Assembly: GCA_945928315.1 (NCBI GenBank)
Contig: CAMENN010000001.1
Span: forward strand, 142-64,141
Reading direction: 5' to 3'
Length of the DNA stretch: 64,000 nucleotides
Source: an uncultured Clostridia bacterium
GTDB lineage: Bacteria > Bacillota > Clostridia > Christensenellales > Aristaeellaceae
Numbering within the stretch: the stretch's first letter is position 1; the number at the start of each line of letters is the position of its first letter. This document shows positions 1-64,000 of this stretch, piece by piece. Position numbers and translations under genes: made by a program. The notes under the pieces are model-generated. The model was not told the origin of the DNA and ran no database searches. It saw nothing but the letters and a program-made list of their open reading frames with translations.

Positions 1-1377
1 GTGCTGCTGCGGCGCTTCCGCTCCGGCGCGTTTGAATCCGCGCTGCTGGCCATCGACGGCATGTGCGACACGCGCGAGATCGACGAGAACATCCTGGGGC
101 CCTGCATGGACCTGCCCCGCGACGCGGGCGCGGACGTGCCGGGCGGTGAGCGCGTCGCCTACCTGATGGAAAACGCCGTCTCCATCCTGCCGATGCAGAT
201 GAAGGAGCGCTTTGATGACCTCATCGCCGACGCACTCTCCGGGCAGTGCGTGCTGCTGTGCGAGGACTGCGCCGCCGCCTGCGTGATGGACACGCGCGGA
301 TTCGACAAGCGCGGCGTCGGCCGGCCGGAGGCTGAGCGCGTCGTGCTCGGCCCGCACGAGAGCTTCACCGAGTCCATCCGCACCAACATCACGCTGCTGC
401 GGCGCATCGTGCAGCGGGAGACGCTGATCACCGAGTTCGTGAGCGTCGGCGGGGCGATGAAGACCCGCTGCGCGCTGCTCTATCTGCGCGGCACCGCCGA
501 CGAGGCGATGCTTGCACGCATCCGTCAGCGGCTGCTCGCCATCGACTACGACTTTCCGCTGACCACCGGCGAGATCGGCCAGTTCATCGAGGAGCACCCC
601 GGCTCGCTCATCCCACAGACCGTGCACACCGAGCGGCCCGACCGCGCGGCGTCGTTCCTGGCGGAGGGACAGGTGGTCGTGCTCACCGACGGCTCGCCCG
701 CCGCACTGGGCGCGCCCTCGACGGTCTGGCACCAGCTCCACACGCCCGACGACACCTCCATGCGCTGGCAGTACGGCACGTTCCTGCGGCTCATCCGGCT
801 GCTGGGCATCGCCGTGCATGTGCTGCTGCCGGGCATCTATCTGGCGCTGCTGCGCTTTCACCCGGAGCTGTTCTCGCCCATGCTGCTCACCAGCGTCTAT
901 GAGAGCGGCTCGCGCGTGCCGATCCCCGTGTACCTCGAGGCGCTGCTGATGACGCTGGCGTTCGACCTCATCGGCGAGGCGGGACTGCGCGCGCCCGGCT
1001 CCATGGGCAACGCGCTGGGCATCGTCTCCGGCCTCATCCTCGGACAGAGCGCCGTGAGCGCGGACATCGTCAGTCCCCTGCTGCTCATCGTCGTCGCGGC
1101 GAGCGGCCTGGGCGGCTTCTGCGTGCCGAACTACGCGCTGTCCATCGGGCTGCGCATCGTGCAGCTGATTGTGCTCACAGCGGGTGCTGCGGGCGGACTG
1201 TATCTCATCGCACTCGTGCTGCTGGCGCTGCTGTGCTCGCTGTGCCGGATGCAGTCGATCGGCTCGCCGCTGACCGCGCCGGTGACGCCGCCGCGCCGCG
1301 CCAATCCCGACATCCTGCTGCGCCTGCCGCTGCGCAGACAGAAAGCGAGGGCTTTCTTTGCCAAACACGACTCCTGA
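1..1377 (+). CDS. Spore germination protein, GerA-family A subunit (5' end cut by window edge)
   Basis: ORF is open from nt 1 (458 aa seen). Soluble N-part followed by a hydrophobic multi-TM C-part, as in GerA/GerKA-type receptors. First gene of an A-B-C arrangement with overlapping junctions. Confidence 0.85.
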   Translation: MLLRRFRSGAFESALLAIDGMCDTREIDENILGPCMDLPRDAGADVPGGERVAYLMENAVSILPMQMKERFDDLIADALSGQCVLLCEDCAAACVMDTRGFDKRGVGRPEAERVVLGPHESFTESIRTNITLLRRIVQRETLITEFVSVGGAMKTRCALLYLRGTADEAMLARIRQRLLAIDYDFPLTTGEIGQFIEEHPGSLIPQTVHTERPDRAASFLAEGQVVVLTDGSPAALGAPSTVWHQLHTPDDTSMRWQYGTFLRLIRLLGIAVHVLLPGIYLALLRFHPELFSPMLLTSVYESGSRVPIPVYLEALLMTLAFDLIGEAGLRAPGSMGNALGIVSGLILGQSAVSADIVSPLLLIVVAASGLGGFCVPNYALSIGLRIVQLIVLTAGAAGGLYLIALVLLALLCSLCRMQSIGSPLTAPVTPPRRANPDILLRLPLRRQKARAFFAKHDS

Positions 1378-2425
1378 ATCCGTCGTGGCCGCGCGCATCC
1401 GCGCAGCCTATCGCGTGCGGGCGTGCGCCGCGGCCGTCTGCACCGGCGCGGCCGTCTTCGCGCTGGGCACGGGCGTGGGCATGGCGATCTGCCTGAATGC
1501 CGCCTGGCTGGCCGCTGCTGCTGCGCTGCCCGCCTGCGCCCTGCTCACGCTGCTGGCCCATCGCGCGCTGACAAGCAGCAGGCCCGCGCGTCTGAGAAAC
1601 GCGCTGCTCGCGGCGCTGATGCTCCTGCTCGCGGTGTTCGCCCTCGCTGCGCTCGTCTCCCTCGCCAAGCAGACGATGCTGCCGCACGCCACCATCTCCT
1701 ACATCGCGCGCACGAGCTTCCTGATGGCGGCGCTGTGCTGCGCCTTCGGCGGGGCGGGCGTCTCCCGGCTGATGTTCGCGCTGCGCTTCGTGCTGGTCCT
1801 CGGGCTGGCGGCGCTGTGCGCGCTGTCGCTGCGCGGGGAATCCGCGTCGGGCCTGTTCCCGCTGCTGGGGCCGGGCGCGCGGCAGGTCGCTCTGGCGGCG
1901 CTGTGCATGCTCGCCGGGGCCGCGCCCGTGCTGCTGCTGGCGCTGCCCCCGGCAGAGCTCGCGGAGATTGACGAGGCCACGCGCCTCGGCGCCACGCCCG
2001 GGCCGGGGTTCTTCCTCTGGCGGGTGCTCCTGGGCGGCGCGATAGGCGTGCTGCTGCTGGCAGCGCTGTCGCTGGGCGGGCCCTACGAGCGCATCGCCCA
2101 GGAGACCTCCTGGGGACAGCGGATGCTGCTGGCCCGGGCGAGCGGACCGCGCGCGGGCGGCACGCAGACGGCGCTGCTGATCCTGCAAGCCGCGGCGCTG
2201 CTGCTGTGCGCCGCGCAGACGATGCTGGCGGGGGCACAGGCGCTGTCCGCCGCGCTGCCACGGCTTCAGCCGTTCGCGCTGCCCGTTGTGCTGGCGCTGT
2301 GCGCCGGTCTGCTCACCGCGCTGGTCTATACCGGGCTTGAAACGACGCTGCGGGCCGCGCCGCTGCTCAGCCTGCCCGCCGCGGCGGCCGGCGCGCTCTG
2401 CCTGGGAAGGAGGGAATCGCCGTGA
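1358..2425 (+). CDS. Germination receptor B-subunit-like polytopic membrane protein
   Basis: 355 aa, Ala/Leu-rich with many hydrophobic segments. Overlaps the upstream stop by 20 nt and the downstream start by 4 nt. The family call rests mainly on operon position. Confidence 0.6.
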   Translation: MPNTTPESVVAARIRAAYRVRACAAAVCTGAAVFALGTGVGMAICLNAAWLAAAAALPACALLTLLAHRALTSSRPARLRNALLAALMLLLAVFALAALVSLAKQTMLPHATISYIARTSFLMAALCCAFGGAGVSRLMFALRFVLVLGLAALCALSLRGESASGLFPLLGPGARQVALAALCMLAGAAPVLLLALPPAELAEIDEATRLGATPGPGFFLWRVLLGGAIGVLLLAALSLGGPYERIAQETSWGQRMLLARASGPRAGGTQTALLILQAAALLLCAAQTMLAGAQALSAALPRLQPFALPVVLALCAGLLTALVYTGLETTLRAAPLLSLPAAAAGALCLGRRESP

Positions 2426-3618
2426 AGCGCGCACTGGAGGCTGTGCTGCTCATCGCGGCGCTGCTGCTCACGGGCTCGGGCGGCGGCGGCCGCGAGATCG
2501 AAAGCTGTCTGTTCGTCATCGCGTTGGCCGTCGATCCCGCGCCGGACGGCAGCCTGACCGTCACGGTCAAGGCGCTCTCCGGCACGCAGGAGGCCGCCGC
2601 GCCGCAGAGCGGGGAGGATACGCCCTCCCAGGAGGAGGGACAAAGCGCGCCGTCCGCGGGGCAGACGGAGACGGTGGAGCCGGGCTATGTGACGCTGAGC
2701 GCCACGGCGGACAGCTGTCTTTCCGCGCTGAACCTGCTGAGCGCGACCACGCCGCGCTCCGTCGACCTCTCGCAGCTGCGGGAGATCGTGCTGAGCGAGA
2801 CGCTGGCCCAGACGGACGCGACGCTGACCATCCTGCGCCAGATCGACGCGCTCTACGAGGCGAACGCCGGGGCCATCGTCGTGGTGACGCCGGACGACGC
2901 GGGCGACTTCATCCGCCGCCAGTACGCGATGTTCGGCGTGCGGCTCTCGCAGTATCTCGAGGTGCTCTTCGACCACTTCGCGCAGCTGGGCACGATCCCG
3001 GCGAACGCGAAGCTCTCGGCCGTCATCAGCGCGATGGAGTCCTCCACGGCCGACGCGGCAGCGGTCTACGCGGCGGGCAACGCCTTTGACGCGACGCTGC
3101 TGCTCGGCGACGCATCGCCCACCGACCGTCTGCCCGGACATCTGCCGCGCACCTCCCCGGCAAAGAACGAATACCTGGGCAGCGCGGTCTTCTCGGGCGC
3201 GCGCATGGTCGGCACGCTGACGGGCGATGAGACGGCCATCCTGCGCATGATCAGCGGGCAGGCGCTCAACACCAGCATTTCCATGGGCGAGGCGATCTAC
3301 CAGATCAGCGTGCACACGCGCACGCGCCGCACGCTCGACTGGGTGGGCGGCGTGCCGGTGCTGGGCGCGTCGGTGTCCATCCGCATGGCGCTCTCCGCGG
3401 GTACGCAGCAGCAGACAGCCGCAGAGCTGGCCCGCCAGCTCGAATCCGACGCACAGCAGCTGCTCCGCAAGCTGCAGGCGATGGGCAGCGACCTGATCGG
3501 CTACGGCCGCCTGGCGGTGCGCCGCTGCGCCGACATCCCCGCCTGGGAGGCCAGCGGCTGGGAGACCGCCTACCGCACGGCGAACGTCCGCACGACGGCC
3601 CGCGTGCGGATTCAGTGA
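2422..3618 (+). CDS. Ger(x)C-family germination protein
   Basis: 398 aa. Hydrophobic N-terminal leader, then REIESCLFVIALAVDP resembling the conserved start of GerAC-type proteins. Third gene of the operon. Confidence 0.75.
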   Translation: MKRALEAVLLIAALLLTGSGGGGREIESCLFVIALAVDPAPDGSLTVTVKALSGTQEAAAPQSGEDTPSQEEGQSAPSAGQTETVEPGYVTLSATADSCLSALNLLSATTPRSVDLSQLREIVLSETLAQTDATLTILRQIDALYEANAGAIVVVTPDDAGDFIRRQYAMFGVRLSQYLEVLFDHFAQLGTIPANAKLSAVISAMESSTADAAAVYAAGNAFDATLLLGDASPTDRLPGHLPRTSPAKNEYLGSAVFSGARMVGTLTGDETAILRMISGQALNTSISMGEAIYQISVHTRTRRTLDWVGGVPVLGASVSIRMALSAGTQQQTAAELARQLESDAQQLLRKLQAMGSDLIGYGRLAVRRCADIPAWEASGWETAYRTANVRTTARVRIQ

Positions 3619-3687
3619 CCGGGGCGCGCGCCGCGCTTCCCTTTTGGGTGCACCCGTGGTATACTGAGGGGCACGAGGAGGTGCCCT

Positions 3688-4284
3688 ATGTTCATCGACG
3701 TATACGACTTTGACGGCACGATCTACGACGGGGATTCCACCGTCGATCTGGTCTTGTTCTGCCTGCGCCGCCACCCGGCGCTGCTCACCGGCCTGCCGGG
3801 CCTGCTGCCCAGGCTCGCGGGCGCGCTGACTGGCAGGATCAGCCTGACCGCGTTCAAGACGGCGCTCTTCACGCGCATGGCCACGCGCATCGACCTGGCG
3901 GCCGAATCGGAGCTGTTCTGGCTGGACGCGCGCACGCAGGCGAAGCTGGGCAAGTGGTTTCAGGATACGCCGCGCGACCTGCCGGTCGTGATCGCGTCGG
4001 CTTCGCCGGAGTTTGAGCTGCGCCACGCAGCGAAGCTGCTGGGCGTCGATACGCTCATCGGCACGCGGGCGAACGCGGAAACGGGCGAGCTGATTGGCAA
4101 GAACTGCAAGGGCGCGGAGAAGATCCGGCGCATCGGGGAGGCCATCGGGCCGTTCACGGTGCGGGCGATGTACACGGACAGCGTGAAGTCGGACGGGCCG
4201 CTGCTGGACATGGCGCAGGAGAAGTATCTCGTGCGCCACGGGAAGGTGCAGAAGCTGCCGGATGATTTCAAGGCCGGAAGATAA
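3688..4284 (+). CDS. HAD-superfamily hydrolase (HAD-IB-like)
   Basis: N-terminus MFIDVYDFDGTIYDGDS carries the DxDGT motif I. 198 aa. RBS GAGGAGG lies upstream. The TAA stop abuts repeat R1. Confidence 0.8.
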   Translation: MFIDVYDFDGTIYDGDSTVDLVLFCLRRHPALLTGLPGLLPRLAGALTGRISLTAFKTALFTRMATRIDLAAESELFWLDARTQAKLGKWFQDTPRDLPVVIASASPEFELRHAAKLLGVDTLIGTRANAETGELIGKNCKGAEKIRRIGEAIGPFTVRAMYTDSVKSDGPLLDMAQEKYLVRHGKVQKLPDDFKAGR

Positions 4285-4314
4285 GCGCGAAGCGAGGAAG
4301 GGAGTCTGGGGGAC

Positions 4315-4408
4315 CGGAGCCCACCGCGCCCTGTGGGCGATGAAGGTGGGCGGAGCGTCGGAAATCGCAAGGAGTGCCGCTTGCGGCACGACTATGCGAG
4401 TTTCCCGG
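4315..4408 (+). repeat. M2 sub-element, copy a
   Basis: CGGAGCC...TTTCCCGG interrupts the GGGGAC/GTCCCC hairpin of beta. Confidence 0.8.
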
Positions 4409-4440
4409 ACTCTGATCCCCAGGCTAGGGGTTTGGGGGAC

Positions 4441-4527
4441 CGGAACCCGCCGCCGCCAGTGGCGGATGAAGGCGAGTGGAGCGTCGGAAACGGAAAGGAG
4501 CGCTTGCACGACTATTCCGTTTCCCGG
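4441..4527 (+). repeat. M2 sub-element, copy b
   Basis: CGGAACC...TTTCCCGG interrupts the GGGGGAT-GAA-ATCCCCC hairpin. Confidence 0.8.
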
Positions 4528-4697
4528 TCTGAAATCCCCCAACGTTCCTATATCGCGAAGCGATCAAAGAAAAAAGTAGTCAGGGAGCGAAGCGTTACCT
4601 GACGGGGCTTAGCGCATAGCTGTAAAAACAGCCTCACCGCTTCGCACCCCTGTCGCGATTTTCCATGCAGGGCTGCGGCTATCATATTCATACGCAA

Positions 4698-4742
4698 AGG
4701 AAGGGCCAGGGGAGCGATATTCCCCGACCCTTCCTGTTTTTG
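4698..4742. terminator. Bidirectional intrinsic terminator between the convergent HAD and glgA genes
   Basis: AGGAAGGGCC...GACCCTTCCT stem followed by GTTTTTG. An A-rich run lies on the other side. Confidence 0.75.
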
Positions 4743-4761
4743 TATATTGATCGAATGCGCG

Positions 4762-6585
4762 TCACTTTCCCGGCGACAGCAGGTGCCGGATCTCAAAGCC
4801 CTTCGAGAGGTTGCCGCTCAGCTTGATCTGCCCGCTCAGGTAGAGCTTGTCCGTCGTCACGATGCCGCGGGCCATGTCCAGCAGGTTGTCAAACGAGCAG
4901 TCGATGAACGCCTCGGCCTGCGGGTGCGCCGTCGGCCGCACATACATGTTGCCGTCCGCAAACTCCACGTGCATCACGCCCTCCGTGCGCCCGTAGACGT
5001 GGATCTGGAAGATGCGGTGGAAGTCCTTGCGGTTGCGCTTGGCGTAGCGCGCCTTGTTGATGCGGTCGTTCTCCTCGTAGCAGTGGCGCAGCTGCTCAAA
5101 GGCGTCCTCGAACGGCACCTCGCCCGTGGCGACCATCTTGTTGCCGTCGGTGATGTCGTCGTACATTTCCTCGTAGGCGCGCGCGCTCTTGTCCCAGGAG
5201 AAGTCCTTCGTCATGCAGCGGTAGCGCAGGGTGTCGAACATCTGCTCGTTGCTGAAGTAGAGCTTGACCGCCTCGGAGACCGCCAGATACAGGTCCTTCG
5301 CCTGATAGTTGGAGAACGCGAAGCCGTCGCCCACGCCGTCGAAGTCCTTGTAGGCGCGCACGGAGTCCTTGAGGCCGCCCGTCTCATGCACGATGGGCAC
5401 GGTACCGTAGCGCATCGCCATCATCTGGGACAGGCCGCAGGGTTCAAAGCGCGAGGGCATCAGGTACATGTCCGCGCCGGCGAAGATCTTGCTGGCCATC
5501 GGCTCGTTGTAGGCGCTGGAGAAGCCCAGCTGTCCCGGCCAGTTTTCCTTCGCCCAGTTGAAATAATCGATGTATTGCTGGTCGCCCTGGCCAAAGACGA
5601 TGAGCTGCACGCCCATGTCCATGAGGCCCGGGAGAATCTGCTTGATCAGCTCGATGCCCTTCTGCTCGACCAGGCGCGCCACGGAGGCCAGCAGCGGCCA
5701 TTCCGGCTCATCGGAGAGGCCGAAGATCTTCTGGATCTCGCGCTTGCACAGCACCTTGCCGCTGCGGTCGTCCGGCGTGAAGTGATACGGGATCATCGGG
5801 TCATGCGAGGGGTCGTAGTGATCGACGTCGATGCCGTTGAGGATGCCGTAGAGCTTGCCGTCCACGATGTCGACGACGCCCTGCAGGCCGTGCGCGTAGT
5901 AGGGATAGTGCAATTCGCGCGCGTAGGTCGGGGAGACGGTGGAAACGGCGTCGGCCATGAGCATGGCGCCCTTCATGAGGTTGATGTCGTGGCGGCCCTG
6001 ATACTCATAGCCCAGACCGCCGTCGTACCAGCCCTCGGGCAGGGCGAAGACGTCCTTCATCTCGGACTTGCCGAACTGGCCCTGATAGGCGATGTTGTGG
6101 ATGGTATAGACGGTCTTGATGGGCTTGAGCTCGTCGCGCAGAACCATGTCGTTCTTGAGGTAGATGATGGCGAGGGCGGTCTCCCAGTCGTTGCAGTGGA
6201 GGATCTGCGGCATGAAGTCGAGGTCGCCGAGCAGGTCGATGACGGCGCGGCAGAAGAACGCGAAGCGCAGCGAGTCATCGCCATAGCCATACAGGCGCGG
6301 GCGATGGAAAAAGTGCTCATTCTCGACGAACCAGACGGTGACGCCGTTCAGCTCGCCGCGAAAGAGGGCGCAGGGCATGACGCGCTGCCCGAGGCGCACC
6401 TGGCACTCCTTGACCTTCGTGAGCGTATCGCCGTAGCTTTCGCGGGTGCACTGATAGAGCGGCACGATGGTGGCGATCTCATCGCCGGCCTTTTTGAGTG
6501 CCGGCGGCAGGGAGAAGGCGACGTCCGCCAGGCCGCCGGACTTGCTGAAGGGTGCGCATTCGCTGGTCACAAACAGGATTTTCAT
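4762..6585 (-). CDS. glgA: Glycogen/starch synthase (GT5) with C-terminal SCP2-like extension
   Basis: MKILFVTSECAPFSKSGGLADV carries the KSGGL motif. Start set at ATG 6585 (RBS AAGGGG); the track ORF extends 25 codons further upstream. The last ~125 aa (...LYLSGQIKLSGNLSKGFEI...) look SCP2-like. Confidence 0.9.
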   Translation of the reverse strand: MKILFVTSECAPFSKSGGLADVAFSLPPALKKAGDEIATIVPLYQCTRESYGDTLTKVKECQVRLGQRVMPCALFRGELNGVTVWFVENEHFFHRPRLYGYGDDSLRFAFFCRAVIDLLGDLDFMPQILHCNDWETALAIIYLKNDMVLRDELKPIKTVYTIHNIAYQGQFGKSEMKDVFALPEGWYDGGLGYEYQGRHDINLMKGAMLMADAVSTVSPTYARELHYPYYAHGLQGVVDIVDGKLYGILNGIDVDHYDPSHDPMIPYHFTPDDRSGKVLCKREIQKIFGLSDEPEWPLLASVARLVEQKGIELIKQILPGLMDMGVQLIVFGQGDQQYIDYFNWAKENWPGQLGFSSAYNEPMASKIFAGADMYLMPSRFEPCGLSQMMAMRYGTVPIVHETGGLKDSVRAYKDFDGVGDGFAFSNYQAKDLYLAVSEAVKLYFSNEQMFDTLRYRCMTKDFSWDKSARAYEEMYDDITDGNKMVATGEVPFEDAFEQLRHCYEENDRINKARYAKRNRKDFHRIFQIHVYGRTEGVMHVEFADGNMYVRPTAHPQAEAFIDCSFDNLLDMARGIVTTDKLYLSGQIKLSGNLSKGFEIRHLLSPGK

Positions 6586-6682
6586 CGGGATAGCCCCTTT
6601 CATGAAAATGATATGCATCTGTGTGGATATGACGAGGGGCTGACGCGCCGGTTCGCGCATCAGCCGGGTTTGCTATGATTCA

Positions 6683-6883
6683 CCGTCAGGTAACGCTTCG
6701 CTCCCTGACTGCTTTCTTTTTTGGATCGCTTCGCGATGGGGTACGTTGGGGGCCTTGTCCGGGGAACTCGCATAGTCGCGACGCAAGCGTCGCTCCTTGC
6801 GATTCCCGACGCTCCTCCCACCTTCATTGCCCACAGGGCGCGGTGGGCTCCGGTCCCCCAGACCCCTTCTTCGCTTCGCGCGG
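6683..6883 (-). repeat. Composite hairpin repeat R2 (reverse complement: alpha - M2 - short beta - gamma)
   Basis: Reverse complement of 6683-6883 is colinear with R1. M2 copy c is at 6759-6853. Confidence 0.9.
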
Positions 6884-6929
6884 TTTAAGGGGTTTTAATT
6901 CCATAACCCTCTCCCCCGCATGAAGCCGA

Positions 6930-7280
6930 TCACCGCGTTGGCCGCGCAGGCACAGCCGCCGGTCTCGCGCGGATGAGCGTCGAGATATTGAAATCGTCCT
7001 TGCCCTCGAAGACCTCGTAGACGTCGAGGTGCCACACGCCATGCTTCTTCGTAAAGCGCTCGGCAATCCTGCGCGCGGCGGCGCGGGCGGGATGGGCGTC
7101 CGTGTATTCCGGCCAGAACCGGCAGATGGAGAACGTCTCGCATGGGGCGAAGCTGGTAAAGACCATGATGAGCGGCAGCTCGTCCGTCAGGATCACCTCC
7201 GGCGCGAACGATTCGATGACGGGCAGAATGCCGTCGATCACGCCGTCGGCCGCGCCCACGGGGATATAAACGGCTTTCAT
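6930..7280 (-). CDS. Hypothetical protein (116 aa)
   Basis: ATG preceded by AAGGAGAG. No motif recognised. Followed by repeat R2. Confidence 0.55.
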   Translation of the reverse strand: MKAVYIPVGAADGVIDGILPVIESFAPEVILTDELPLIMVFTSFAPCETFSICRFWPEYTDAHPARAAARRIAERFTKKHGVWHLDVYEVFEGKDDFNISTLIRARPAAVPARPTR

Positions 7281-7437
7281 CGGTTCTCTCTCCTTTTCCC
7301 CGGAGCTTACTGGTTACATTTTACAGAACAAATGTCGTGAAGTCAACAATTTCACCAATCCACGGGAAAACTTTTTCACCAAAGCCGCCCAAGGCCGCGT
7401 CCGTGTCCAACTCTCCCCGTTTCCACCCTCTTTGTGC

Positions 7438-7466
7438 TTGACTTGCGCCGCGCGGCACACTATAAT
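7438..7466 (+). promoter_or_regulatory. Sigma-A-type promoter of the FbpABC-like operon
   Basis: TTGACT, 17 nt, TATAAT. Confidence 0.7.
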
Positions 7467-7574
7467 AAGCATAGATTTTACGTTGTTTTAACAAATTCGC
7501 CGGATTCATGCAGTCATTATGGAGGCAGTCGGGCCTTCATAACATAAAAACATCAAACTCAGGAGGGAAAACAC

Positions 7575-8750
7575 ATGAAACGGATTCTGTCCCTGGTGCT
7601 CGCTCTGGCTCTGCTGCTGAGCGTGTGCGCAATCGCCTCTGCGGAGACCGTCGGGGAGGCGCTCGCCGCCGCCGCGAAGATGACCAACGAGGAGCTCTAT
7701 GAGAAGGCCAAGGAGGAAGCCGCTGCCGGCGCGCAGCTCAACTTCTACTCCACGACCTCCTTTGCCGAGAAGGCCGCGGCCAACTTCATGAACGACTATC
7801 CGGAGCTGGCGGGCAAGGTCGTCTACGCCGAGATTGACGACGTGGAAACCTACACCATCCTGACCAACACGATCGGCTCGGGCGTCAAGGACTCCGCCGA
7901 CATGGCGCTGACCCAGAACGGCCCGGACCTCAAGACCTATCTGCTCGACGAGGGCCTGACCCTGACCTACTTCCCGGACGCGCTGAAGGATGTCGTCTCC
8001 GAGGCGGAGCAGGAGCCGGCGGTCGTGACCTACGTCAACTCGCTGTTCATCTATCACAACGGCGAGGGCTCCGTCAACTTCACGAACGTCTGGGAGCTGA
8101 CCGAGCCGCAGTGGAAGGACCGCATCTTCTTCAAGGACCCGACCAACGAGACGGTCAACATCAACTTCCTGATCATGCTGACGAGCGAAAAGTGGAACGC
8201 GCGCCTGGAAGCGGCGTATGAGAGCTACTACGGCAAGGCATGGGAAGCGGGCGAGTTTGACTCTGCGGCGCTGCAGTGGATCGACGGGTTCCTGGCGAAC
8301 GTGAACTACACCTATACCTCCGCCTCCAAGATGGCGGCGGGCATCGCCTCCGGCGCGCCGGGCAACATGGGCCTGTTCGTCTTCTCCAAGCTGCGCAAGG
8401 TCGATGAGGCCGACCGCGGCAACCTGACCGTCGTGCAGTTCGAGAACGAGGTCGAGGGCTTCTCCGGCTTCATGTATCCGATCTACGCCACCGTCTGCAA
8501 GGACACCGAGTGCCCCTACACCTGCGCGCTGTTCATCAACTATCTGCTCAGCGAGGAGGGCTTTGCCGGCCCGAAGAGCTGGAACTCCAGCCAGGGCTAC
8601 TACTCCCCGAACAAGACCATCGCCAAGCCCGAGGACATCGAGGACGAGCCGTACGAGTACTGGATCGAGCGTCTGGTGACCGAGGATCTTGACTACATCT
8701 ACGATCACTACATCGACGTGTACGAGTTCATCGCGACCCGCGTGGGCTAA
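7575..8750 (+). CDS. ABC transporter substrate-binding lipoprotein (Fe3+/polyamine/thiamine-type family 1)
   Basis: Signal/lipobox MKRILSLVLALALLLSVCAIASA. 391 aa. Upstream of a fused double permease and an ATPase. Confidence 0.8.
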   Translation: MKRILSLVLALALLLSVCAIASAETVGEALAAAAKMTNEELYEKAKEEAAAGAQLNFYSTTSFAEKAAANFMNDYPELAGKVVYAEIDDVETYTILTNTIGSGVKDSADMALTQNGPDLKTYLLDEGLTLTYFPDALKDVVSEAEQEPAVVTYVNSLFIYHNGEGSVNFTNVWELTEPQWKDRIFFKDPTNETVNINFLIMLTSEKWNARLEAAYESYYGKAWEAGEFDSAALQWIDGFLANVNYTYTSASKMAAGIASGAPGNMGLFVFSKLRKVDEADRGNLTVVQFENEVEGFSGFMYPIYATVCKDTECPYTCALFINYLLSEEGFAGPKSWNSSQGYYSPNKTIAKPEDIEDEPYEYWIERLVTEDLDYIYDHYIDVYEFIATRVG

Positions 8751-8781
8751 AGTGCTTGCGGCAACCATGACATGAAATAAT

Positions 8782-8976
8782 ATGAAGAGGCTGTCGGGCC
8801 AAGAATCCAGACATTCCAAGCAAAAACTAAGAGGGTTTGCGCCCGAAGGTTTCCAAAGGGCGATCGGAAAGCCCTTTGGCGGGGCGTTGGGGCAGAGCCC
8901 CAAGCTCGAAAAAGCCTGTTATTCTTAGAAAAGCTGCTTTATGGAATGTTCAGAATCAGCCTGACAGCCTCTTCAT
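8782..8976. repeat. ~195-nt palindromic element between the SBP and permease genes
   Basis: ATGAAGAGGCTGTC (8782-8795) is the perfect inverse complement of 8963-8976. Internal hairpins at 8853-8879 and 8887-8903. Confidence 0.8.
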
Positions 8977-9017
8977 GGATATGGTGGCAGGCTGCATGAA
9001 CGGCTTTGCACATCAGC

Positions 9018-9177
9018 CCCGTCTCAATCGTAGACCGCTTCGCGGTCTGCTCTGAGACTACGTTTTCTTATGGTGTTTTGGGACTGCCGTCCCAAACCCT
9101 GCCAAGGGGCGTTGCCCCTTGATCCCACCAGGGACATTGTCCCTGGACCCTTCTTCGCTTCGCGCTGCTTGAAGCAG
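9018..9177 (-). repeat. Delta-type hairpin-train repeat R3
   Basis: GTCTCA-[AGACCGC-TTC-GCGGTCT]-TGAGAC head, then TTTGGGAC-TGCC-GTCCCAAA, AAGGGGC-GTT-GCCCCTT and CCAGGGA-CATTG-TCCCTGG, then CCCTTCTTCGCTTCGCGC (alpha reverse complement). Confidence 0.85.
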
Positions 9178-9223
9178 TTTTGCAATTCTTTAACCCCACT
9201 TCCAAAGTCAAAGGCGGGAATCT

Positions 9224-11050
9224 ATGAAACGCAATCATCCCGATGACCTCACCCGCGAGCCGCTCGTCTACCGGCTGCGCGCCTTCGTGTGCAAGCCCGC
9301 TAACCTGCTGCTCGTCTTCTTCCTCTGCGTGCTCGTCGTGCTCTCCCTCTTCCCGATGGTCACCATGCTCAGCAACATGTTCACCATCCACCTGGGCACC
9401 GAGAAAAAAATCACGCGCCTGCCCACCGGCTCCTGGACCCTCATCCACTTTCAGAACCTCTTCAAGGGCAATGAGTGGAGCCGCGTCAATTTCTGGGACC
9501 CGCTGCGCAACTCGTTCATCGTCGCCTTCGGCGCGGGCCTGCTCGGCATCGCCATCGGCGGCACCGTCGCCTGGTTTGTGACGCGCTCGGACCTCAAATG
9601 CAAGAAGTTCATCTCCTCCGTGTTCGTCTTCCCCTACATGATGCCCGCCTGGACGCTCGCCCTCTTCTGGACCAACATGTTCCAGAACAGCAGGGTCGGC
9701 GGCGGCAACATCGGCATGGTGGAGTCCATCTTCGGCATCTGCATGCCGGAGTGGTTCGTCTACGGCCTGTTCCCGATGGTCGTGGTCATCGGCCTGCACT
9801 ACTCGCCGTTCGCGTATCTGCTCATCGGCGGCATCCTCAAAAACATGGACGCCACGCTCGAGGAGAGCGCCACCATCCTCAAGGCCAACCGCGCCACGAT
9901 CATCCGCCGCGTGACGATCCCCATCGTCATGCCGGCCATCCTCTCGACCTTCCTGCTGATCTTCTCCTCCGGCTTCAGCTCCTACACCGTGCCGGTGTTC
10001 CTGGGCTCGGCGGTCAAGTGCTACACCCTCTCCACCAAGATGCGCGCGCTCATTCAGGCGGGCTATCAGGGGCAGGGCTACATCATCGCGTTCATCTCCA
10101 TCCTGCTGGGCTGCATCATCCTGGGTATCAACCAGTGGTTCACCGGCAAGCGCAAGTCCTTCACCACCGTGACGGGCAAGAGCGGCCAGGTCTCGCTGGT
10201 GAAGCTCGGGCGCGCCAACTGGCCCATCACCATCGTGCTGATCGTGTTCATCCTGTTCGTGGCGATCATGCCGCTGATCAGCTTCGCGCTGGAGAGCGTC
10301 ATCCGCCAGCCGGGCAATTACAGCCTCTCCAACATGACGCTCCACTTCTGGATCGGCACGGAGGACTCCGCCTATGAGACGGGCATGATCGCGGGCATCC
10401 TGCTCAACACGACGATGTGGAACGCGCTCGGCCGTCAGGTGCTGCTGGCGCTGACGGTGGCGCTCATTGTGGGCACCAGCGGCATGCTCATCGGCTATGC
10501 CTGCGTGCGCCGCCGCGGCTCGAAGCTGGCCCGCCTCGTGGAGAGCCTCGCGTTCTTCCCGTACCTCATGCCCGCGATGGCCTTCGGCACGATCTACCTC
10601 GCCGTGGCCACGGGCGATCAGTTCAAGTTCCTCTACGGCACCTTCGGCCTTCTGGTCATCGTGGCCTCGGTCAAGTTCCTGCCGTTCGCCTCGCGCTCGG
10701 GCGTCAACAGCATGCTGCAAATCGCCCCGGAGATCGAGGAGGCCGCCATCATCTTCGGCGTGCCCTGGCGCAAGCGCATGACGCGTATCCTCTTCCCCAT
10801 CCAGAAGAGCAGCATCCTCTCGGGCTACCTGCTGCCGGTCATCTCCGTGATGCGCGAGGTGGCGCTCTTCACGCTGCTGGTGCCCTACGCCCGCTACCTG
10901 CTGACCACGATGCTCTTCTCCTTCAACGAGACGGGCTATGCCCAGTACGGCAGCGCGGTCACGCTGCTGATCATCCTGATCATCATGCTCATCAACGCCA
11001 TCACCAACAAGCTGACGGGCGCATCGTTCGACAAAGGAATCGGAGGCTGA
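9224..11050 (+). CDS. ABC transporter permease, fused two-domain (FbpB/ThiP-like)
   Basis: 608 aa with about 12 hydrophobic segments and two repeated permease halves. Confidence 0.85.
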   Translation: MKRNHPDDLTREPLVYRLRAFVCKPANLLLVFFLCVLVVLSLFPMVTMLSNMFTIHLGTEKKITRLPTGSWTLIHFQNLFKGNEWSRVNFWDPLRNSFIVAFGAGLLGIAIGGTVAWFVTRSDLKCKKFISSVFVFPYMMPAWTLALFWTNMFQNSRVGGGNIGMVESIFGICMPEWFVYGLFPMVVVIGLHYSPFAYLLIGGILKNMDATLEESATILKANRATIIRRVTIPIVMPAILSTFLLIFSSGFSSYTVPVFLGSAVKCYTLSTKMRALIQAGYQGQGYIIAFISILLGCIILGINQWFTGKRKSFTTVTGKSGQVSLVKLGRANWPITIVLIVFILFVAIMPLISFALESVIRQPGNYSLSNMTLHFWIGTEDSAYETGMIAGILLNTTMWNALGRQVLLALTVALIVGTSGMLIGYACVRRRGSKLARLVESLAFFPYLMPAMAFGTIYLAVATGDQFKFLYGTFGLLVIVASVKFLPFASRSGVNSMLQIAPEIEEAAIIFGVPWRKRMTRILFPIQKSSILSGYLLPVISVMREVALFTLLVPYARYLLTTMLFSFNETGYAQYGSAVTLLIILIIMLINAITNKLTGASFDKGIGG

Positions 11051-11054
11051 CACC

Positions 11055-12167
11055 ATGCCGGAAATCATCCTGGAAAATGTGACGAAGAAATTTGAAAAGT
11101 TCGTGGCGGTGGACAATCTCTGCCTGCACATCGCCGACCGCGGCTTTGTGACGCTGCTGGGCCCCTCCGGCTGCGGCAAGACGACCACGCTGCGCATGAT
11201 CGCGGGTCTGGAGACGCCGACCAGCGGCCGGATTCTGATCGACGGCAAGCCGGTCTTCGACTCGAAGAAGGGCGTGAACGTCCCGCCGAACAAGCGCGAC
11301 ATCGGCTTCCTGTTCCAGAACTACGCGCTCTGGCCGCACATGACGGTGTATGAGAACATCGCCTTCGGCCTGGAGATGCTCAAGTGGGACAAGGCGAAGA
11401 TCCGAAAGCGCGTGGATGAGCTGCTCGCGCTGCTGAAGATCGAGCAGTTTGAGAAGCGATACCCCTCGGAGCTTTCCGGCGGCCAGCAGCAGCGCGTGGC
11501 CATCGCGCGCACGCTGGCGCCCAGCCCGAAGGTGCTCTTCATGGACGAGCCGCTCTCCAACCTCGACGCGAAGCTGCGTCAGGAGATGCGCGCAGAGCTC
11601 AAGCGCCTGCATTCGGACACCAACTCCACGTTCGTCTACGTCACGCACGACCAGCTCGAGGCGATGACGCTTTCCACGCAGGTCTGCCTGATGAACACGG
11701 GCCTTCTGCAGCAGTACGCTCCGCCGCTGACGATCTACAACGCCCCGGCGAACCTGTTCGTGGCGGAGTTCGTGGGCAACCCGACGATGAACTTCATCCC
11801 GGCGAGGGTGGTGAGCGCGGACAGCTGCGTGGTGACGCTCGACGTGCTGGGCAAGCGCGCGGTCTTCAGCGCGCAGGCGCCGGTGACGGGTCTTTCTCAG
11901 GAGGCGGTGCTCGGCGTGCGGCCGGAGTTCCTGCCGCTGACGGACGACGGGCCGATCGAGGGGCGCGTCTACTCGACGCTGCCCACGGGCATGGAGACGA
12001 CGCTGCGGGTGGCCTGCGGCGGCGCGATGCTCACCAGCGTGGTGTTTGGCAGCGTCGATTACCCGGTGGATACGCCGGTGCGCCTGTCGATGACCGGCAG
12101 CCGGCTCGTGCTCTTTGACAAGGCCAGCGGGAAGAGCGTCGGCGTGGGCAGCGTAGAAATGGCTTAA
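11055..12167 (+). CDS. ABC transporter ATP-binding protein (PotA/FbpC/MalK-like)
   Basis: Walker A GPSGCGKTT, signature LSGGQQQRV, Walker B LFMDEP. C-terminal regulatory/TOBE-like domain. Confidence 0.92.
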   Translation: MPEIILENVTKKFEKFVAVDNLCLHIADRGFVTLLGPSGCGKTTTLRMIAGLETPTSGRILIDGKPVFDSKKGVNVPPNKRDIGFLFQNYALWPHMTVYENIAFGLEMLKWDKAKIRKRVDELLALLKIEQFEKRYPSELSGGQQQRVAIARTLAPSPKVLFMDEPLSNLDAKLRQEMRAELKRLHSDTNSTFVYVTHDQLEAMTLSTQVCLMNTGLLQQYAPPLTIYNAPANLFVAEFVGNPTMNFIPARVVSADSCVVTLDVLGKRAVFSAQAPVTGLSQEAVLGVRPEFLPLTDDGPIEGRVYSTLPTGMETTLRVACGGAMLTSVVFGSVDYPVDTPVRLSMTGSRLVLFDKASGKSVGVGSVEMA

Positions 12168-12169
12168 AA

Positions 12170-12306
12170 CCGCGCGAAGCGAGGAAGGGGGTCTGGGGAC
12201 TGGTCCCCAGGCTAGGGGTTTGGGGGATGAAATCCCCCAACGTCCCCCCTATCGCGAAGCGATCCAAAAAGAAAGCAGTCAGGGAGCGAAGCGGGACCTG
12301 ACGGGG
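12170..12306 (+). repeat. Composite hairpin repeat R4 (alpha - beta - gamma, no insertion; archetype)
   Basis: Nearly identical by eye to 36514-36643. Confidence 0.92.
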
Positions 12307-12343
12307 ACTCCCCGCAGACCCCCGCTCCATCCGCTGAACACAC

Positions 12344-12380
12344 AGGCCGCCGCGAAGCATGCACTTCGCGGCGGCCTTTT
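12344..12380 (+). terminator. Intrinsic terminator of the FbpABC-like operon
   Basis: AGGCCGCCGCGAAG-CATGCA-CTTCGCGGCGGCCT plus TTT. Confidence 0.85.
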
Positions 12381-12551
12381 CATGCCATATAGGGAATTGC
12401 GTCAAAGCGTCGTACGGCGAGCACCGGGAGACAGTACTTGACCAAGCTGTTCGGAAGTGGGGGGTGGGCACGGCCCGCTTTGCCCGTTTTCGTCTCTTCT
12501 GCTCAAAGATTCCCTTAAAAATACTGTGACTTTTTCCAAGAACTTTTCCTC

Positions 12552-12580
12552 TTCCACTCCATACGCGCATCGGCTACAAT
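12552..12580 (+). promoter_or_regulatory. Candidate promoter reading into R5 and the GNAT operon
   Basis: TTCCAC, 17 nt, TACAAT, in an AT-rich patch. Confidence 0.45.
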
Positions 12581-12604
12581 ATAATTAGTATTTTGTCACC
12601 CTTC

Positions 12605-12894
12605 ATACTATTCTCACTCAATTCGAACCTTCAGAAAACTCCCCGTCAGGTAACGCTTCGCTCCCTGACTACTTTTCTTGGATCGCTTCGCGTTAATGGA
12701 TACGTTGGGGGATTTCATCCCCCAACCCCCTAGCCTGGGACCGAAGCCTGCCGCCGCCAGTGGCGGATGAAGGCAGGCGGAGCGTCGGAAATCGCAAGGA
12801 GTGCCGTTCACGGCACGACTATGCGAGTTTCCCGGGGTCCCCGGACCCCTTTCTCGCTTCGCGCCCATAGCTCGTCTTTATGTGAGAATAGTAT
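12605..12894 (-). repeat. Composite hairpin repeat R5 with 13-bp flanking inverted repeats
   Basis: Gamma, beta and alpha are reverse-complemented (12641-12866), while M2 copy d (12741-12835) is on the + strand. ATACTATTCTCAC (12605-12617) is the inverse of GTGAGAATAGTAT (12882-12894). Confidence 0.88.
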
Positions 12895-12919
12895 CACCGC
12901 GTCAAGGAGGTATGCCCCT

Positions 12920-13972
12920 ATGAATATCCGCACCCTGGAGCCCCGCGACATCCCCGCCGCCGTCTTCCTGTGGAACGCCAGCGTCCGCGACGGCGAGGTC
13001 GTCTACGCCGACATCACCCCCGCCTACTTCCATCAGAAGTTCGAGCTCGACCCCAACTATGACCCGGAATTCTCGCTGGTCGCCGAGGAGGACGGCGAGG
13101 TCGTCGGCTTCATCAACGGCATCGCCAAAAAGGTCTTCCTCGACCGCGAGACGAACGAAAACTCCCCCGGCTATATCACCTGCTTCTTCGTGCGCCGGGA
13201 CCGCCGCGGCCGCGGCACGGGCCGCGCGCTCGTGGACGCCCTCTGCGCCCGGTTCGCCGCGCACGGCAAGCGCACCGTCGCCGTCTCCAACGACAACCCC
13301 GTCAACCTCGACTGGCGCATCCCCGGCACGCCCGGCCATGACCACAACAACACCCCCGGCGTCGATACCGAATGCCCCGGCTATGGCTTCCTGCAGGCCC
13401 TCGGCTTTGGTGAGCGCGTCCGCGAAATCGCCATGTACCTGAACCTCGCCGAATACACCCCGTGGGAGGGCCTCAAAGAAAAGCAGGCCGAGTTGCTCTC
13501 GCAGGGCATCTACACCGGGCGCTATGACCCCAGCCTCGGCTATGACTACGACCTGATGTGCGACCACGTCGGCAGCGAATACTGGCGCGCCGTCATCCGC
13601 TCGGAGCTGGCCTGCTGGAAGGAAAACCGCCCCAATACCGATGTGCGCTTCATCCCCAACGGCACCAAGGTGCCCGCCGGGCCGCGGCCCATGCTCGTGG
13701 CCACCAGCGGCGAGCGCATCGTCGCCTTCACCGGCCCCGTTGACAAGCAGGACAGCGGACGCGGCTGGTTCTGCGGCATCATGACCGATCCGGAGTTTGA
13801 GCGCCGCGGCATCGCCTCCGTGCTCTTCAACCTGCTGATGCAGGAGTTCGTCGCCGAGGGCGCCGCGTTCAGCACGCTCTTCACCGGCGACAGCAACCAC
13901 GCCCAGCGCATCTACAAGCGCGCAGGCTTTGACGTCGTGCGGCGCTTCGCGCTCATGGGTAAATCCCTCTGA
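12920..13972 (+). CDS. GNAT-family N-acetyltransferase, two-domain
   Basis: Start moved to ATG 12920 (RBS AAGGAGG at 12904-12910); the track ORF start at 12767 lies inside repeat R5. Contains RRGRGTGRAL and ERRGIASVLF acetyl-CoA-binding-type motifs. Confidence 0.8.
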   Translation: MNIRTLEPRDIPAAVFLWNASVRDGEVVYADITPAYFHQKFELDPNYDPEFSLVAEEDGEVVGFINGIAKKVFLDRETNENSPGYITCFFVRRDRRGRGTGRALVDALCARFAAHGKRTVAVSNDNPVNLDWRIPGTPGHDHNNTPGVDTECPGYGFLQALGFGERVREIAMYLNLAEYTPWEGLKEKQAELLSQGIYTGRYDPSLGYDYDLMCDHVGSEYWRAVIRSELACWKENRPNTDVRFIPNGTKVPAGPRPMLVATSGERIVAFTGPVDKQDSGRGWFCGIMTDPEFERRGIASVLFNLLMQEFVAEGAAFSTLFTGDSNHAQRIYKRAGFDVVRRFALMGKSL

Positions 13973-13996
13973 CCGCCCGCGCAAAGGAGCATCGCC

Positions 13997-16192
13997 ATGT
14001 ATACCTCCCGGCTGCACGCCACCAACGGCGTGGTCACCCTCGACTTTGACGCCCTGAGCGGCGAGCTGCTCGCCTTCGTGCGCGAGAGCACCGCCGACAA
14101 CCTGCTCAAGAACTACGCCACGCGCGCCCATTCCCCGCTGGACGGCATGCTGCTTTGCGACGGCGCGCCCCGGCGCTTCCATGCGCCGCGCTACGCCGAC
14201 ATCCGGCTGCATCCGGAGCTCCGCCCCGCCATCACCGTCCGGCAGGAGGCGCGCGAGGCCAGCGTCACCCTGCGCTATCCCGCGCTCGTCGCGGACGGGG
14301 AGCCGCTCGCGCTCAGCGCGGAGGTCACCGTCGCCCTGCCGGAGGGCGACTGCCGCACCCTCTGGACGCTGACGCTCGACAACCGCACCGGCTGCGAGGT
14401 GGACGACGTCGCCTTCCCCGCCATCGACGGCGCATGGCTGGGCGAATTCTGGCAGGACGACGTGCTCGTCTATCCGCACTTCGCCGGATGCCGCGTCGAT
14501 AACCCGACCGAGCAGCTGGCCTCCGCACCGGAGCTGATTCACTGGAAGTGGCAGGAGTACATCTACTGCTACAACGTCGGGCAGGAGACCGGCACGCGGG
14601 ACGAGCGCGGCGCGTACGTCCGCCGCCTCAACTACTCCGGCGAGGCCTCGATGATGTGGATGGACCTGTACGATCCCGCCGAGGGCACGGGCCTGTACAT
14701 CGCCTGCCGCGACGAGACGATGGCGATGAAGTCACTGCGCATGGAGTCCTTCGGCCGCGGCGACCCGGGCTGCGGGCTGGCGATCCTGCACCGGCCTGCG
14801 CTGGGCGAGGGCACCTGGACGAGCGCCCCCTGTGTGCTCGCCTTCCACGAGGGCGACTGGCACTGGGCCGCCGACGACTACCGCGCGTGGTTTGCGTCGC
14901 TTCACCGCCCATCCCATGCCCGCCCGGCGTGGTTCGAGATGAGTCCCGGCCTCATGGCCCACTACGACTTCCAGTATCAGGGCGGCGGCATCGTCCACCG
15001 CTATGCCGACATCCCGGAGCTGATGAAAAAGGCGCAGGAAATGGGCATCAATCACCTGCTGCTCTCCGGCTGGAACATGGACGGCTTTGACTTCGGTTTC
15101 CCGCACTACACGCCCAACCCGAATCTGGGCACCGAGCAGGAGCTGCGCGACGCGATCGCGGCGTGCCGGCGCATGGGTGGGCACGTCAGCTTCTACATCA
15201 ACGCCCGCCTGTGCAACACAGGCTTCGCCGACCAGCAGCAGTGCATTGCCGAGGGCGCGGTCATGCAGCGGGATGGCAAGCTGTGGATTGAGAAGTACGG
15301 CGCGGACGACCTGTCCTTCGCCTCCATGTGCATCGGCGACAGGCGTTGGCGGGACTTCCTGGCGGACACCGTGCGCTATCTCACCCACGACATCGGCGCA
15401 GACAGCATGTACCTCGACCAGTTCGCCATGAGCACGTCGGTCAAGTGCTATCACCCGGAGCACGAGCACACGGGCAATCCCTGCGCCTGGAACCAAGGCT
15501 ATGAGCGCCTGCTCGACCAGCTGGAGCCGGACTACGCCCCGGAGGGCCTGGCGCTGCTCTACGAGGGCTGCAACGATGCCTTCGGCCCGCGCGCCAGCGG
15601 CCAGCTCGTCTCCGAGCTGCACTGCCCGTTCCGCGGCCGCATGCCGGAGGTCTACAAGTACACCTTTCCCGACCAGATCCTCATGGACATGATGAACCCG
15701 CGCCGCCGCTCGGCGATGCGTCCGGAGCACATCGCCCGCCACTCCACGGAGCTGCTGCACAACGCGTTCACCATGGGCGCGTACCTGTGGTGCTACGACC
15801 TCGAGGAGGACAACTGCTGGCGCGGCGACGACGAGGCGATGGCGCGGCTGACGGGCATCCTCGCGCTGCGGCGCGCGTGGCTGGAGCGCTACGGGCAGGG
15901 CCGCTTCACCGACACCGTCGGCCTCAAGGACATCCCGAAGGGCTGCCAGGTGCGGCGCTTCGCGCTTGAGGACGGCCTGCTGCTGGCCTGCGCCGGCGAG
16001 AAGGGGCTGCACGGCGCCGTGCTCGCGCGCTGGGACGGCAGGGGAAAGCCGCGCTGTGAGGCCATGACCCAGCAGTGGCCCACGCCCATGCCGTATCCCT
16101 GCCTGCTGAGCGAGATGGACGGCGTCACCTGGGCGGAGGTTCCGCTGCCGCAGGACGAGACGGCCGTCATCGCGCTGCGGGAGGCGGACTGA
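13997..16192 (+). CDS. GH-like TIM-barrel protein of unknown function (DUF6259-like), paralogue of 34426-36483
   Basis: 731 aa. The central segment INHLLLSGWNMDGFDFGFPHYTPNPNLGTEQELRDAIAACRRMGGHVSFYIN ... GADSMYLDQFA is typical of glycoside-hydrolase-like barrels. The family name is from memory. Confidence 0.6.
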   Translation: MYTSRLHATNGVVTLDFDALSGELLAFVRESTADNLLKNYATRAHSPLDGMLLCDGAPRRFHAPRYADIRLHPELRPAITVRQEAREASVTLRYPALVADGEPLALSAEVTVALPEGDCRTLWTLTLDNRTGCEVDDVAFPAIDGAWLGEFWQDDVLVYPHFAGCRVDNPTEQLASAPELIHWKWQEYIYCYNVGQETGTRDERGAYVRRLNYSGEASMMWMDLYDPAEGTGLYIACRDETMAMKSLRMESFGRGDPGCGLAILHRPALGEGTWTSAPCVLAFHEGDWHWAADDYRAWFASLHRPSHARPAWFEMSPGLMAHYDFQYQGGGIVHRYADIPELMKKAQEMGINHLLLSGWNMDGFDFGFPHYTPNPNLGTEQELRDAIAACRRMGGHVSFYINARLCNTGFADQQQCIAEGAVMQRDGKLWIEKYGADDLSFASMCIGDRRWRDFLADTVRYLTHDIGADSMYLDQFAMSTSVKCYHPEHEHTGNPCAWNQGYERLLDQLEPDYAPEGLALLYEGCNDAFGPRASGQLVSELHCPFRGRMPEVYKYTFPDQILMDMMNPRRRSAMRPEHIARHSTELLHNAFTMGAYLWCYDLEEDNCWRGDDEAMARLTGILALRRAWLERYGQGRFTDTVGLKDIPKGCQVRRFALEDGLLLACAGEKGLHGAVLARWDGRGKPRCEAMTQQWPTPMPYPCLLSEMDGVTWAEVPLPQDETAVIALREAD

Positions 16193-16252
16193 CGCAGCTT
16201 TCCCGCCTGTCTGCGCCCTGAGCACGCCCATCCCCGAAAGGAGCCTGTTTCC

Positions 16253-16765
16253 ATGCACACCGCCCTCGACGTCTGCGCCCTGTCCTCGCGCTACGCCGTC
16301 CGCCCGCTTCTGCGCCCGGATGCGCCGGCCGTTCTCGCCCTGTGCGAGGGCAACCCACTCTTTTACCGCTATCATCCGCCGTTTGTGACGCTGCAAAGCA
16401 TCTACGACGACATGGACGCGCTGCCGCCGGGCCGGACGGTTGCGAACAAGCATTACGTCGGCTTCTGGTCGGGCGGGGAGCTCGTCGCCGTGCTGGATCT
16501 CGTGGAGGACTATCCGCGCGAGGACACCGCGATGCTGGGCTTTTTCATGATGGACGCCCGGCATCAGGGCAGGGGCGAGGGCTCGGCGATCATCGGTGGG
16601 TGCATGGCCTGCCTGCGGGATGCGGGGTTTGCCTGCGTCCGCCTGGGCATCGACCGGGACAACCCGCAGAGCCGCGCCTTCTGGACGAAAAACGGCTTTG
16701 TGCTGACCGGTGAGGAAGTGCCCAACGACTTCTCCTCCTATCTGATGATGGAACGGAATCTGTGA
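16253..16765 (+). CDS. GNAT-family N-acetyltransferase
   Basis: 170 aa with a QGRGEGSAII motif. Confidence 0.8.
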   Translation: MHTALDVCALSSRYAVRPLLRPDAPAVLALCEGNPLFYRYHPPFVTLQSIYDDMDALPPGRTVANKHYVGFWSGGELVAVLDLVEDYPREDTAMLGFFMMDARHQGRGEGSAIIGGCMACLRDAGFACVRLGIDRDNPQSRAFWTKNGFVLTGEEVPNDFSSYLMMERNL

Positions 16766-16775
16766 AGTAACATAC

Positions 16776-16811
16776 GCGGAGCGCGCAGCCATCGCTGCGC
16801 GCTCCGCTTTG
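16776..16811. terminator. Bidirectional terminator between convergent operons
   Basis: GCGGAGCGCGCAGC-CATC-GCTGCGCGCTCCGC plus TTTG. Confidence 0.75.
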
Positions 16812-16823
16812 ATCTTCCCCTTC

Positions 16824-18008
16824 TCAATCGTACAGGTGATACTTTGCCTTTTTCTTTTCATAGGCCGCGCGAGCGGGCGCGTACTTGTCCACGATCTGCT
16901 GCGCGGTGAGTCCGCCCGCCGTGAAGTCGTCCGTCGCCAGCAGCTTGTCGAGGTACCGCGTGAACACCGGCCCGGAGGGCAGCTGCGCAACCTCGTGGCC
17001 CGCCGAGCAGTCCGCATAGGCGATCTGCTCCGGATACATCTCCCGGATCGTCTCCAGCAGCGTCATCGCCGTCAGGAACGGGCGGAATTCCCGCCGGTCC
17101 GCGATCAGCGTCTGCACGCCGGAGCAGACTTGCCCCGCGTGCTTGGAGCTGACGGGCTTGAAGTACACGTCCGCAAAGCGCACGCCCGGCAGCCCCTTCG
17201 CGTCCATCTTTTCGCGCAGGGCCGCCCCGTCGATCCACGGCGCGCCGACCAGCTCGAACGGCTTGCTCGTGCCGCGCCCCTCGCTCACGGAGGAGACGCC
17301 CTCAAAGATGCAGTAGCCCGCGTAGAGCAGGTTCGCCGTCAGGCCGTTCAGGCTCGGGGAGGGCAGCAGCCACGGCACGTCCGTCTCGTCGTAGTAGAGA
17401 TTGCGCGACCAGCCCGCCACGGGGATCACCGTCAGCGCGCAGCCGACGCCGTACTCGCCGTTCACATAGCGCGCGAACTCGCCGATGGTCAGCGCCGTGC
17501 GCGAGGGCAGCTCAAAGTCGCCGACGATGGTGTGCATGTCCGGCGGGCAGACCGTGCCCTCGACAATCTCGCCGCCCAGCGGGGCGATGCGGTCGAGCAC
17601 GATGACCTCCCTGCCGCACGACGCGCAGGCGCGCATGATCGCCGCCAGGCAGTGCAGGTACTCGAAAAAGCGCGTGCCGGCCTCGCGGATGTCGAAGACC
17701 ACGGCGTCCACGTCCGAAAGCATCTCCGGCGACGGCGCGATGCGCTCGCGGCTAAAGATGCTCTCCACGGTCAGGCCCGTGCGCGCGTCCACATAGGACG
17801 GCACGCGCTCGCCGTACATGAACTCGCCGCGGATGCCGTAGATCGTGTTGAAGAGCCGGCGTACGTCGTAGCGGTCGCAGAGCACGTCGGCGACATGGCG
17901 CAGGTTCCGGTCAACCGCCGCGCCGCCGGTGACGACGGCCAGCCGCTTGCCCGAAAGGGCCTTGTCCATCAGATCGATGCGGTCGATGCCGCTCAGCACA
18001 GGTTTCAT
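16824..18008 (-). CDS. DUF1343 / NamZ-like exo-beta-N-acetylmuramidase family protein
   Basis: 394 aa. N-terminus ...LSGKRLAVVTGGAAVDRN... and overall similarity to 24238-25386. Matches the DUF1343 (B. subtilis NamZ/YbbC) architecture. Confidence 0.75.
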   Translation of the reverse strand: MKPVLSGIDRIDLMDKALSGKRLAVVTGGAAVDRNLRHVADVLCDRYDVRRLFNTIYGIRGEFMYGERVPSYVDARTGLTVESIFSRERIAPSPEMLSDVDAVVFDIREAGTRFFEYLHCLAAIMRACASCGREVIVLDRIAPLGGEIVEGTVCPPDMHTIVGDFELPSRTALTIGEFARYVNGEYGVGCALTVIPVAGWSRNLYYDETDVPWLLPSPSLNGLTANLLYAGYCIFEGVSSVSEGRGTSKPFELVGAPWIDGAALREKMDAKGLPGVRFADVYFKPVSSKHAGQVCSGVQTLIADRREFRPFLTAMTLLETIREMYPEQIAYADCSAGHEVAQLPSGPVFTRYLDKLLATDDFTAGGLTAQQIVDKYAPARAAYEKKKAKYHLYD

Positions 18009-18032
18009 GGCGTTCCCCTTTCAAATCAAATG

Positions 18033-18157
18033 AGCTTTCAGAAAATTCCCCGCCAGAGCTCGCTTCACGATAGGGGGGCGCTGGGCTGCCGCCCAGACCT
18101 GCCTGGGGACATTGTCCCCAGCCCCCTTCTTCGCTTCGCGCTGCGTAAAGCAATTAG
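18033..18157 (-). repeat. Delta-type repeat R6 (shortened)
   Basis: TGGGCTGCCGCCCA, CTGGGGACATTGTCCCCAG, CCCCCTTCTTCGCTTCGCGCTGCGTAAAGCA. Lies between the PMI-like stop and the NamZ-like start. Confidence 0.8.
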
Positions 18158-18169
18158 GCAGGAGTCCGG

Positions 18170-19972
18170 TTACCGCTTCAGCTGCGTCTTGTGCACCGTC
18201 ACGGAGCCGATGCCCAGGTTCTCGATGGTGTAGCGCCCCAGCGTCGCCGGGATGACCACGATGTCGAGGCTGTTCATCACGAACGACTTCTCCGGGTCCT
18301 CCACGGAGGAGACGCGCACGCGCTCGCCGTCCACCAGCGCGAGGACGTGGAACTGGCCGTCCGTGTCGTCCTCGATGCGGTCCCAGAAGCGGAGGTTGCG
18401 CAGCGAGAAGTAGAGCAGGTCGTGCTCGCCGACGATGCGCTCCTCCCAGGGGTTGCCCTGCGCGTCGGTGCCCGAGCGCACCACGCCGCCGTGGTTGACG
18501 AGGTTCTGCTCGACCCACTCGTGCGTGCGCTCACCGTGGATGACCTGGCTGCCCATCTTGAGGTGAATCGGGCGCGGCAGGCCGGTCTGCGGGTCGATGC
18601 GCTGATAGTCGTAGAGCTTGTAGGTGTAGGAGCCGACCGTCAGGCTGCCGATCTCCAGAATGACCTGATTGCGGCCGGAGGCGTGCACCGTTCCCGCCGG
18701 GATCATCACCTGCGTGCCCGGCACGGAGGGCACCGCGTTGATGTACTTCTCGTAGTCGATCTTCTCATGCGTCTTTTCGGCGCGGCGGGCCTCGTCGAAG
18801 AACGCCTCGCAGCTCGTCTCATCCCTGAAGCCCAGGTACGTTTTCGCGCCCTGCGCCGTCACGCAGACGTAGTAGCTCTCGTCCTGACGGCCCAGCTCGC
18901 CGTGATTGCCCACCACATAGTCCGCGTCCGGATGGCACTGCACGGACATGTTGCCGTTGGAATGATAGGTGTCGTCGTAGTTGAAGCGCACCGGGAAGTA
19001 GCCGCCGAACTGCTCATACGCCTGCTGGCCCAGCAGCGTCGGGCCCATCGCCTGCACGAACGTGAAGAACGGCGCCTCGAACTCGTTGCCGTCCATCTTC
19101 GCGACGATGGAAACCTCCATCGGGATCATGTCGAACACCCACGCGCAGTTGCGCATCTCCTTCGGCAGATGGCGCAGCTTGTGGACGTAGAAGCCGCCCC
19201 ACACGCCCTCCAGATACACCGGGCGACAGCGGAAGGGCCGCGCGCAGAGCGCGGAGAAGATCGCCGTGAGCTCCTCAAAGGTGACCATCTGCATGTCCTT
19301 CGGCTCGTCCGCGGTGATGTACAGGTCGAGCGCGCCGCTGCGGATGAGCTCCCAGCGCACGTCGATGGCGTTTTCAAAGTCCACATAGTAGTTGCGGCGC
19401 ATCATCAGGTTGTAGGGCAGGTCCTCGCCCGCGCCGAGGTTGCGCACGCGGCCGTACTTGAAGTTCAGCGCGGCCGTGCGCGGGGTGACGTCCATCCAGA
19501 CGCGCACGTCGACGCAGTCGCGCAGCTCCGGGCAGAGCGCGCCGCGGCCGATGACCAGCAGGCCGTGCTCCGCCGCCAGCCGCTCACGCAGCGCGGCAAC
19601 CTTCGCCGCGTCGTGCAATCCCGCATAGCCGTCCCGGTAGCGGCGGCCGTAGAGCAGCACCGGGTCGATGTCCCGGTCCTCGGGCAGGTAGGGGCGCAGC
19701 ATCTCGGTGAGCGTCTGCGGGGCCTTGGTCAGCGCCTCCGCGTCCACGACGTCATAGCGCACGCCCGCGCCCACCTGATGCAGCACATTGAGCAGCGCGG
19801 CGGTATCCGCGCCGGGGTACGCGTCGATGCCGACGTTTTTGCCCTCCGCGAGCAGCGCGGCGATGCGTTTGGCCACGGCGATGACGCCGCGCACCGGGGA
19901 AACGCCGGGAACGGAAACCTCGTTCACCGCGTCGTGATCGACGTACGGGTAGGGATGAAACATAAAGCTCAT
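18170..19972 (-). CDS. Class I mannose-6-phosphate-isomerase-like cupin protein with ~250-aa N-terminal extension
   Basis: 600 aa. Contains the SVQCHPD metal-binding motif and IPAGTVHASG in the C-terminal half. Confidence 0.65.
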   Translation of the reverse strand: MSFMFHPYPYVDHDAVNEVSVPGVSPVRGVIAVAKRIAALLAEGKNVGIDAYPGADTAALLNVLHQVGAGVRYDVVDAEALTKAPQTLTEMLRPYLPEDRDIDPVLLYGRRYRDGYAGLHDAAKVAALRERLAAEHGLLVIGRGALCPELRDCVDVRVWMDVTPRTAALNFKYGRVRNLGAGEDLPYNLMMRRNYYVDFENAIDVRWELIRSGALDLYITADEPKDMQMVTFEELTAIFSALCARPFRCRPVYLEGVWGGFYVHKLRHLPKEMRNCAWVFDMIPMEVSIVAKMDGNEFEAPFFTFVQAMGPTLLGQQAYEQFGGYFPVRFNYDDTYHSNGNMSVQCHPDADYVVGNHGELGRQDESYYVCVTAQGAKTYLGFRDETSCEAFFDEARRAEKTHEKIDYEKYINAVPSVPGTQVMIPAGTVHASGRNQVILEIGSLTVGSYTYKLYDYQRIDPQTGLPRPIHLKMGSQVIHGERTHEWVEQNLVNHGGVVRSGTDAQGNPWEERIVGEHDLLYFSLRNLRFWDRIEDDTDGQFHVLALVDGERVRVSSVEDPEKSFVMNSLDIVVIPATLGRYTIENLGIGSVTVHKTQLKR

Positions 19973-19978
19973 GGTGAA

Positions 19979-20506
19979 TTACTCCTCTGCAGTTTTGGTT
20001 TTATGTGTGATGTCGTGCCGGATGAACCCGACGACGGCGCTGGCCAGCAGGAAGGACTCGCACAGCATGCCCCAAAGCGAGCCGTTCAGCGTCACGTTCA
20101 CCAGGAACATGAGCGCCACGGGCATGGAGACGACGCGCGTGATCTTCGGCCTGCCGATCCAGTAGGCGACGATGCACGCCTGCGAGCCGAACATCGTCAG
20201 CAGGCTCGTCCAGTCCTTGTAGGCGAGGACGCTGAGCACGAAGCTGCTGATCATGAACACGGCCAGCCAGGCGCGGCTCTGCGCCCAGCGGTGGCGGCGG
20301 CACAGCAGCACGACGCTGCGCATGATCGCCACGATGGTGACGACGGCGACGGAGTTGGCCCCCAGCGCCAGATAGTGCAGCACCCAGCACAGGTCGCTGA
20401 TCAGCTTCCAGACCAGCATGCGCTGGTTGTCCTTCTGCTGATAGATGACCACCGTGGTCAGGATGCCGAGAATGCCGAAGAGATTGACAAGGAAGCGCAT
20501 ACGCAT
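19979..20506 (-). CDS. YgjV-family small inner-membrane protein
   Basis: 175 aa, about 5-6 TM segments. Resemblance to YgjV is by eye. Confidence 0.55.
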   Translation of the reverse strand: MRMRFLVNLFGILGILTTVVIYQQKDNQRMLVWKLISDLCWVLHYLALGANSVAVVTIVAIMRSVVLLCRRHRWAQSRAWLAVFMISSFVLSVLAYKDWTSLLTMFGSQACIVAYWIGRPKITRVVSMPVALMFLVNVTLNGSLWGMLCESFLLASAVVGFIRHDITHKTKTAEE

Positions 20507-21360
20507 TATCCTTTGCAGTCTGTCGGATCAAGCGTCAGCTCACAGGCGGCGCGCCCCTGCGCGGCATAGGCGCTGGCGCCGCGCAGCGCGGCGTCGTCAA
20601 GGTGCTGCGACACGCGCCAGGGCACGTCGAGCTGCAGGCCGAACAGGTCCGCCGACTTGGCGATCTGCCCGCCGAGCACGAAGCCGTCGCAGCCAAGCCG
20701 CGGGATGAGCGCGCCCAGCAGCGCGGAAAGGTGGAATCCCGCCCCGGCAAACGCCTGCGCGGCGCGCGCATCGCCCTGCCGGGCGCGGTCCGCAATGGTC
20801 TTCACGGGCAGCGCCTCGCCGTAAGCCCCCTGAATCGCGCGGGTGGAGACGTAGTCCTCCGCGATGCCGCCCTCATAGGGCATGTTCCACAGGGAGAACG
20901 CCGGACCGCGCTGCGCGTTCACGCAGACCCGGCCCCCGCGCATGAACGCGAAGCCCAGGCCCGTGCCCAGCATCACGCAGCAGGGCGAGGCCATGTCCTG
21001 CGCCACGCCGTCGCGCGCCTCGCCGAGCATGAACGCCGTGGAGTCGTGCAGGAACGACACGCCGATGCCCGCGCGCTCGAACGGCACGCGCAGCGATTGG
21101 CCGTAGAGCGCGGGGAACTTGTGGCGCATGCGGCTGACGCCGGCTTCGAAGTCGAACGGGCCGGGGATGGAGACGCAGGCGCATCCCACGTCCTGCCGTT
21201 CCTGCGCCGATGCGATGATGCGCGAGAGCACGGCGAGGAACGCCTCATAGCTGCCCTGCGCATCCGAGGGGGTCTGCCCCACGGTGTCCGGGAGCAGGCT
21301 CCCCGCCGCGTCCGTCAGCGCGTATTTGACATAGGTGCCTCCTACGTCCAGTACAAGCAT
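20506..21360 (-). CDS. ROK-family sugar kinase
   Basis: MLVLDVGGTYVKYAL is an ATP-binding DxGGT motif. 284 aa. Confidence 0.8.
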   Translation of the reverse strand: MLVLDVGGTYVKYALTDAAGSLLPDTVGQTPSDAQGSYEAFLAVLSRIIASAQERQDVGCACVSIPGPFDFEAGVSRMRHKFPALYGQSLRVPFERAGIGVSFLHDSTAFMLGEARDGVAQDMASPCCVMLGTGLGFAFMRGGRVCVNAQRGPAFSLWNMPYEGGIAEDYVSTRAIQGAYGEALPVKTIADRARQGDARAAQAFAGAGFHLSALLGALIPRLGCDGFVLGGQIAKSADLFGLQLDVPWRVSQHLDDAALRGASAYAAQGRAACELTLDPTDCKG

Positions 21361-21374
21361 GGTATCCTCCGTAT

Positions 21375-22784
21375 TCAGCGAATGAAGTCGCCAAAGGTCA
21401 GCAGCAGCGGGCTGTCGGTCAGCGGCAGGTTGAGAAGGCCGGTGACGCCGTCCTCCCGCCGCTCGACCATGTTCTCGGGCAATTCGTAGATGCCGCCGTG
21501 CATCAGATCGACCAGCTGGATGGCGCGGTCCTCGCCCGGCAGCTCGAAGCTCACCGTGCCCTCGAACGTCTCGGTCATCAGATCGACGGCCTTCCAGTAG
21601 GCCAGCGCCTGCGCGCCGTCGCCGTTTTCAAACCCCAGCGAGATGAAGCGCGGGGAGGCGTCATCCTTGCCGAACACCCGCGCGCTGTCGCGCACACGCC
21701 TAATGACGGGCAGGTCGGCGGGCCTGACGTCCCCGCGGAAGACCGCTGCCAGGTGCTGCATGGCGTAGTAGCCGGGCTTGGGGGAGTAGGTGCCGCTGGC
21801 CATGCCGTTTTCGTCAAAGTCCGCGTGCAGCAGGCCGAAGTAGCCGTAGTCGAGCCAGGACTTCTGGTCGCCGACGGTGCCGTTGAGCGCCTCGATCATG
21901 TCGAGCGCACTGAAGTGCGAGGTGAAGGCCACCTCCGAGGCCAGGTCAAGCAGTCGGTGGCGCAGCGTGTACTTCGCCTGCTTTTCCGGCGTCCATGCGC
22001 CGCCGCGCAGCGCGCCGCAGCCGCGGGAATCGGACTGTGTGCCCGACTCGCCCTGAATGATCTGCACGCGCGGGTTGTAGCGGTTGATGAGGGCGCGCAG
22101 CGCGCGGATCTCCGCAAGCGCGTTCATCTCGTCCGCGTTGTAGCGGTGGAAGGAGAGCGCGTCCACGGCGTCCGCGACGCCCCGGTCGAGCATCGCCTTG
22201 AAGAACGGCAGGTCGATGTGCGTGAGCACGCCACCGATCACCTTCGCCTGCGGGTTCGCGCGGTGGATGGCGTTGGCCGTGGCTACGGTGAAGTCCGCGA
22301 ACTCCGCGGCGTTGACCCCGTGCTTCCAGCACCACTGGCCGTCCGCCTCGTTCCAGATCTCAAACCACTGCACGCGGCCGCGATAGCGCGCCACCAGCGC
22401 GCACACATAGCTCTCCCAGGCGCGCTTTTCGCGCTCGCTGGAGACGGGCGCGCAGCCGACAGCGCCGTAATAACGGCGGGCCAGCTCGTTGTACAGGTCG
22501 TTGCCGTAGCACAGGTCGATCCACGGCTCCTGCCCGCGCGCGATGAGGTTGTCCACGATGTCGTCGAGCCACGCGAAGTCATACACGCCCTCCGCGCGCT
22601 CCGTGCGCTGCCAGCCGGACTGGATGCGCACATAGTGCACGCCCAGCTGCGCCACCTGATCGTAGGCGGCGGCCGGGTCAAACGCCTTGCGGTCGAGCTT
22701 TTCAAAGCCGACGCCCAGCCGCGACCAGCCGATTTCCGCGGCGCTGGCGGGCTTTATGCTGCCGATCTGCCTGAGCCTTTCCAC
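21375..22784 (-). CDS. Clan GH-A (TIM-barrel) glycoside hydrolase, GH39/GH5-like
   Basis: FEIWNEADG is an acid/base NE motif and IIQGESGT is a candidate nucleophile. 469 aa. Confidence 0.65.
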   Translation of the reverse strand: MERLRQIGSIKPASAAEIGWSRLGVGFEKLDRKAFDPAAAYDQVAQLGVHYVRIQSGWQRTERAEGVYDFAWLDDIVDNLIARGQEPWIDLCYGNDLYNELARRYYGAVGCAPVSSEREKRAWESYVCALVARYRGRVQWFEIWNEADGQWCWKHGVNAAEFADFTVATANAIHRANPQAKVIGGVLTHIDLPFFKAMLDRGVADAVDALSFHRYNADEMNALAEIRALRALINRYNPRVQIIQGESGTQSDSRGCGALRGGAWTPEKQAKYTLRHRLLDLASEVAFTSHFSALDMIEALNGTVGDQKSWLDYGYFGLLHADFDENGMASGTYSPKPGYYAMQHLAAVFRGDVRPADLPVIRRVRDSARVFGKDDASPRFISLGFENGDGAQALAYWKAVDLMTETFEGTVSFELPGEDRAIQLVDLMHGGIYELPENMVERREDGVTGLLNLPLTDSPLLLTFGDFIR

Positions 22785-22788
22785 GCGC

Positions 22789-24225
22789 TCAAACCTCCTC
22801 GAATTCCACGCCCAGCATCATCGCCAGATCGCGTACCGCGCCGGTGAAGTTGCCGTCGGTGATGGCATAGTGCTGCGTCACGCCCTGCGCGAGCAGCTTG
22901 GAAAACAGCGCCGTGCAGTCCTCGCCCACGGGCCTGAAGTGGCTGTGGGAATACGTCGCCAGGAAGTGGTCGGTGTGCGTCGCCTCCACCTGCGTGGCCA
23001 CAAGCTGGAAGCTGCCCGTCTGCTGCGAGCAGTGCAGCATGGTCTTCCTCCCCTCCGGGAAGACATACCAGGCGAACGGCGCGCCGGCATACTTCCACTT
23101 CGTCTTGGCAAAGCGCACGTCCGAGGAGATCTTGCACTTGCCGCGCGGGTCGGTGTAGTCGTTCGGGCCGGCGTGACCCGCGTCGAACGTGCCACTGGGC
23201 AGGTCGACGTGGAACGGCTCGATGTAGTTGACATGCTGGCCGGAGAGCAGGCGCAGGATGGCGAACGCCACGCCGCTGCCGATGTCGCCCTCGGGCACAA
23301 CCATCGTCTTGACGTCCGGGGAGGTGGGCCAGAAGCCCGGACGCAGGCCGATGTGCTTGAAGAGCACGGTGTCGATGTCGTTGAGCACGAGCAGGTCGAG
23401 GTCATACTTCGCCGCGAGGCGCTCCATGCCCATGGAGGCGCGCACGGAGGCGAGGAACTTGTCCCTGTCCACGTTGGGCAGCACCTCATACTGCGAGGCG
23501 ATGCGCTCCATCGTGCGGCGCGCCTCCTCCTCGGTGACGGCGTTGGTGGTTTCCTCCAGCTCCGCGACGGAGAGGAAGCGCAGCTCCGGGCCGATCTGCG
23601 AGAAGAGCTTGTAGGTGTCCACATAGGTGCTCCACATGACCTCGTTCATGCAGGCGAGCAGGCCGAACGTGGACTGGCGCAGCAGCGCGCGGGCGCGCGC
23701 GGCATTGCCGAACTGCGCGGCGCGCTCCATGACCTGCGCCCAGGTGCCGGCGAACGTCGCCATCATCTTGCGGTCGAAGCGCTTGATGGAGCCGCTGGCC
23801 TCCAGCGAGCCGACCAGGCCGCCGCAGCAGAGGTACTCGGCGAACTCGTCGTCATCGTGCGTGTCCGACAGCTCGATTTTGTCGCGCATCCTGTGGCAGA
23901 AGAGCACCGGGCACTCCGGCATGTCGCGCAGGAAGCGGATCCAGGCAAAGTCCTCCGCCCAGGAGAGGAAGATGGCCAGCACGTAATCGACCTTGGCGGC
24001 CACGAACGCGTCGATGGCGCGCTGCACATCGGCGCGGGTCCAGACGATGCCGGTGAACGTCACGTCCGCGATGGTCGAGGTGTCACGGAGCATCCAGGCG
24101 GCCTCGGCCTCCTTGCGCTCCTTATAGGAGCCGCGGGCCGTGCCCTCGCCGATGTTGGCGAAGCGCTCCGGGGAAATCAGCAGCAGGCCCATACGCGGGC
24201 GGCGATTGAGATCCAGCATGTTCAT
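22789..24225 (-). CDS. L-fucose/L-arabinose-isomerase-family sugar isomerase
   Basis: 478 aa. Layout and size fit that family; the call is by eye only. Confidence 0.55.
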   Translation of the reverse strand: MNMLDLNRRPRMGLLLISPERFANIGEGTARGSYKERKEAEAAWMLRDTSTIADVTFTGIVWTRADVQRAIDAFVAAKVDYVLAIFLSWAEDFAWIRFLRDMPECPVLFCHRMRDKIELSDTHDDDEFAEYLCCGGLVGSLEASGSIKRFDRKMMATFAGTWAQVMERAAQFGNAARARALLRQSTFGLLACMNEVMWSTYVDTYKLFSQIGPELRFLSVAELEETTNAVTEEEARRTMERIASQYEVLPNVDRDKFLASVRASMGMERLAAKYDLDLLVLNDIDTVLFKHIGLRPGFWPTSPDVKTMVVPEGDIGSGVAFAILRLLSGQHVNYIEPFHVDLPSGTFDAGHAGPNDYTDPRGKCKISSDVRFAKTKWKYAGAPFAWYVFPEGRKTMLHCSQQTGSFQLVATQVEATHTDHFLATYSHSHFRPVGEDCTALFSKLLAQGVTQHYAITDGNFTGAVRDLAMMLGVEFEEV

Positions 24226-24237
24226 GCACTCCTTATC

Positions 24238-25386
24238 TTAATACAGCCTGTACTTCATCGTGTCGCGGACAAACGCCTCGACCGGCGCCTTCGACGCCTC
24301 GATCAGCTCCCGCGCGCTCATGCGGCCGGTGCGGTAGGCGTTCGTGCCCAGCAGCTTGTCGATCGAGTAGCGCTCGTCGCCCTCCCAGCGGATGAACTCA
24401 AACCTGTCGCCCGCCAGCTCGCGGATGGTGTCCAGCAGCAGCAGGCCCGCGGCGAACACGTCGGCCTTCTCCCTGTCCACGATGTGCATCTGCACGCCGT
24501 GGCACAGCTGCCCCTCGTGCTTGCTGAACGTCGGGCAGAAGCTCGTGCGCCGGAAGTGAATGCCCGGCGTCTCGATCTCCGCCATGCGCCGCTCCAGCTC
24601 GCCGTCGTCGAGGAACGGCGCGCCGATCACCTGGAAGGGCATCGTGGTGCCGCGGCCCTCGCTCACGTTCGTGCCCTCGAAGATGCAGGTGCCGATGTAG
24701 CACAGCGCCGCATCGAGGTTCTGGCAGTTCGGGCTGGGCGCGACCCACGGCAGGTCCGTATCATCGAGCAGCATCCAGCGCTCCCAGCCGGTCAGCGGCA
24801 CGACCGTCAGCTCCACGTCGAGCTTCAGGTAGTCCCTCACGTAGCGCGCGTACTCGCCGATGGTCAGCGCATACTGCGTGGGCAGCTCGTAGTCGCCCAC
24901 GAACGAGGACTGCGACAGCTCCAGAATCGTGCCGCCGTGCCGCAGGCCGCCCAGCGGATTGATGCGGTCGAGCACGACCATGGCCTTGCCGCCGCGCGCG
25001 CACGCCTCCATGGCGTAGGAGAGCGAGTAGAGATAGGTGTAAAACCGCGCGCCGACGTCCTGAATGTCGAAGACCAGCACGTCGAAGGTGTCCAGCATCT
25101 CCTGATTGAAGTGGCAGTTCGCGCCGAAGGCGCTGTATACGGTCACGCCGGTCTCGGGGTCCACGCAGGTATCGACCTTCGCGCCGGCCTGCGCGCTGCC
25201 GCGGATGCCGTGCTCCACGGCGAACAGCGCGGTCAGGTTGTAGCGCTCCCGGACGATGTCGATGGTGCTGCGCAGGTTATGGTCGATGCCCGTGGGGTTG
25301 GTCATCAGGCCCACGCGTCTGCCCGAAAGCCGGCTGTCCGCCGCCGCGATGTGGTCGACGCCGCTGAGTACATGATGTCGCTGCAT
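24238..25386 (-). CDS. DUF1343 / NamZ-like protein, second paralogue
   Basis: Start moved to ATG 25386 (RBS GGGAGGAAAAGG). MQRHHVLSGVDHIAAADSRLSGRRVGLMTNPTGID is colinear with 16824-18008. Confidence 0.75.
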   Translation of the reverse strand: MQRHHVLSGVDHIAAADSRLSGRRVGLMTNPTGIDHNLRSTIDIVRERYNLTALFAVEHGIRGSAQAGAKVDTCVDPETGVTVYSAFGANCHFNQEMLDTFDVLVFDIQDVGARFYTYLYSLSYAMEACARGGKAMVVLDRINPLGGLRHGGTILELSQSSFVGDYELPTQYALTIGEYARYVRDYLKLDVELTVVPLTGWERWMLLDDTDLPWVAPSPNCQNLDAALCYIGTCIFEGTNVSEGRGTTMPFQVIGAPFLDDGELERRMAEIETPGIHFRRTSFCPTFSKHEGQLCHGVQMHIVDREKADVFAAGLLLLDTIRELAGDRFEFIRWEGDERYSIDKLLGTNAYRTGRMSARELIEASKAPVEAFVRDTMKYRLY

Positions 25387-25510
25387 ACCTTTTCCTCCCA
25401 TGCAGGTTGATCGGGATTTTGCTGTCTCCATTATACCGGCTCCCGCACGCGCGGGCATATGAGATTTTACCGAAATTTTCGCAGAAAATAGAAGAAGGGA
25501 TTTTTCGCAC

Positions 25511-25543
25511 GGAAAAGGGGCCCCGCCCCAAAGGCGGGACCCC
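25511..25543 (-). terminator. Terminator after the LplA-like SBP gene
   Basis: The minus strand reads GGGGTCCCGCC-TTTG-GGCGGGGCCCC followed by TTTTCC. Confidence 0.75.
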
Positions 25544-25576
25544 TCAGGGGGATTCCGGAAGTGACACAGACCAACC

Positions 25577-27199
25577 TTACTTGATCAGCTGATACGCCTC
25601 GTTGCCCTCGTCGATGACGTCCTGCAGGCCGCGGTCCTTGAGCGCCTCGTACTTGGCGAAGAACTCGTCCACGGTCAGCTGGCCCGCGATGCACTGGTCG
25701 CGCAGCGTGCACACGCCGTTGCCGCCGGTCATCAGCTCGCCATGGTACTCGACATAGGCGTCGGTCTCCAGCGTCGGGGGCATCGCATAGTAGTGGCCCG
25801 CGTTGACGCCATTCTCGTTCAGGCCGTCATAGAAGCTCTTGCGCGGGATGGTCAGGTCGTCCACGGTCTTGCCGCTGAAGACGCACTGCATGAACGCGTT
25901 GTTCTGCCAGTCGCCGCCGAAGGGCTCATACTCCATGCCCAGGGTGCGGTAGTCGTTGAAGCCGTTCTTCACGACGTCGTAACGGAGCACTTCCACGCCG
26001 TCCACGATGTCATAGGTGTAGCCCTCGAGGCCGTAGTTGTAGAGCCTGCGGCCTTCCTCGGAGAACTGCCAGTTCCAGAACTTCAGGATGTTCTCGACCT
26101 TGCCCTCCTGCTCCGCCTTCACGGTGATGCACCAGTTCGGGGTCAGGCCCTGACGCATCTGGATCCACTGGTCGCCGTACGGGCCGGTGATCGGCGCGCA
26201 GCTCAGGTAGAGCGCGTCCTCGTCGCCGCTGGCGTTCAGGGTCTCGGTGTGAACCGCCTGCTGCTCCGCCCAGATGAACTCGCTGCCGGCGAGGTTGCCG
26301 GACATGGTCGGGTAGACCTCGGCCAGATAACGGGTGACGAACTCCGGATCGATGATGCCGTCAGCGTAGAGCTGCTGGACCTCGGTCAGGAACTCGCGAT
26401 AGCGCGGATGCTCATACACCAGGGTGTAGGTGCCGTCGTCGAGCACGCAGAACTGCGCGTCGTTGGAGGCCTTGATGCCGAACGCGTTGAGCAGCTGATG
26501 CAGGCAGCGCTCGCCGGTGGCGCCCATCTCGAGCACGAGCGGGATCTCGTCGGACTTGTCGCCGTTGCCGTTCATGTCGTTGTCACGCACGGCGTACCAG
26601 TAGGCCTTCCACTCCTCCCAGGTGGTGGGCATGTCCATGCCGAGCGCGTCGAGCCAGTCCTTGCGGATGGCCATCGTCTGGGAGCCGGGGACGTTCACGA
26701 TCGTCGGGATGGTGTAGATGTGGCCGTCGGCCGCGCGCCAGTTGGACATGCGGTCCTCGCCGACCGCCTCCACGATGTTGGGGATCAGGTCGAGGTAGTC
26801 GTCCAGCGCGATGATCGCGCCCTCGTTGGCCAGCACGCTCTGGCTGTAGCCGCCGCCGGGATGGATCATGTCGGGCAGGTTCTCGATGCCGTTGGCCAGC
26901 GTGGTGGCGACCTGCGTGCCGTAGTCGCTGTCGGTACGCCAGTCGATGTCAAAGTGCATGCCGGTCAGCTTCTCGATGCTCGGGAAGTAGTAGCAGCCGT
27001 CGAACTCGGTCGGATACTGGTTGAAGTGCACGCCCATCGCGGTGACGGTCATGCCACCCTCGACATAGAAGGTCTCGCTCGGCTGAAGGTCAGCCGCCTC
27101 CCACCACTTGTCGGGCAGTCCGCCGATGCCTTCTGCAAGCGCGGACACAGAGGTCAGCAGCATCGCCAGGGCGAGCGCCAGGGACAGGAACTTTTTCAT
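25577..27199 (-). CDS. Large extracellular solute-binding lipoprotein (LplA-like) of a sugar ABC importer
   Basis: 540 aa with signal peptide MKKFLSLALALAMLLTSVSALA. Followed by two permease genes. Confidence 0.8.
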   Translation of the reverse strand: MKKFLSLALALAMLLTSVSALAEGIGGLPDKWWEAADLQPSETFYVEGGMTVTAMGVHFNQYPTEFDGCYYFPSIEKLTGMHFDIDWRTDSDYGTQVATTLANGIENLPDMIHPGGGYSQSVLANEGAIIALDDYLDLIPNIVEAVGEDRMSNWRAADGHIYTIPTIVNVPGSQTMAIRKDWLDALGMDMPTTWEEWKAYWYAVRDNDMNGNGDKSDEIPLVLEMGATGERCLHQLLNAFGIKASNDAQFCVLDDGTYTLVYEHPRYREFLTEVQQLYADGIIDPEFVTRYLAEVYPTMSGNLAGSEFIWAEQQAVHTETLNASGDEDALYLSCAPITGPYGDQWIQMRQGLTPNWCITVKAEQEGKVENILKFWNWQFSEEGRRLYNYGLEGYTYDIVDGVEVLRYDVVKNGFNDYRTLGMEYEPFGGDWQNNAFMQCVFSGKTVDDLTIPRKSFYDGLNENGVNAGHYYAMPPTLETDAYVEYHGELMTGGNGVCTLRDQCIAGQLTVDEFFAKYEALKDRGLQDVIDEGNEAYQLIK

Positions 27200-27256
27200 G
27201 GAACAGCCTCCTTTTCTTTATATTCTCACGGGGCTTGCCCGCGAAAACCGGTTTTG

Positions 27257-28180
27257 TCAGCCCTTCACGGAGCCCAGCATCACGCCGGACACGAAGAACT
27301 TCTGCAGGAACGGATAGATTACGATCATCGGCACCATGGAGACCACCAGCACGCCGTTGCGGATCTGCGTGCTCAGCGCAGCCACGCCCGTGTTGTTCGA
27401 GCTGTTGACCGAGGCCAGGTTGGAGGTGGAGGTCTCCGCATTGAGCACCAGCTCCTTGAGCACGAGCTGGAGCGTCTTGTTCTTCTTGGAGGAGATGAGG
27501 ATGAGCGGGGTCATGTAGTCGTTCCAGTGGCCGACGATGATCCACAGCGCCACCGTGGCGAGCACGGGCTTGCTCAGCGGAATGATCAGCCGGATGAGGA
27601 TCTGGTAATCGTTCGCGCCGTCGATGCGCGCCGACTCGACCACCGAGAAGGGGATCGAGCTGAAGTAGCTGCGGATAATCACCACATTATATGCAGAGAT
27701 CAGCGTGTTGAGGATCAGCGCCCAGAGCGTGTCATAGATGCCCAGCGCGCGGATGGTCAGGAACATGGGCACCACGCCGGCGTTGAACCACATGGTGAAC
27801 ATGATGACCATCGTGTAGATCTTCTTGCCGTAGAAGTCGCCGAAGGCCAGCGGATACGCCGCGATGCAGGTGGCCAGCAGGCTGAGCACGCAGCCGACGA
27901 TGGCGACGAACGCGCTGTTGCCGATGGAGCGCCACAGGTCGGGATCGCGGAAGATCGTGGAGTACGCCTGACCGTTGAAGCCCTTGGGATAGAACGTCAC
28001 GTTCGAGGCGAGCACCTCGTACTCGTTTGACAGGGAGATGGACACGACGTTGAGCACGGGATAGAGGAAGAAGATCAGCAGCGCCGCCATGATGAGGACG
28101 TTGACCACGTCGAAGACCTTTTCGCCCGTGGAGCGCCGGATGAAATCGTGCTTCTTGTTCTTGGCTCTGACAGCAGACAT
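27257..28180 (-). CDS. Carbohydrate ABC transporter permease (LplC-like)
   Basis: 307 aa, 6 TM-type profile. RBS GGAAAGGAG. Confidence 0.85.
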   Translation of the reverse strand: MSAVRAKNKKHDFIRRSTGEKVFDVVNVLIMAALLIFFLYPVLNVVSISLSNEYEVLASNVTFYPKGFNGQAYSTIFRDPDLWRSIGNSAFVAIVGCVLSLLATCIAAYPLAFGDFYGKKIYTMVIMFTMWFNAGVVPMFLTIRALGIYDTLWALILNTLISAYNVVIIRSYFSSIPFSVVESARIDGANDYQILIRLIIPLSKPVLATVALWIIVGHWNDYMTPLILISSKKNKTLQLVLKELVLNAETSTSNLASVNSSNNTGVAALSTQIRNGVLVVSMVPMIVIYPFLQKFFVSGVMLGSVKG

Positions 28181-28199
28181 TGTTCTCGCGCTCCTTTCC

Positions 28200-29156
28200 T
28201 CAGAACAGCGACGTCTCGGAGACCTTGCGCGAGACGAAGTTGGCGATGAGCACCAGCGTCACGCTGATGACCGAGTTGAGCAGGCCGCCGGCGGTCGCCT
28301 GGCCGTACTTCTGGCTGACCATGCCCAGGCGGTAGACGTAGGTGGGCAGCATCTCGGAGACCTGCATGTTGAGGGTGTTCTGCAGCAGCCAGATCTTGTC
28401 GAACACGCAGTTCATCAACTGGCCGATCTGCATGATGAGCAGCAGGATGAACGTGGGCATGATGCCGGGGATGGTGACGTGCAGGATCTGCTTCCAGCGG
28501 TTCGCGCCGTCCATGCGCGCCGCCTCGTAGAGGCTCTGATCGATGCCGGCGATGGCGCTGATGTAGATGACCGCGTTCCAGCCGATGCACTGCCACAGGC
28601 CGGAGACGATGTTGATGCCGTAGAAGTAGTCCGGCACGGCCAGCCAGTTCACGGGCGTCAGGCCCATGAACTTCCAGATCTTGGCCAGCACGCCGATGGA
28701 CGGGGAGCAGATGTTGTTGATCATGCTCACCAGCACGACGGTGGAGACGAAGTGCGGCATGTAGGAGACGGTCTGCACGACCTTCTTGTAGCCGTTGCTG
28801 CGCACCTCGTTGAGCAGGATGGCGAAGACCAGCGGCGCCGGGAACACGATGGCCAGCGAGAGCAGGTTCAGCGTCAGCGTGTTGCGGATGTACTGCCACA
28901 GGTCCGGGCTGGAGAGCAGGCGCTCAAACCACTTGAAGCCGACGTACTTGGAGCCCTCGAAGCCCTTGAGCAGCTTGTAGTCGTAGAACGCCGCCCGCAG
29001 GTAGTACATGGGCAGGTACTTGAGCAGCAGCATGTAGATCAGGACGGGAATGACCATCAGGTAGATATAGCGGTTGCGCCAGATCCTGTTGCATACACGT
29101 CTTCTCACGCGGGCGGAGTTGAGGACGCTTTCCTTTCTGGTTGCTGCGGTGTTCAA
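28200..29156 (-). CDS. Carbohydrate ABC transporter permease (LplB-like)
   Basis: Start set at the in-frame TTG 29156, preceded by AAAGGGGGAT. The track ORF runs to 29414, but that extension has no RBS and no TM content. Confidence 0.75.
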   Translation of the reverse strand: MNTAATRKESVLNSARVRRRVCNRIWRNRYIYLMVIPVLIYMLLLKYLPMYYLRAAFYDYKLLKGFEGSKYVGFKWFERLLSSPDLWQYIRNTLTLNLLSLAIVFPAPLVFAILLNEVRSNGYKKVVQTVSYMPHFVSTVVLVSMINNICSPSIGVLAKIWKFMGLTPVNWLAVPDYFYGINIVSGLWQCIGWNAVIYISAIAGIDQSLYEAARMDGANRWKQILHVTIPGIMPTFILLLIMQIGQLMNCVFDKIWLLQNTLNMQVSEMLPTYVYRLGMVSQKYGQATAGGLLNSVISVTLVLIANFVSRKVSETSLF

Positions 29157-29348
29157 TGCGAATCCCCCTTTACATCTGGTTCTTTGTCCGGCCCGGGGAG
29201 TGCCTGTCATCCGCACCTCTCCATCCGTCCACCTCGAGTCTTGCATGGACGTTTCATCCATATCCCGAAGAGCGTTTCGCCCATATATGCCGCAAGTTCG
29301 GACACGACCATAACGGACTTTGTCCACCTTGCCAGCTTTCACGGTTTG

Positions 29349-29377
29349 ATTATAGCAAGAAATCACAATCTCCGCAA
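29349..29377 (-). promoter_or_regulatory. Promoter of the LplBCA-type operon
   Basis: The minus strand reads TTGCGG, 17 nt, TATAAT. This leaves a ~190-nt leader before TTG 29156. Confidence 0.6.
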
Positions 29378-29387
29378 TAGCCAATTC

Positions 29388-29433
29388 AAAAAGCCTCCGG
29401 CGTGCGCAGTGCACGAACGGAGGCCGTTTTTTT
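29388..29433. terminator. Bidirectional terminator after the PBP-HTH regulator gene
   Basis: AAAAA-GCCTCCG...CGGAGGC-CGTTTTTTT. Confidence 0.8.
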
Positions 29434-29505
29434 CAGTTATTCCAACACTTTTCGGGTTTTTGACCGTCCCGATTCAATTTTTCCGGATTTTTTCCGAAAA
29501 AGACT

Positions 29506-30636
29506 CTACAAAATCCCCTTTTCCCGGCAAAAGCGCAGGAACTCGAGCAGGTCGGAGGTGTGCGCGCAGCGGGCGATGTTCATCAGCCGTTTCTTGCGGT
29601 ACTGCAGCGCGGAGGCGGTCAGAAACAGCGTCTGCTCGAGCTTTTCCAGCGAGCAGCCGGCCAGCAGCCCCGAAAGCAGGCGCATGTCCAGCTCGTCCGC
29701 GGCGCTGAGCAGCGTCTCCGCGCGCAAAAGACGCTCGGCCTCCGGGTCGTTGTAGAAATTGATGGAGGATTCGAACGCGTCGGCGTCGTCCTCTGGCAGG
29801 GTGATGCTGGTCATGTCCGGCATGCAGGCGGTGGAGCCGCGCACGATGAGCTTGCTGCGCACGCGCGCGGAGACGCTCGCCGTGGAGGGCTGGCGGCACA
29901 GGTGGGAAAAGAGCAGCACCGCCTGGCGGCCCAGCTCCCGGTGATCGAGCGTGGCGATGGTCAGCGGCGGATCGACCCGCGCGGCGATGAGCGAATCGCC
30001 GAACGCCGTGACGAACAGGTCCTCCGGCACGCGCACGCCGTCCGCGCGCAGATGGCTGAGCAGCGACACCGCGGCGATGTCGTTGGCGCAGATGACCGCG
30101 TCAAACTGGCGCACGCGCGGGCGCATCCGGGCATAGCAGGCGGACAGGTCCGCATAGTTGAAGAAGACGCGCTCCTCCGCGCTGTAGCCGCGGTTTTTGC
30201 ACCAGTTGCTGAAAAAACGCAGCTTGATGTTGTCCGCCGAGGAGTTGGGGTTGTAGCCGTAGAGCGCGATGCGCCTGCGCCCGCAGCTGCTCAGGTAGGC
30301 GAGCAGATGGCTGATGGCGCCCACATAGTCCATGCGCACCATGCCGGCGGGCAGCGTCGTCTCCGAGGGATCGAAGCTGATGAACACGGACTCGATGCTG
30401 CGGGAATTGAAGAACGCCAGCGCGCCCGGCATCCAGGAGACGGACGTGCCGATGACGATGAGCATGCGCCGCTCGTCGCCGAAGAGGCGGTCGTAGTCGA
30501 TGGTCTTGTAGGCCTCCGCGTCGAGCGTCACGGTCTTGTATTTGCGCCGCGCCGCCTCCTGCGCCACGCCCTCCATCGTCTGCGCGGCCCAGAGGTAGCT
30601 GCGGAAATTCGGCTCCGTCAGCACGGGGATCAGCAC
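29506..30636 (-). CDS. Regulator with an N-terminal LacI-type sugar-binding (PBP) domain and a C-terminal HTH
   Basis: Start set at GTG 30636 (RBS AAGAGGTGAG). ANDIAAVSLLSHLRADGVRVPEDL... is a Peripla_BP-like core. The C-terminus LLSGLLAGCSLEKLEQTLFLTASALQYRKKRLMNIA looks GerE/LuxR-like. Confidence 0.6.
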   Translation of the reverse strand: MLIPVLTEPNFRSYLWAAQTMEGVAQEAARRKYKTVTLDAEAYKTIDYDRLFGDERRMLIVIGTSVSWMPGALAFFNSRSIESVFISFDPSETTLPAGMVRMDYVGAISHLLAYLSSCGRRRIALYGYNPNSSADNIKLRFFSNWCKNRGYSAEERVFFNYADLSACYARMRPRVRQFDAVICANDIAAVSLLSHLRADGVRVPEDLFVTAFGDSLIAARVDPPLTIATLDHRELGRQAVLLFSHLCRQPSTASVSARVRSKLIVRGSTACMPDMTSITLPEDDADAFESSINFYNDPEAERLLRAETLLSAADELDMRLLSGLLAGCSLEKLEQTLFLTASALQYRKKRLMNIARCAHTSDLLEFLRFCREKGIL

Positions 30637-30969
30637 GGCGCCCTCACCTCTTTTCCCTCGTTTTTCCTGCTGCTTTGCTCTGTAAGTCCCTCTGCAAAGC
30701 CCCGGACTCGACTGCAAAGCAGCGGAACTTGCACCACTTGGTCGCAAATGCAGCCGGCATCATGCCGGTTTCCTGCGGTGATCCGCCCCCTATTGTACAC
30801 ATTTTCCGGCGGCTGTGCAATCCTTCCGGCGCTTTTGCCGCAAAATCCTTCCGTCCGCCCCGCCCCCGGCCGCCCAGCCGCGGAAACGGCCCGCTTCTGC
30901 CCGTTTTCCTCCCCGAAAAGCCGCCGCCGCGCGCCAACGATTCCGGGAAAAAATCCGCCGCCTTTTGCC

Positions 30970-30998
30970 TTGGCGCCCCCGCCGCCCGATGCTATACT
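30970..30998 (+). promoter_or_regulatory. Promoter of the DUF5107/TPR gene (conserved block, copy 1)
   Basis: TTGGCG, 17 nt, TGC-TATACT (extended -10). Confidence 0.6.
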
Positions 30999-31059
30999 GG
31001 GCGCAGAAGGCCCGTCCGTTTCCCCTCTGCCCGTTTGCTCAGCACAAGGAGGTCTGTTC

Positions 31060-34000
31060 ATGAATCCCGTCGCCGTCACCGATGAACTGCGCATGCTGCC
31101 CGCCTACGGCTTTCCGCCCGCCGAGGAGCTGCCCCTGTTCGCGGAAAACCGCATTCACCAGCGCTCCAGCGGCAACCCCTATCCCGCCAAGGCCGTGCTC
31201 ACGGTGGACAGGGCGCACCGCGGGGATCGCCCGTTCCGCGTGATCACGCTGGAAAACGAATACCTGCGCGTGGAGCTGATGCCCGAGCTGGGCGGACGCA
31301 TCTACGCCGCGCTGGACAAGCGCACCGGCTACGACTTCTTCTACAAGCAGCATGTCGTCAAGCCCGCGCTCATCGGCCTGCTGGGCAGCTGGGTCTCCGG
31401 CGGCGTGGAGTTCAACTGGCCCTGCCACCACCGCCCCAGCTCGTTCATGCCGGTGGACGTGTCCATCGAGCGCGAGGAGGGCGGCGCCGTGACCGTCTGG
31501 ATGAGCGAAAACGAGCCGCTCGACCGCATGAAGGGCATGGTCGGCGTGCGTCTGGCCCCCGGCGAGGCGCGGCTGGATACCCGCATGCGCGTCTACAACC
31601 GCACGCCCGCGCGCCATTCCTTCCTGTGGTGGGAGAACGCCGCCGTGCCGGTCAACACGGACTACCGGCTGATCTTCCCGCCGGACGTGTCCTACGTCCA
31701 GTTCCACTACCGCAAGAACGTAACGGGCTATCCCGTCGCCTCCGGCGTGTACAACGGCATCCGCATGGGCGAGGGAACCGACATCTCCTATCACAAAAAC
31801 ACACACCAGCCCACGTCCTACTTCTGCGCCGAGACGAAGTATGACTTCTTCGGCGGCTACGACGAGGGCCGCCGCTGCGGCGTCATTCACGTCGCGGACC
31901 ACACCGTCTCCGTCGGCAAGAAGATGTTCACCTGGGCATACAACCAGCTCTCGCGCAGCTGGGAGCGCGCCCTCACCGACACGGACGGCCCCTATGCCGA
32001 GCTGATGGCCAGCTCCTATTCGCTCAACCAGCCGGACTTCGCCTGGCTCATGCCCTACGAGGGCCGCGAGTTCAGCCAGATGTGGTATCCCGTCGGGGGC
32101 ATCGGCCTGCCGCTGTGCGCCTGCCGGGAGGCCGTGCTCTCCGCGGAGAGCGGCCGTCTCGCCCTCGAGGCGACCGTGCCGCTTGAAAACGCGTCGCTCT
32201 GCGTCAACGGCGGGGAGCCGGTGCGCTTTTCTGCCTCGCCGGAGGCGGGCTTTGCCCTGCCGTTTGACGGGGAGCTGCGCGCATTCACGCTGCGCGACGC
32301 CGGCGGCCGCGTGCTGCTGCGCTACGAAAAGCCCGCCGCGCAGGCCGTGCGGCCGATGCCCGACACCCTGCCCGACAACCCGACGCTCGACGCGCTGCAC
32401 ACGGCGCAGGAGCTGTACCTGGCGGGCGTGCACGCGCAGCAGTACCGCGACCCCGCGACCGATCCCGCCGCCTACTGGCGGGAGGCCGTGCGCCGCGACC
32501 CGGAGTACGTGCCCGCGCTGACGGCGCTGGCGGAGGACGAGCTGCGCCATTTCCGCCCGGAGGCCGCGCTCAGCTATGCGATGCGTGCCTGGAAGAAGGT
32601 CACGATGCGCAACTTCCACCCGGAGAGCGGGCAGCTGCCGTACGTCATCGCGCGGATTCATGAGGCGCTGGGCGAGGACGGCGAGGCGTACGAATGGTAT
32701 ATGCAGGCCGCGTGGGCGCAGGACAGCCGCAGCCGCGCGCTCACCCGCGCGGCGATGCTGCGCGGACGCGCCGGGGACCGGCCCGCCATGGCGGAGCTGG
32801 CGCGCGAGGCGCTTGCCGAGCACGCGCGCAACGAGACGGCCGTCCTCGCGCTGGCCGTGGCGCTGGGGGACGATCCCGCCGCGCAGGACGGGGTGCTGCG
32901 CCGCCTGGAGGCCTACGACCGCCTGAACCCGGCCTGCCGCGCGCTGCGTCTGGGCGCTTCGCCCGAATTCTACGCGGGGCTGGGCGCGGACGCCTGCCAG
33001 ACCGTGCTGGACGTCTGCGAGGAGCTTTCGCTGATGGGCGAGACGGCCCTCGCCGCGCAGCTACTCCGTGGCCTGCCGCAGAAGACCGCGCAGACGGAGT
33101 ATGTGCGCGCGTACCTGACCGGCGACGACGGCGCGCTCCATGCCGCCGCGGGGCTGGGCACAGGCGTCGCCTTCCCCAGCCGGGCGATCGAGCTGCGCGC
33201 GCTGCAAAGCGCCGTGGCGAAGGCGCCGGGCGACGCGAACGCCCGCGGTCTGCTGGCCTGCCTGCTCTACGCGAACGGCCACCACGACGAAGCCGCCGCG
33301 CTCTGGGAGGAGGCCGCCGCGCTCGACCCGGAGAACCCCGCGCACCCGCGCAACCTGGCCGTCGCTTCCTATAGCCACCTCGGCCGCAGGGAAGAGGCCC
33401 TGCCGCTGCTGCGCCGCGCGCTCGCGCTGCATCCGCACGACGGGCAGCTCATCTTCGAGACGGCGCACGTCATGCTGCGCACGCATCAGCCGCCGCAGGA
33501 GGTGGCCGAGCTGCTCGCCGCGGAGAACTGCCCGCGCGAGGACGTGCGCATCGAGCACTGCCGCGCGCTCAACCTGTGCGGGCGATACGAGGAGGCGCTC
33601 TCGCTGATGCTGGCCGCGCCGTTCACCCCGTGCGAGGGCGGCGAGCACGCCGTCGCCGCGCAGTACATGTTCGCGCATCACGCGCTGGGGCGCAAAGCCC
33701 TCGCCGCGGGCAACGTGCAGGGCGCGCTTGCGCACTTCACCGCCGCCAAGACGCTGCCGGAGAGCCTGGGCGCGGGCCTGTGGAACGCGGTGCTGCTCGT
33801 GCCGCACCGCCATTATGAGGCCGTCTGCCTGCGGGCGCTGGGCCGCGGGGACGAGGCCGACGCCATCTGGACGGAGATCCTCTCGATTCAGAAGGACTAC
33901 TTCACCGACATGAACCTGCCCGAGCTGCCCTGCTGGCAGGCGATGGCCTGCCGGGCGCTGGGCCGCGATGCGCAGGCGCAGGCGCTCATCGCCGCGCATG

Positions 34001-34227
34001 TACGCGCGCAGGAGGCCGCCGCCCGCGCCGTCTGCCCGGGCTGGGCGGGCACCACGCCGTTCTTCCTCTCCTACATGGAGGACCCGCAGACCGTGCGCCG
34101 GGGCGCGCGGCGCTGGCAGCTGGCCATGGCGCATTTCGCCGCGGGCGACACCGGCGCCGCCGCGCAGCTCGCGCGCGAGGCGCTTGGCGACGATCCCGTG
34201 AATCTCTATGCGACGCTGATGATCTGA
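31060..34227 (+). CDS. DUF5107-like (aldose-epimerase-fold) protein with C-terminal TPR repeats
   Basis: True start is ATG 31060 (RBS AAGGAGG 31046-31052). The 1555-aa track ORF is extended upstream by an antisense open frame. The C-terminal half is Ala/Leu-rich and TPR-like. Confidence 0.7.
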   Translation: MNPVAVTDELRMLPAYGFPPAEELPLFAENRIHQRSSGNPYPAKAVLTVDRAHRGDRPFRVITLENEYLRVELMPELGGRIYAALDKRTGYDFFYKQHVVKPALIGLLGSWVSGGVEFNWPCHHRPSSFMPVDVSIEREEGGAVTVWMSENEPLDRMKGMVGVRLAPGEARLDTRMRVYNRTPARHSFLWWENAAVPVNTDYRLIFPPDVSYVQFHYRKNVTGYPVASGVYNGIRMGEGTDISYHKNTHQPTSYFCAETKYDFFGGYDEGRRCGVIHVADHTVSVGKKMFTWAYNQLSRSWERALTDTDGPYAELMASSYSLNQPDFAWLMPYEGREFSQMWYPVGGIGLPLCACREAVLSAESGRLALEATVPLENASLCVNGGEPVRFSASPEAGFALPFDGELRAFTLRDAGGRVLLRYEKPAAQAVRPMPDTLPDNPTLDALHTAQELYLAGVHAQQYRDPATDPAAYWREAVRRDPEYVPALTALAEDELRHFRPEAALSYAMRAWKKVTMRNFHPESGQLPYVIARIHEALGEDGEAYEWYMQAAWAQDSRSRALTRAAMLRGRAGDRPAMAELAREALAEHARNETAVLALAVALGDDPAAQDGVLRRLEAYDRLNPACRALRLGASPEFYAGLGADACQTVLDVCEELSLMGETALAAQLLRGLPQKTAQTEYVRAYLTGDDGALHAAAGLGTGVAFPSRAIELRALQSAVAKAPGDANARGLLACLLYANGHHDEAAALWEEAAALDPENPAHPRNLAVASYSHLGRREEALPLLRRALALHPHDGQLIFETAHVMLRTHQPPQEVAELLAAENCPREDVRIEHCRALNLCGRYEEALSLMLAAPFTPCEGGEHAVAAQYMFAHHALGRKALAAGNVQGALAHFTAAKTLPESLGAGLWNAVLLVPHRHYEAVCLRALGRGDEADAIWTEILSIQKDYFTDMNLPELPCWQAMACRALGRDAQAQALIAAHVRAQEAAARAVCPGWAGTTPFFLSYMEDPQTVRRGARRWQLAMAHFAAGDTGAAAQLAREALGDDPVNLYATLMI

Positions 34228-34246
34228 CGGCCAATCGAATACCTCC

Positions 34247-34288
34247 GGAGCGCACAGCCCTTCCCGAGCCGTGCGCTCCAAGGTTTTC
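34247..34288 (+). terminator. Hairpin after the DUF5107/TPR gene (weak U tract)
   Basis: GGAGCGCAC...GTGCGCTCC followed by AAGGTTTT. Confidence 0.5.
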
Positions 34289-34313
34289 CCGAAAAAATCC
34301 GCCGCCTTTCGCC

Positions 34314-34342
34314 TTGTGACCCCCATCGCGCAATGCTATACT
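34314..34342 (+). promoter_or_regulatory. Promoter of the second GH-like gene (conserved block, copy 2)
   Basis: TTGTGA, 17 nt, TGC-TATACT. The surrounding ~65 nt match 30943-31010. Confidence 0.6.
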
Positions 34343-34425
34343 GAGCACAGAAACCGCGCCCGCGCCGCGGATACGGCATGCCGCCCGGGCAAGCAGAGCG
34401 CCATCAGGAAAGAGAGGAATCCATC

Positions 34426-36483
34426 ATGTTTGAGCTGAACGGACCGGTGCTGCACTACGCGCTGGACGACGCCGGACGCTGCGCCTCCTTCATCCATGTG
34501 CCAACCGGCCACGAGACCGTGGAGCTGCCCGGGCATATCTTCAAGCTCATCTACTCCATCCCCGGCACGGAGCAGCAGGAGTGCGCCGCCTGGCAGCAGG
34601 ATCAGCAGGGCGAAATCCGCCAGGAGGGCGACGCGATCACCCTGCGCTATGACCGCATCATCGGCGAGGAGGGCCGCGTCATCGACGCGACGCTGACCCT
34701 GCGCATCGCCATGGAGGCGCGGGGCCTGCGCGTCACCGCCGCGCTCGAAAGCCGCGACCCGTCCGTCATCCTGCAGGAATTGCAGGTCACGCCCGTCTCC
34801 GGCGTGCGCTCGCTGTCCGGCCGTCACGAGGAGGACTTCCTCGCCTGGCCGCGCGATCTGGGCATCCGCGTGCCCGATCCGGCCTACAGCGACCTGTCCA
34901 CCTACGCGGGCTTCCGCAAGTACGAGCGCCACGACCAGTTCCACACGGACATGGACGCGCTGTATCAGGGCCAGCGGGCCTCGATGCAGTGGTTTGACTG
35001 GTACAACGCGCGCGAGGGATTGTACATCGGCTCGGAGGACACCACGCGCCAGGCGCTGTGCCTGCACGCCGAGCGCGACACGAAGCAGAACGTGCTTCGC
35101 TTCGGCATCATCCGCTACCCGATGCTCGCCGCGGGCGAAAGCTGGGAGGGACAGGCCATCGACTGCTTCCCGCACATGGGCGACTGGCACGCCGGCTCGC
35201 ACATCTACCGCGCGTTCATGGAGAAGGACGGCGGCTATGTGCCCCCGAAGCGCCCGGACTGGTGCCGGGACATGACCGGCTGGCTGCGCGTCATCCTCAA
35301 GCAGCACCACGGCGGACTCAACTGGGATTACAGCGACATCCCCGCCCTCTACGACGAGACGGAGGCCGCGGGCTTCCACACGCTCTACCTGCTGGGCTGG
35401 GAGAAGGGCGGCTTTGCGCGCATGTGGCCGGACTATGTGGTCGATGAGCGCATGGGCGGCGAACAGAAGCTGCGCGAGGGCATCGAGTACGTCCACAGCA
35501 AGGGCGGCCGGGTGCTGATGTTCCTGAGCTACGCACTGGTCGATCACCGCAGCGACTTCTTCCGTCTGGAGGGCGGCGACAGCGTGCCGATCCGGTCCAT
35601 CTGGGGGGAGGACATCCCCTTCAGCGAGACATACTGCGGCGAGGGCACCTACCGCAAGATCGGCAATCCGGCGATGCCCATGGTGCTGGCCTGCCCCGGC
35701 GCGCCGCTGTGGCAGGAGAAGATGAAGTGGGCCGCGAAGCAGTGCCTCGACCTCGGCGCGGACGGCGTGCTCTACGACATCGGCGGCTGGTATCCGTACT
35801 TCTGCTACGCCGAGGGGCACACGCACAAAAAGCCCAGCCACTCCCACGAGAGCAAGGCAGCCAACTACCGCGGCCTGCGCGAGTACGTCAAGTCCTTCGG
35901 CGAGGACAAGATCATCCTCATGGAGCACAACGTCGACCTCTACGGGCAGAGCATGGACATCTCCCACGGCGCGAACAGCCAGCCGGACGCGCGGCTACTC
36001 GACCCGGTGTCGGCGGAGGACCTTTCCCGCGCCGGGCAGGACAGGCGGCTTTCGGAGATGTACCTGTACACCTTCCCGGAGCTGCTGACGACCAACCGCG
36101 AATGCGGCGAGGACGAGGATCACTACCGCGCGATGGCGGGCTACAGCTTCCTGCTGGGCCTGCGCTTTGACATGACGATCTACCGCTGCTGCGGCAGCCT
36201 GAAGGATCTGCCCGCGTACACGGCCTATTTGAAGGAGCTCAACGCGCTCTACCGCCGGTACGAGAAGCACCTGCTGCGCGGCCGCTTCGTGGATACGGAC
36301 GGCTTCACCGCCGACAACCCGTACGTCTACGTGAAGGGCTGGCAGGCGGAGGACGGCACGCTGGCCGTGACGATCTGGAACCCGACGGCGCACGAGCGCA
36401 CGGTGAACATCACCTGCGCGGCGACGGGCAGGGTCACGCAGATCACCGTCCCGGCCGAGATGGCCACCGCGGCGGAGATCTGA
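34426..36483 (+). CDS. GH-like TIM-barrel protein (DUF6259-like), paralogue of 13997-16192
   Basis: Start ATG 34426 (RBS AGAGAGGAA). FHTLYLLGWEKGGFARMWPDY...GGRVLMFLSY...GADGVLYDIGG is colinear with the paralogue. Confidence 0.6.
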   Translation: MFELNGPVLHYALDDAGRCASFIHVPTGHETVELPGHIFKLIYSIPGTEQQECAAWQQDQQGEIRQEGDAITLRYDRIIGEEGRVIDATLTLRIAMEARGLRVTAALESRDPSVILQELQVTPVSGVRSLSGRHEEDFLAWPRDLGIRVPDPAYSDLSTYAGFRKYERHDQFHTDMDALYQGQRASMQWFDWYNAREGLYIGSEDTTRQALCLHAERDTKQNVLRFGIIRYPMLAAGESWEGQAIDCFPHMGDWHAGSHIYRAFMEKDGGYVPPKRPDWCRDMTGWLRVILKQHHGGLNWDYSDIPALYDETEAAGFHTLYLLGWEKGGFARMWPDYVVDERMGGEQKLREGIEYVHSKGGRVLMFLSYALVDHRSDFFRLEGGDSVPIRSIWGEDIPFSETYCGEGTYRKIGNPAMPMVLACPGAPLWQEKMKWAAKQCLDLGADGVLYDIGGWYPYFCYAEGHTHKKPSHSHESKAANYRGLREYVKSFGEDKIILMEHNVDLYGQSMDISHGANSQPDARLLDPVSAEDLSRAGQDRRLSEMYLYTFPELLTTNRECGEDEDHYRAMAGYSFLLGLRFDMTIYRCCGSLKDLPAYTAYLKELNALYRRYEKHLLRGRFVDTDGFTADNPYVYVKGWQAEDGTLAVTIWNPTAHERTVNITCAATGRVTQITVPAEMATAAEI

Positions 36484-36513
36484 TACTGATTTCATTCCGA
36501 ATTGCTTTCCTAA

Positions 36514-36682
36514 GCGCGAAGCGAAGAAGGGGTCTGGGGACTGATCCCCAGGCTGGGGGGTTGGGGGATGAAATCCCCCAACGTTCCCATATCGCGAAGC
36601 GATTCAGAAAAAAGTAGTCAGGGAGCGAAGCGTTACCTGACGGTCGGTTTTCGAACAGCTCGGCTTTATTTGAGAATAGTAT
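36514..36682 (+). repeat. Composite hairpin repeat R7 (alpha - beta - gamma - epsilon)
   Basis: Colinear with R4. Ends with TGAGAATAGTAT (36671-36682). Confidence 0.92.
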
Positions 36683-36692
36683 TAGACATAGC

Positions 36693-36725
36693 AGAAGGGT
36701 CAGGGGCAATGCCCCTGACCCTTCT
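36693..36725. terminator. Strong hairpin between the convergent GH-like and LRR genes (no clear U tract)
   Basis: GAAGGGTCAGGGGC-AAT-GCCCCTGACCCTTC. Confidence 0.55.
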
Positions 36726-36775
36726 TCCTTGTGCTTGTCGCCGGATTATCTCCGGAAACCGCAGATTCCCCCGCA

Positions 36776-39700
36776 TCAATCCGCCGTCATGTGCAGCAGC
36801 ATGGAGCCCATATAGTCAAGGTCCATGCCCTCCTGCGTCGGCGTGAGCAGCATCGGGGTGCCGTAGTAGTCCAGCGTGAGCGTGCCGTCCCCGTTATCGC
36901 TCCACCTGAGGGCCGGAACCGGCACGTTCACCATCACGAAGTCCGCCGTGCCGTCCGCGTGCAGCGTGACCGCATACTCGCCGCCCAGGTTCGCAGCCGG
37001 CATCGTGTAGCCGCTGACCTCCGCCGTGCGCGCGATGAACTTTCGCTCCAGATACGCGCCGTCTACAGTGACCGGCGCAGCCGGGGCCGCAGGCTCAGGA
37101 ACGGGAGCCGCAACGTCCGGTGCAGAGGCGCTTTCCTCCGGCGCCCAGTCCGCGTCCTCGTCCCGGCTGAACATCATGTAGCCACCCAGCTGCGTGCCGT
37201 ACTGCATGAAGCCGCCGTTCAGCAGCGTGAGCACCATTCCCACGCCGTCGGCGCTCTCGCCGACGTACACGTTGCCCGTCTCCTCATCCTGATACCAGAC
37301 CTGCGGCGTGGCACCGGCATAGTCGAGCGCACCGGTGCCGTCCGCGTCGAGCGTCAGCGTGATGCGCAGGCCCAGCGTGCGCGGATCGCCCGTCAGCCCG
37401 CCGGTGGACAGATACACCGCGTGCCAGGTGCCCACATAGTCAAGCAGCCCGTCGCCCACGGTCTGCGGGCCATCCGGGAGATTCGGGGAGGCCGGAGCCT
37501 CGCCCGCCTCGCCGCGCACGAAGTAGACCCTGTCGCCCTCGTCGTCCATGCACAGCTCACCTTCCGCCGTCATCACCATGAGCGTGCCGTCAAGGTCGCA
37601 CGCGCCGTCCACATACGTCCACGTGGACGTGTCCTCCTCGCCGAACGAGAACAGCGTTGCCGTGCCGTCCTCGCCCAGCGTCAGCGTCATTTCAAATCCA
37701 AGATCGGCGACGTTCAGGCGCATGCCCTCGGTCTCCATCACGGTCGCCGTCCACGTGCCCACGAAGTCCTCAAAGGACGCATAGACCGTCTCAAGCTCCG
37801 CACCGGCGGGCTCCGGGGCGCTGGGCGTATAGCTCTCGGCGGAGGTGAAGATCATCTTCGACTCGCCGTCATCCATGCAGAGCGTGCCGTCCTCGCCGAG
37901 CGTGATCGCCGTGCCCTCCACAAAGGCCACGCCGTCCTGCACATTCCATGTGCCAAGCTCCTGCTCGCCCGACATCGTCAGCTCGGCGGTGCCGTCCGCG
38001 TTCAGCGTCATCAGGAAGTCGAGTCCCAGCGCCACAGGATCGAGCGGCGTGCCCTCGAGCTCCATCTCCGTGCAGTACCAGCTGCCCACAAACGGCGCGC
38101 CGGCCTCGCCGACGGGCATCGCAGGCGCGGGCGTGGCGGTCGGCTCGGGCGTGGGCATCGGGGTGCTGCGGACCGCCGCAAGCAGCGCGGAGACGTCCGG
38201 CAGCTGCGCCGGGTTGGTCAGGCACGCCGCCTGCGCGAAGGCCTCCGTGCCGTCCATGTTCAGGAAGGCGTACTCGCTGATCTCCTGCGTGTACGCGCCC
38301 AGATAGACCGTCGTGAGGCTCTCGCAGCCGTCGAACACATAGCGGTCGAGGCTGCGCACGCCGTTCACGAACACGACCTCGCGCAGGCTCGTGCAGCCGG
38401 AGAACAGGCCCTCGGGCACCACATCGAGCGGCGCGTAGCAGACGACTGTCTCCAGCGTCTCGCAGTTCTGGAAGGCGTATGCCGAAAGCTCCGTGTACGT
38501 CTCCGGGATGACCAGCGAGCGCACGGGCAGCTCCACGTCGAAGTTGTCGCCATAGCTGGCGCGGGTCAACGCGTTGCCGCCGACCATCGTCAGCGCCACG
38601 CCGTCGATTTTGCGCGGGAGCACGAGGTTCAGCTCGTAGCCCTGATAGGCATCCAGCCGCGCATAGTCCTCGTCATACCAGAAGTCGTCGCCGTCCGTCT
38701 CCGCAAAGGGCATGACGGCAACCGTCGCGGGCGTCTCGCCCACGCGCGGCAGCGGGTCGTTCCAGGCGCGCCCGAGCTTCGCGCTCAGCGCGGCAACCTG
38801 CTCGCCCGTCGCGTCCGCCGCGGCGTAAACCTCGCCCACGCCCGCCAGCAGCGTCGTCGCGTCCTCCGGCAGTGCAGAGGCATCGCACAGCAGGGTCACT
38901 TTGGAAAGATTCGTGCAGCCGTCAAACGCGCCTGCCCCGATGCTCACGAGCGACGCCGGAAGCGTGATCTCCGTGATGCCCGTGCAGCCCGCGAACGCGC
39001 CCTCGCCGATGGTTTCAAGCGACGCCGGGAGCGCAAGCTCCGTGAGGTTCGTGCAGCCCGCGAACGCGCCGTCGCCGATCGTTGTGATGGAGCCGAACAG
39101 CTCCACATATTCGACGCTGCTGTCCGCGAACGCCTCGTTGCCGATCGTCGTGAACCAGCCGCAGTGATGCGGGTAGAAGGAGCGGATCGTCCGGTTGCCC
39201 TTGAACACGCCGTCGCCCAGCGCGGTGACGTTGATGTCGTCGTAGCCCGTCCAGACGGTCAGGTCGGGCGCGTCGCCGGTGTAGACCGTCCACACGCCGT
39301 TCTCAATGCGCGTCACGGACGGCTCGTTGACCGGGTACTCCGCCACGCCGGCATCCTCCGGGTTGCTGATCCAGACCGTGCAGTCCGGGCACTGCTCCGC
39401 CAGCAGCGCGGCATAGGCGTCGCGGACTTCAAACGAGCAGTCCCACGGCAGGTCGAGGTCCTCGACACACGTGTCCGCAAAGGCATCCGGCGCGATGTCG
39501 ACGGGCGCGTAGAGGTCGAACACCAGATAGTTCAGGCTGGTGCCCGCAAAGGCGCGGGAGCCGATGCGCTCCACGTTTTTGCCGAGGTACAGCTCCGAGC
39601 ACCACGCGTTTTCAAACGCGCTCTCGCCGATGACGCGCAGGGACTCCGGCAGCTCCAGCGCGTCGTTGTGGCGATTGTACACGAACGCGCGGTCGCCGAT

Positions 39701-40630
39701 CTCCTCAAGGCCCTCGTTCCACACGATCAGGCTGCCGGCAACGTTGTGGAACGCCTCCGCGCCGATGATGCGCAGCGTGGAGGGAAACACGATGTACTCG
39801 ATGTTGCACGCCTGACGGAACGCCTGCGCACCGATCGTTTCAAGCCCTTCCGGCAGAATCAGGCCGTAGATCGAATAATCGTTGCGCATCGCTTCCTCGC
39901 CGATGGCGCGCACCGGCACGCCGCCGATGCTCTCCGGGATGACGAGCCATGCGTCCATGCCGATATAGCTGGTGATTTCGCCCGTCTCCGCGTCGATCTC
40001 GAAGTCACTCTCCTCGATGGTGTCCTCCACGACGACGGCGTTTTGCCCGCTCGCGCGCAGGCGGCTTGCCGCGCCGTTCGCGTCCGCGAGCGCCGCCGCG
40101 TAGGCATCCATCTGGTCGTCCGGCACGACGATCACGCAGTCGTCCGGCAGCCAGTCAAACAGCCAGTCCGGCTGGTCAAACACCGGGCACTCGCCCAGGA
40201 AGCGCACCTCGCGCAGGCTCTCGCAGGAGCTGAACGAGCCGCTGACATAGCGCACGGACGCGGGCACCGTGACGCTTTCAAGCGACCTGCAGCAGTTGAA
40301 GTTGCTCGCGCCAATGACCTGCAAGCCTTCGGGCAGCGTCACGTCCGTCAGAGCGTCCATAAAGCTGACGACGCCCTGCTGCAGCGCGCGCAGCGTGTCA
40401 GGGAACGTGAGGCTGGTGACGTCGTGCTGGTTTTGCAGCTCGCCGCTGCCGATGGCGTTCACCAGGCAGCCGTCCACCTCGTCGGGCACGACGACATCGC
40501 CGCTGAGCGTGCCGTCGAGCTTCGCATACAGGTTGTAGGCATCGTAGCTCCATACGCCCTCCTCCGCCGGTGCGGGCAGTGCGAGCGCCAGCAGACACAG
40601 AACCGTCAGCAGCATGATGGTCTTTTTCAT
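36776..40630 (-). CDS. Secreted BspA-type leucine-rich-repeat protein with four C-terminal ~110-aa repeats
   Basis: Signal peptide MKKTIMLLTVLCLLALALPAPA. Many ...IGxxAFxxCxxL... LRR_5-type units. A Pro/Thr linker, then four FVG(S/T)W...DGT...-type modules. Confidence 0.85.
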   Translation of the reverse strand: MKKTIMLLTVLCLLALALPAPAEEGVWSYDAYNLYAKLDGTLSGDVVVPDEVDGCLVNAIGSGELQNQHDVTSLTFPDTLRALQQGVVSFMDALTDVTLPEGLQVIGASNFNCCRSLESVTVPASVRYVSGSFSSCESLREVRFLGECPVFDQPDWLFDWLPDDCVIVVPDDQMDAYAAALADANGAASRLRASGQNAVVVEDTIEESDFEIDAETGEITSYIGMDAWLVIPESIGGVPVRAIGEEAMRNDYSIYGLILPEGLETIGAQAFRQACNIEYIVFPSTLRIIGAEAFHNVAGSLIVWNEGLEEIGDRAFVYNRHNDALELPESLRVIGESAFENAWCSELYLGKNVERIGSRAFAGTSLNYLVFDLYAPVDIAPDAFADTCVEDLDLPWDCSFEVRDAYAALLAEQCPDCTVWISNPEDAGVAEYPVNEPSVTRIENGVWTVYTGDAPDLTVWTGYDDINVTALGDGVFKGNRTIRSFYPHHCGWFTTIGNEAFADSSVEYVELFGSITTIGDGAFAGCTNLTELALPASLETIGEGAFAGCTGITEITLPASLVSIGAGAFDGCTNLSKVTLLCDASALPEDATTLLAGVGEVYAAADATGEQVAALSAKLGRAWNDPLPRVGETPATVAVMPFAETDGDDFWYDEDYARLDAYQGYELNLVLPRKIDGVALTMVGGNALTRASYGDNFDVELPVRSLVIPETYTELSAYAFQNCETLETVVCYAPLDVVPEGLFSGCTSLREVVFVNGVRSLDRYVFDGCESLTTVYLGAYTQEISEYAFLNMDGTEAFAQAACLTNPAQLPDVSALLAAVRSTPMPTPEPTATPAPAMPVGEAGAPFVGSWYCTEMELEGTPLDPVALGLDFLMTLNADGTAELTMSGEQELGTWNVQDGVAFVEGTAITLGEDGTLCMDDGESKMIFTSAESYTPSAPEPAGAELETVYASFEDFVGTWTATVMETEGMRLNVADLGFEMTLTLGEDGTATLFSFGEEDTSTWTYVDGACDLDGTLMVMTAEGELCMDDEGDRVYFVRGEAGEAPASPNLPDGPQTVGDGLLDYVGTWHAVYLSTGGLTGDPRTLGLRITLTLDADGTGALDYAGATPQVWYQDEETGNVYVGESADGVGMVLTLLNGGFMQYGTQLGGYMMFSRDEDADWAPEESASAPDVAAPVPEPAAPAAPVTVDGAYLERKFIARTAEVSGYTMPAANLGGEYAVTLHADGTADFVMVNVPVPALRWSDNGDGTLTLDYYGTPMLLTPTQEGMDLDYMGSMLLHMTAD

Positions 40631-40672
40631 GTCTTGTTCCTCCCTTGATCCGTATGTTTCCGTCAGGCCGAT

Positions 40673-41077
40673 CTACAGCGCCTCAAGCGCGGCGGTCAGG
40701 TAGGCCTCCGTCACAGAGGCGTAGAGAAAGCCGTCGATGCGGCCCAGCTGCCGCGCCTGCATGACCCGCTGCGCCAGCTCCGGGTCGGCCACCTCGTCGC
40801 ACAGCAGCACAACGCGGCAGTCCGGCACGAGTGCGCGCGCCGCGTCGCCCTCATCAAGCCGTTCGGGGAGCGTCGCGCCGGGCAGGCGGCTGACGTCCAT
40901 GAGCAGCACGCCGCAGCGGCAGTCCCGGCACAGGCCGGGGATTTCCCGCGCACGCTCCGGCGGCACGCGCTGACAGCGGAACTGTCCGCTGCGCCGCAGC
41001 GCCCCGGCGATCGCCTCGCTCAGCAGGGCGTTGCCCACGCTGATGACGACGTTTCTCACGCCGCACACCTCCTCCAT
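40673..41077 (-). CDS. Stand-alone receiver-like (pseudo-receiver) domain protein
   Basis: 134 aa; an alternative GTG start at 41059 has RBS GGAGGAGG. Keeps the LLMDV Asp position but lacks the N-terminal acidic pair (SVGN) and the conserved Lys. Confidence 0.55.
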   Translation of the reverse strand: MEEVCGVRNVVISVGNALLSEAIAGALRRSGQFRCQRVPPERAREIPGLCRDCRCGVLLMDVSRLPGATLPERLDEGDAARALVPDCRVVLLCDEVADPELAQRVMQARQLGRIDGFLYASVTEAYLTAALEAL

Positions 41078-41082
41078 GATCT
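41049..41082 (-). terminator. Terminator of the 7TM-HK-RR operon, distal to repeat R8
   Basis: The minus strand reads GGAGCTTCCCCC-AAAC-GGAGGAGGCTC followed by TTTTTTT. Confidence 0.7.
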
Positions 41083-41091
41083 CTGGAATTC

Positions 41092-41097
41092 AGTATA
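41092..41097 (-). promoter_or_regulatory. Candidate -10 box (TATACT) upstream of the pseudo-receiver/LRR genes, with no good -35
   Basis: The minus strand reads CGCGCTATACTGAATTC, 15 nt before ATG 41077. Confidence 0.35.
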
Positions 41098-41242
41098 GCG
41101 CGGAACGGGAACCGGCACATCGGCCGGATGGCCAGTTTTTTCCGGAACAAAAAAAGAGCCTCCTCCGTTTGGGGGAAGCTCCGCCGCCGGAGCGTATGCA
41201 GTTTCCGTTCAGGTCTGAACCCCCAGGGTTCCCCGGGAGCCT

Positions 41243-41443
41243 CATACTCATTCTCGTCTAAATTCCTGCTTCACGAATAGCACCCGTCTCAATCGTAGGC
41301 TGCTACGCAGCCTGCTCTGAGACTGCGTTTTCTCTGGGATTTTTGGGCTGCCGCCCAAACCTGCTCAGGGGCACCGCCCCTGAACCCCGCAAGGGGCAGT
41401 GCCCCTTGACCCCGCTTCGCTTCGCGCTGCATAAAGCATTTAG
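41243..41443 (-). repeat. Delta-type repeat R8 (with epsilon-like end)
   Basis: CATACTCATTCTC...TCTAAATTC..., then GTCTCA-[AGGCTGC-TAC-GCAGCCT]-TGAGAC, three GGGG-N-CCCC hairpins, then CGCTTCGCTTCGCGCTGCATAAAGCA. Confidence 0.88.
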
Positions 41444-41456
41444 ACGCAAAGCAGTA

Positions 41457-42089
41457 TCATTCCTCCTCCAGAATCACCAGCCCGCTCTCCCTTGCGCGCA
41501 CGGCCAGCTCCGTGCGGTTGCGCAGGCCGGTCTTCTCCAGCATGCTCAGGATGTGCGCCTTGACCGTGCCCACGGACATGTGCAGCCGCTCGCCGATCTC
41601 CGTGTTCGTGTAGCCGCCGGTCATCTCCCGCAGCACCTCCAGTTCGCGCCCGGTCAGCTCCCGGCTGCTCGCCAGCCCCAGAAACAGCTCCGGCGCGGCG
41701 TCCGGATAGACGCTCTCCCCCGCCGCCGTGCGCCGCATCACGCTCAGGATCGACTCCTCCGAGGCGTCCTTGTACCAGAAGCTCTCCACGCCGATGGCCC
41801 GCGCCCGCGACAGGTAGGAGCACTCCGGCATCGACGTCACCACGATCACCTTCACCTCCGGCGTCTGCCGCTTGATGCGCGCCGCCGCGTCCATCCCCGT
41901 GCAGCTCCCGCGCGTGATCACGTCCATCAGCACCAGATCGACCGCGCTGCGCAGGCAGTAGACGTCCGCCAGCTCCGCGCTGTCGATCGCTGCCGCCAGC
42001 GTAAAGTCCTCCGACCCGGCGATGAGCAGCTCGAACAGCTGCCGCGGCATCGTCTGGTCCTCCACGACCAGCACCCGCTTTTTGCCCAT
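41457..42089 (-). CDS. NarL/LuxR-family response regulator
   Basis: Receiver (VLVVEDQ..., ...VLMDV...) plus a C-terminal LTGRELEVLREMTGGYTNTEIGERLHMSVGTVKAH HTH. Confidence 0.92.
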   Translation of the reverse strand: MGKKRVLVVEDQTMPRQLFELLIAGSEDFTLAAAIDSAELADVYCLRSAVDLVLMDVITRGSCTGMDAAARIKRQTPEVKVIVVTSMPECSYLSRARAIGVESFWYKDASEESILSVMRRTAAGESVYPDAAPELFLGLASSRELTGRELEVLREMTGGYTNTEIGERLHMSVGTVKAHILSMLEKTGLRNRTELAVRARESGLVILEEE

Positions 42090-42090
42090 G

Positions 42091-43389
42091 TCACGCCTCC
42101 TCCACCAGTTCCAGGATCAGGGAAAAGCGCGGCGCGCTCTCGATGCGCATGCCTCCGCCCGCCGCCTCCACCTGCCGCCGCAGCGCCGAGAGCCCGCCGC
42201 CCTCGCGCACCGGGCCGTCCGGCGCGCGCCCGTCGTTGGTCAGCACCGCCGTCAGGCGGCCGCCCGCACGGGTGAGCCGGATGTGCAGCGCCGAGCCGCC
42301 CGCGTGGCGCACGGTGTTCGTCAGGCATTCGTGCGCGGCGTGCAGCAGCAGCGCCATGCAGGGCGAATCCGGCGCGGGCTGCGCGCCCTCCACCGTCACC
42401 GCGACGCCGACGGCCTGCGCCGCCCCGATCAGCGCGGACAGCCCGGCCGTCTCCGGCCGCTCCGTGCCCGTGCCCTCCAGCAGCGCGAGGTTCGTGCGCC
42501 AGAGCGCGAGCACCTGCGCGCGCTGCCGCGCGTCCCCGTGCTGCGCGCCCAGCCGCCGCGCGGCCAGCAGCGCCTGCCCGAAGTCGTCATGGATGCGCAC
42601 CCGGGCCGCAAGCGTCTCCTTTTCCCGCGTCAGCTCGCGAATCTGCGCGCCGTAGCGCCGCAGCCGCCGGTTCATCCGCGCCAGGCGCAGATTCTCCTCG
42701 TGCAGCTGATGGTTCATCGCCTGCTCCTGCGTCACGTCCGAGGCGACGATCTGCACGGCGCGCTCCCCGCCGACGTCGATCGCGCTGCGCGCAAAGCTCC
42801 AGACCCGCCCGTCCGGCGTGCGCAGGATCGGCGCGTCGCCCGATGCGAGCACCTGACAGCCCGCCTCCACATCGCCCGATGCGACGCGCCGCCAGAAATC
42901 CTCGCCGTTGAGCAGCGGGCCGCCGGTCAGCGCGCCGCTGAGCGCGTTCATGCGCACGTTCACCAGCCGCGGCAGGCCGTCGCGCACATAGAAGCACAGC
43001 CCCGCCGGGAGCTGATCGATGCCCTCCTTGACCGAGGCCGCGGAGATGTGCGCGCGCCGCCAGGCCCGCAGGCGCAGCAGCGACAGCGCGCAGGCGGCGG
43101 CCGTCAGCGCCAGAAGCAGCAGAAGGCCTCCGAGCGGCAGGCGCCCCGCCGGCCCCGTCAGGGGCAGCAGGTCCGGCGCGTCAAAGCCCTGATGCATGCC
43201 GTCGAGCAGCGCGCACAGCAGCGCAAAGCAGAGCACACTGGGCAGCGCGCACAGCCTGGCGATCGTCCCCGGCGCGCGGCACAGCGCCGCCTTCACCGCC
43301 GCGCACAGCCCGACGCACAGCAGCAGCAGCGTCAGCGTGCACAGCGCGCCCTGCGCGTTCCCGGAAAGCGCATGGAAGGCCGTGCTCAT
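42091..43389 (-). CDS. Sensor histidine kinase (HisKA_3 / NarX-DegS type)
   Basis: Two N-terminal TM segments, H-box RVRIHDDFGQAL, and an HATPase region ...TNTVRHAGG...GGGLSALRRQVE. Confidence 0.88.
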   Translation of the reverse strand: MSTAFHALSGNAQGALCTLTLLLLCVGLCAAVKAALCRAPGTIARLCALPSVLCFALLCALLDGMHQGFDAPDLLPLTGPAGRLPLGGLLLLLALTAAACALSLLRLRAWRRAHISAASVKEGIDQLPAGLCFYVRDGLPRLVNVRMNALSGALTGGPLLNGEDFWRRVASGDVEAGCQVLASGDAPILRTPDGRVWSFARSAIDVGGERAVQIVASDVTQEQAMNHQLHEENLRLARMNRRLRRYGAQIRELTREKETLAARVRIHDDFGQALLAARRLGAQHGDARQRAQVLALWRTNLALLEGTGTERPETAGLSALIGAAQAVGVAVTVEGAQPAPDSPCMALLLHAAHECLTNTVRHAGGSALHIRLTRAGGRLTAVLTNDGRAPDGPVREGGGLSALRRQVEAAGGGMRIESAPRFSLILELVEEA

Positions 43390-45038
43390 GCGTTCTCACC
43401 CGCCCCTTCCACACGCAGCGTCTCAAAGAGCGTGCCGTCCTGCCGCTCCGCCGTCAGCGATGCATGCAGCGGCGCGCGCCGCTGCGCCGCCCAGTCCGCA
43501 AGCAGCGGCTGCGCGTCCTCGAGCGACAGGCGGAGCGTCAGCCCGTCCGCGCCCGCATGCAGGTTGACCAGCAGCGCGGAGAGCCCGGGCAGCGCCGCCT
43601 CCACCGCGGCCTCGAAGAAGTCATAGGCGAGCGTCACCGCCTGCGGGGCGAGCTGCGCCTCCCCCTGCGCGCACAGCGTGCAGGAGACGCCCGCGTCCGT
43701 CAGGCAGCCGAGGGATTCGCGGATGCACAGCGCCAGCTCCTGCGCCTGCATGCGCGGCTCCGCCTCCGCGAGAAGCGCCAGGTTGCAGCGCCGCTTGACG
43801 TACGCGCCGTACACGCACACCTGCGCCATCCGCCGGGAAAAGTCCGGCATCTCCGGCGTCATGCCGCGAAGCAGCGCGTCCATGCGCGCAAGCTGCGGGC
43901 GCACCGCGGCGAGCATGCCCTCGTAGAGCCGGTTCTGCTCCTCCACCTGCGCCTGCAGCGCCGCGGCCTCGTTCTCCGCGCGCACCAGCTCGTTTTCCTC
44001 CGCGAGCATGGCGGCCGTCTCCCGCAGGCGCTCGCGGATGCGGTTGATCCCGCCGACGTTCTCCGTCCAGCAGACGGTGCCGCCGCGGATGGCGTGCGCG
44101 CTCAGGCGCACATCCGGCGTGAGCATCACCGCGCCTGCCTGCGCCTGCCGCCGCTGCTCCGCGGTGAGCCGGAGCGGCCGGGCGGAGCTGTACACCGCGT
44201 TCCCCTGCGCGTCGGCGATCTGCGCACAGATCGTGGACGCGGCAAAAAAGCCGCCGTAGTTGGCGTTGGAGGGCAGAAGCCCCACCTGGATGCAGCACTC
44301 CCACGTCGCAATGAACGTGGCGCAGAACATCTCCGGCACCTTGAAGGCGGTGAGCACGTTTGCAAAGCTGAGCAGGCAGAGCGCAAAGCCGGAAAGGAAC
44401 ACCACGCCCGGCAGCCAGATGAAGCGCCGTCCGCTGCGCACGCGGCTGCGCGCAAAGACCACGCCCACACCCGCCGCCATCATGGCGAGCATGAACGCGC
44501 AGGCGGCGAAGTACAGCGGCCCGTGCGCGTAGACGTTCAGCCGGCTCTGCGGCGGAAAGAAGCGGAAGGCCAGCTCATGGCGGCTGTTGGTTACGATCCC
44601 CAAAAACAGCACCGCCGCGGGCACGAGCAGCAGATACCAGCGCCGGGAGATGCTCTGCCCCTCCGGCCGCCCCAGGTGCAGCGCAGCCAGCAGCATCAGC
44701 ACCGGCGCGACCAGCTGCGGCAGATAGTACAGGTACCACAGCATAAGGCAGACCGCCTCCGATTCAAAGAAGCGGTACTTGCAGGCGCGCAGCACGATCC
44801 ACAGCGCCGCCAGCGCCGCACAGCTGATGAGCAGCCGGCGCACCGCGCGGTTCATGATGCGCTGCGCGATGGACGCGGCCCAGCCCAGCGCCAGCCCCAG
44901 ATAGATGACGGTCATCCCCATGAAATTGACGGACCGCAGCGCAGCGGGCAGCAGGCCGTCCAGCTCGTGCAGCGCGCCCGCCAGCAGGAACAGCCCCGCC
45001 GAAAGCAGCAGCGCCGTCCGGTTTGCGCCCTTTTGCAT
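43386..45038 (-). CDS. 7TM membrane protein with coiled coil and a degenerate kinase-like C-terminal domain
   Basis: 550 aa with about 7 hydrophobic segments, then a coiled-coil ENELVRAENEAAALQAQVEEQNRLYE. No obvious phospho-acceptor His box. Overlaps the HK gene by 4 nt. Confidence 0.6.
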   Translation of the reverse strand: MQKGANRTALLLSAGLFLLAGALHELDGLLPAALRSVNFMGMTVIYLGLALGWAASIAQRIMNRAVRRLLISCAALAALWIVLRACKYRFFESEAVCLMLWYLYYLPQLVAPVLMLLAALHLGRPEGQSISRRWYLLLVPAAVLFLGIVTNSRHELAFRFFPPQSRLNVYAHGPLYFAACAFMLAMMAAGVGVVFARSRVRSGRRFIWLPGVVFLSGFALCLLSFANVLTAFKVPEMFCATFIATWECCIQVGLLPSNANYGGFFAASTICAQIADAQGNAVYSSARPLRLTAEQRRQAQAGAVMLTPDVRLSAHAIRGGTVCWTENVGGINRIRERLRETAAMLAEENELVRAENEAAALQAQVEEQNRLYEGMLAAVRPQLARMDALLRGMTPEMPDFSRRMAQVCVYGAYVKRRCNLALLAEAEPRMQAQELALCIRESLGCLTDAGVSCTLCAQGEAQLAPQAVTLAYDFFEAAVEAALPGLSALLVNLHAGADGLTLRLSLEDAQPLLADWAAQRRAPLHASLTAERQDGTLFETLRVEGAGENA

Positions 45039-45048
45039 CGCGTCCTCC

Positions 45049-45948
45049 TCACACCGTGCTCATCGTCGCGCTCATGTTCACCAGGTCGATGAAGCGGCGC
45101 GCACCGACGCCGAGCGTCTGGTTTTTGGGATACGCCAGGTTGATGTTGGTGATGATGCGCGGCTCGATGTCGATGGCCACGATGTCATCGGTGAGCAGCG
45201 GCAGCGTCGGCCGCTTGGTCAGCAGCGCGATGCCCATCTTCTTGCGCACCAGGTCGAGCATGTTGCTGGCGCGGTGCGTCGTCAGCACCACGTTGGGCGT
45301 AAAGCCCGCGCTCCTGCAGGCCTCCATGCACAGCGAATACATGAACGTGTTCTTGCTCAGCAGCATCAGCGGCTCGTTGCGCAGGTGCTCGATGCGGATG
45401 AACTGCCGCCCCGAAAACGGATGATCCCGGTGGAGGAAGGCCGTCAGCTGGTCGGCGTCGTGGTGGACGATGTTGAACTCGCCCGTGCTGCGCTCCCCCT
45501 CGCGCAGGAACGCGAGGTCGCACTGGCCCGAGCGCAGCATGCGCGTCAGCTCCAGCGTGTCCCCCTCGATGATGTCCATGGAAAAGCCGGGGTTCTCCTG
45601 CTGAAAGCGCATGATCAGGTCGGTGATGCGGTACTGGCTCATCACGGGGATGGAGCCGATGCGGATGTTGCCGTGCTCCGCCTTGAGCGCGCTGCCGATG
45701 GCCGCCTCATAGGCATAGCGCGTGGAGGCGATCTGCCGGGCATAGGGCAGGAACAGGCTGCCGAAGGGCGAGAGGGACACCTTGCGCGTGCTGCGGTCGA
45801 ACAGCTGCACCTGAAGGTCCTCCTCCAGCGCCTTGATGTGCCGGGAGAGCGCGGACTGCGAGACAAACAGCCTGTCCGCGGCCTCCATGTAGTTGCAGGT
45901 CTCCGCCAGGACGACAAACTCACAGATGTACTCAATCTCCATGGCCAT
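45049..45948 (-). CDS. LysR-family transcriptional regulator
   Basis: MAMEIEYICEFVVLAETCNYMEAADRLFVSQSALSRHIKALEEDL is an HTH_1 domain. Start set at ATG 45948 (or 45942), not the track start 46068. Confidence 0.9.
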   Translation of the reverse strand: MAMEIEYICEFVVLAETCNYMEAADRLFVSQSALSRHIKALEEDLQVQLFDRSTRKVSLSPFGSLFLPYARQIASTRYAYEAAIGSALKAEHGNIRIGSIPVMSQYRITDLIMRFQQENPGFSMDIIEGDTLELTRMLRSGQCDLAFLREGERSTGEFNIVHHDADQLTAFLHRDHPFSGRQFIRIEHLRNEPLMLLSKNTFMYSLCMEACRSAGFTPNVVLTTHRASNMLDLVRKKMGIALLTKRPTLPLLTDDIVAIDIEPRIITNINLAYPKNQTLGVGARRFIDLVNMSATMSTV

Positions 45949-46024
45949 GCCCCCAAAATGGACGAATATACAAGGGAATCCGGGGATTATTGCACTCTTT
46001 GCATAAATCATAAGCGGATTCGGT

Positions 46025-46053
46025 TTGATTGTCAATAGAATTTGCCCTATAAT
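46025..46053 (+). promoter_or_regulatory. Promoter of 46091-47311 (LysR-divergent; conserved block copy A)
   Basis: TTGATT, 17 nt, TATAAT. Confidence 0.65.
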
Positions 46054-46090
46054 GACCGGCAGAAACAATTCGTATGATCAGGAGGACGCC

Positions 46091-47311
46091 ATGAAAGCCG
46101 GTGCATCGACCAGAATTCTTCGCTTCCCCGAGGGCTTTTTCCCGACGGAGGGCTTTTCCCGCCAGCTCGATCCGCTCTGCGCGCGGGTGCTGGTGCTTGA
46201 AAACGGGGCGCGCTACGCCCTGCTCGTGCTGGAGCTGACCTCCATCCCGCCGGAGGAGATCGACGCCCTGAACGCCGTGCTTGCTGCAGCGACGGGCGCG
46301 GCGCACTGCTTCGTGCTGGCCGCGCACACGTTCTCCGCGCCGCACTTCATGCCCGACGAGAAGCTGACCACCGACGCCGAGCGCGAAAAGAAGCGCCAGC
46401 TGCAGGCGCTGGTCGCCGGGGCCGTGCGCGAGGCCGCGCAGGAGGCCGTGCAGCAGCTTTGCGAGGTGTATCCCTCCGTGGGCGCGCAGGAATGCCTCGT
46501 CAACTCCGCGCGCGACGTGGAGACGCCCGCGGGCTGGTGGATCGGCTGCTGCGGCGAGGGCCCGGTCGATCACACGATGACGGTCATCGACCTGCGCCGC
46601 GCCGACAGCACGCACGCCGCGGTGCTGGTGCACTATCCCGTGCAGTCCTCCGTGCTCGACGGCAGCCAGCTGCGCGAGGGCGGCAAGCCCGTCTCCGGCG
46701 ATCTGGCCGGCCTGATGGCCGCGGAGCTGGAAGCCGAGCTCGGCTGTCCGGTGCTCTTCCTCATCGGCGCGGCGGGCGATCAGGCGCCCCGGCAGAAGGC
46801 CGTTGGCTTCACCTGCGACGCGCAGGGTGCCTTGACCCCCACGGACATGCAGGACGACGCCGTGCCGCTTTGCCGCACGCTCGCACGCGAGATGGTGCAG
46901 GCCGCCCGTGCGGCGCTGCGCGGCGCAACGCCCATGCGCAGCAGCGACATTGCCTTTGCACAGCGCACGGTGACGGTCCCCGCCAAGGAGATTGAGCGCG
47001 ATCTGCACAGGCTGCATCCCACGCGCATCCCGCCCTATGTGCCCTGCGGCGAGAGCGAGCAGAGCGTCACGCTGCTGGCGATCGGCGACGTGCGGCTCAT
47101 CGGCGTCAAGCCGGAGCTTTGCTGCGTCACCGCCCGGCAGATCGGCGCGGGCGACCCGCTGGTGCGCGTGGTCACGCTCTGGAACGGCGGCGCCAAGTAC
47201 ATGGCCGACGCCGCCTCCTGCGACAGGATCACCTACGAATCGCAGAACTCCCCGTTCATGAAGGGCGCGGCAGAGCTGCTCGCCGCGTGCGCGCGGGAGA
47301 TGCTGGAATAA
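46091..47311 (+). CDS. Hypothetical protein (406 aa), possibly ceramidase-N-domain-like hydrolase
   Basis: ATG 46091 with RBS AGGAGG. Divergent from the LysR gene. The fold guess is weak. Confidence 0.5.
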   Translation: MKAGASTRILRFPEGFFPTEGFSRQLDPLCARVLVLENGARYALLVLELTSIPPEEIDALNAVLAAATGAAHCFVLAAHTFSAPHFMPDEKLTTDAEREKKRQLQALVAGAVREAAQEAVQQLCEVYPSVGAQECLVNSARDVETPAGWWIGCCGEGPVDHTMTVIDLRRADSTHAAVLVHYPVQSSVLDGSQLREGGKPVSGDLAGLMAAELEAELGCPVLFLIGAAGDQAPRQKAVGFTCDAQGALTPTDMQDDAVPLCRTLAREMVQAARAALRGATPMRSSDIAFAQRTVTVPAKEIERDLHRLHPTRIPPYVPCGESEQSVTLLAIGDVRLIGVKPELCCVTARQIGAGDPLVRVVTLWNGGAKYMADAASCDRITYESQNSPFMKGAAELLAACAREMLE

Positions 47312-47321
47312 GATTCAACAC

Positions 47322-47353
47322 GCCGCCGGGCAGCGTCCGGCGGCCTTCTTTTT
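47322..47353 (+). terminator. Terminator after the 46091-47311 gene
   Basis: GCCGCCGG-GCAGCGT-CCGGCGGC followed by CTTCTTTTT. Confidence 0.8.
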
Positions 47354-47495
47354 GCCCCGCGGTGCGCGCTTTGCACGGAATACACGGCATTCTCCTGTGC
47401 TGTACGCCCCGTTTTCCCTCCGCCGGACACCACCCTGCACAAAACGCGCGCCGGGGATTGTTGCACAAACCGCATAAATCTTTTCCAAATGCGGT

Positions 47496-47524
47496 TTGAT
47501 TCCGGGAAAGAATGCCTGTATACT
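47496..47524 (+). promoter_or_regulatory. Promoter of the Dpp/Opp-type operon (conserved block copy B)
   Basis: TTGATT, 17 nt, TATACT. Confidence 0.65.
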
Positions 47525-47583
47525 GGGATCAGAAACCGGGCCTGAGCTGATCAGACTCAAAAAACAACAAGGAGGAAACCTTC

Positions 47584-49101
47584 ATGAAGAAGATCCTGTC
47601 TTTGGTCCTCGCGCTGGCGCTGCTCATGAGCTGCCTGTGCCTGAGTGCCGCCTCTGCTGAGCAGGGTGAATCCGTCGTCGTCGGTATCGCCGGCGATCCC
47701 GGCAACATCGGCCCGTTCCAGGGCATGAGCGCCGGCCGCATCGGCATCCTGTTCACCACCTATGAGTTCCTCGTCACCAAGGACGGCGACAGCTATCCCG
47801 GCGTCCTGATGAAGGAGCTGACCCAGGTCGATGACCTCACCTACGACGTGGAGCTCTACGACTACATCGTCGATCAGGCCGGCAACCCGCTGACCGCCAG
47901 CGACATCAAGTTCTGCTACGAGACCGCGCAGTCCATCGGCAACCTGCCCAAGCTCTCCTCCATCGAGAGCATCGAGGTGCTCAGCGACTACGTCTGCCGC
48001 TTCCACTTCAAGGAGCTGGCCGCCGGCGACCTGTACTCCCTGCTGATGGAGTGCCCGATCGTCACCCAGGCCGCCTATGAGGCCTCCCCGGACCAGATGG
48101 CCGTCGATCCGGTGACCACCAGCCCCTACCGCGTGACCGGCTACCAGACCGGCTCCAAGATCGTGATGGAGTACACCGGCGCCTACTGGCAGACCGATGA
48201 GAGCCTGGTGCGCACCACGTCGAAGCACAACGTCAACAGCATCACCTTCTCCATCATTCCGGATTCCGTGCAGCTGACCAACGCTCTCAAGACGAAGGAG
48301 ATCGACATCTCCGCCGCCATCGACGCCGCCTACATCAAGGACTTCATGGACGTCGAGGGCTACAACGTCACCCGCTTCCCGGACAACCTGACCAAGTACC
48401 TCATCTTCAACAACAACGTCTTCCCGGATCAGCGCGTGCGCCAGGGCATCGCCTACGGCATTGACGCCGATGACATCAACCTCTTCGCCTTCGACGGCCT
48501 GGCTATGAACGCCAAGACCATCGGCAACTCCAAGTATCCGGACTATGTCGCCGCCTGGAACGACGAGCCCTACTACGAGTATGACGCCGACGCTGCCAAG
48601 GCCCTCTTCGCCGAGGCCGGCTTCACCGGCGGCACCTATCGCCTCATGTACAGCGTCACCGACGTGAACACCAGCATCGCCACCACCATCCAGGCGGACC
48701 TGATGGACTTCGGCATCAACATCGAGCTGGTCCCGTATGACAGCGCGCTGTTCAACACCTACAAGTACGCCGACGACAGCGGCGAGTGGAACCTCATGCT
48801 CGACGAGGGCGGCTCCTCCTCCCTACTCTCCAACGTCTGGAAGCTGACCATGGACCGCAACGATCAGACGCATGGCAAGACCATCGGCTATGTCAGCGAT
48901 GACACCCTCCAGTCCCTCCTCGAGGCCGCCATGACCGAGAACACCCCGGAGAACATGGATGCCTTCCATCAGTACCTCAAGGAGCAGTGCTACGAGTACG
49001 GCCTGGTCGCGCCGGTGTCCAACCTCGCGCACACCACCGTCGTGAAGAGCGCCGTGACCTGCTTCCGCGGTCAGGTGCTGCCGGGCGCCTGCGAGTATTG
49101 A
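47584..49101 (+). CDS. ABC transporter substrate-binding protein, family 5 (peptide/nickel/opine type)
   Basis: Lipoprotein signal MKKILSLVLALALLMSCLC. 505 aa. Confidence 0.88.
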   Translation: MKKILSLVLALALLMSCLCLSAASAEQGESVVVGIAGDPGNIGPFQGMSAGRIGILFTTYEFLVTKDGDSYPGVLMKELTQVDDLTYDVELYDYIVDQAGNPLTASDIKFCYETAQSIGNLPKLSSIESIEVLSDYVCRFHFKELAAGDLYSLLMECPIVTQAAYEASPDQMAVDPVTTSPYRVTGYQTGSKIVMEYTGAYWQTDESLVRTTSKHNVNSITFSIIPDSVQLTNALKTKEIDISAAIDAAYIKDFMDVEGYNVTRFPDNLTKYLIFNNNVFPDQRVRQGIAYGIDADDINLFAFDGLAMNAKTIGNSKYPDYVAAWNDEPYYEYDADAAKALFAEAGFTGGTYRLMYSVTDVNTSIATTIQADLMDFGINIELVPYDSALFNTYKYADDSGEWNLMLDEGGSSSLLSNVWKLTMDRNDQTHGKTIGYVSDDTLQSLLEAAMTENTPENMDAFHQYLKEQCYEYGLVAPVSNLAHTTVVKSAVTCFRGQVLPGACEY

Positions 49102-49139
49102 TCGCCCGCATCCGTGCAGGACGTCGTCCCCCAGAAAAA

Positions 49140-49185
49140 GCGGCGCTGCGACCACCCCCTTCGGCCGCAGCGCCGTTTCCTTTTC
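49140..49185 (+). terminator. Intra-operon hairpin/attenuator after the family-5 SBP gene
   Basis: GGCGCTGCG...CGCAGCGCC followed by GTTTCCTTTTC. Confidence 0.65.
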
Positions 49186-49244
49186 ATCGCCGCGTGCGTC
49201 CCAAGGCCGTCTGATTTTCGACACTGCAAAAAGGGAGAAATGTC

Positions 49245-50240
49245 ATGATCCGCTATATTGGCAAGCGCTTGCTGTGGATGATTCCGGTCATGCTCGGCAT
49301 TGCCATCCTCATTTTCTCCATCATGTATATCTGCCCTGGCGATCCGGCTCAGAGCATGCTGGGTCCCAGCGCAACCGCGGTGGAGCTGGCTGCCAAGCGC
49401 GAGGAGCTTGGCCTCAACGATCCCTATATCGTCCGTCTGGGACGGTATCTGTACCAGACCTTCATCAGGTTTGACCTCGGCGTCTCCTACAAGTACGGCA
49501 CCTCCGTGTTCGAGGGCCTGATGGAGCGCATGCGCTACACGCTGGTCATCGCGCTGCTGTGCATGGCGTTGCAGGTCTTCGTCGGCACGCCGCTGGGCAT
49601 CGCCGCCGCGACGCACCACAACGGCGTCGCCGACCGCATCTGCATGCTGCTGGCGCTGGTAGGCGTGAGCATCCCGGCCTTCTGGCTGGCGCTGATGCTC
49701 GTGCTCATCTTCGCGGTGAACCTGAACTGGCTGCCCACCTCCGGCGTTGACAACGGACTGCTCTCCTTCATCATGCCGTGCATCGCCAACTCGTTTGCAG
49801 GCATCGCCTCCCAGGCGCGCCATACGCGCTCCTCCATGCTGGAGGTCATCCGCTCCGATTACATCGTCACGGCGAAGGCCAAGGGCCTCTCTCCGCGCAC
49901 CGTGCTGCTGCGCCACGCGCTGCCCAACGCGCTCATCCCGATCATCACCATCATCGGCAACGGCATGGGCATGATGCTCGGCGGCACCGTCATCATCGAG
50001 AACGTGTTCGCCATCCCCGGCGTGGGCCGCTACATGACCGACGCCATCTCCAGCCGCGACTACCCCGTCGTCATGGGCGGCGTGCTGGTGCTGGGCCTGA
50101 TCTTCAGCCTCATCATGCTGCTGGTGGACATCGTGTACGCCTTCGTCGATCCGCGCATCAAGGCGCAGTACGAAGGCCGCAGGAAGAAGAAGAAGGCTCC
50201 CGCCGCCGCGGCGGCCGGAAAGGAGGCACAGCATGGTTAA
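49245..50240 (+). CDS. ABC permease (DppB/OppB-like)
   Basis: MIRYIGKRLLWMIPVMLGIAILIF is a typical N-terminus. 331 aa. Confidence 0.9.
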   Translation: MIRYIGKRLLWMIPVMLGIAILIFSIMYICPGDPAQSMLGPSATAVELAAKREELGLNDPYIVRLGRYLYQTFIRFDLGVSYKYGTSVFEGLMERMRYTLVIALLCMALQVFVGTPLGIAAATHHNGVADRICMLLALVGVSIPAFWLALMLVLIFAVNLNWLPTSGVDNGLLSFIMPCIANSFAGIASQARHTRSSMLEVIRSDYIVTAKAKGLSPRTVLLRHALPNALIPIITIIGNGMGMMLGGTVIIENVFAIPGVGRYMTDAISSRDYPVVMGGVLVLGLIFSLIMLLVDIVYAFVDPRIKAQYEGRRKKKKAPAAAAAGKEAQHG

Positions 50241-51123
50241 GGCAAGCTCCAGGCAGGCAAACGCCGGCGTTCGCAGCCGCAGGCAGGGACAGCTCGGTCA
50301 GGTGATGCACCGCCTCGCCAAGAACAAGCTGGCGATGCTGGGCCTCTTCGTCATGCTCGCGCTCATCGCCGTGGCTCTTCTCTCCCCGTGGATCACCCCC
50401 TATGACTACGCCGCCACCAGCAAGGCCGACCGCTATGCGCTGCCCAGCGCCCAGCACTGGTTCGGCTGCGACGGCATGGGCCGTGACATCTTCTCCCGCA
50501 TCCTCTACGGCGCGCGCGCCTCGCTCTGGCTGGGCCTCATGTCCACGCTCGTCTCCACCGTCATCGGCGTGATCCTGGGCTCGCTGGTCGGCTACTTCGG
50601 CGGCTGGGTGGACAACGTGGTCATGCGCCTGCTGGACATCCTGCAGGCCATCCCCGGCATGCTGCTGTCCATCGCCATATCGGCCGCGCTCGGCTCGGGC
50701 ATCGGCAATACAATCCTCGCCCTGTCCATCGGCGGCATCCCGATGACGGTGCGCCTGCTGCGCGGCTCCATTCTCACCGTGCGCAAGCAGGAATACATCG
50801 AGGCGGCGGAGAAGATCAACTGCTCCCGCCTGCGCGTGATCACCTCCCACATCCTGCCCAACTCCATCGCGCCGGTCATCGTCTCCGTGACGATGGGCAT
50901 CGGCAACACGATCCTGCAGGCGGCCAGCCTGTCCTATATCGGCCTGGGCGTGCAGCCGCCGACGCCGGAATGGGGCGCGATGCTCTCCGAGGGCAAGGCG
51001 ATGATCACCAAGTATCCGCACCTGTGCATCTTCCCCGGTCTGGCGATCATGGTGGTCGTTCTGGCGCTCAACATGCTGGGCGACGGCCTGCGCGACGCCA
51101 TGGACCCCAAGCTCAAGAACTGA
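50233..51123 (+). CDS. ABC permease (DppC/OppC-like)
   Basis: ...LAKNKLAMLGLFVMLALIAVALLSPWITPYDY... 8-nt overlap with the upstream gene. Confidence 0.88.
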   Translation: MVKASSRQANAGVRSRRQGQLGQVMHRLAKNKLAMLGLFVMLALIAVALLSPWITPYDYAATSKADRYALPSAQHWFGCDGMGRDIFSRILYGARASLWLGLMSTLVSTVIGVILGSLVGYFGGWVDNVVMRLLDILQAIPGMLLSIAISAALGSGIGNTILALSIGGIPMTVRLLRGSILTVRKQEYIEAAEKINCSRLRVITSHILPNSIAPVIVSVTMGIGNTILQAASLSYIGLGVQPPTPEWGAMLSEGKAMITKYPHLCIFPGLAIMVVVLALNMLGDGLRDAMDPKLKN

Positions 51124-51139
51124 GGCAGGAGGCAAACTC

Positions 51140-52147
51140 ATGGAAAACAAGGAAATGCTGCTGTCCGTCCGGGACCTGACCGTGGAGTACACCTCCGAGG
51201 ACGAGGTCGTCCACGCGGTCAATCATGTGTCCTTTGATCTTGCGCGCGGGAGCACCATCGGCCTGGTCGGCGAGACCGGCGCGGGAAAGACGTCCATCGC
51301 CCGCGCGATTCTGCGCATCCTGCCCGAGCCGCCGGCCCGGGTGCCCTCCGGCGAGATCATCTTTGAGGGCAAAAACCTGCTCACCCTGCGCGAGGAGGAG
51401 ATGCAGAAGATCCGCGGCAAGGAGATCTCCATGATCTTCCAGGACCCGATGACCGCACTCAACCCCATCATGCGCGTCGGCGAGCAGATCGCCGAGGTCG
51501 TGCGCCTGCACGAGCACTGCTCCAAGGCTGAGGGCACGAAGAAGGCCAAGGAGATGCTCGAGATGGTCGGCATCCCCGGCGAGCGCTACTATGAATATCC
51601 GCACCAGTTCTCCGGCGGCATGAAGCAGCGCGTGGTCATCGCCATGGCGCTGGCCTGCAATCCGACGCTGCTGCTGGCCGACGAGCCGACCACCGCGCTG
51701 GATGTGACCATTCAGGCGCAGGTGCTCGACATGATCCGCGACCTGCGCCAGAAGCTGGGCACCTCCATGATCATGATCACGCACGACCTGGGCATCGTGG
51801 CCGAGGTCTGCGACACCGTCGCCGTCATCTACGCCGGCGAGGTCGTCGAGTACGGCACCAAGGAGCAGATCTTCGACAATCCGCTCTTCCCCTACACCAT
51901 CGGCCTGTTCGGCTCGCTGCCGGATCTCACAAGCGATGTGGAGCGGCTCTCCCCGATCGAGGGCCTGCCGCCCGATCCCTCCGATCTGCCGCGCGGCTGC
52001 GCCTTCCATCCGCGCTGCCCGCACGCCTGCGAAGCCTGCGAGAAGGCGCACCTGCCGCTTGCGGACGTGGGCGGCGGCCACCTGTGCCGCTGCAACCGGC
52101 TTGACGCCATTGCCGCCGAAGGCAAAAAGAAGGAGGCCCGCGCATGA
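51140..52147 (+). CDS. ABC ATP-binding protein (DppD/OppD-like)
   Basis: Walker A GETGAGKT, signature FSGGMKQRV, and a C-terminal oligopeptide-type Cys-rich tail. Confidence 0.92.
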
Positions 52148-53106
52148 GCACGCCGATGATCGAGGTCAGGCACCTCAAGAAGTATTTTGACACCCCCAAA
52201 GGCACGCTGCATGCCGTGGACGACGTCACCTTCAAAATCGGGAAGGGCAAGACCATGGGCGTCGTCGGCGAGTCCGGCTGCGGCAAATCGACGCTCGGCC
52301 GCACGATGATCCACCTGCTGGAGAGCACCGACGGTCAGATCCTCATGAACGGCGAGGACATCACGCGCGTGGACAAGAAGCAACTGCATGAGATCAACGA
52401 GAAGATGCAGATCGTCTTCCAGGACCCGTATTCCTCGCTGAACCCGCGCCAGACGGTCGAGGAGATCATCCGCGAGCCGCTGACGCTGAGCAGGCGCTAC
52501 AAGTCCCGCGCCGAGATCGACGAGAAGACCGAGGACCTCATGCACCTGGTCGGCATCGACGAGCGCCTGCGCCACGCCTATCCGCATGAGCTGGACGGCG
52601 GCCGCCGCCAGCGCGTGGGCATCGCGCGCGCCCTGTCCCTGAACCCGGAGTTCATCGTCTGCGATGAGCCGGTCTCCGCCCTGGACGTCTCCATCCAGGC
52701 GCAGGTGCTCAACCTGCTCCAGGATCTGCAGGAGAAGCAGGGATTGACCTACATGTTCGTCACCCATGACCTCTCGGTCGTGCGCCACATCTCGGACGAC
52801 ATCTGCGTCATGTATCTGGGCCAGCTGGTGGAAACCTCCCCCGCGAAGGAGCTGTTCATCCGCCCGCTGCATCCCTACACGAAGGCGCTGCTCTCCGCGA
52901 TTCCCTCCACGGACATTCACCATCCGCACGAGCGCATCCACCTCAAGGGCGAGATCACCTCGCCGATCGATCCCAAGCCCGGCTGCCGCTTCGCCGCGCG
53001 CTGTCCGTATGCCTGCGATGCCTGCCATCAGCCGCAGCAGCTGACCGAGCTGACGCCCAACCACTTCGTCTCCTGCTGCAGGGCCGCGGAACTCAACGGC
53101 CTGTAA
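52144..53106 (+). CDS. ABC ATP-binding protein (DppF/OppF-like)
   Basis: Walker [10 protein letters not shown]; Walker B IVCDEP. Confidence 0.92.
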
Positions 53107-53133
53107 CCCAACCGCAAGAAAGGAACGCCGCCT

Positions 53134-54336
53134 ATGAGTATGCAAAGCGAAACAGCCGCCGTCCTGAGCATGACGGTGGTGACCTCCGCCTACGGCGACG
53201 GCCAGCGCATGACCGCTGTGGCCATCGAGTACGGCGACCCCGTGGTCCGCGGAGACCTCGAGCCGGAGATGTTTGACGTGGAGGGCTTCACCATCACGAG
53301 CCTCTGCGTGTCGGATACCGCCAGGGGTGAGCTGGTCTGGACGGGGCGCTTCGTGCAGCTGCTGCTGGAGGGTGATCCGCAGTCCCTTCGCCTGTGCGAG
53401 CGCGGCGGCCATGGCGAAAAGCTGACCGTGCGCCATCCCGTGCTCCGCGTGACGCAGAAGCAGGACATCCCCACCGCCTGCGGCAGAACCGTACCGGCGT
53501 TCACCTCCCGGCCCACGACCGCCGTGGACCTGGGGATCGCCGCCAAATTCACCGCCGCCTCCTTCACCACGGGGGACGGCCATCAGCTCCGCTACAACCT
53601 CTACATCCCGGAGCACATGGTGCCCGGCCAGCAGTATCCCGTCGTGCTGTTCATGCACGACCTGGGCTCCTGCTCCGACGACATCACCGCGCCGCTTCTG
53701 CAGGGCACGGGCGCGACGGTCTGGGCCATCGAGTCCTATTACAACCGCCGCCCCTGCTTTGTGGTCGCCCCGCAGTATGAGCGCAAATGTGCCGACGACG
53801 ACTTCACCGTGACCTGGGAGGCCGAGGCGACGCTGGAGCTGATGAACTTCCTCTTCGACGCCTATCCGATGGACAGGGCGCGCCTGTACGGCACCGGGCA
53901 GTCCATGGGCTGCATGATGCTCTGCGAGCTGATGCTTCGCCATCCGCACACCTTTGCGGGCCTGCTGCTTGTGGCGGGCCAGTGGGACCCGGAGCGCCTG
54001 GCCGCCGCGCACGATGAGAACCTCTGGATCATCGTGTCCTCCGGCGACGCGAAGGCCTTCCCGATCATGCGCAGGGCGATGCACTGCATGGAGGAGGCGG
54101 GCGCGGCGATCTGCTTCAGCCACATCAACGCCCGGGCCGACGCGGCCTGGCTGGACGCGGCCATCCGCAGCCAGAAGCAGAAGAACGCCAACGTGAACCT
54201 CACCTGGTTTGAGGGGCGTTCGGTCGTGCCCGACGAGCTCGACCCCCACCCCGGCGCGCATCACGTCTGCGCCTGGGTCAAGGCCTATGACATCAAGGCG
54301 CTGCGCGAATGGCTCTTTGAGCAGCGTCTCTCGTGA
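53134..54336 (+). CDS. Alpha/beta-hydrolase (esterase/peptidase-like)
   Basis: GTGQSMGCMM is a nucleophile elbow (GxSxG). 400 aa with an extra ~130-aa N-terminal domain. Confidence 0.7.
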   Translation: MSMQSETAAVLSMTVVTSAYGDGQRMTAVAIEYGDPVVRGDLEPEMFDVEGFTITSLCVSDTARGELVWTGRFVQLLLEGDPQSLRLCERGGHGEKLTVRHPVLRVTQKQDIPTACGRTVPAFTSRPTTAVDLGIAAKFTAASFTTGDGHQLRYNLYIPEHMVPGQQYPVVLFMHDLGSCSDDITAPLLQGTGATVWAIESYYNRRPCFVVAPQYERKCADDDFTVTWEAEATLELMNFLFDAYPMDRARLYGTGQSMGCMMLCELMLRHPHTFAGLLLVAGQWDPERLAAAHDENLWIIVSSGDAKAFPIMRRAMHCMEEAGAAICFSHINARADAAWLDAAIRSQKQKNANVNLTWFEGRSVVPDELDPHPGAHHVCAWVKAYDIKALREWLFEQRLS

Positions 54337-54362
54337 AGGAACAGCGACAAGGAGAACCGGCG

Positions 54363-55253
54363 ATGATTGATTTTTCCTGCAAGCACGACATCTGGCTGGA
54401 GGACGAGGACGGCAGCCTTCAGCGCATGGACCAGCCCTTCTTCCGGGCCTGGCCCATCGCGCCCGGCACCTGGCAGATCCTCTCCGACGGCGACTTTTCC
54501 TACATGATTGAGGGCGAGGACGAGGCGCTACTCATCGACTCCGGTTATGGCGCGGGCAACATCCGCACCTTCGCCCAGAGCCTGACGGACAAGCCCCTCT
54601 CCCGCATCTGCAACACGCACGATCACTTCGACCACACGGCGAACAACAGCTACTTCGACCTGGCTTACATGTCCCGCGAGACGCGCGAGCTGGCGACTCG
54701 TCCGTTCCCGAGCTTCTCGGGCATCGACTTCCCCCGGGACTACCCGGTGAAGGAGGTGACGGACGGGGACGTCATCCCGCTGCGCGGGCGCGACCTCCGG
54801 GTGTTCTTCATCCCGGATCACGCGGTGGGCAGCCTGGCGTTCCTCGATGAAAGAGCGCGCATCCTCTTCTCCGGCGACGAGTTCATGGTGCACGGCAAGG
54901 CGCTGCACGGCAGCGTCGCGCACTGGGCAGCGATGCTCGAGAAGCTCATGCCCTATCGCGACCGGTTTGACCACCTGTGCGCCGGCGCCTGGCCGATGAT
55001 GGACGCCTCGATCGTGGACAATCAGCTCGCCTGCGCCCGCCACATCCTGGCGGGGAACGAGGGCGAGCGCGCGCAGCCGGGGCGCTTCCCCGGCGAGGAG
55101 CGCGTGGACGCGGAGGGACGGCGCATCTGGAAGCGGCGCATTCCGCATCCGGGCGACGGTCCCGCGGACATCAACCGGGACATCGAATACAAGCGCGTGA
55201 TGCGCTTTGCCGGCACGTCCATCACCTACGACGTCCGGCATCTCGACGACTGA
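54363..55253 (+). CDS. MBL-fold metallo-hydrolase
   Basis: NTHDHFDHT is the HxHxDH motif. Start set at ATG 54363 (RBS AAGGAG 54349-54354); the track ORF starts at GTG 54333. Confidence 0.82.
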   Translation: MIDFSCKHDIWLEDEDGSLQRMDQPFFRAWPIAPGTWQILSDGDFSYMIEGEDEALLIDSGYGAGNIRTFAQSLTDKPLSRICNTHDHFDHTANNSYFDLAYMSRETRELATRPFPSFSGIDFPRDYPVKEVTDGDVIPLRGRDLRVFFIPDHAVGSLAFLDERARILFSGDEFMVHGKALHGSVAHWAAMLEKLMPYRDRFDHLCAGAWPMMDASIVDNQLACARHILAGNEGERAQPGRFPGEERVDAEGRRIWKRRIPHPGDGPADINRDIEYKRVMRFAGTSITYDVRHLDD

Positions 55254-55268
55254 CAGGGAGGCAACAGC

Positions 55269-55817
55269 ATGGCGGGCGGCTTTTTCCGGCGCTATTTTCA
55301 GGATTTCACGGAGGATCGCCGCCCGGGCGAGGATGGCAAAATGCACACCTCGCGCGTCTATCGCGGCTTCCTGTATGCGCCGAGGCTCGCCCCCCGGCAG
55401 CACGCGGCGCGCGGCGTCCTCCTGCCCCTGCTTACGCTGGGCGGCGGCGTCCTGTTCATCCTCGGCGCGATGCAGCGGGCCGTGTGCAACACGCTCTGGT
55501 ATACCGCGCTGACGACCGGCGCATCGCTCATCGCGCTGCTGCTCGCCGTGATTCCGCTGTTCCAGTGCGTGCTCGCGCCACGGGAGCAGACCATCTACCA
55601 GTACCGCGCGGGGCACAAGGCGCTCGTGCTGCTCTCGCGCGTGTGCGCAGGGTGCATGGCGCTGACGGCGCTGCTCGCGCTGCTGGGCACGCTGCTTGCC
55701 GGAGACCGGGCGCTGTCCCCCGCGCTGCTCTTCGCGCTGTCCGCCCTTTGCGAGGCGGCGACGGGCGAAATCGAGCGCCGCATCCCGTATGAACGCAAAA
55801 CCAACCCGAACGCATGA
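55269..55817 (+). CDS. Small integral membrane protein, unknown function
   Basis: 182 aa with 4 hydrophobic segments. RBS GGGAGG. Confidence 0.6.
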   Translation: MAGGFFRRYFQDFTEDRRPGEDGKMHTSRVYRGFLYAPRLAPRQHAARGVLLPLLTLGGGVLFILGAMQRAVCNTLWYTALTTGASLIALLLAVIPLFQCVLAPREQTIYQYRAGHKALVLLSRVCAGCMALTALLALLGTLLAGDRALSPALLFALSALCEAATGEIERRIPYERKTNPNA

Positions 55818-55848
55818 ACGCTGAATATGAAAAAGGGGAGGAATTCCC

Positions 55849-56883
55849 ATGGTCATAGACGCAAACGTATACTGGTTCCCGGAGGCGCTGTTTACGGACG
55901 AGGCGCTGCGGGAGCGGTTTTTCATGGACGTGCCGCGCGGCTACCGGACGAACGCCCGGATGGTTGAGCGCGCGGGACGCCGGCAGATCATCGTCGAGCG
56001 GCCCGTCGGCTGCCCGGGTGTCGATTACATCGAGGGCGACTACACGCTGGAGGCGATGCTCTCGGCGATGGACGCGGCGGGCGTGGAGCGCGCGGTCATG
56101 AAGGTGCCCTGCGTGCACGAGTGGCTGAGCCTTAACATGTGCCGCCTGTTCAACGACGGCATGGCCGACTTTGCCCGCCGCTCCGGCGGACGGCTGACGG
56201 CGCTGGCCGTCGTGCCGCCGTGGGGCCGCAGCGCGCAGCTGGCGGAGCTTCGCCGCTGCCACGACGAGCTGGGCATGCGCGGCGCGCAGCTTTGCGCGCA
56301 CTACGGCGAGCTGTACCTGGACGACGAGGCATTCGCGCCGCTGTTTGAGCAGCTGAACACCTACGGCATGAACGTCTATGTGCACCACACGCCGGTGCCC
56401 GTGGAGTACGAGAAAATCCAGGAGTACAACAACCTGCGCCGCAGCCTCGGCCGCTGCGAGGACCAGCTCATCGCGGTGGGCCGCGAGCTGTTCTCGGGCA
56501 TGTTCGAGAGGTACCCGAACGTGAAGCTGGTTCACTCGATGCTCGGCGGCGGCTTCTTCGCCTTCAGCGAGATGCTCATGCCGCACGGCCCGCAGACGCC
56601 GGACCCCTCCGGCCGCTTCACGGCGACGCCGGAGTCCATGCGGCGCCATCTGCAAAACAACATCTTCTTCGAGATGAGCCATGCGCAGCCCTGGGGCAGG
56701 ACGCTGCTGGAGACGGCGGTGAAGATTCTGGGCGCGGACCACATCGTCTACGGCTCGTCCTCGCCGGTCAAGGCCCAGTGGCAGCAGGAAGGCCCCGCCT
56801 TCGTGCGCGCGCTCGACCTCACCGGGGAGGAAAAGGAGCTGCTGCTGTGCGGCAACGCGATGCGGCTGTATCAGATGGAGTAA
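55849..56883 (+). CDS. Amidohydrolase-2 (ACMSD/LigW-type) family protein
   Basis: 344 aa TIM-barrel-like. The N-terminus reads VIDANVY where the family normally has the HxH metal ligands. Confidence 0.6.
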   Translation: MVIDANVYWFPEALFTDEALRERFFMDVPRGYRTNARMVERAGRRQIIVERPVGCPGVDYIEGDYTLEAMLSAMDAAGVERAVMKVPCVHEWLSLNMCRLFNDGMADFARRSGGRLTALAVVPPWGRSAQLAELRRCHDELGMRGAQLCAHYGELYLDDEAFAPLFEQLNTYGMNVYVHHTPVPVEYEKIQEYNNLRRSLGRCEDQLIAVGRELFSGMFERYPNVKLVHSMLGGGFFAFSEMLMPHGPQTPDPSGRFTATPESMRRHLQNNIFFEMSHAQPWGRTLLETAVKILGADHIVYGSSSPVKAQWQQEGPAFVRALDLTGEEKELLLCGNAMRLYQME

Positions 56884-56885
56884 GA

Positions 56886-56935
56886 CAAAAAACAGGGCAG
56901 GCGATTCCTTGCGGAAATGCCTGCCCTGTTGATTT
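56886..56935. terminator. Bidirectional terminator between the amidohydrolase and sugar-kinase genes
   Basis: AAAAAA-CAGGGCAGGC...GCCTGCCCTG-TTGATTT. Confidence 0.8.
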
Positions 56936-56944
56936 CACCATATA

Positions 56945-57027
56945 TCCCTTGTCACGCTCAAATCCATTCGAGCCCGGAGGAAATCCCCCATCAGGTAACG
57001 CTTCGCTTCGCGCTGTGTCAAGCTGCC
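56945..57027 (-). repeat. Short repeat R9 (alpha fused to gamma end)
   Basis: The reverse complement reads CAGCGCGAAGCGAAGCGTTACCTGATGGGGGATTT... Confidence 0.7.
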
Positions 57028-57041
57028 ATGCGAATCCCCTT

Positions 57042-57917
57042 TTATTTCCACTCATACGCCAGCTGCGCCGCGCCCCAAAGCGCGTCGTGTTCGGGCGCAG
57101 CCGGCTCACAGACCGCTGCAAGCTGCCCGCGCACGACCTGCGCATACGGCGTGTCGTTTTGCAGCAGGCCGCCCAGCAGCGCCACGCGCGGGCGCTCCAT
57201 GCACAGCCGCTGCGCCAGCGCGCGCACGATGCAGGTCAGAGCCTTCGCGCCCCGCGCGAGGATCTCCCGGCTCGCCTCGTCGCCCTCCGCCGCGCATGCC
57301 AGCACGCAGGAGGCCAGCGCCGCCACGGCGGACTTGTCCCGCCCGCTGTAGTAGACGTAGTTCAGGATGTCCGGCGTGCCCTGCCCGCCGATTTTCTCCA
57401 GCACCGCCGCGCGCAGCGCGTGCGCCTGCATGCGCCCGTCGCCCGTCTGCACCGCCGCGGCCAGCGCGTCCCGGCCGAGGGCATAGCCGCTGCCCACGTC
57501 GTCGATGAGATGGCCCCAGCCGCCCACGCGCGCGCTCTCGCCCGCCGCATTGCGCCCGAAGGCCACCGAGCCCGTGCCCGCGATCAGGATGCCGCCGGGG
57601 CCGTCCATCGCCCCGCGCAGCGCAATTTCAAAGTCGGAGCAGAGCGTCAGTCCGCCCGCGAAGCCGTGCGCGCCCAGCTCGTCAAGGAGCAGCTCCCGCA
57701 GCCCGGCAAAGGACACGCCCGCGCCGCCCACGCAGAGCCTGCTGATGGCGCGTACGTCCACCGCCTGACAAAGCTCGCGCAGCACGCTGCGCACGCCCGC
57801 CTCGCCCACGGCGGAGATGTTGAACGGCCCGAAGGTCAGCCGCTGCACGGGGCGGTTTGCGTCGTCCCGCAGCTCGAGCCGGGTGGAGGTTCCGCCCCCG
57901 TCAATTCCCGCGATCAT
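57042..57917 (-). CDS. BadF/BadG/BcrA/BcrD-type sugar kinase (GlcNAc/MurNAc kinase-like)
   Basis: Start set at ATG 57917 (RBS AAGGAG). MIAGIDGGGTSTRLEL. Immediately downstream of murQ. Confidence 0.8.
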   Translation of the reverse strand: MIAGIDGGGTSTRLELRDDANRPVQRLTFGPFNISAVGEAGVRSVLRELCQAVDVRAISRLCVGGAGVSFAGLRELLLDELGAHGFAGGLTLCSDFEIALRGAMDGPGGILIAGTGSVAFGRNAAGESARVGGWGHLIDDVGSGYALGRDALAAAVQTGDGRMQAHALRAAVLEKIGGQGTPDILNYVYYSGRDKSAVAALASCVLACAAEGDEASREILARGAKALTCIVRALAQRLCMERPRVALLGGLLQNDTPYAQVVRGQLAAVCEPAAPEHDALWGAAQLAYEWK

Positions 57918-57933
57918 ATGCCCACTCCTTCGC

Positions 57934-58833
57934 TCAGCGGGCCACAGCCCCGGCAATGCGGCCGCCCGCGCGCGCGAGCAGCTCCCCGGCCTCCCCGGCC
58001 GAAACGCCGCACAGGATCATCACGATGGCCGTCTTGCAGTGATAGCCCGACGCATCCAGCGCCGCGACGGCCTGCGCCTCGTCCGCGCCGGTCGCCTGCA
58101 TCACGATGCGCTGGCAGCGGCGCACGAGCTTCTCGTTGCTGGGCTGCACGTCCACCATGAGGTTGCCGTACACCTTGCCCATGCGGATCATCGCGCCGGT
58201 GGAAAGCATGTTGAGTACCATCTTCTGCGCGGTGCCGCTCTTCATGCGCGTGGAGCCGGTGACGACCTCCGGCCCCGGCTCCGGAGCGATGCCGATGTCC
58301 GCCGCCCGGTCGATCTGGGAGCCCTTGCAGCAGGTGACGGCGATCACGCTCGCGCCGATCGACTTCGCGTAGGCCATCGCGCCGAGCACATACGGCGTGC
58401 GCCCGCTCGCCGCCAGGCCGCACAGCACGTCCCTGTCGCTGAAGGCAATCTTTTTGAGGTCCTCCTCGCCGAGCTCGCGGCTGTCCTCCGCGCCCTCGAC
58501 GGCCTTGAAGATCGCCGGGAAGCCGCCCGCGATCAGGCCCTGCACCAGCTCCGGGGAGACGTTGTAGGTCGGCGGGCACTCGGACGCGTCCAGAATGCCC
58601 AGTCGGCCGGACGTGCCGCAGCCCACATACACCAGCCGCCCGCCGCTGCTCAGCCGCTCGGCGATCAGATCGACCGCCGCGGCGATCTGGGGCAGGACCT
58701 CCTGCACGGCGTCCGCGACGCGGTGGTCCTCGCTGTTGATGAGCGTCACCATCTCCAGCGTGCTCAGCTCGTCGATGTGCGCCGTGCGCGGATTGCGCTG
58801 CTCCGTTGCGATTTTATCCAGTTCCACAGCCAT
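57934..58833 (-). CDS. murQ: N-acetylmuramic acid 6-phosphate etherase
   Basis: 299 aa. LDKIATEQRNPRTAHIDELSTLEMVTLINSED and the SIS domain (VGCGTSGRLG) are typical of MurQ. Confidence 0.9.
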   Translation of the reverse strand: MAVELDKIATEQRNPRTAHIDELSTLEMVTLINSEDHRVADAVQEVLPQIAAAVDLIAERLSSGGRLVYVGCGTSGRLGILDASECPPTYNVSPELVQGLIAGGFPAIFKAVEGAEDSRELGEEDLKKIAFSDRDVLCGLAASGRTPYVLGAMAYAKSIGASVIAVTCCKGSQIDRAADIGIAPEPGPEVVTGSTRMKSGTAQKMVLNMLSTGAMIRMGKVYGNLMVDVQPSNEKLVRRCQRIVMQATGADEAQAVAALDASGYHCKTAIVMILCGVSAGEAGELLARAGGRIAGAVAR

Positions 58834-59103
58834 GTTGTCGCTCCCCTTCCCGGTCGTTTGTCATGCGGAGCCCGCTTTCCGGTTGCGGACGCCGCGTTTC
58901 CTTCGTCGTTGCAGCAGCCGGCCTCCTGCCGGTTTTCCTTCATCTATTGTACCCGCTCGCCCGCCGGGTTGTCAATGCGCGGCGCGGGATTTGCGCATGG
59001 AGCGCGCGCAAAGGCTGCGGAGCTCGGATTGCCTGTTTTTTGACGAATTTGGCATCATTCCCGTCAATCCGCGTCAATGCGCGAAAAATCGCCCTCCGGA
59101 GCC

Positions 59104-59131
59104 TTGACATCGCGCCGGAGCGTGATAAACT
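59104..59131 (+). promoter_or_regulatory. Promoter of the MerR-family gene
   Basis: TTGACA, 16 nt, TG-A-TAAACT. CTCCGG/CCGGAG dyad around the -35. Confidence 0.5.
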
Positions 59132-59162
59132 CTAAACCAGATACAGACTTTGAAAGGAGGGC

Positions 59163-60020
59163 ATGCGCATGAACGGGGAGCTCATTCCCATCGGCGCGAT
59201 GGCGCAGCTCAACCACATCAGCGTTCCCACGCTGCGCCTGTACGACCGCATGGGCCTGCTGCGCCCGCGGTATGTCGATCCCGAAACCGGCTACCGCTAC
59301 TACGACGTGCACCAGAACGCGCGCCTGGACATGATCGCCTACATGAAGGAGCTGGGCATGAGCCTTGCGCAGATCGGGGATGTGCTGCGCCGGGAGGACA
59401 TCACGCTCATCGAGGAGATTCTGGTGCGCAAGAACGAGCAGATTCACGAGCAGATCCGCGCGCTGCGCGCCCAGCACGACGCCGTGGAGCGCGCCATCGG
59501 CAGCATCGAGCGCTACCGCAAATCCCCTGCGACGGGCACGATTTCCCTTGAGTACATTGACAGGCGCTTCCTCTTCGGCATTCCCTGCGAGGGCAATTTC
59601 TACGAGGAGGGCATCGGCGGCTACGAGCGCGAGCTGGCCCGCCTGCGCGGCGCGCTGCAGGAGAGCGGCTTTGAGCAGATTCACACGTACAGCGCGGGCA
59701 CCTCCATCCGCCAGGCGGACTTCATGGCGGAGCGCTTCGTGCCGGACAGGGTATTCGTGTTCACCGGCAGCCGCAGTGAGGCCGCGCCCCACACGGATGT
59801 AATGGATTCGAGCATGTACGCGTGCATCTATCTGGACAGCTTCGAGGATGAGCTGCCCTGCGCGCACCAGCTGCTTAGCTTCTGCCGGGAGAACGGATAT
59901 GACATCGCCGGGGACTATCTATGTGAAGTGATGACAGAGTTCAACATCTTCGACGAGGCGCACCGCAGCATGTTTTTGCGCCTGCAGGTGCCCGTTTCCT
60001 TCCGGAAAAATATGCCTTGA
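59163..60020 (+). CDS. MerR-family regulator with GyrI-like effector domain
   Basis: IGAMAQLNHISVPTLRLYDRMGLL is the HTH. The second ATG at 59169 has better RBS spacing. Confidence 0.85.
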   Translation: MRMNGELIPIGAMAQLNHISVPTLRLYDRMGLLRPRYVDPETGYRYYDVHQNARLDMIAYMKELGMSLAQIGDVLRREDITLIEEILVRKNEQIHEQIRALRAQHDAVERAIGSIERYRKSPATGTISLEYIDRRFLFGIPCEGNFYEEGIGGYERELARLRGALQESGFEQIHTYSAGTSIRQADFMAERFVPDRVFVFTGSRSEAAPHTDVMDSSMYACIYLDSFEDELPCAHQLLSFCRENGYDIAGDYLCEVMTEFNIFDEAHRSMFLRLQVPVSFRKNMP

Positions 60021-60082
60021 CTCTCTCCTTGGGTGAGGGTTTATACTAATCTTACCAAATAAATCACAAGGAGGACGTTTCC

Positions 60083-61108
60083 ATGGACAAGATCAAGGTT
60101 GTGCAGTACGGCTGCGGCAAGATGAGCAAGTACATTCTCCGGTATCTGCATGAGCACGGCGCGCAGATCGTCGGCGCTATCGACGTGAACCCGGCCGTCG
60201 TCGGCCAGGACGTGGGCGATTTCGCGGAGCTGGGCCTCAAGACCGGCGTCATCATCTCCAACGACGCGGACAAGGTGCTCGACGAGTGCGACGCGGACGT
60301 CGCCATCGTGACGCTGTTCAGCTTCATCAACGACATCTACGCCCACGTTGAAAAGTGCGTTTCGCGCGGCATCAACGTCATCACCACCTGCGAGGAGGCC
60401 ATCTATCCCTGGACGACGGCCGCGGCGCAGATCAACCGCCTCGACGCGCTGGCCAAGGAGACGGGCTGCACCATCGCGGGCTCCGGCATGCAGGACATCT
60501 TCTGGATCAACATCGTGGGCCTTGTCGCGGGCGGCATGAACAGGCTGACCAAGATCAAGGGCGCCTACAGCTACAATGTGGACGAGTACGGCATGGCGCT
60601 GGCGAAGGCGCACGGCTGCGACCTGACCCCGGAGGAGTTTGAGGCGCAAATCGCGCATCCGGCGGCGTTTGAGCCGTCCTACGCCTGGAACGCTGCGGAG
60701 GCCATCTGCAACAAGCTCGGCCTGACCATCAAGTCCATCGAGCAGAAGCACGTGCCCTGCGTCATCGACAAGGACCTCTATTCCGCAACGCTGGGCAAGA
60801 CCATCAAGGCCGGCAACTGCATCGGCATGAGCGCCGTGGTAACCATCGAGACCATGCAGGGCATCACCGTGGAGGAGGAGACGATCGGCAAGGTCTACGG
60901 CCCGGACGACGGCGACATGTGCGACTGGTGGATGACGGGCGAGCCGGACACCGAGTTCCACGTCGTCAAGCCGGCCACCGTCGAGCACACCTGCGCGACG
61001 ATTGTCAACCGCATTCCGAGCCTGATCGCGGCTCCGGCGGGCTACGTCACCGCCGATCAGCTGCCCGAGATCAGCTACCTGACCTATCCGATGGAGTATT
61101 ACGTCTGA
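60083..61108 (+). CDS. NAD(P)-dependent amine/diaminopentanoate-dehydrogenase-like oxidoreductase (DapB-fold)
   Basis: [34 protein letters not shown] is a Rossmann N-terminus. 341 aa. Confidence 0.55.
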
Positions 61109-61132
61109 TTGCGCCAATCCGCCTGAACAGCA

Positions 61133-61170
61133 GCGCCCGTCCCCTTTGGGGGACGGGCGCGTGTTATTTG
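61133..61170. terminator. Bidirectional terminator between convergent genes
   Basis: GCGCCCGTCCCC-TTTG-GGGGACGGGCGC followed by GTGTTATTT. Confidence 0.75.
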
Positions 61171-61176
61171 GGCCGG

Positions 61177-61953
61177 TCACTCCGCGTCCCTGCCGTAGAC
61201 CTCGATCTGTCGCAGCGCCGGGAAGGCGGAGGGGTTGTCGCACTTGATCAGCCGGTGCAGCCTGAGCGTGCGGATGCGGTGGAGGCCGCCCAGGTCGATG
61301 GGCTGCGCGCCATCGATCCCCTCAAGCGGGAACGTCAGCTCCGCGCCGTCGTCGAGCGTCACCGTGCCGGAAACCCAGTAGGCGTCGTGCGGGAAGTCCG
61401 CGCGCAGATAGAGCACCATGCGGTCCACCTCGACCGTGCGGCCGAAGTCGAGCGTCAACTCCGCGTCCGTGCGCGCACCGATGCCCCAGCTGCCGAACGG
61501 CCACGGGCCATGTCCGCAGGCGATGTGCTCGCCGTCGATCGTGTTGCGCGCGCAGAACCAGCTCTCGTCGCGCGTCTCCACGTTCGCCGTCGCGTGCGGA
61601 TAGCAGGTCACCCCGCCGCGCTGATCCGCCGGATTGCGGGCCAGGTTGCGGTAGCTATTGTCCTCGTCCGGGCGCACGGTGCACAGGTGCAGGTCGCCCG
61701 TGAACGCGCCGGGCGCGTACGCCGCCGGATCGATGCCGCCAAGCGGCAGGCGGTAGGAAAACGCCTTTTCGGGCAGATAGACGCGCGCGGGCTTCACCGC
61801 CTGATCCACCTGCACGATGACGTGCGTGTCGTCCGTGCGGAAACGGAGCTCATCGCCCAGCGCGTACTGCCCCCGATAGAGCAGCTGCGCCTCGCGCTCG
61901 CCCTGCGCGCTGGCGAGCACCTCGCCGCCGCGGAGCAGTTCAATCGTTGTCAT
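61177..61953 (-). CDS. Hypothetical protein with discoidin/galactose-binding-like C-terminal domain
   Basis: 258 aa. RBS AAGGAGG. The motif call is weak. Confidence 0.5.
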   Translation of the reverse strand: MTTIELLRGGEVLASAQGEREAQLLYRGQYALGDELRFRTDDTHVIVQVDQAVKPARVYLPEKAFSYRLPLGGIDPAAYAPGAFTGDLHLCTVRPDEDNSYRNLARNPADQRGGVTCYPHATANVETRDESWFCARNTIDGEHIACGHGPWPFGSWGIGARTDAELTLDFGRTVEVDRMVLYLRADFPHDAYWVSGTVTLDDGAELTFPLEGIDGAQPIDLGGLHRIRTLRLHRLIKCDNPSAFPALRQIEVYGRDAE

Positions 61954-62065
61954 GGTGTGCCTCCTTGTCCGATCGTGTGGTTCCGATCGTATAATCCGGT
62001 ATGGATGCCCTGCCGGTCAGCCCGCGGCCCGCGCTGAATCCGCGTTTTTCCGGGGACCTCCCCGC

Positions 62066-63883
62066 TCAGGCGTCTCTCTGAAGGATGAATTCCTCGTTCA
62101 GCGTCTTTGCCGCAGGAGCCGCGAGCGTCAGCCGCCACAGGCTGCCGGAGAAGTTCCGCGCAAGACGCGCGTCCGTAACGGGCATCTCCTGCACCTGCTG
62201 CGCGAGCGCCGGATTGTGCCGCAGCACGAGCGGCCCGAAGCGCACCGCGCCGGGGACCAGCTCCGGCTTCTGCCGCAGCATGAACACCCAGGTCACGCGC
62301 TGCGGCGCGTCCAGCTCGATCCCGTCGCACAGCCGCACGCCCGCCGCCTCCGGCGTGAACGTGCGCACCAGCTTCCGGACGCCCGCCTGCGCCGGATACG
62401 CCCCGGCGATGTCCATGCGTGCGCCGCGCTCGTCGCCCTGCACGTCCCGGGCGGCATAGGCGCGGCCCTCGTGCTGCTCCACACCGCCGATGAGCGGCAC
62501 GTTGTGGTTCATGGAGCGTGTGTTGTCGATGGTGTAGCGGTCCGGGCCGAAGGTCTTCGCCGTGTAGACCTTGTTGCCCATGTCCACAACGGCCGGCTCC
62601 CCGTCCGCATAGACGATGAACGTGCCCACGTCGTTGTGGTTGTGGCTTTCGCCGTTGCAGCCGCCCTTGATCGCCGCGTACAGCCCGTCAAAGCGCCAGG
62701 CATAGACCTGCAGGTCCGGCATCGCCATGAACGGCGGCTCCTGCAGCGCCTCCGCCTCCGGCACGGGATCGAAGAGGCTGGCAAGCACCCGGTTCATCTG
62801 CGGCGTGTCCTCCACGCGCACCTGCACGTCCTTCGCCCGGCGGATGGATACGCCCAGCGCGGTGAGCGCGGGGTTCTGCGTGCGCATGCCGTAGCGGATG
62901 ATGGGCATGGCGTCGAGCGTGGGCTTCACATCGCAGTCCGCAAAGTTCAGATAGTACGGCCCGCTGACGTGCGCCTTGAGCGGATAGGCGCCGATGGCGC
63001 GGATGTGCGGCTCGTCATAGAAGCTTACGCGCCCGTCCGTCGCCCTGTAGATGGCCTCCAGGCAGTCCAGCAGCGAGCCGCCGGCCACGTTGAAGTAGCC
63101 CGCGCCCTCGTCGCAGCCGCCGTCCTCCGGCATCACCGCGAGGTAGCTGTCCAGCATGCGCATGGCGCGCGCGGTCAGCTCGCAGCGGCGCACGCCGTCG
63201 CGCTCGATCAGCAGGACGGTATCCAGCACGTTGGAGAGAATCCACGGCGTCCAGTTGTTCATGTCCTTACGGATCATGCCCATCCACCAGAAGTCGTCGT
63301 GAATCTCAAACGGGCGCAGGATGCGCGTCTTAAGCTCCCGGCGCACGCGGCGCGCGATGCGCGGGGTGACGGCATCGAGCCTGTCCTCCAAAAAGTAGAG
63401 CACGAAGGAGAGCGTCGCCGCGGTCTGCGCGGAAAACAGGTCGATGTACGGGTCGTCCACGTCCGGCAGGGGATGCTCCTGCGGCGGACGGCTCATCGGG
63501 TGGCGGCTGTCGTTGTGCGCGCTGACCACCCAGCTGCTCTCCTCGCAGATGGCCCACAGGCCGTCGATGACCGCATCGAGATACGTGCCGTCGTCCCGCA
63601 CGCACTCGGCCAGCGCCGCGCCGATGAGCAGCTTGCGCCGCGCGAAGTACGGCTTTTCAAACACCTGCCGGTCGCCTGTGCGCACATAGGCGAGGTACTG
63701 CGTCGCGGTCAGCGGCGGGTATCCGGCAAGGGCCTCGTCGCCCCAGGCGGTCAGCTCGCTGCGCACGGCGGGGGCAAGGCCCTCCCAGGCCGCGCGGTCC
63801 TGCCTGCGGGGATAGGGCCGGTAGCTGCCCGGGCCCGGGAGCAGGGCGCGCAGATCATGCGAATCCAGATATTCGGTGAACAT
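62066..63883 (-). CDS. Heparinase II/III-family protein
   Basis: 605 aa. The N-terminal alpha/alpha-toroid-like region (...TATQYLAYVRTGDRQVFEKPYFARRKLL...) and the C-terminal beta region fit the family. Confidence 0.7.
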   Translation of the reverse strand: MFTEYLDSHDLRALLPGPGSYRPYPRRQDRAAWEGLAPAVRSELTAWGDEALAGYPPLTATQYLAYVRTGDRQVFEKPYFARRKLLIGAALAECVRDDGTYLDAVIDGLWAICEESSWVVSAHNDSRHPMSRPPQEHPLPDVDDPYIDLFSAQTAATLSFVLYFLEDRLDAVTPRIARRVRRELKTRILRPFEIHDDFWWMGMIRKDMNNWTPWILSNVLDTVLLIERDGVRRCELTARAMRMLDSYLAVMPEDGGCDEGAGYFNVAGGSLLDCLEAIYRATDGRVSFYDEPHIRAIGAYPLKAHVSGPYYLNFADCDVKPTLDAMPIIRYGMRTQNPALTALGVSIRRAKDVQVRVEDTPQMNRVLASLFDPVPEAEALQEPPFMAMPDLQVYAWRFDGLYAAIKGGCNGESHNHNDVGTFIVYADGEPAVVDMGNKVYTAKTFGPDRYTIDNTRSMNHNVPLIGGVEQHEGRAYAARDVQGDERGARMDIAGAYPAQAGVRKLVRTFTPEAAGVRLCDGIELDAPQRVTWVFMLRQKPELVPGAVRFGPLVLRHNPALAQQVQEMPVTDARLARNFSGSLWRLTLAAPAAKTLNEEFILQRDA

Positions 63884-63934
63884 GCTTCTCGCGATCCTTT
63901 CGCTGAAATGATGGAATATGCATCCGATGTTTTC

Positions 63935-64000
63935 TCTTACTGTTCTTCATCTAAATTCACACTTTGCGAACGAAATCCGTCTCAATCGCAGGCTGCTTTG
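63935..64000 (-). repeat. Start of a delta-type repeat R10 (cut by window end)
   Basis: ...TTCTTCATCTAAATTC...CCGTCTCAATCGCAGGCTGC matches the 41250-41300 end of R8. Confidence 0.65.

Follow-up and report, generated by a model that had tools for sequence, protein, structure and literature searches.

We found that M2, a unit of about 97 nt that recurs in a 64,000-nt stretch of DNA (hereafter the window), is an undescribed miniature element of a gut Clostridia species and has been recently mobile. The window is ordinary chromosome of a spore-forming Clostridia MAG (GC = 65.6%), is 99.99% identical to a contig of GCA_019973115.1, and contains 46 ORFs, including those for germination proteins, ABC transporters, glycosidases, and regulators. 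A sequence-only reading of this DNA had described M2 as a discrete mobile unit nested in hairpins of a host repeat, and every coordinate and string that it quoted was present when we read the window sequence. Searching the 64 kb on both strands with a covariance model of M2 and with filters off returned exactly four matches (89.6-118.1 bits; E = 6e-19 to 1e-25), while the next best reached 16.9 bits (E = 0.06); a four-copy family in the window far exceeds chance. Each copy spans 95-98 nt, apart from the shorter M2b (4439-4528), and the copies align with one another over ~99 nt.

The host repeat is present in the window as ~9 modular, intergenic copies composed of an alpha module (GCGCGAAGCGARGAAGGGG), one to three G-run/C-run hairpins (beta), and a gamma module (GTAGTCAGGGAGCGAAGCGTTACCTGACGG). 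Alpha abuts a stop codon in seven of the nine window copies, and gamma is a GTAG-tagged palindrome (GTAGTCAGG...CCTGAC) that shows the REP feature of a tagged palindrome of 20-40 nt. Composite R1 (4285-4607, + strand), delineated from the repeat families D3, D5, I1, I9, and I11 and a context listing, consists of alpha (GCGCGAAGCGAGGAAGGGAG), beta1 with M2a, beta2 with M2b, and gamma at 4577-4607, and the same alpha-M2-M2-gamma order was found in the MAG SUG673. The full unit M2a (4313-4409, + strand; cmsearch 115.3 bits over 4310-4408; fold z = -3.6) follows GGGGG in the beta1 hairpin, which in its filled state extends over 4305-4421, and its helices on the + strand are P2 (4319-4325/4345-4351), P2b (4327-4331/4335-4339), P3 (4360-4369/4395-4405), and P3b (4375-4379/4384-4388). 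M2b (+ strand; 89.6 bits; filled hairpin 4431-4540) occupies the beta2 hairpin (GGGGG^..TGAAATCCCCC), empty paralogues of which lie at 12222-12238 and 36563-36579. Its P3b has just 3 bp and it carries two pair-breaking substitutions, and both pairs are intact in its orthologue in L181 (99.6 bits).

The two other copies lie in composites that are inverted in the window. Composite R2 (6683-6886, - strand; inverted repeats I1, I5, and I9) has gamma, one beta hairpin, and alpha; M2c (6758-6854, - strand; 107.2 bits) is a precise insertion in that hairpin (GGGGG^CAAGGCCCCC), which is empty as GGGGGCAAGGCCCCC in strains L180 and L196. The third composite is a 288-nt MITE (12606-12893, - strand) in the 5' leader of a GNAT gene, made up of gamma, beta2, beta1 with M2d, and alpha, with perfect 12-nt terminal inverted repeats (TACTATTCTCAC) at 12606-12617 and 12882-12893 and a 3-bp duplication (TCA) at 12603-12605 and 12894-12896; its empty site (TGTCACCCTTCAT joined to CGCGTCAAGG) was found in L196-L204 and is uninterrupted in ten contigs of a lineage 92-94% identical. 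M2d (12740-12836, + strand; 118.1 bits) sits in the beta1 palindrome of the MITE, opposite to the host modules, with a promoter-like TACAAT on one side and the ribosome-binding site of the GNAT gene on the other, and is 100% identical to its counterpart in strain L180. Two further composites on the + strand lack M2. The first (12170-12310), with beta1 and beta2 empty (GGGGACTGGTCCCC at 12195-12208; GGGGGATGAAATCCCCC at 12222-12238), served as a paralogous empty reference, and its hairpins are replaced by other variants in strains L180 and L196. The second (36510-36681) has an empty hairpin, GGGGACTGATCCCC, at 36536-36549 and ends 3' in one MITE terminal repeat (36670-36681, 1 mismatch).

The decisive orthologous case lies between the glycogen-synthase gene and the next gene, where contigs from other samples, with flanking DNA 98-99.5% identical to the window, revealed three alleles. 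A single M2 is present in allele a (the window, L209, and L213). Allele b (L212) differs from it only in an additional 98-nt M2 (ACCGAAGCC...CTCCCCGGGT), which sits precisely at the junction of CCCTGTGGG with CRATGAAGG and has neither duplicated the target nor cost it any bases (CCCTGTGGG, 98 nt, CGATGAAGG versus CCCTGTGGGCAATGAAGG); the site is the P2b hairpin of the resident copy M2c. Allele c (L207, L208, and L210) has an extra 126-nt hairpin-plus-M2 unit relative to allele b, with direct repeats at its bounds, and the single M2 of L209 resembles a recombinant of two allele c copies. At the R2 locus, conspecific strains carry alleles with one, two (nested), or three M2. Nesting of M2 in M2 at the identical P2b site was found in two distant genomes, including SUG673, and what had looked like partial tandem copies in L185, L195, and SUG673 proved to be M2 nested in M2. 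Loci of glycogen-synthase orthologues that are 80-91% identical were no longer syntenic, and no M2 was found there.

The same junction, GGG^C, was recovered in five further clean comparisons (L188:187, L147, L014, the outer L195 copy, and M2c), in which the empty sites were paralogous or came from other genomes (for M2c, L180 and L196). In these, GTCAAGGGG^CACTGCCCCTTG received ACCGAAGCC...CCCCGGAT, TCTGGG^CGGCAGCCCAG received ACCG...CCCGGGT, CCAAAGGG^CGAYCGGAAAGCCCTTTGG received ACCGG...CCCGGAC, and GGGGG^CAAGGCCCCC received M2c of the window. GGG precedes every M2 copy, usually as TGGG or RGGG, and all six clean empty sites read GGG^C. From the clean filled/empty pairs and the strain alleles, the M2 unit is therefore 5'-ACCGR...CCGG plus one to two variable bases, inserted after GGG and before C, with a ragged 3' end (CCGG followed by A, AC, AT, GT, or T). 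The clean empty sites ruled out a target duplication of GG, GAC, GGAC, or AC. At 66% GC, GGG^C is far too common to account for the confinement of M2 to intergenic hairpins. The hairpin contexts number at least seven (beta1, beta2, GGGCGGCAGCCC, CAAGGGGCACTGCCCCTTG, CCAAAGGGCGAYCGGAAAGCCCTTTGG, the gamma palindrome, and P2b of another M2).

These comparisons, namely the presence or absence of a single 98-nt M2 between conspecifics and its occurrence in at least seven hairpin types rather than one fixed context, support the earlier view of M2 as a discrete, non-autonomous mobile unit nested in host-repeat hairpins, and refine that view. The unit is real, but its true start lies two bases before the one first proposed, the AC of "GGGAC" belonging to M2. 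Likewise, the sites do lie in hairpins, but what they have in common is GGG^C at or inside the stem and not the loop as such.

Recent copying is shown by the JGI metagenome Ga0129315, which includes a strain of the window species in which M2 occurs more than 20 times. Five 99-nt copies at five loci are 100% identical there, two of them in flanks unrelated to those of the other three, and their identity stops at GGGAC...CCCGG. We also found two kinds of 5'-truncated M2, one at L043:1400-1492 and the other in tandem units of E09 that start at GGAGCC.

M2-bearing composites as wholes are also polymorphic (presence/absence) among strains. Window positions 4315-4765, which hold M2a and M2b, are absent in conspecific strains, where identity ends at 4314, directly after GGGAC, and the spacer between the HAD and glycogen-synthase genes is 71 nt long, consisting of alpha and an empty CTGAGGGAC-AAT-GTCCCTCAG hairpin; another presence/absence case of an M2-bearing composite was found between two other species. 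Strains 97-98% identical have exchanged host hairpins wholesale. Such exchange affects even orthologous loci, which weakens divergence of the flanks as proof of M2 autonomy, and we relied on the strain alleles instead.

Beyond the window, ~60 further M2 copies were found among the matches listed; they come from a metagenome, a prophage-like contig, and MAGs of at least six further Clostridia species. The MAG species with true M2 (at least six) are two Ca. Ventricola, Clostridiales SUG673, Clostridia E09__bin164, RGIG9076, and SRR15057928_bin.15, as identified by a sequence-pattern scan over species-representative genomes, the count of which is a lower bound; with an initial loose pattern, ~80 of 108 loci were chance matches. 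Between the window and the other M2-bearing MAGs, M2 is the sole DNA still alignable. M2 was also present on two IMG/VR contigs, on one of which portal-like and terminase-like ORFs flank it. No match was found in deposited plasmid and phage records, and searching full-text literature by M2 sequence strings returned nothing relevant. M2 and its host repeats break metagenome assemblies, and many contigs end in them. In Ca. Ventricola, M2 lies inside a 5S-rRNA-like hairpin, in units located downstream of the 5S rRNA gene and probably strongly transcribed; these 5S-like units end in terminator-like hairpins, which suggests that M2 is expressed as RNA there. Rfam matched the 5S rRNA alone at these Ventricola loci.

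The fold of M2 is conserved. Across 64 M2 matches (56 distinct), which support the helices P2, P2b, P3, and P3b, 96.3% of the cells are paired and 20 of the 30 pairs show changes on both sides; for four of five measures the observed value was reached by none of 500 shuffles, and for the fifth, which counts further pair types, by 47 of 500, while slid controls were 31-45% paired. RNAalifold, run on an independent MAFFT alignment, arrived at these four helices again and showed compensatory changes in 17 of 25 pairs. The helices are separated by invariant stretches rich in purines, namely GGAG, ATGAAGG, GGAGCGTC, AAGGAG, and CGACTA (as RNA, AUGAAGG, GGAGCGUC, and CGACUA for the second, third, and fifth). 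Three of the four window copies gave z scores of -2.8 to -3.9 for the three-way-junction fold (M2b, -1.6). The hairpin domains start 7 nt from the 5' end and stop 4-6 nt from the 3' end; P2/P2b is unlike P3/P3b, and the two domains fold separately and are not mutually complementary. Both strands of M2 fold about equally well, and assignment of a strand by wobble pairs (26 G.U versus 19 A.C) picked neither. In the closing helix, each of the 15 U.G pairs is a wobble when read on the M2 strand. A pseudoknot candidate (GUC/GAC, J2/3 with the P3 internal loop) lacked support, since both sides are invariant and degenerate copies alter one side only. Hammerhead, twister, hatchet, pistol, hairpin, and HDV-like ribozymes, riboswitches, and IS605/omega-RNA were set aside as well, with no model match and their core motifs absent.

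For the way in which M2 moves, we give an even chance to its being a non-autonomous element mobilized as folded single-stranded DNA, in the manner of IS200/IS605 or REP elements, by an HUH/Y1 enzyme acting in trans. In this model, an enzyme encoded outside M2 would excise the unit, with its two subterminal hairpin domains (P2/P2b and P3/P3b), as a folded single strand and paste it in, or would copy it in that form; the likeliest enzyme is an HUH/Y1 tyrosine transposase of the IS200/IS605-RAYT kind. Integration is precise, 3' of a G-run at GGG^C, and involves neither target duplication nor terminal inverted repeats, and the occupied sites nearly all lie in GC-rich hairpins of a REP/BIME-like host repeat that is itself partly borne by a TIR-MITE. 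M2 nests within M2 because its own P2b hairpin is also a site. We infer both the enzyme class and the nature of the folded molecule (DNA, not RNA).

IS608 and ISDra2 of the IS200/IS605 family cause no duplication, have a fixed 5' flank, and carry subterminal hairpins at their ends, and their two ends resemble each other. Like the IS200/IS605 ends and the ORF-less PATEs, M2 has no terminal inverted repeats and no target duplication, inserts exactly 3' of a short fixed sequence (GGG, before C), and has a subterminal hairpin per end with compensatory conservation and a precise filled/empty difference. The lack of duplication, an inverted repeat of 3-5 nt, the fixed 5' flank, and the compensated subterminal hairpins amount to an IS200/IS605-like anatomy. 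Unlike in IS200/IS605, the two hairpin domains of M2 differ from each other and both contain a conserved internal loop, its target is a G-run in GC hairpins, its 3' end varies by 1-2 nt, and it lacks sequence similarity to known members; the IS605-associated Rfam RNAs gave no match.

The host repeat also bears on the enzyme. A GTAG-tagged palindrome is a hallmark of RAYT-associated REPs (PMC3733652), Group 1 RAYTs have been reported in Clostridia (PMC5581495), and the GTAG-23 REPs of T. roseum are nested in small GC palindromes (PMC3733652); in that REP survey we found no mention of Firmicutes, Clostridia, or self-nesting (PMC3733652). The REP-like host with its GTAG module points to a Y1/RAYT enzyme in M2 genomes, and together with the anatomy, the Clostridia RAYTs, and the nested REPs of T. 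roseum it favours trans-mobilization by HUH/Y1. M2 is further like REPs, REPINs, and BIMEs in being high-copy, intergenic, GC-rich, structure-conserving, located after genes, and arranged in mosaics with other motifs. It differs from REPs in that it is 95-98 nt long with two different hairpins, rather than a 20-40 nt palindrome or an inverted REP pair, and in its ends (ACCGR and CCGGR), which have no terminal GTAG/CGTC tag, CGTC being internal, before P3; unlike in REPINs, its domains do not pair with each other.

Orientation was examined in 38 copies with a nearby alpha module. The initial proposal that M2 orientation is independent of the host stood in so far as both orientations occur, but not in the sense of free orientation: 30 of the 38 copies run in the same direction as alpha, as expected if M2 and the host repeat enter one DNA strand. 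The eight opposite copies, M2d included, form one near-identical subfamily of the window species, which a single inversion between hairpin arms and subsequent spread could explain. Relative to neighbouring genes, 14 copies are sense and 9 antisense, a difference that is not significant, and a transcription-linked orientation was dropped. Covariance-model scores are equally high for sense and antisense copies, a pattern more in keeping with a need for mobility than with an RNA acting in cis.

Several observations weigh against the single-stranded DNA reading. An HUH/Y1 enzyme, for which the sequence-only reading had suggested a search, did not emerge: the 46 window ORFs, searched with Pfam included, contain no Y1/HUH, DDE transposase, serine or tyrosine recombinase, reverse transcriptase, or other transposase, and tblastn with two Y1 queries (IS200 TnpA and E. 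coli RayT) against the window and 195 loci (~1.6 Mb, of which ~0.32 Mb comes from M2-bearing sources and is a small part of any M2-bearing genome) yielded only hits with E >= 0.44. No multicopy protein was found adjoining M2 loci. Moreover, the hairpin domains, in contrast to the ends of IS608 and ISDra2, do not resemble each other, the 3' end of M2 is ragged, the conserved unpaired loops look RNA-like, and the terminator-like ends of the M2-bearing 5S-like units in Ventricola suggest an expressed RNA. The high frequency of GGG^C at this GC content and the wobble counts, which identify no strand, also count against it. Even so, RNA function, retro-mobility, and enzyme-free recombination explain the clean 98-nt allele difference less simply.

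An outside prospect, which we rate as rather improbable, is that M2 represents a new class of structure-specific mobile element. It could be a single-stranded DNA transposon with an enzyme family not previously associated with ends of this type, which reads the branched two-domain fold and targets G-run/C junctions in hairpins, or a mobile catalytic or protein-recruiting RNA that copies itself into hairpins, including rRNA-like ones.

It is unlikely that M2 is instead a structured RNA domain (a protein-binding platform, a processing or stability element, or an unrecognized ribozyme) of UTRs and small RNAs that is kept by selection, with the DNA polymorphism produced by ordinary repeat recombination. 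The strong covariation and invariant purine-rich loops favour such a role, as do the junction z scores of three of the four window copies and the wobbles of the closing helix. So do the alignment of 30 of 38 copies with alpha, which usually sits at a stop codon, the position of M2d between promoter and ribosome-binding site, and the terminator-like finish of the Ventricola units. However, Rfam 15 gave no match to M2 at gathering thresholds in the window and chance-level hits only at E <= 10 in 4200-4700, M2 is without a link to particular genes, and orthologous sites are empty in close relatives. Antisense copies are as intact as sense copies, and the youngest, identical copies are among the antisense ones. 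Furthermore, the precise entry of 98 nt into another copy without flanking homology is unlike repeat recombination, and M2b took its two pair-breaking changes at a neutral pace. The Ventricola copies recall the intervening sequences of rRNA, in which a structured block likewise extends a hairpin stem of the host RNA; those sequences occur in rRNA genes only and are removed by RNase III, whereas M2 is mostly in non-rRNA intergenic DNA and is polymorphic at the DNA level.

We consider it quite unlikely that no dedicated machinery is involved and that M2 spreads by template switching, slippage, gene conversion, and unequal crossing-over among GC-rich hairpin repeats, with opposite orientation arising through inversion of the arms. 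Such processes do fit the wholesale hairpin exchange between strains 97-98% identical, the 126-nt difference between alleles c and b with its bounding direct repeats, the recombinant-like L209 copy, and the G-run microhomology at every 5' junction, and the inverted arms flanking M2 could invert it, the eight opposite copies being one subfamily. Yet the same 98-nt block, with constant ends, lies in seven or more unrelated hairpin sequences that have nothing but GGG^C in common, the five identical copies cease to match precisely at the unit edges, and compensatory changes spanning genera imply a need for the fold itself.

Movement through an RNA copy appears very unlikely. Under this view, a transcript whose 5' end is fixed (GGGAC or AC) and whose 3' ends vary through read-through would be reverse-transcribed at a nick beside a G-run, with the 5' junction formed by microhomology. 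The constant 5' junction, always with G-run microhomology, the 3' tail ragged by 0-4 nt, the two kinds of 5'-truncated copies, and the presence of M2 in the probably highly transcribed Ventricola units downstream of the 5S rRNA gene agree with this. It is countered by the absence of a reverse transcriptase from the window, by the clean allele pair, which is a full-length, base-perfect insertion with no untemplated bases, and by the youngest copies, which are mostly antisense to adjacent genes. To our knowledge, SINE-like retro-elements are essentially unknown in bacteria, which also speaks against it.

It is highly improbable that M2 is an ordinary DDE-transposon MITE or derives from the IS110 family. 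In favour of this, the ends form a 4-5 nt imperfect inverted repeat (ACCGG...CCGGT/A), AC occurs at both ends in most copies, IS elements targeting REPs are documented (PMC3733652, reference 12), and the M2d-bearing composite (12606-12893) is itself a genuine TIR-MITE flanked by duplicated TCA, but the inverted repeat of M2 is too short (its ends share only ACC(G)/(C)GGT), no target is duplicated, no full-length parent with M2 ends was found among M2-bearing loci, and there is no common core dinucleotide, the empty targets (GGG^CGGCAG, GGGG^CACTG, and GGG^CRATG) having no AC at the junction. IS1397, ISKpn1, and the IS110-family elements IS621 and ISPpu10 also use palindromic extragenic repeats as preferred sites; unlike these kb-sized elements with their own transposase, M2 is 97 nt long and has no ORF and no duplication or core repeat. 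Integron attC sites were rejected too, as the M2 consensus has no RYYYAAC ... GTTRRRY cores and its context is ordinary chromosomal operons.

The earlier reading was essentially right, and M2 is a new, recently mobile form of REP/IS200-IS605-like small element that nests within its own copies in uncultured gut Clostridia. The spread of small palindromic repeats, and what recognizes them, is an old question, and the natural allele series described here, with zero, one, two (nested), or three copies at one locus in strains ~99% identical, makes REP-like mobility directly testable, as has rarely been possible before. A 97-nt unit with defined ends, a GGG^C target, and a constrained fold is an ideal substrate for enzyme discovery, and M2 could also provide a compact DNA insertion activity guided by both sequence and structure. 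Moreover, M2 and its host repeats remodel the 5' and 3' UTRs of ordinary genes in abundant gut Clostridia, and its presence on a prophage-like contig indicates a possible route between species.

We compared orthologous copies of the host repeat (window 12170-12310 and 18089-18160) with those of two other strains that are 97-98% identical (L180 and L196), and found that whole hairpins had been replaced with compensatory changes in both arms (CTGGGGAC-TG-GTCCCCAG versus CTGAGGGAC-AAT-GTCCCTCAG). A second hairpin was likewise exchanged (GGGGGATGAAATCCCCC versus GGGGGCAAGGCCCCC), and the strain differences further included a 30-nt deletion in gamma, the GTAG-tagged palindrome, and a 103-nt indel corresponding to window 12383-12485. 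The hairpin modules turn over far more quickly than the adjacent genes. Strains also differ at the glycogen-synthase locus, where two others carry an extra composite of alpha, hairpins and a plus-strand copy of the ~97-nt unit M2 immediately 5' of the glycogen-synthase start (L214 3369-3801; L181 8710-8837), while the window has none there (6620-6680). This composite represents a fourth arrangement at that locus.

One host composite is a complete miniature inverted-repeat element, or TIR-MITE (window 12603-12896, including the duplication): its 12-nt terminal inverted repeats, TACTATTCTCAC, match perfectly, and TCA is duplicated at its borders. It has inserted upstream of a GNAT gene, separating the ribosome-binding site of that gene from a promoter-like TACAAT. 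The element is missing from 10 contigs of a related lineage. A TNA-type duplication is reminiscent of the IS5/IS1031 group. A single copy of the terminal repeat also lies at the end of another host composite (window 36670-36681).

All host repeats contain GCGAAGC motifs (C-GAA-G triloop mini-hairpins), three per composite, as in the segments at window 4285-4304, 4551-4565 and 4577-4607, and GAA or GCA also forms the loop of several M2 P3b helices. The DNA sequence d(GCGAAGC) folds into a mini-hairpin of unusual stability, which would fit structures forming in single-stranded DNA.

The window also holds repeats of other kinds. A 90-nt direct repeat (30929-31018 and 34273-34362, 78% identical), containing a promoter-like TTGCC...TATACT, precedes two paralogous genes (DUF5107/TPR and DUF6259); given this promoter-like repeat before each paralogue, the mechanical ORF at 29560-34227 is probably two genes. 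Several DNA repeat families, including a 69-nt tandem at 38912-39049, lie inside a gene for a 1284-aa BspA-type leucine-rich-repeat protein (36776-40630, minus strand).

In Ca. Ventricola, another taxon carrying M2, two truncated 5S-like units come after an authentic 5S rRNA gene that scores 54 bits with Rfam (L061 5700-6517, minus strand), and a second contig holds a similar unit (L015 3900-4199, minus strand). Parts of the 5S gene persist in the truncated units, namely the strands of helix I, GTACTTGG and a 28-nt stretch that matches the 5S 3' end exactly, and in each of these units M2 occupies the expected position of the helix IV loop. A terminator-like hairpin lies 3' of the first L061 unit and of the similar L015 unit. 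These units may be either pseudogenes or expressed RNAs.

Head-to-tail M2 arrays were found in the Clostridia MAG E09__bin164 (L066 6487-6613; L083 1-127; L039 1-112), joined at CCCCGGAAGGAGCC with the second unit lacking its first six bases; every array reaches a contig or locus end, which bounds its visible extent. In these organisms, metagenome contigs very often break off within a host repeat or an M2 copy (L110 4825-4967, the end of L111 and many others). Host repeats and M2 systematically break up metagenome assemblies, and copy numbers in MAGs are therefore underestimates. M2 with host-type hairpins also occurs on a phage-like contig (IMG/VR UViG_3300024269_002793; L147 3187-3482), between ORFs that, judged by eye from their translations, resemble the portal protein and the large terminase subunit of a phage. 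Prophages could transport M2 and the host repeats between species.

Follow-up and report, generated by a model that had tools for sequence, protein, structure and literature searches.

The 64,000-nucleotide stretch of DNA analysed here, referred to as the window, carries ten copies of a modular, GC-rich hairpin repeat. They belong to a dispersed family of uncultured gut Clostridia that has apparently not been described so far. In our estimation there is about an even chance that these repeats form a co-transcribed family of the Correia, BOX and REP kind, which arrived in a MITE-like manner, keeps its core for a role in the transcript and carries a secondary element, here called I, that targets hairpin loops. 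The original prediction, made from the letters of the window, had named REP/BIME, BOX and Correia elements as analogues of a dispersed modular family, and the present analysis supports this reading overall. Something new is most likely to lie in the I element and in the spacing of the repeats from stop codons.

The prediction had also taken the repeats to be spread beyond the window and to match no named family, and on both points it held up. A pattern consisting of alpha, the conserved first module, and the start of the following hairpin H1 was scanned against the GTDB species representatives. It matched at least 108 stretches, distributed over at least 27 MAG species; among the matches listed, a single MAG had as many as 13 loci. 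The MAGs among these listed matches were labelled Clostridia, Clostridiales, Christensenellales, Oscillospiraceae and Candidatus Ventricola, and their host sources were sheep, deer, buffalo, rabbit and the human gut. A covariance model of the core (alpha-H1-H2) found 152 copies in 766 kb, including five within the window, and real copies were also present on five IMG/VR contigs and in JGI metagenomes. Rfam yielded no hits for the window at the gathering threshold and only chance-level matches at E<10 (4250-4700). The PLSDB plasmids and INPHARED phages contained no match to the repeat family, and no description of it was found in exact-sequence and topical searches of the literature. A 2024 review of prokaryotic MITEs mentions neither Clostridia or Firmicutes nor nested elements (PMC10969869). 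The window contig recurs in independent ENA assemblies with 99.1-99.9% identity and no indels in the elements, and several ENA contigs end inside an element, as expected of a multi-copy repeat. The independent assemblies L004, L005 and L006 break at window positions 12179 (inside alpha), 12738 (at the edge of I) and 12206 (inside H1), respectively. Two contigs stood apart. In L012 a GC-rich core (4138-4209) lies near the end of an IMG/VR contig that otherwise has 32% G+C; either the assembly is chimeric or the core was transferred to a genome quite unlike its own. L081, a contig binned as Mucispirillum and hence in a different phylum, starts with alpha (1-32) and is probably a mis-binned Clostridia contig.

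The modules at 12170-12306 read back exactly as predicted. This basic unit on the plus strand comprises alpha (12172-12190), the hairpins H1 (12191-12212) and H2 (12222-12238), the motif ACGT, the hairpin H3 (12251-12263) and the outer hairpin gamma (12278-12302); the covariance-model match spans 12172-12248. The unit has a stop codon at 12165-12167 on one side and a terminator-like hairpin at about 12335-12375 on the other, and its left arm holds the last codon and the stop of the upstream gene. A copy at 36514-36643 had been described as almost base-for-base identical. The copy is genuine, and the wording was slightly too strong for a BLAST identity of 89.5% over 133 nt. It forms part of a complete 200-nt copy (36483-36682, plus strand), whose left terminus ATACTGATTTC overlaps the TGA stop codon at 36481-36483 and whose right terminus TTGAGAATAGTAT ends at 36682. 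The loci 4285-4607, 6683-6883 and 12641-12866 proved to be the 12170-12306 unit with insertions of about 95 nt, deletions or inversion, as proposed. The copy at 4285-4607 (plus strand) begins directly past a TAA stop codon (4282-4284) and contains alpha, the hairpins H1 and H2 with an I element interrupting each of the two, H3 (4551-4563) and a gamma hairpin (4579-4603). Both of its I elements are on the plus strand, one in the H1 loop (4312-4407; two domains, 95 nt, nhmmer E=3.7e-25) and one in the H2 loop (4438-4534). The copy at 6683-6883 (minus strand) consists of alpha (6864-6881), an I element (6760-6855), H3 (6724-6736) and gamma (6685-6709); most of the 3' arm of H1 together with H2 is gone, and the copy gave a match at 92% over 110 nt. 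The locus at 12641-12866 lies within a complete copy (12605-12894, minus strand) that is inverted with respect to the neighbouring genes and has both terminal inverted repeats (12605-12616 and 12873-12894). The I element in its H1 loop (12739-12834, plus strand) runs opposite to the host orientation and is identical in strain L140.

The loci that had been set apart as a related delta form have alpha (GCGCGAAGCGA) and other modules in common with the remaining copies, and each reads on the minus strand. The delta copy at 9018-9184 has a pre-alpha hairpin, alpha (9148-9165), three small hairpins and then the delta hairpin (GTCTCAGAGCAGACCGCGAAGCGGTCTACGATTGAGAC), whereas the short copy at 18033-18160 has alpha (18124-18141), H1, H2 and a degenerate H3/gamma and scored 72 bits with the covariance model. 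A further delta copy at 41241-41446 shows an ATACT-type terminus near 41243 and alpha at 41410-41427. At 56945-57027 lies an internally deleted copy, in which alpha is joined to the 3' half of gamma via the common GCGAAGCG repeat (GCGCGAAGCGAAGCGTTACCTGA), and at 63935-64000 the outer end of a delta-type copy is cut by the window end. BLAST with the 12170-12306 unit gave alpha-end matches at 9148-9165, 18114-18141, 41403-41430 and 57001-57015.

The GCGCGAAGCGA motif is invariant across all ten of these loci and occurs together with ordered GC-rich hairpins. Copy-to-copy BLAST E-values ranged from 1e-14 to 1e-42, and folding z-scores of the copies against dinucleotide shuffles from -3.9 to -9.5, with -3.9 and -4.0 for the two strands of 4285-4610 and -5.4 for 36484-36687. 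The similarity and folding of the copies are thus far beyond chance. The heptamer GCGAAGC, which a passage from Hirao's group describes as an extraordinarily stable DNA mini-hairpin (PMC13037366), was counted 49 times in the window against 28.8 expected, with about three per repeat unit. By the gene calls of this analysis all ten copies are located between genes, and a Pfam search detected no transposase or integrase domain in the window, both in line with the prediction. It had missed the terminal inverted repeats of the 12605-12894 copy and of the 36483-36682 copy (36483-36513/36661-36682), the nature of the insertions as a distinct nested element, the origin of the copy at 57000 as a deletion derivative, and the rules of orientation and stop-codon placement.

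Complete copies are about 200 nt long and closed, like MITEs, by terminal inverted repeats of about 28 bp, which were found by aligning 19 element copies with a gamma hairpin. The left end reads ATACTATTCTCAAATAGAAACGAGC(C/T)ATAA and the right end ...TTATTTGAGAATAGTAT, and paired termini are 150-290 nt apart. Two complete copies are present in the window (36483-36682 and, inverted, 12605-12894). A pair of copies from one MAG agree as far as ...GCAGAACAGTA / ...GAACAGTA and are unrelated past that point, which indicates that the terminus is a true boundary of the repeat. In a complete copy from elsewhere, the terminal stem encloses four internal hairpins (z = -9.45). All termini read TA-CT...AG-TA, which fits a TA duplication and also a TA that is part of the repeat; a clean pair of empty and filled sites was not found in close relatives. 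The internal order is fixed: alpha (GCGCGAAGCGAAGAAGGG), H1, H2, ACGT, H3 (ATCGCGAAGCGAT), one outer hairpin and a tail. H3 is a GCGAAGC mini-hairpin, and the outer position is taken by one of at least three alternative hairpins, gamma (GTCAGGGAGCGAAGCGTTACCTGAC), delta (GTTTCAGAGCAGGCTGCGAAGCAGCCTACGATTGAAAC) or E. Since the outer hairpins interchange, the predicted delta form is one and the same element carrying another outer module. GTAG or GCAG often stands ahead of gamma and delta hairpins, whereas H1 and H2 lack a GT(A/G)G head.

In 181 copies whose flanking sequence was long enough, the left terminus was detected in 36, gamma in 52, delta in 27, E in 16 and none of the three outer hairpins in 88, with a regular expression for the right terminus that has an appreciable chance rate. 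The copies without an outer hairpin, about half of the set, are short alpha-H1-H2 cores. Inverted termini occur in about one fifth of the copies and are missing from the short cores. Copy length varies from 70 to 330 nt, and there is no conserved reading frame. Head-to-head cores, or alpha-H1-alpha' as one long palindrome, were observed in L041 (3362-3522) and L103 (7419-7488), a REPIN-like arrangement that was rare in the sample.

The core is conserved as a structure. The covariance model was built from 23 gap-free copies with a hand-written structure, and its alignment replaced that of MAFFT and RNAalifold, which misaligned the core stems. In the core alignment 97.8% of the cells were paired, 17 of 19 pairs had changed on both sides and 0 of 500 shuffles was as good, while structures slid along the same alignment were 35-76% paired; these values are inflated, because the alignment was fitted to the structure and the copies share ancestry. 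The stem variants are plain in the raw sequences, with GTCTGAGGG/CCCTCAGGC, GTTTGGGG/CCCCAAGC, GTTCGGGG/CCCCGAGC and TGCAGGG/CCCTGCC as examples. On the alpha strand G·T pairs outnumbered A·C pairs by 156 to 16, and by 60 to about 15 when a conserved T·G at the base of H1 was left out. A crude hairpin finder counted 14 G·T against 9 A·C outside the conserved wobble, and the structural alignment is clearer. Neutral decay of a palindrome should produce G·T and A·C equally, so that the excess argues for pairing in one strand, either as RNA or as single-stranded DNA. At orthologous sites in L010 and L110, where the flanks are about 76% identical, alpha is identical and the hairpins are compensated; alpha and the hairpins behave likewise in L031 and L044. 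A small open reading frame starting from an ATG in the H1 loop behind the Shine-Dalgarno-like AAGGGAG was considered and rejected; the ATG is missing in many copies and is split by I.

For the placement of the cores, genes were called by codon-position G+C and checked against the gene calls of the ENA contig L001, which covers 2301-22167 of the window. Cores between genes of the same strand were co-oriented with them in 44 cases and antisense in 16, and the other gene-pair gaps with cores were convergent in 23 cases and divergent in 2. An independent metagenome set, fetched for another reason, gave 24 co-oriented against 10 antisense cores and 22 convergent against 0 divergent gaps. The pooled co-orientation of 68 against 26 corresponds to p of about 1e-5 in a normal approximation, a rough value because orthologous copies are not independent. 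With about 28% of the cores in tandem context being antisense, a role in the transcript would not apply to every copy. In most co-oriented cases alpha begins 14-31 nt past the stop codon, with a conserved pre-alpha sequence AAAGCnGCTTnAAACC between them, and in copies with a terminus the stop codon abuts or overlaps ATACT (e.g. 36481-36487). In the lineage of the window, genes before alpha end in TAA in 67% of cases compared to 30% elsewhere (p = 2e-7); no such difference was observed in the mixed MAG set. Three window copies are situated between a stop codon and a terminator-like hairpin, and many copies stand directly before the ribosome-binding site and start codon of the next gene in operons. 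The termini were also considered as -10 promoter boxes. The window site 3660-3690 keeps TGGTATACT where L118 has an element; a sigma-70 consensus scan of 12100-13000 revealed no promoter at the termini, and such a function is not supported.

The insertions of about 95 nt noted in the prediction (4312-4407, 4438-4534, 6760-6855 and 12739-12834) are copies of the separate two-domain element I. Searches with nhmmer revealed 42 copies in the window and the MAG loci and 111 in 367 kb of contigs from JGI, mostly of a single sample series. Its fold has 30 predicted pairs, of which 21 are compensated, with 97.8% of the cells paired, 0 of 500 shuffles as good and invariant tandem G·A pairs. I is always located 3' of GG, at or beside a hairpin loop and in either orientation. 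The occupied sites include the loops of H1 and H2, the GCGAAGC loop in alpha, a further module and, in nested cases, the inner hairpin of a second I copy. At one orthologous site the H1 loop lacks I in L077 and contains it in L104. The junction is ambiguous at the level of single bases, since the ends of I (GAC...GTC) are similar to the upper part of the H1 stem. The strand asymmetry of the core is absent from I (about 14 G·U against 13 A·C). In a test on 144 copies its orientation was unrelated to transcription (23 against 21); all four window copies are sense, and the larger set thus removed the notion that I is always sense to transcription. Nor is I always co-oriented with its host repeat, with 79 copies in the same and 36 in the opposite orientation, a preference that co-amplification could produce. 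Within contigs, all of them short, the orientations of I are mixed, which speaks, though not decisively, against a single orientation relative to replication. An identification of I as a small ribozyme was rejected, since its cores do not match hammerhead or twister and Rfam returned nothing, as was a K-turn in domain 2, where the tandem G·A pairs lack an adjacent 3-nt bulge. L098 contains a tandem array of a 205-nt unit (199-775, extending to about 1053; 88% matches). Each unit has an I-like inner hairpin with an I element inserted in it, and the unit also occurs in L178.

The predicted variation in module presence and absence is real, and the mechanisms behind it could be observed between copies and strains. 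Orthologous sites in different species, with flanks about 74-91% identical, differ in the presence of the element. Between two adjacent genes, L048 (empty) has 1-17 nt, whereas L031 and L044 (filled) have 350-440 nt made up of hairpin modules. Another orthologous gap measures 77 nt in L083 (empty) and 235 nt in L085 (filled), and a third 86 nt in the window (3598-3684; site 3618-3688) and 308 nt in L118. Strain L140, which shares 97% identity with the window, carries alleles of other copies in place of H1 and H2 in the 12172 copy, between nearly identical flanks; this is gene conversion. The two strains also differ by a loss of 30 nt between two CGCTTCGC direct repeats in the 12605-12894 copy, a type of deletion that explains the fusion of alpha and gamma at 57000. 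With a 7-nt indel relative to L140, an ABC-transporter gene of the window ends on a TAA inside the element. The copies have thus been shown to diversify by deletion between 8-bp GCGAAGCG direct repeats, by replacement of hairpins through gene conversion and by insertion of I. Within the species of the window the elements are static, with no indels over 20 kb among 99%-identical contigs. A 114-nt segment of the window past the terminator-like hairpin (12376-12489) is missing from L140 and has no similarity to the repeat family.

By sequence, the repeat is a member of none of the Correia, BOX, REP/BIME and REP-targeting insertion sequence families, although it resembles each of them in part. Correia elements (CREE/NEMIS) of Neisseria are likewise very numerous intergenic MITEs, about 100-200 bp long with inverted termini of about 26 bp. 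Their termini begin with a TA-containing, -10-like sequence, to which ATACT...AGTAT is the counterpart in the Clostridia repeat, and they have no known transposase. They are co-transcribed with their neighbours, their inverted termini pair in the RNA, and the expression of neighbours is affected (PMC10969869). The Clostridia repeat differs from them in lacking sequence similarity, in its Gram-positive anaerobic host and in an interior of fixed, GC-rich, covarying hairpins with interchangeable outer modules; most copies are without termini, and a promoter function of the ends is unsupported by the consensus scan. The BOX repeat of Streptococcus pneumoniae, known along with RUP and SPRITE, is also a modular Bacillota repeat with stable structures. 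BOX is composed of boxA-boxB-boxC modules, is transcribed and differs in module number between copies. The three pneumococcal repeats RUP, SPRITE and BOX have been described together (PMC3049150). The Clostridia modules have no sequence relationship to those of BOX, and the family further differs by the inverted termini of its complete copies, by a nested secondary element and by a placement tied to stop codons.

REP/BIME/REPIN systems share with the Clostridia repeat the dense GC-rich palindromes after genes, the stem compensation and the mosaics with other motifs. REPs are high-copy, GC-rich intergenic palindromes with compensatory changes that form mosaics with other motifs, and RAYTs have been described as confined to proteobacterial lineages (PMC2817692). 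The Clostridia core hairpins, however, have no GT(A/G)G head, the modules keep one order and orientation instead of alternating, no RAYT was found in the sequences searched and the lineage lies outside that of RAYTs. With its insertion in hairpin loops of a host repeat, I resembles IS1397, ISKpn1 and ISPpu9/ISPpu10, mobile DNA with repeated extragenic palindromes as its specific insertion sites (PMC1525189, PMC12288879). These insertion sequences are protein-coding and 1-2 kb long, whereas I is 95 nt, non-coding and self-nesting, with a conserved two-domain fold and more than 100 copies. A further likeness is to palindrome-associated IS200/IS605 derivatives, which are small and non-coding and have folded ends instead of long inverted repeats. 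Non-autonomous derivatives of IS200/IS605 insert 3' of a short motif, and I is always found 3' of GG. The two domains of I, however, are unlike each other and fill the whole element, and no Y1 transposase was found in a weak test. Integron attC sites and CRISPR were rejected on the lack of a cassette array and of repeat-spacer periodicity.

The family thus shows the inverted termini of MITEs and their short, non-coding, multi-copy nature with presence/absence variation, and no parent insertion sequence was found. About 1.2 Mb of loci and contigs were searched for a transposase with matching ends, with a negative result. In the searched loci no protein family was found repeatedly beside the elements and no gene was enclosed by paired termini, and a scan of viral sequences for the terminus returned only chance hits. 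A tblastn search of the same approximately 1.2 Mb with an IS200 TnpA query, a weak test, returned nothing.

For the reading with about even chances, we suppose that the repeats would insert as MITE-like DNA next to stop codons and would be co-transcribed with the upstream gene. The core may be kept because its stem-loops act in the transcript, as has been shown for REP, BOX and Correia; candidate roles are those of a 3'-end or intercistronic stabiliser, a processing site or an insulator. I, in this view, would be a non-autonomous DNA element in its own right, with hairpin loops as its targets and some enzyme acting in trans to move it. A point against the MITE-like part is that the short cores lack inverted termini, so that their spread is not accounted for. 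A bolder and rather unlikely version regards I as a new class of non-coding mobile DNA, which would find its targets by shape and not by sequence, inserting in a GC-rich hairpin loop after a G-run, would be moved by an enzyme so far unconnected with any repeat and would live as a parasite on another repeat, with the core as a separately functional RNA signal after the translation stop. It is likewise doubtful that the repeat and I are both purely selfish, non-autonomous transposons whose hairpins are kept for a transposase that recognizes folded single-stranded or cruciform ends. Placement after stops would then result from TA or AT-rich target choice, with which the TAA enrichment is compatible, and from purifying selection against insertions in genes and promoters, with which the strong avoidance of divergent gaps agrees. 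Such an origin would also suit the inverted termini and exact repeat boundaries, the gain and loss between species and the behaviour of I, which shows neither strand asymmetry nor a link to transcription. The core fits less well: target choice alone would not be expected to yield more G·T than A·C on one strand or a co-orientation of 68:26, alpha remains identical and the hairpins compensated at orthologous sites with flanks about 76% identical, and no activity was seen within the species of the window.

In a REP/REPIN-type system the hairpins would serve as recognition sites of a domesticated Y1 (RAYT-like) HUH transposase, present once per genome and copying via single-stranded DNA, with alpha, or the G(T/C)AG before the gamma and delta hairpins, in the role of the GTAG head. 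We consider this improbable. The copy number is high, the palindromes are GC-rich and intergenic with compensatory changes, and head-to-head pairs exist (L041, L103), but module order and orientation are fixed and do not alternate as in BIMEs. GTAG or GCAG precedes many gamma and delta hairpins, whereas H1 and H2 are without the head and classical inverted termini are present. The heptamer GCGAAGC is, in the passage cited above, a very stable mini-hairpin of single-stranded DNA (PMC13037366); against this stand the empty tblastn search of the loci with the IS200 TnpA query, itself a weak test, and the description of RAYTs as proteobacterial only (PMC2817692). Quite improbable is a non-mobile cis-regulatory RNA, with alpha-H1-H2 read just after translation ends and spread by duplication and recombination, in which the purine-rich AGAAGGGAG would pair, putatively, with the 3' end of 16S rRNA like Shine-Dalgarno-like stabilisers. 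Hundreds of copies beside unrelated genes, about one quarter of them antisense, and presence/absence between species are at odds with it, and true inverted termini with exact repeat boundaries indicate insertion. These weigh against the fixed distance from the stop codon, the sense bias, the strand-specific tolerance of wobble pairs, the many copies in operons that immediately precede a ribosome-binding site and start codon, and the invariance of alpha across species, all of which such an RNA would explain. A local duplication or an assembly artefact of the window contig has a negligible likelihood; metagenome contigs often end inside elements, but the same loci recur without indels in independent assemblies of other samples, and the family is present in at least 27 MAG species, several IMG/VR contigs and JGI metagenomes.

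The repeats take up a large share of the intergenic space in widespread uncultured gut Clostridia. If the density of ten loci in 64 kb holds, a genome would contain several hundred copies. They fragment metagenome (MAG) assemblies, can provide genes with stop codons and C-terminal residues, and lengthen the spacers of operons by 150-400 nt. MAGs that carry them would be better assembled and annotated if the repeats were named and modelled. With its fixed position after stops and its strand-specific pairing, the core is a candidate RNA signal of 3' UTRs or intercistronic regions in Bacillota, and one that can be tested directly. I is a compact and well-supported case of a structured, self-nesting element that targets hairpin loops, and its enzyme is worth finding.

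The window, which has 65% G+C and encodes spore-germination proteins, contains further repeats of a different nature. A 1284-aa BspA-type leucine-rich-repeat protein (36776-40630) is the source of internal direct repeats, which are ordinary coding repeats. A 90-nt direct repeat with 78% identity (30929-31018 and 34273-34362) ends in GCTATACTG; one site lies inside an open reading frame call (29560-34227, DUF5107) and the other just before the gene at 34378-36483 (DUF6259). This repeat has no relation to the hairpin family and resembles a promoter or leader that was duplicated.
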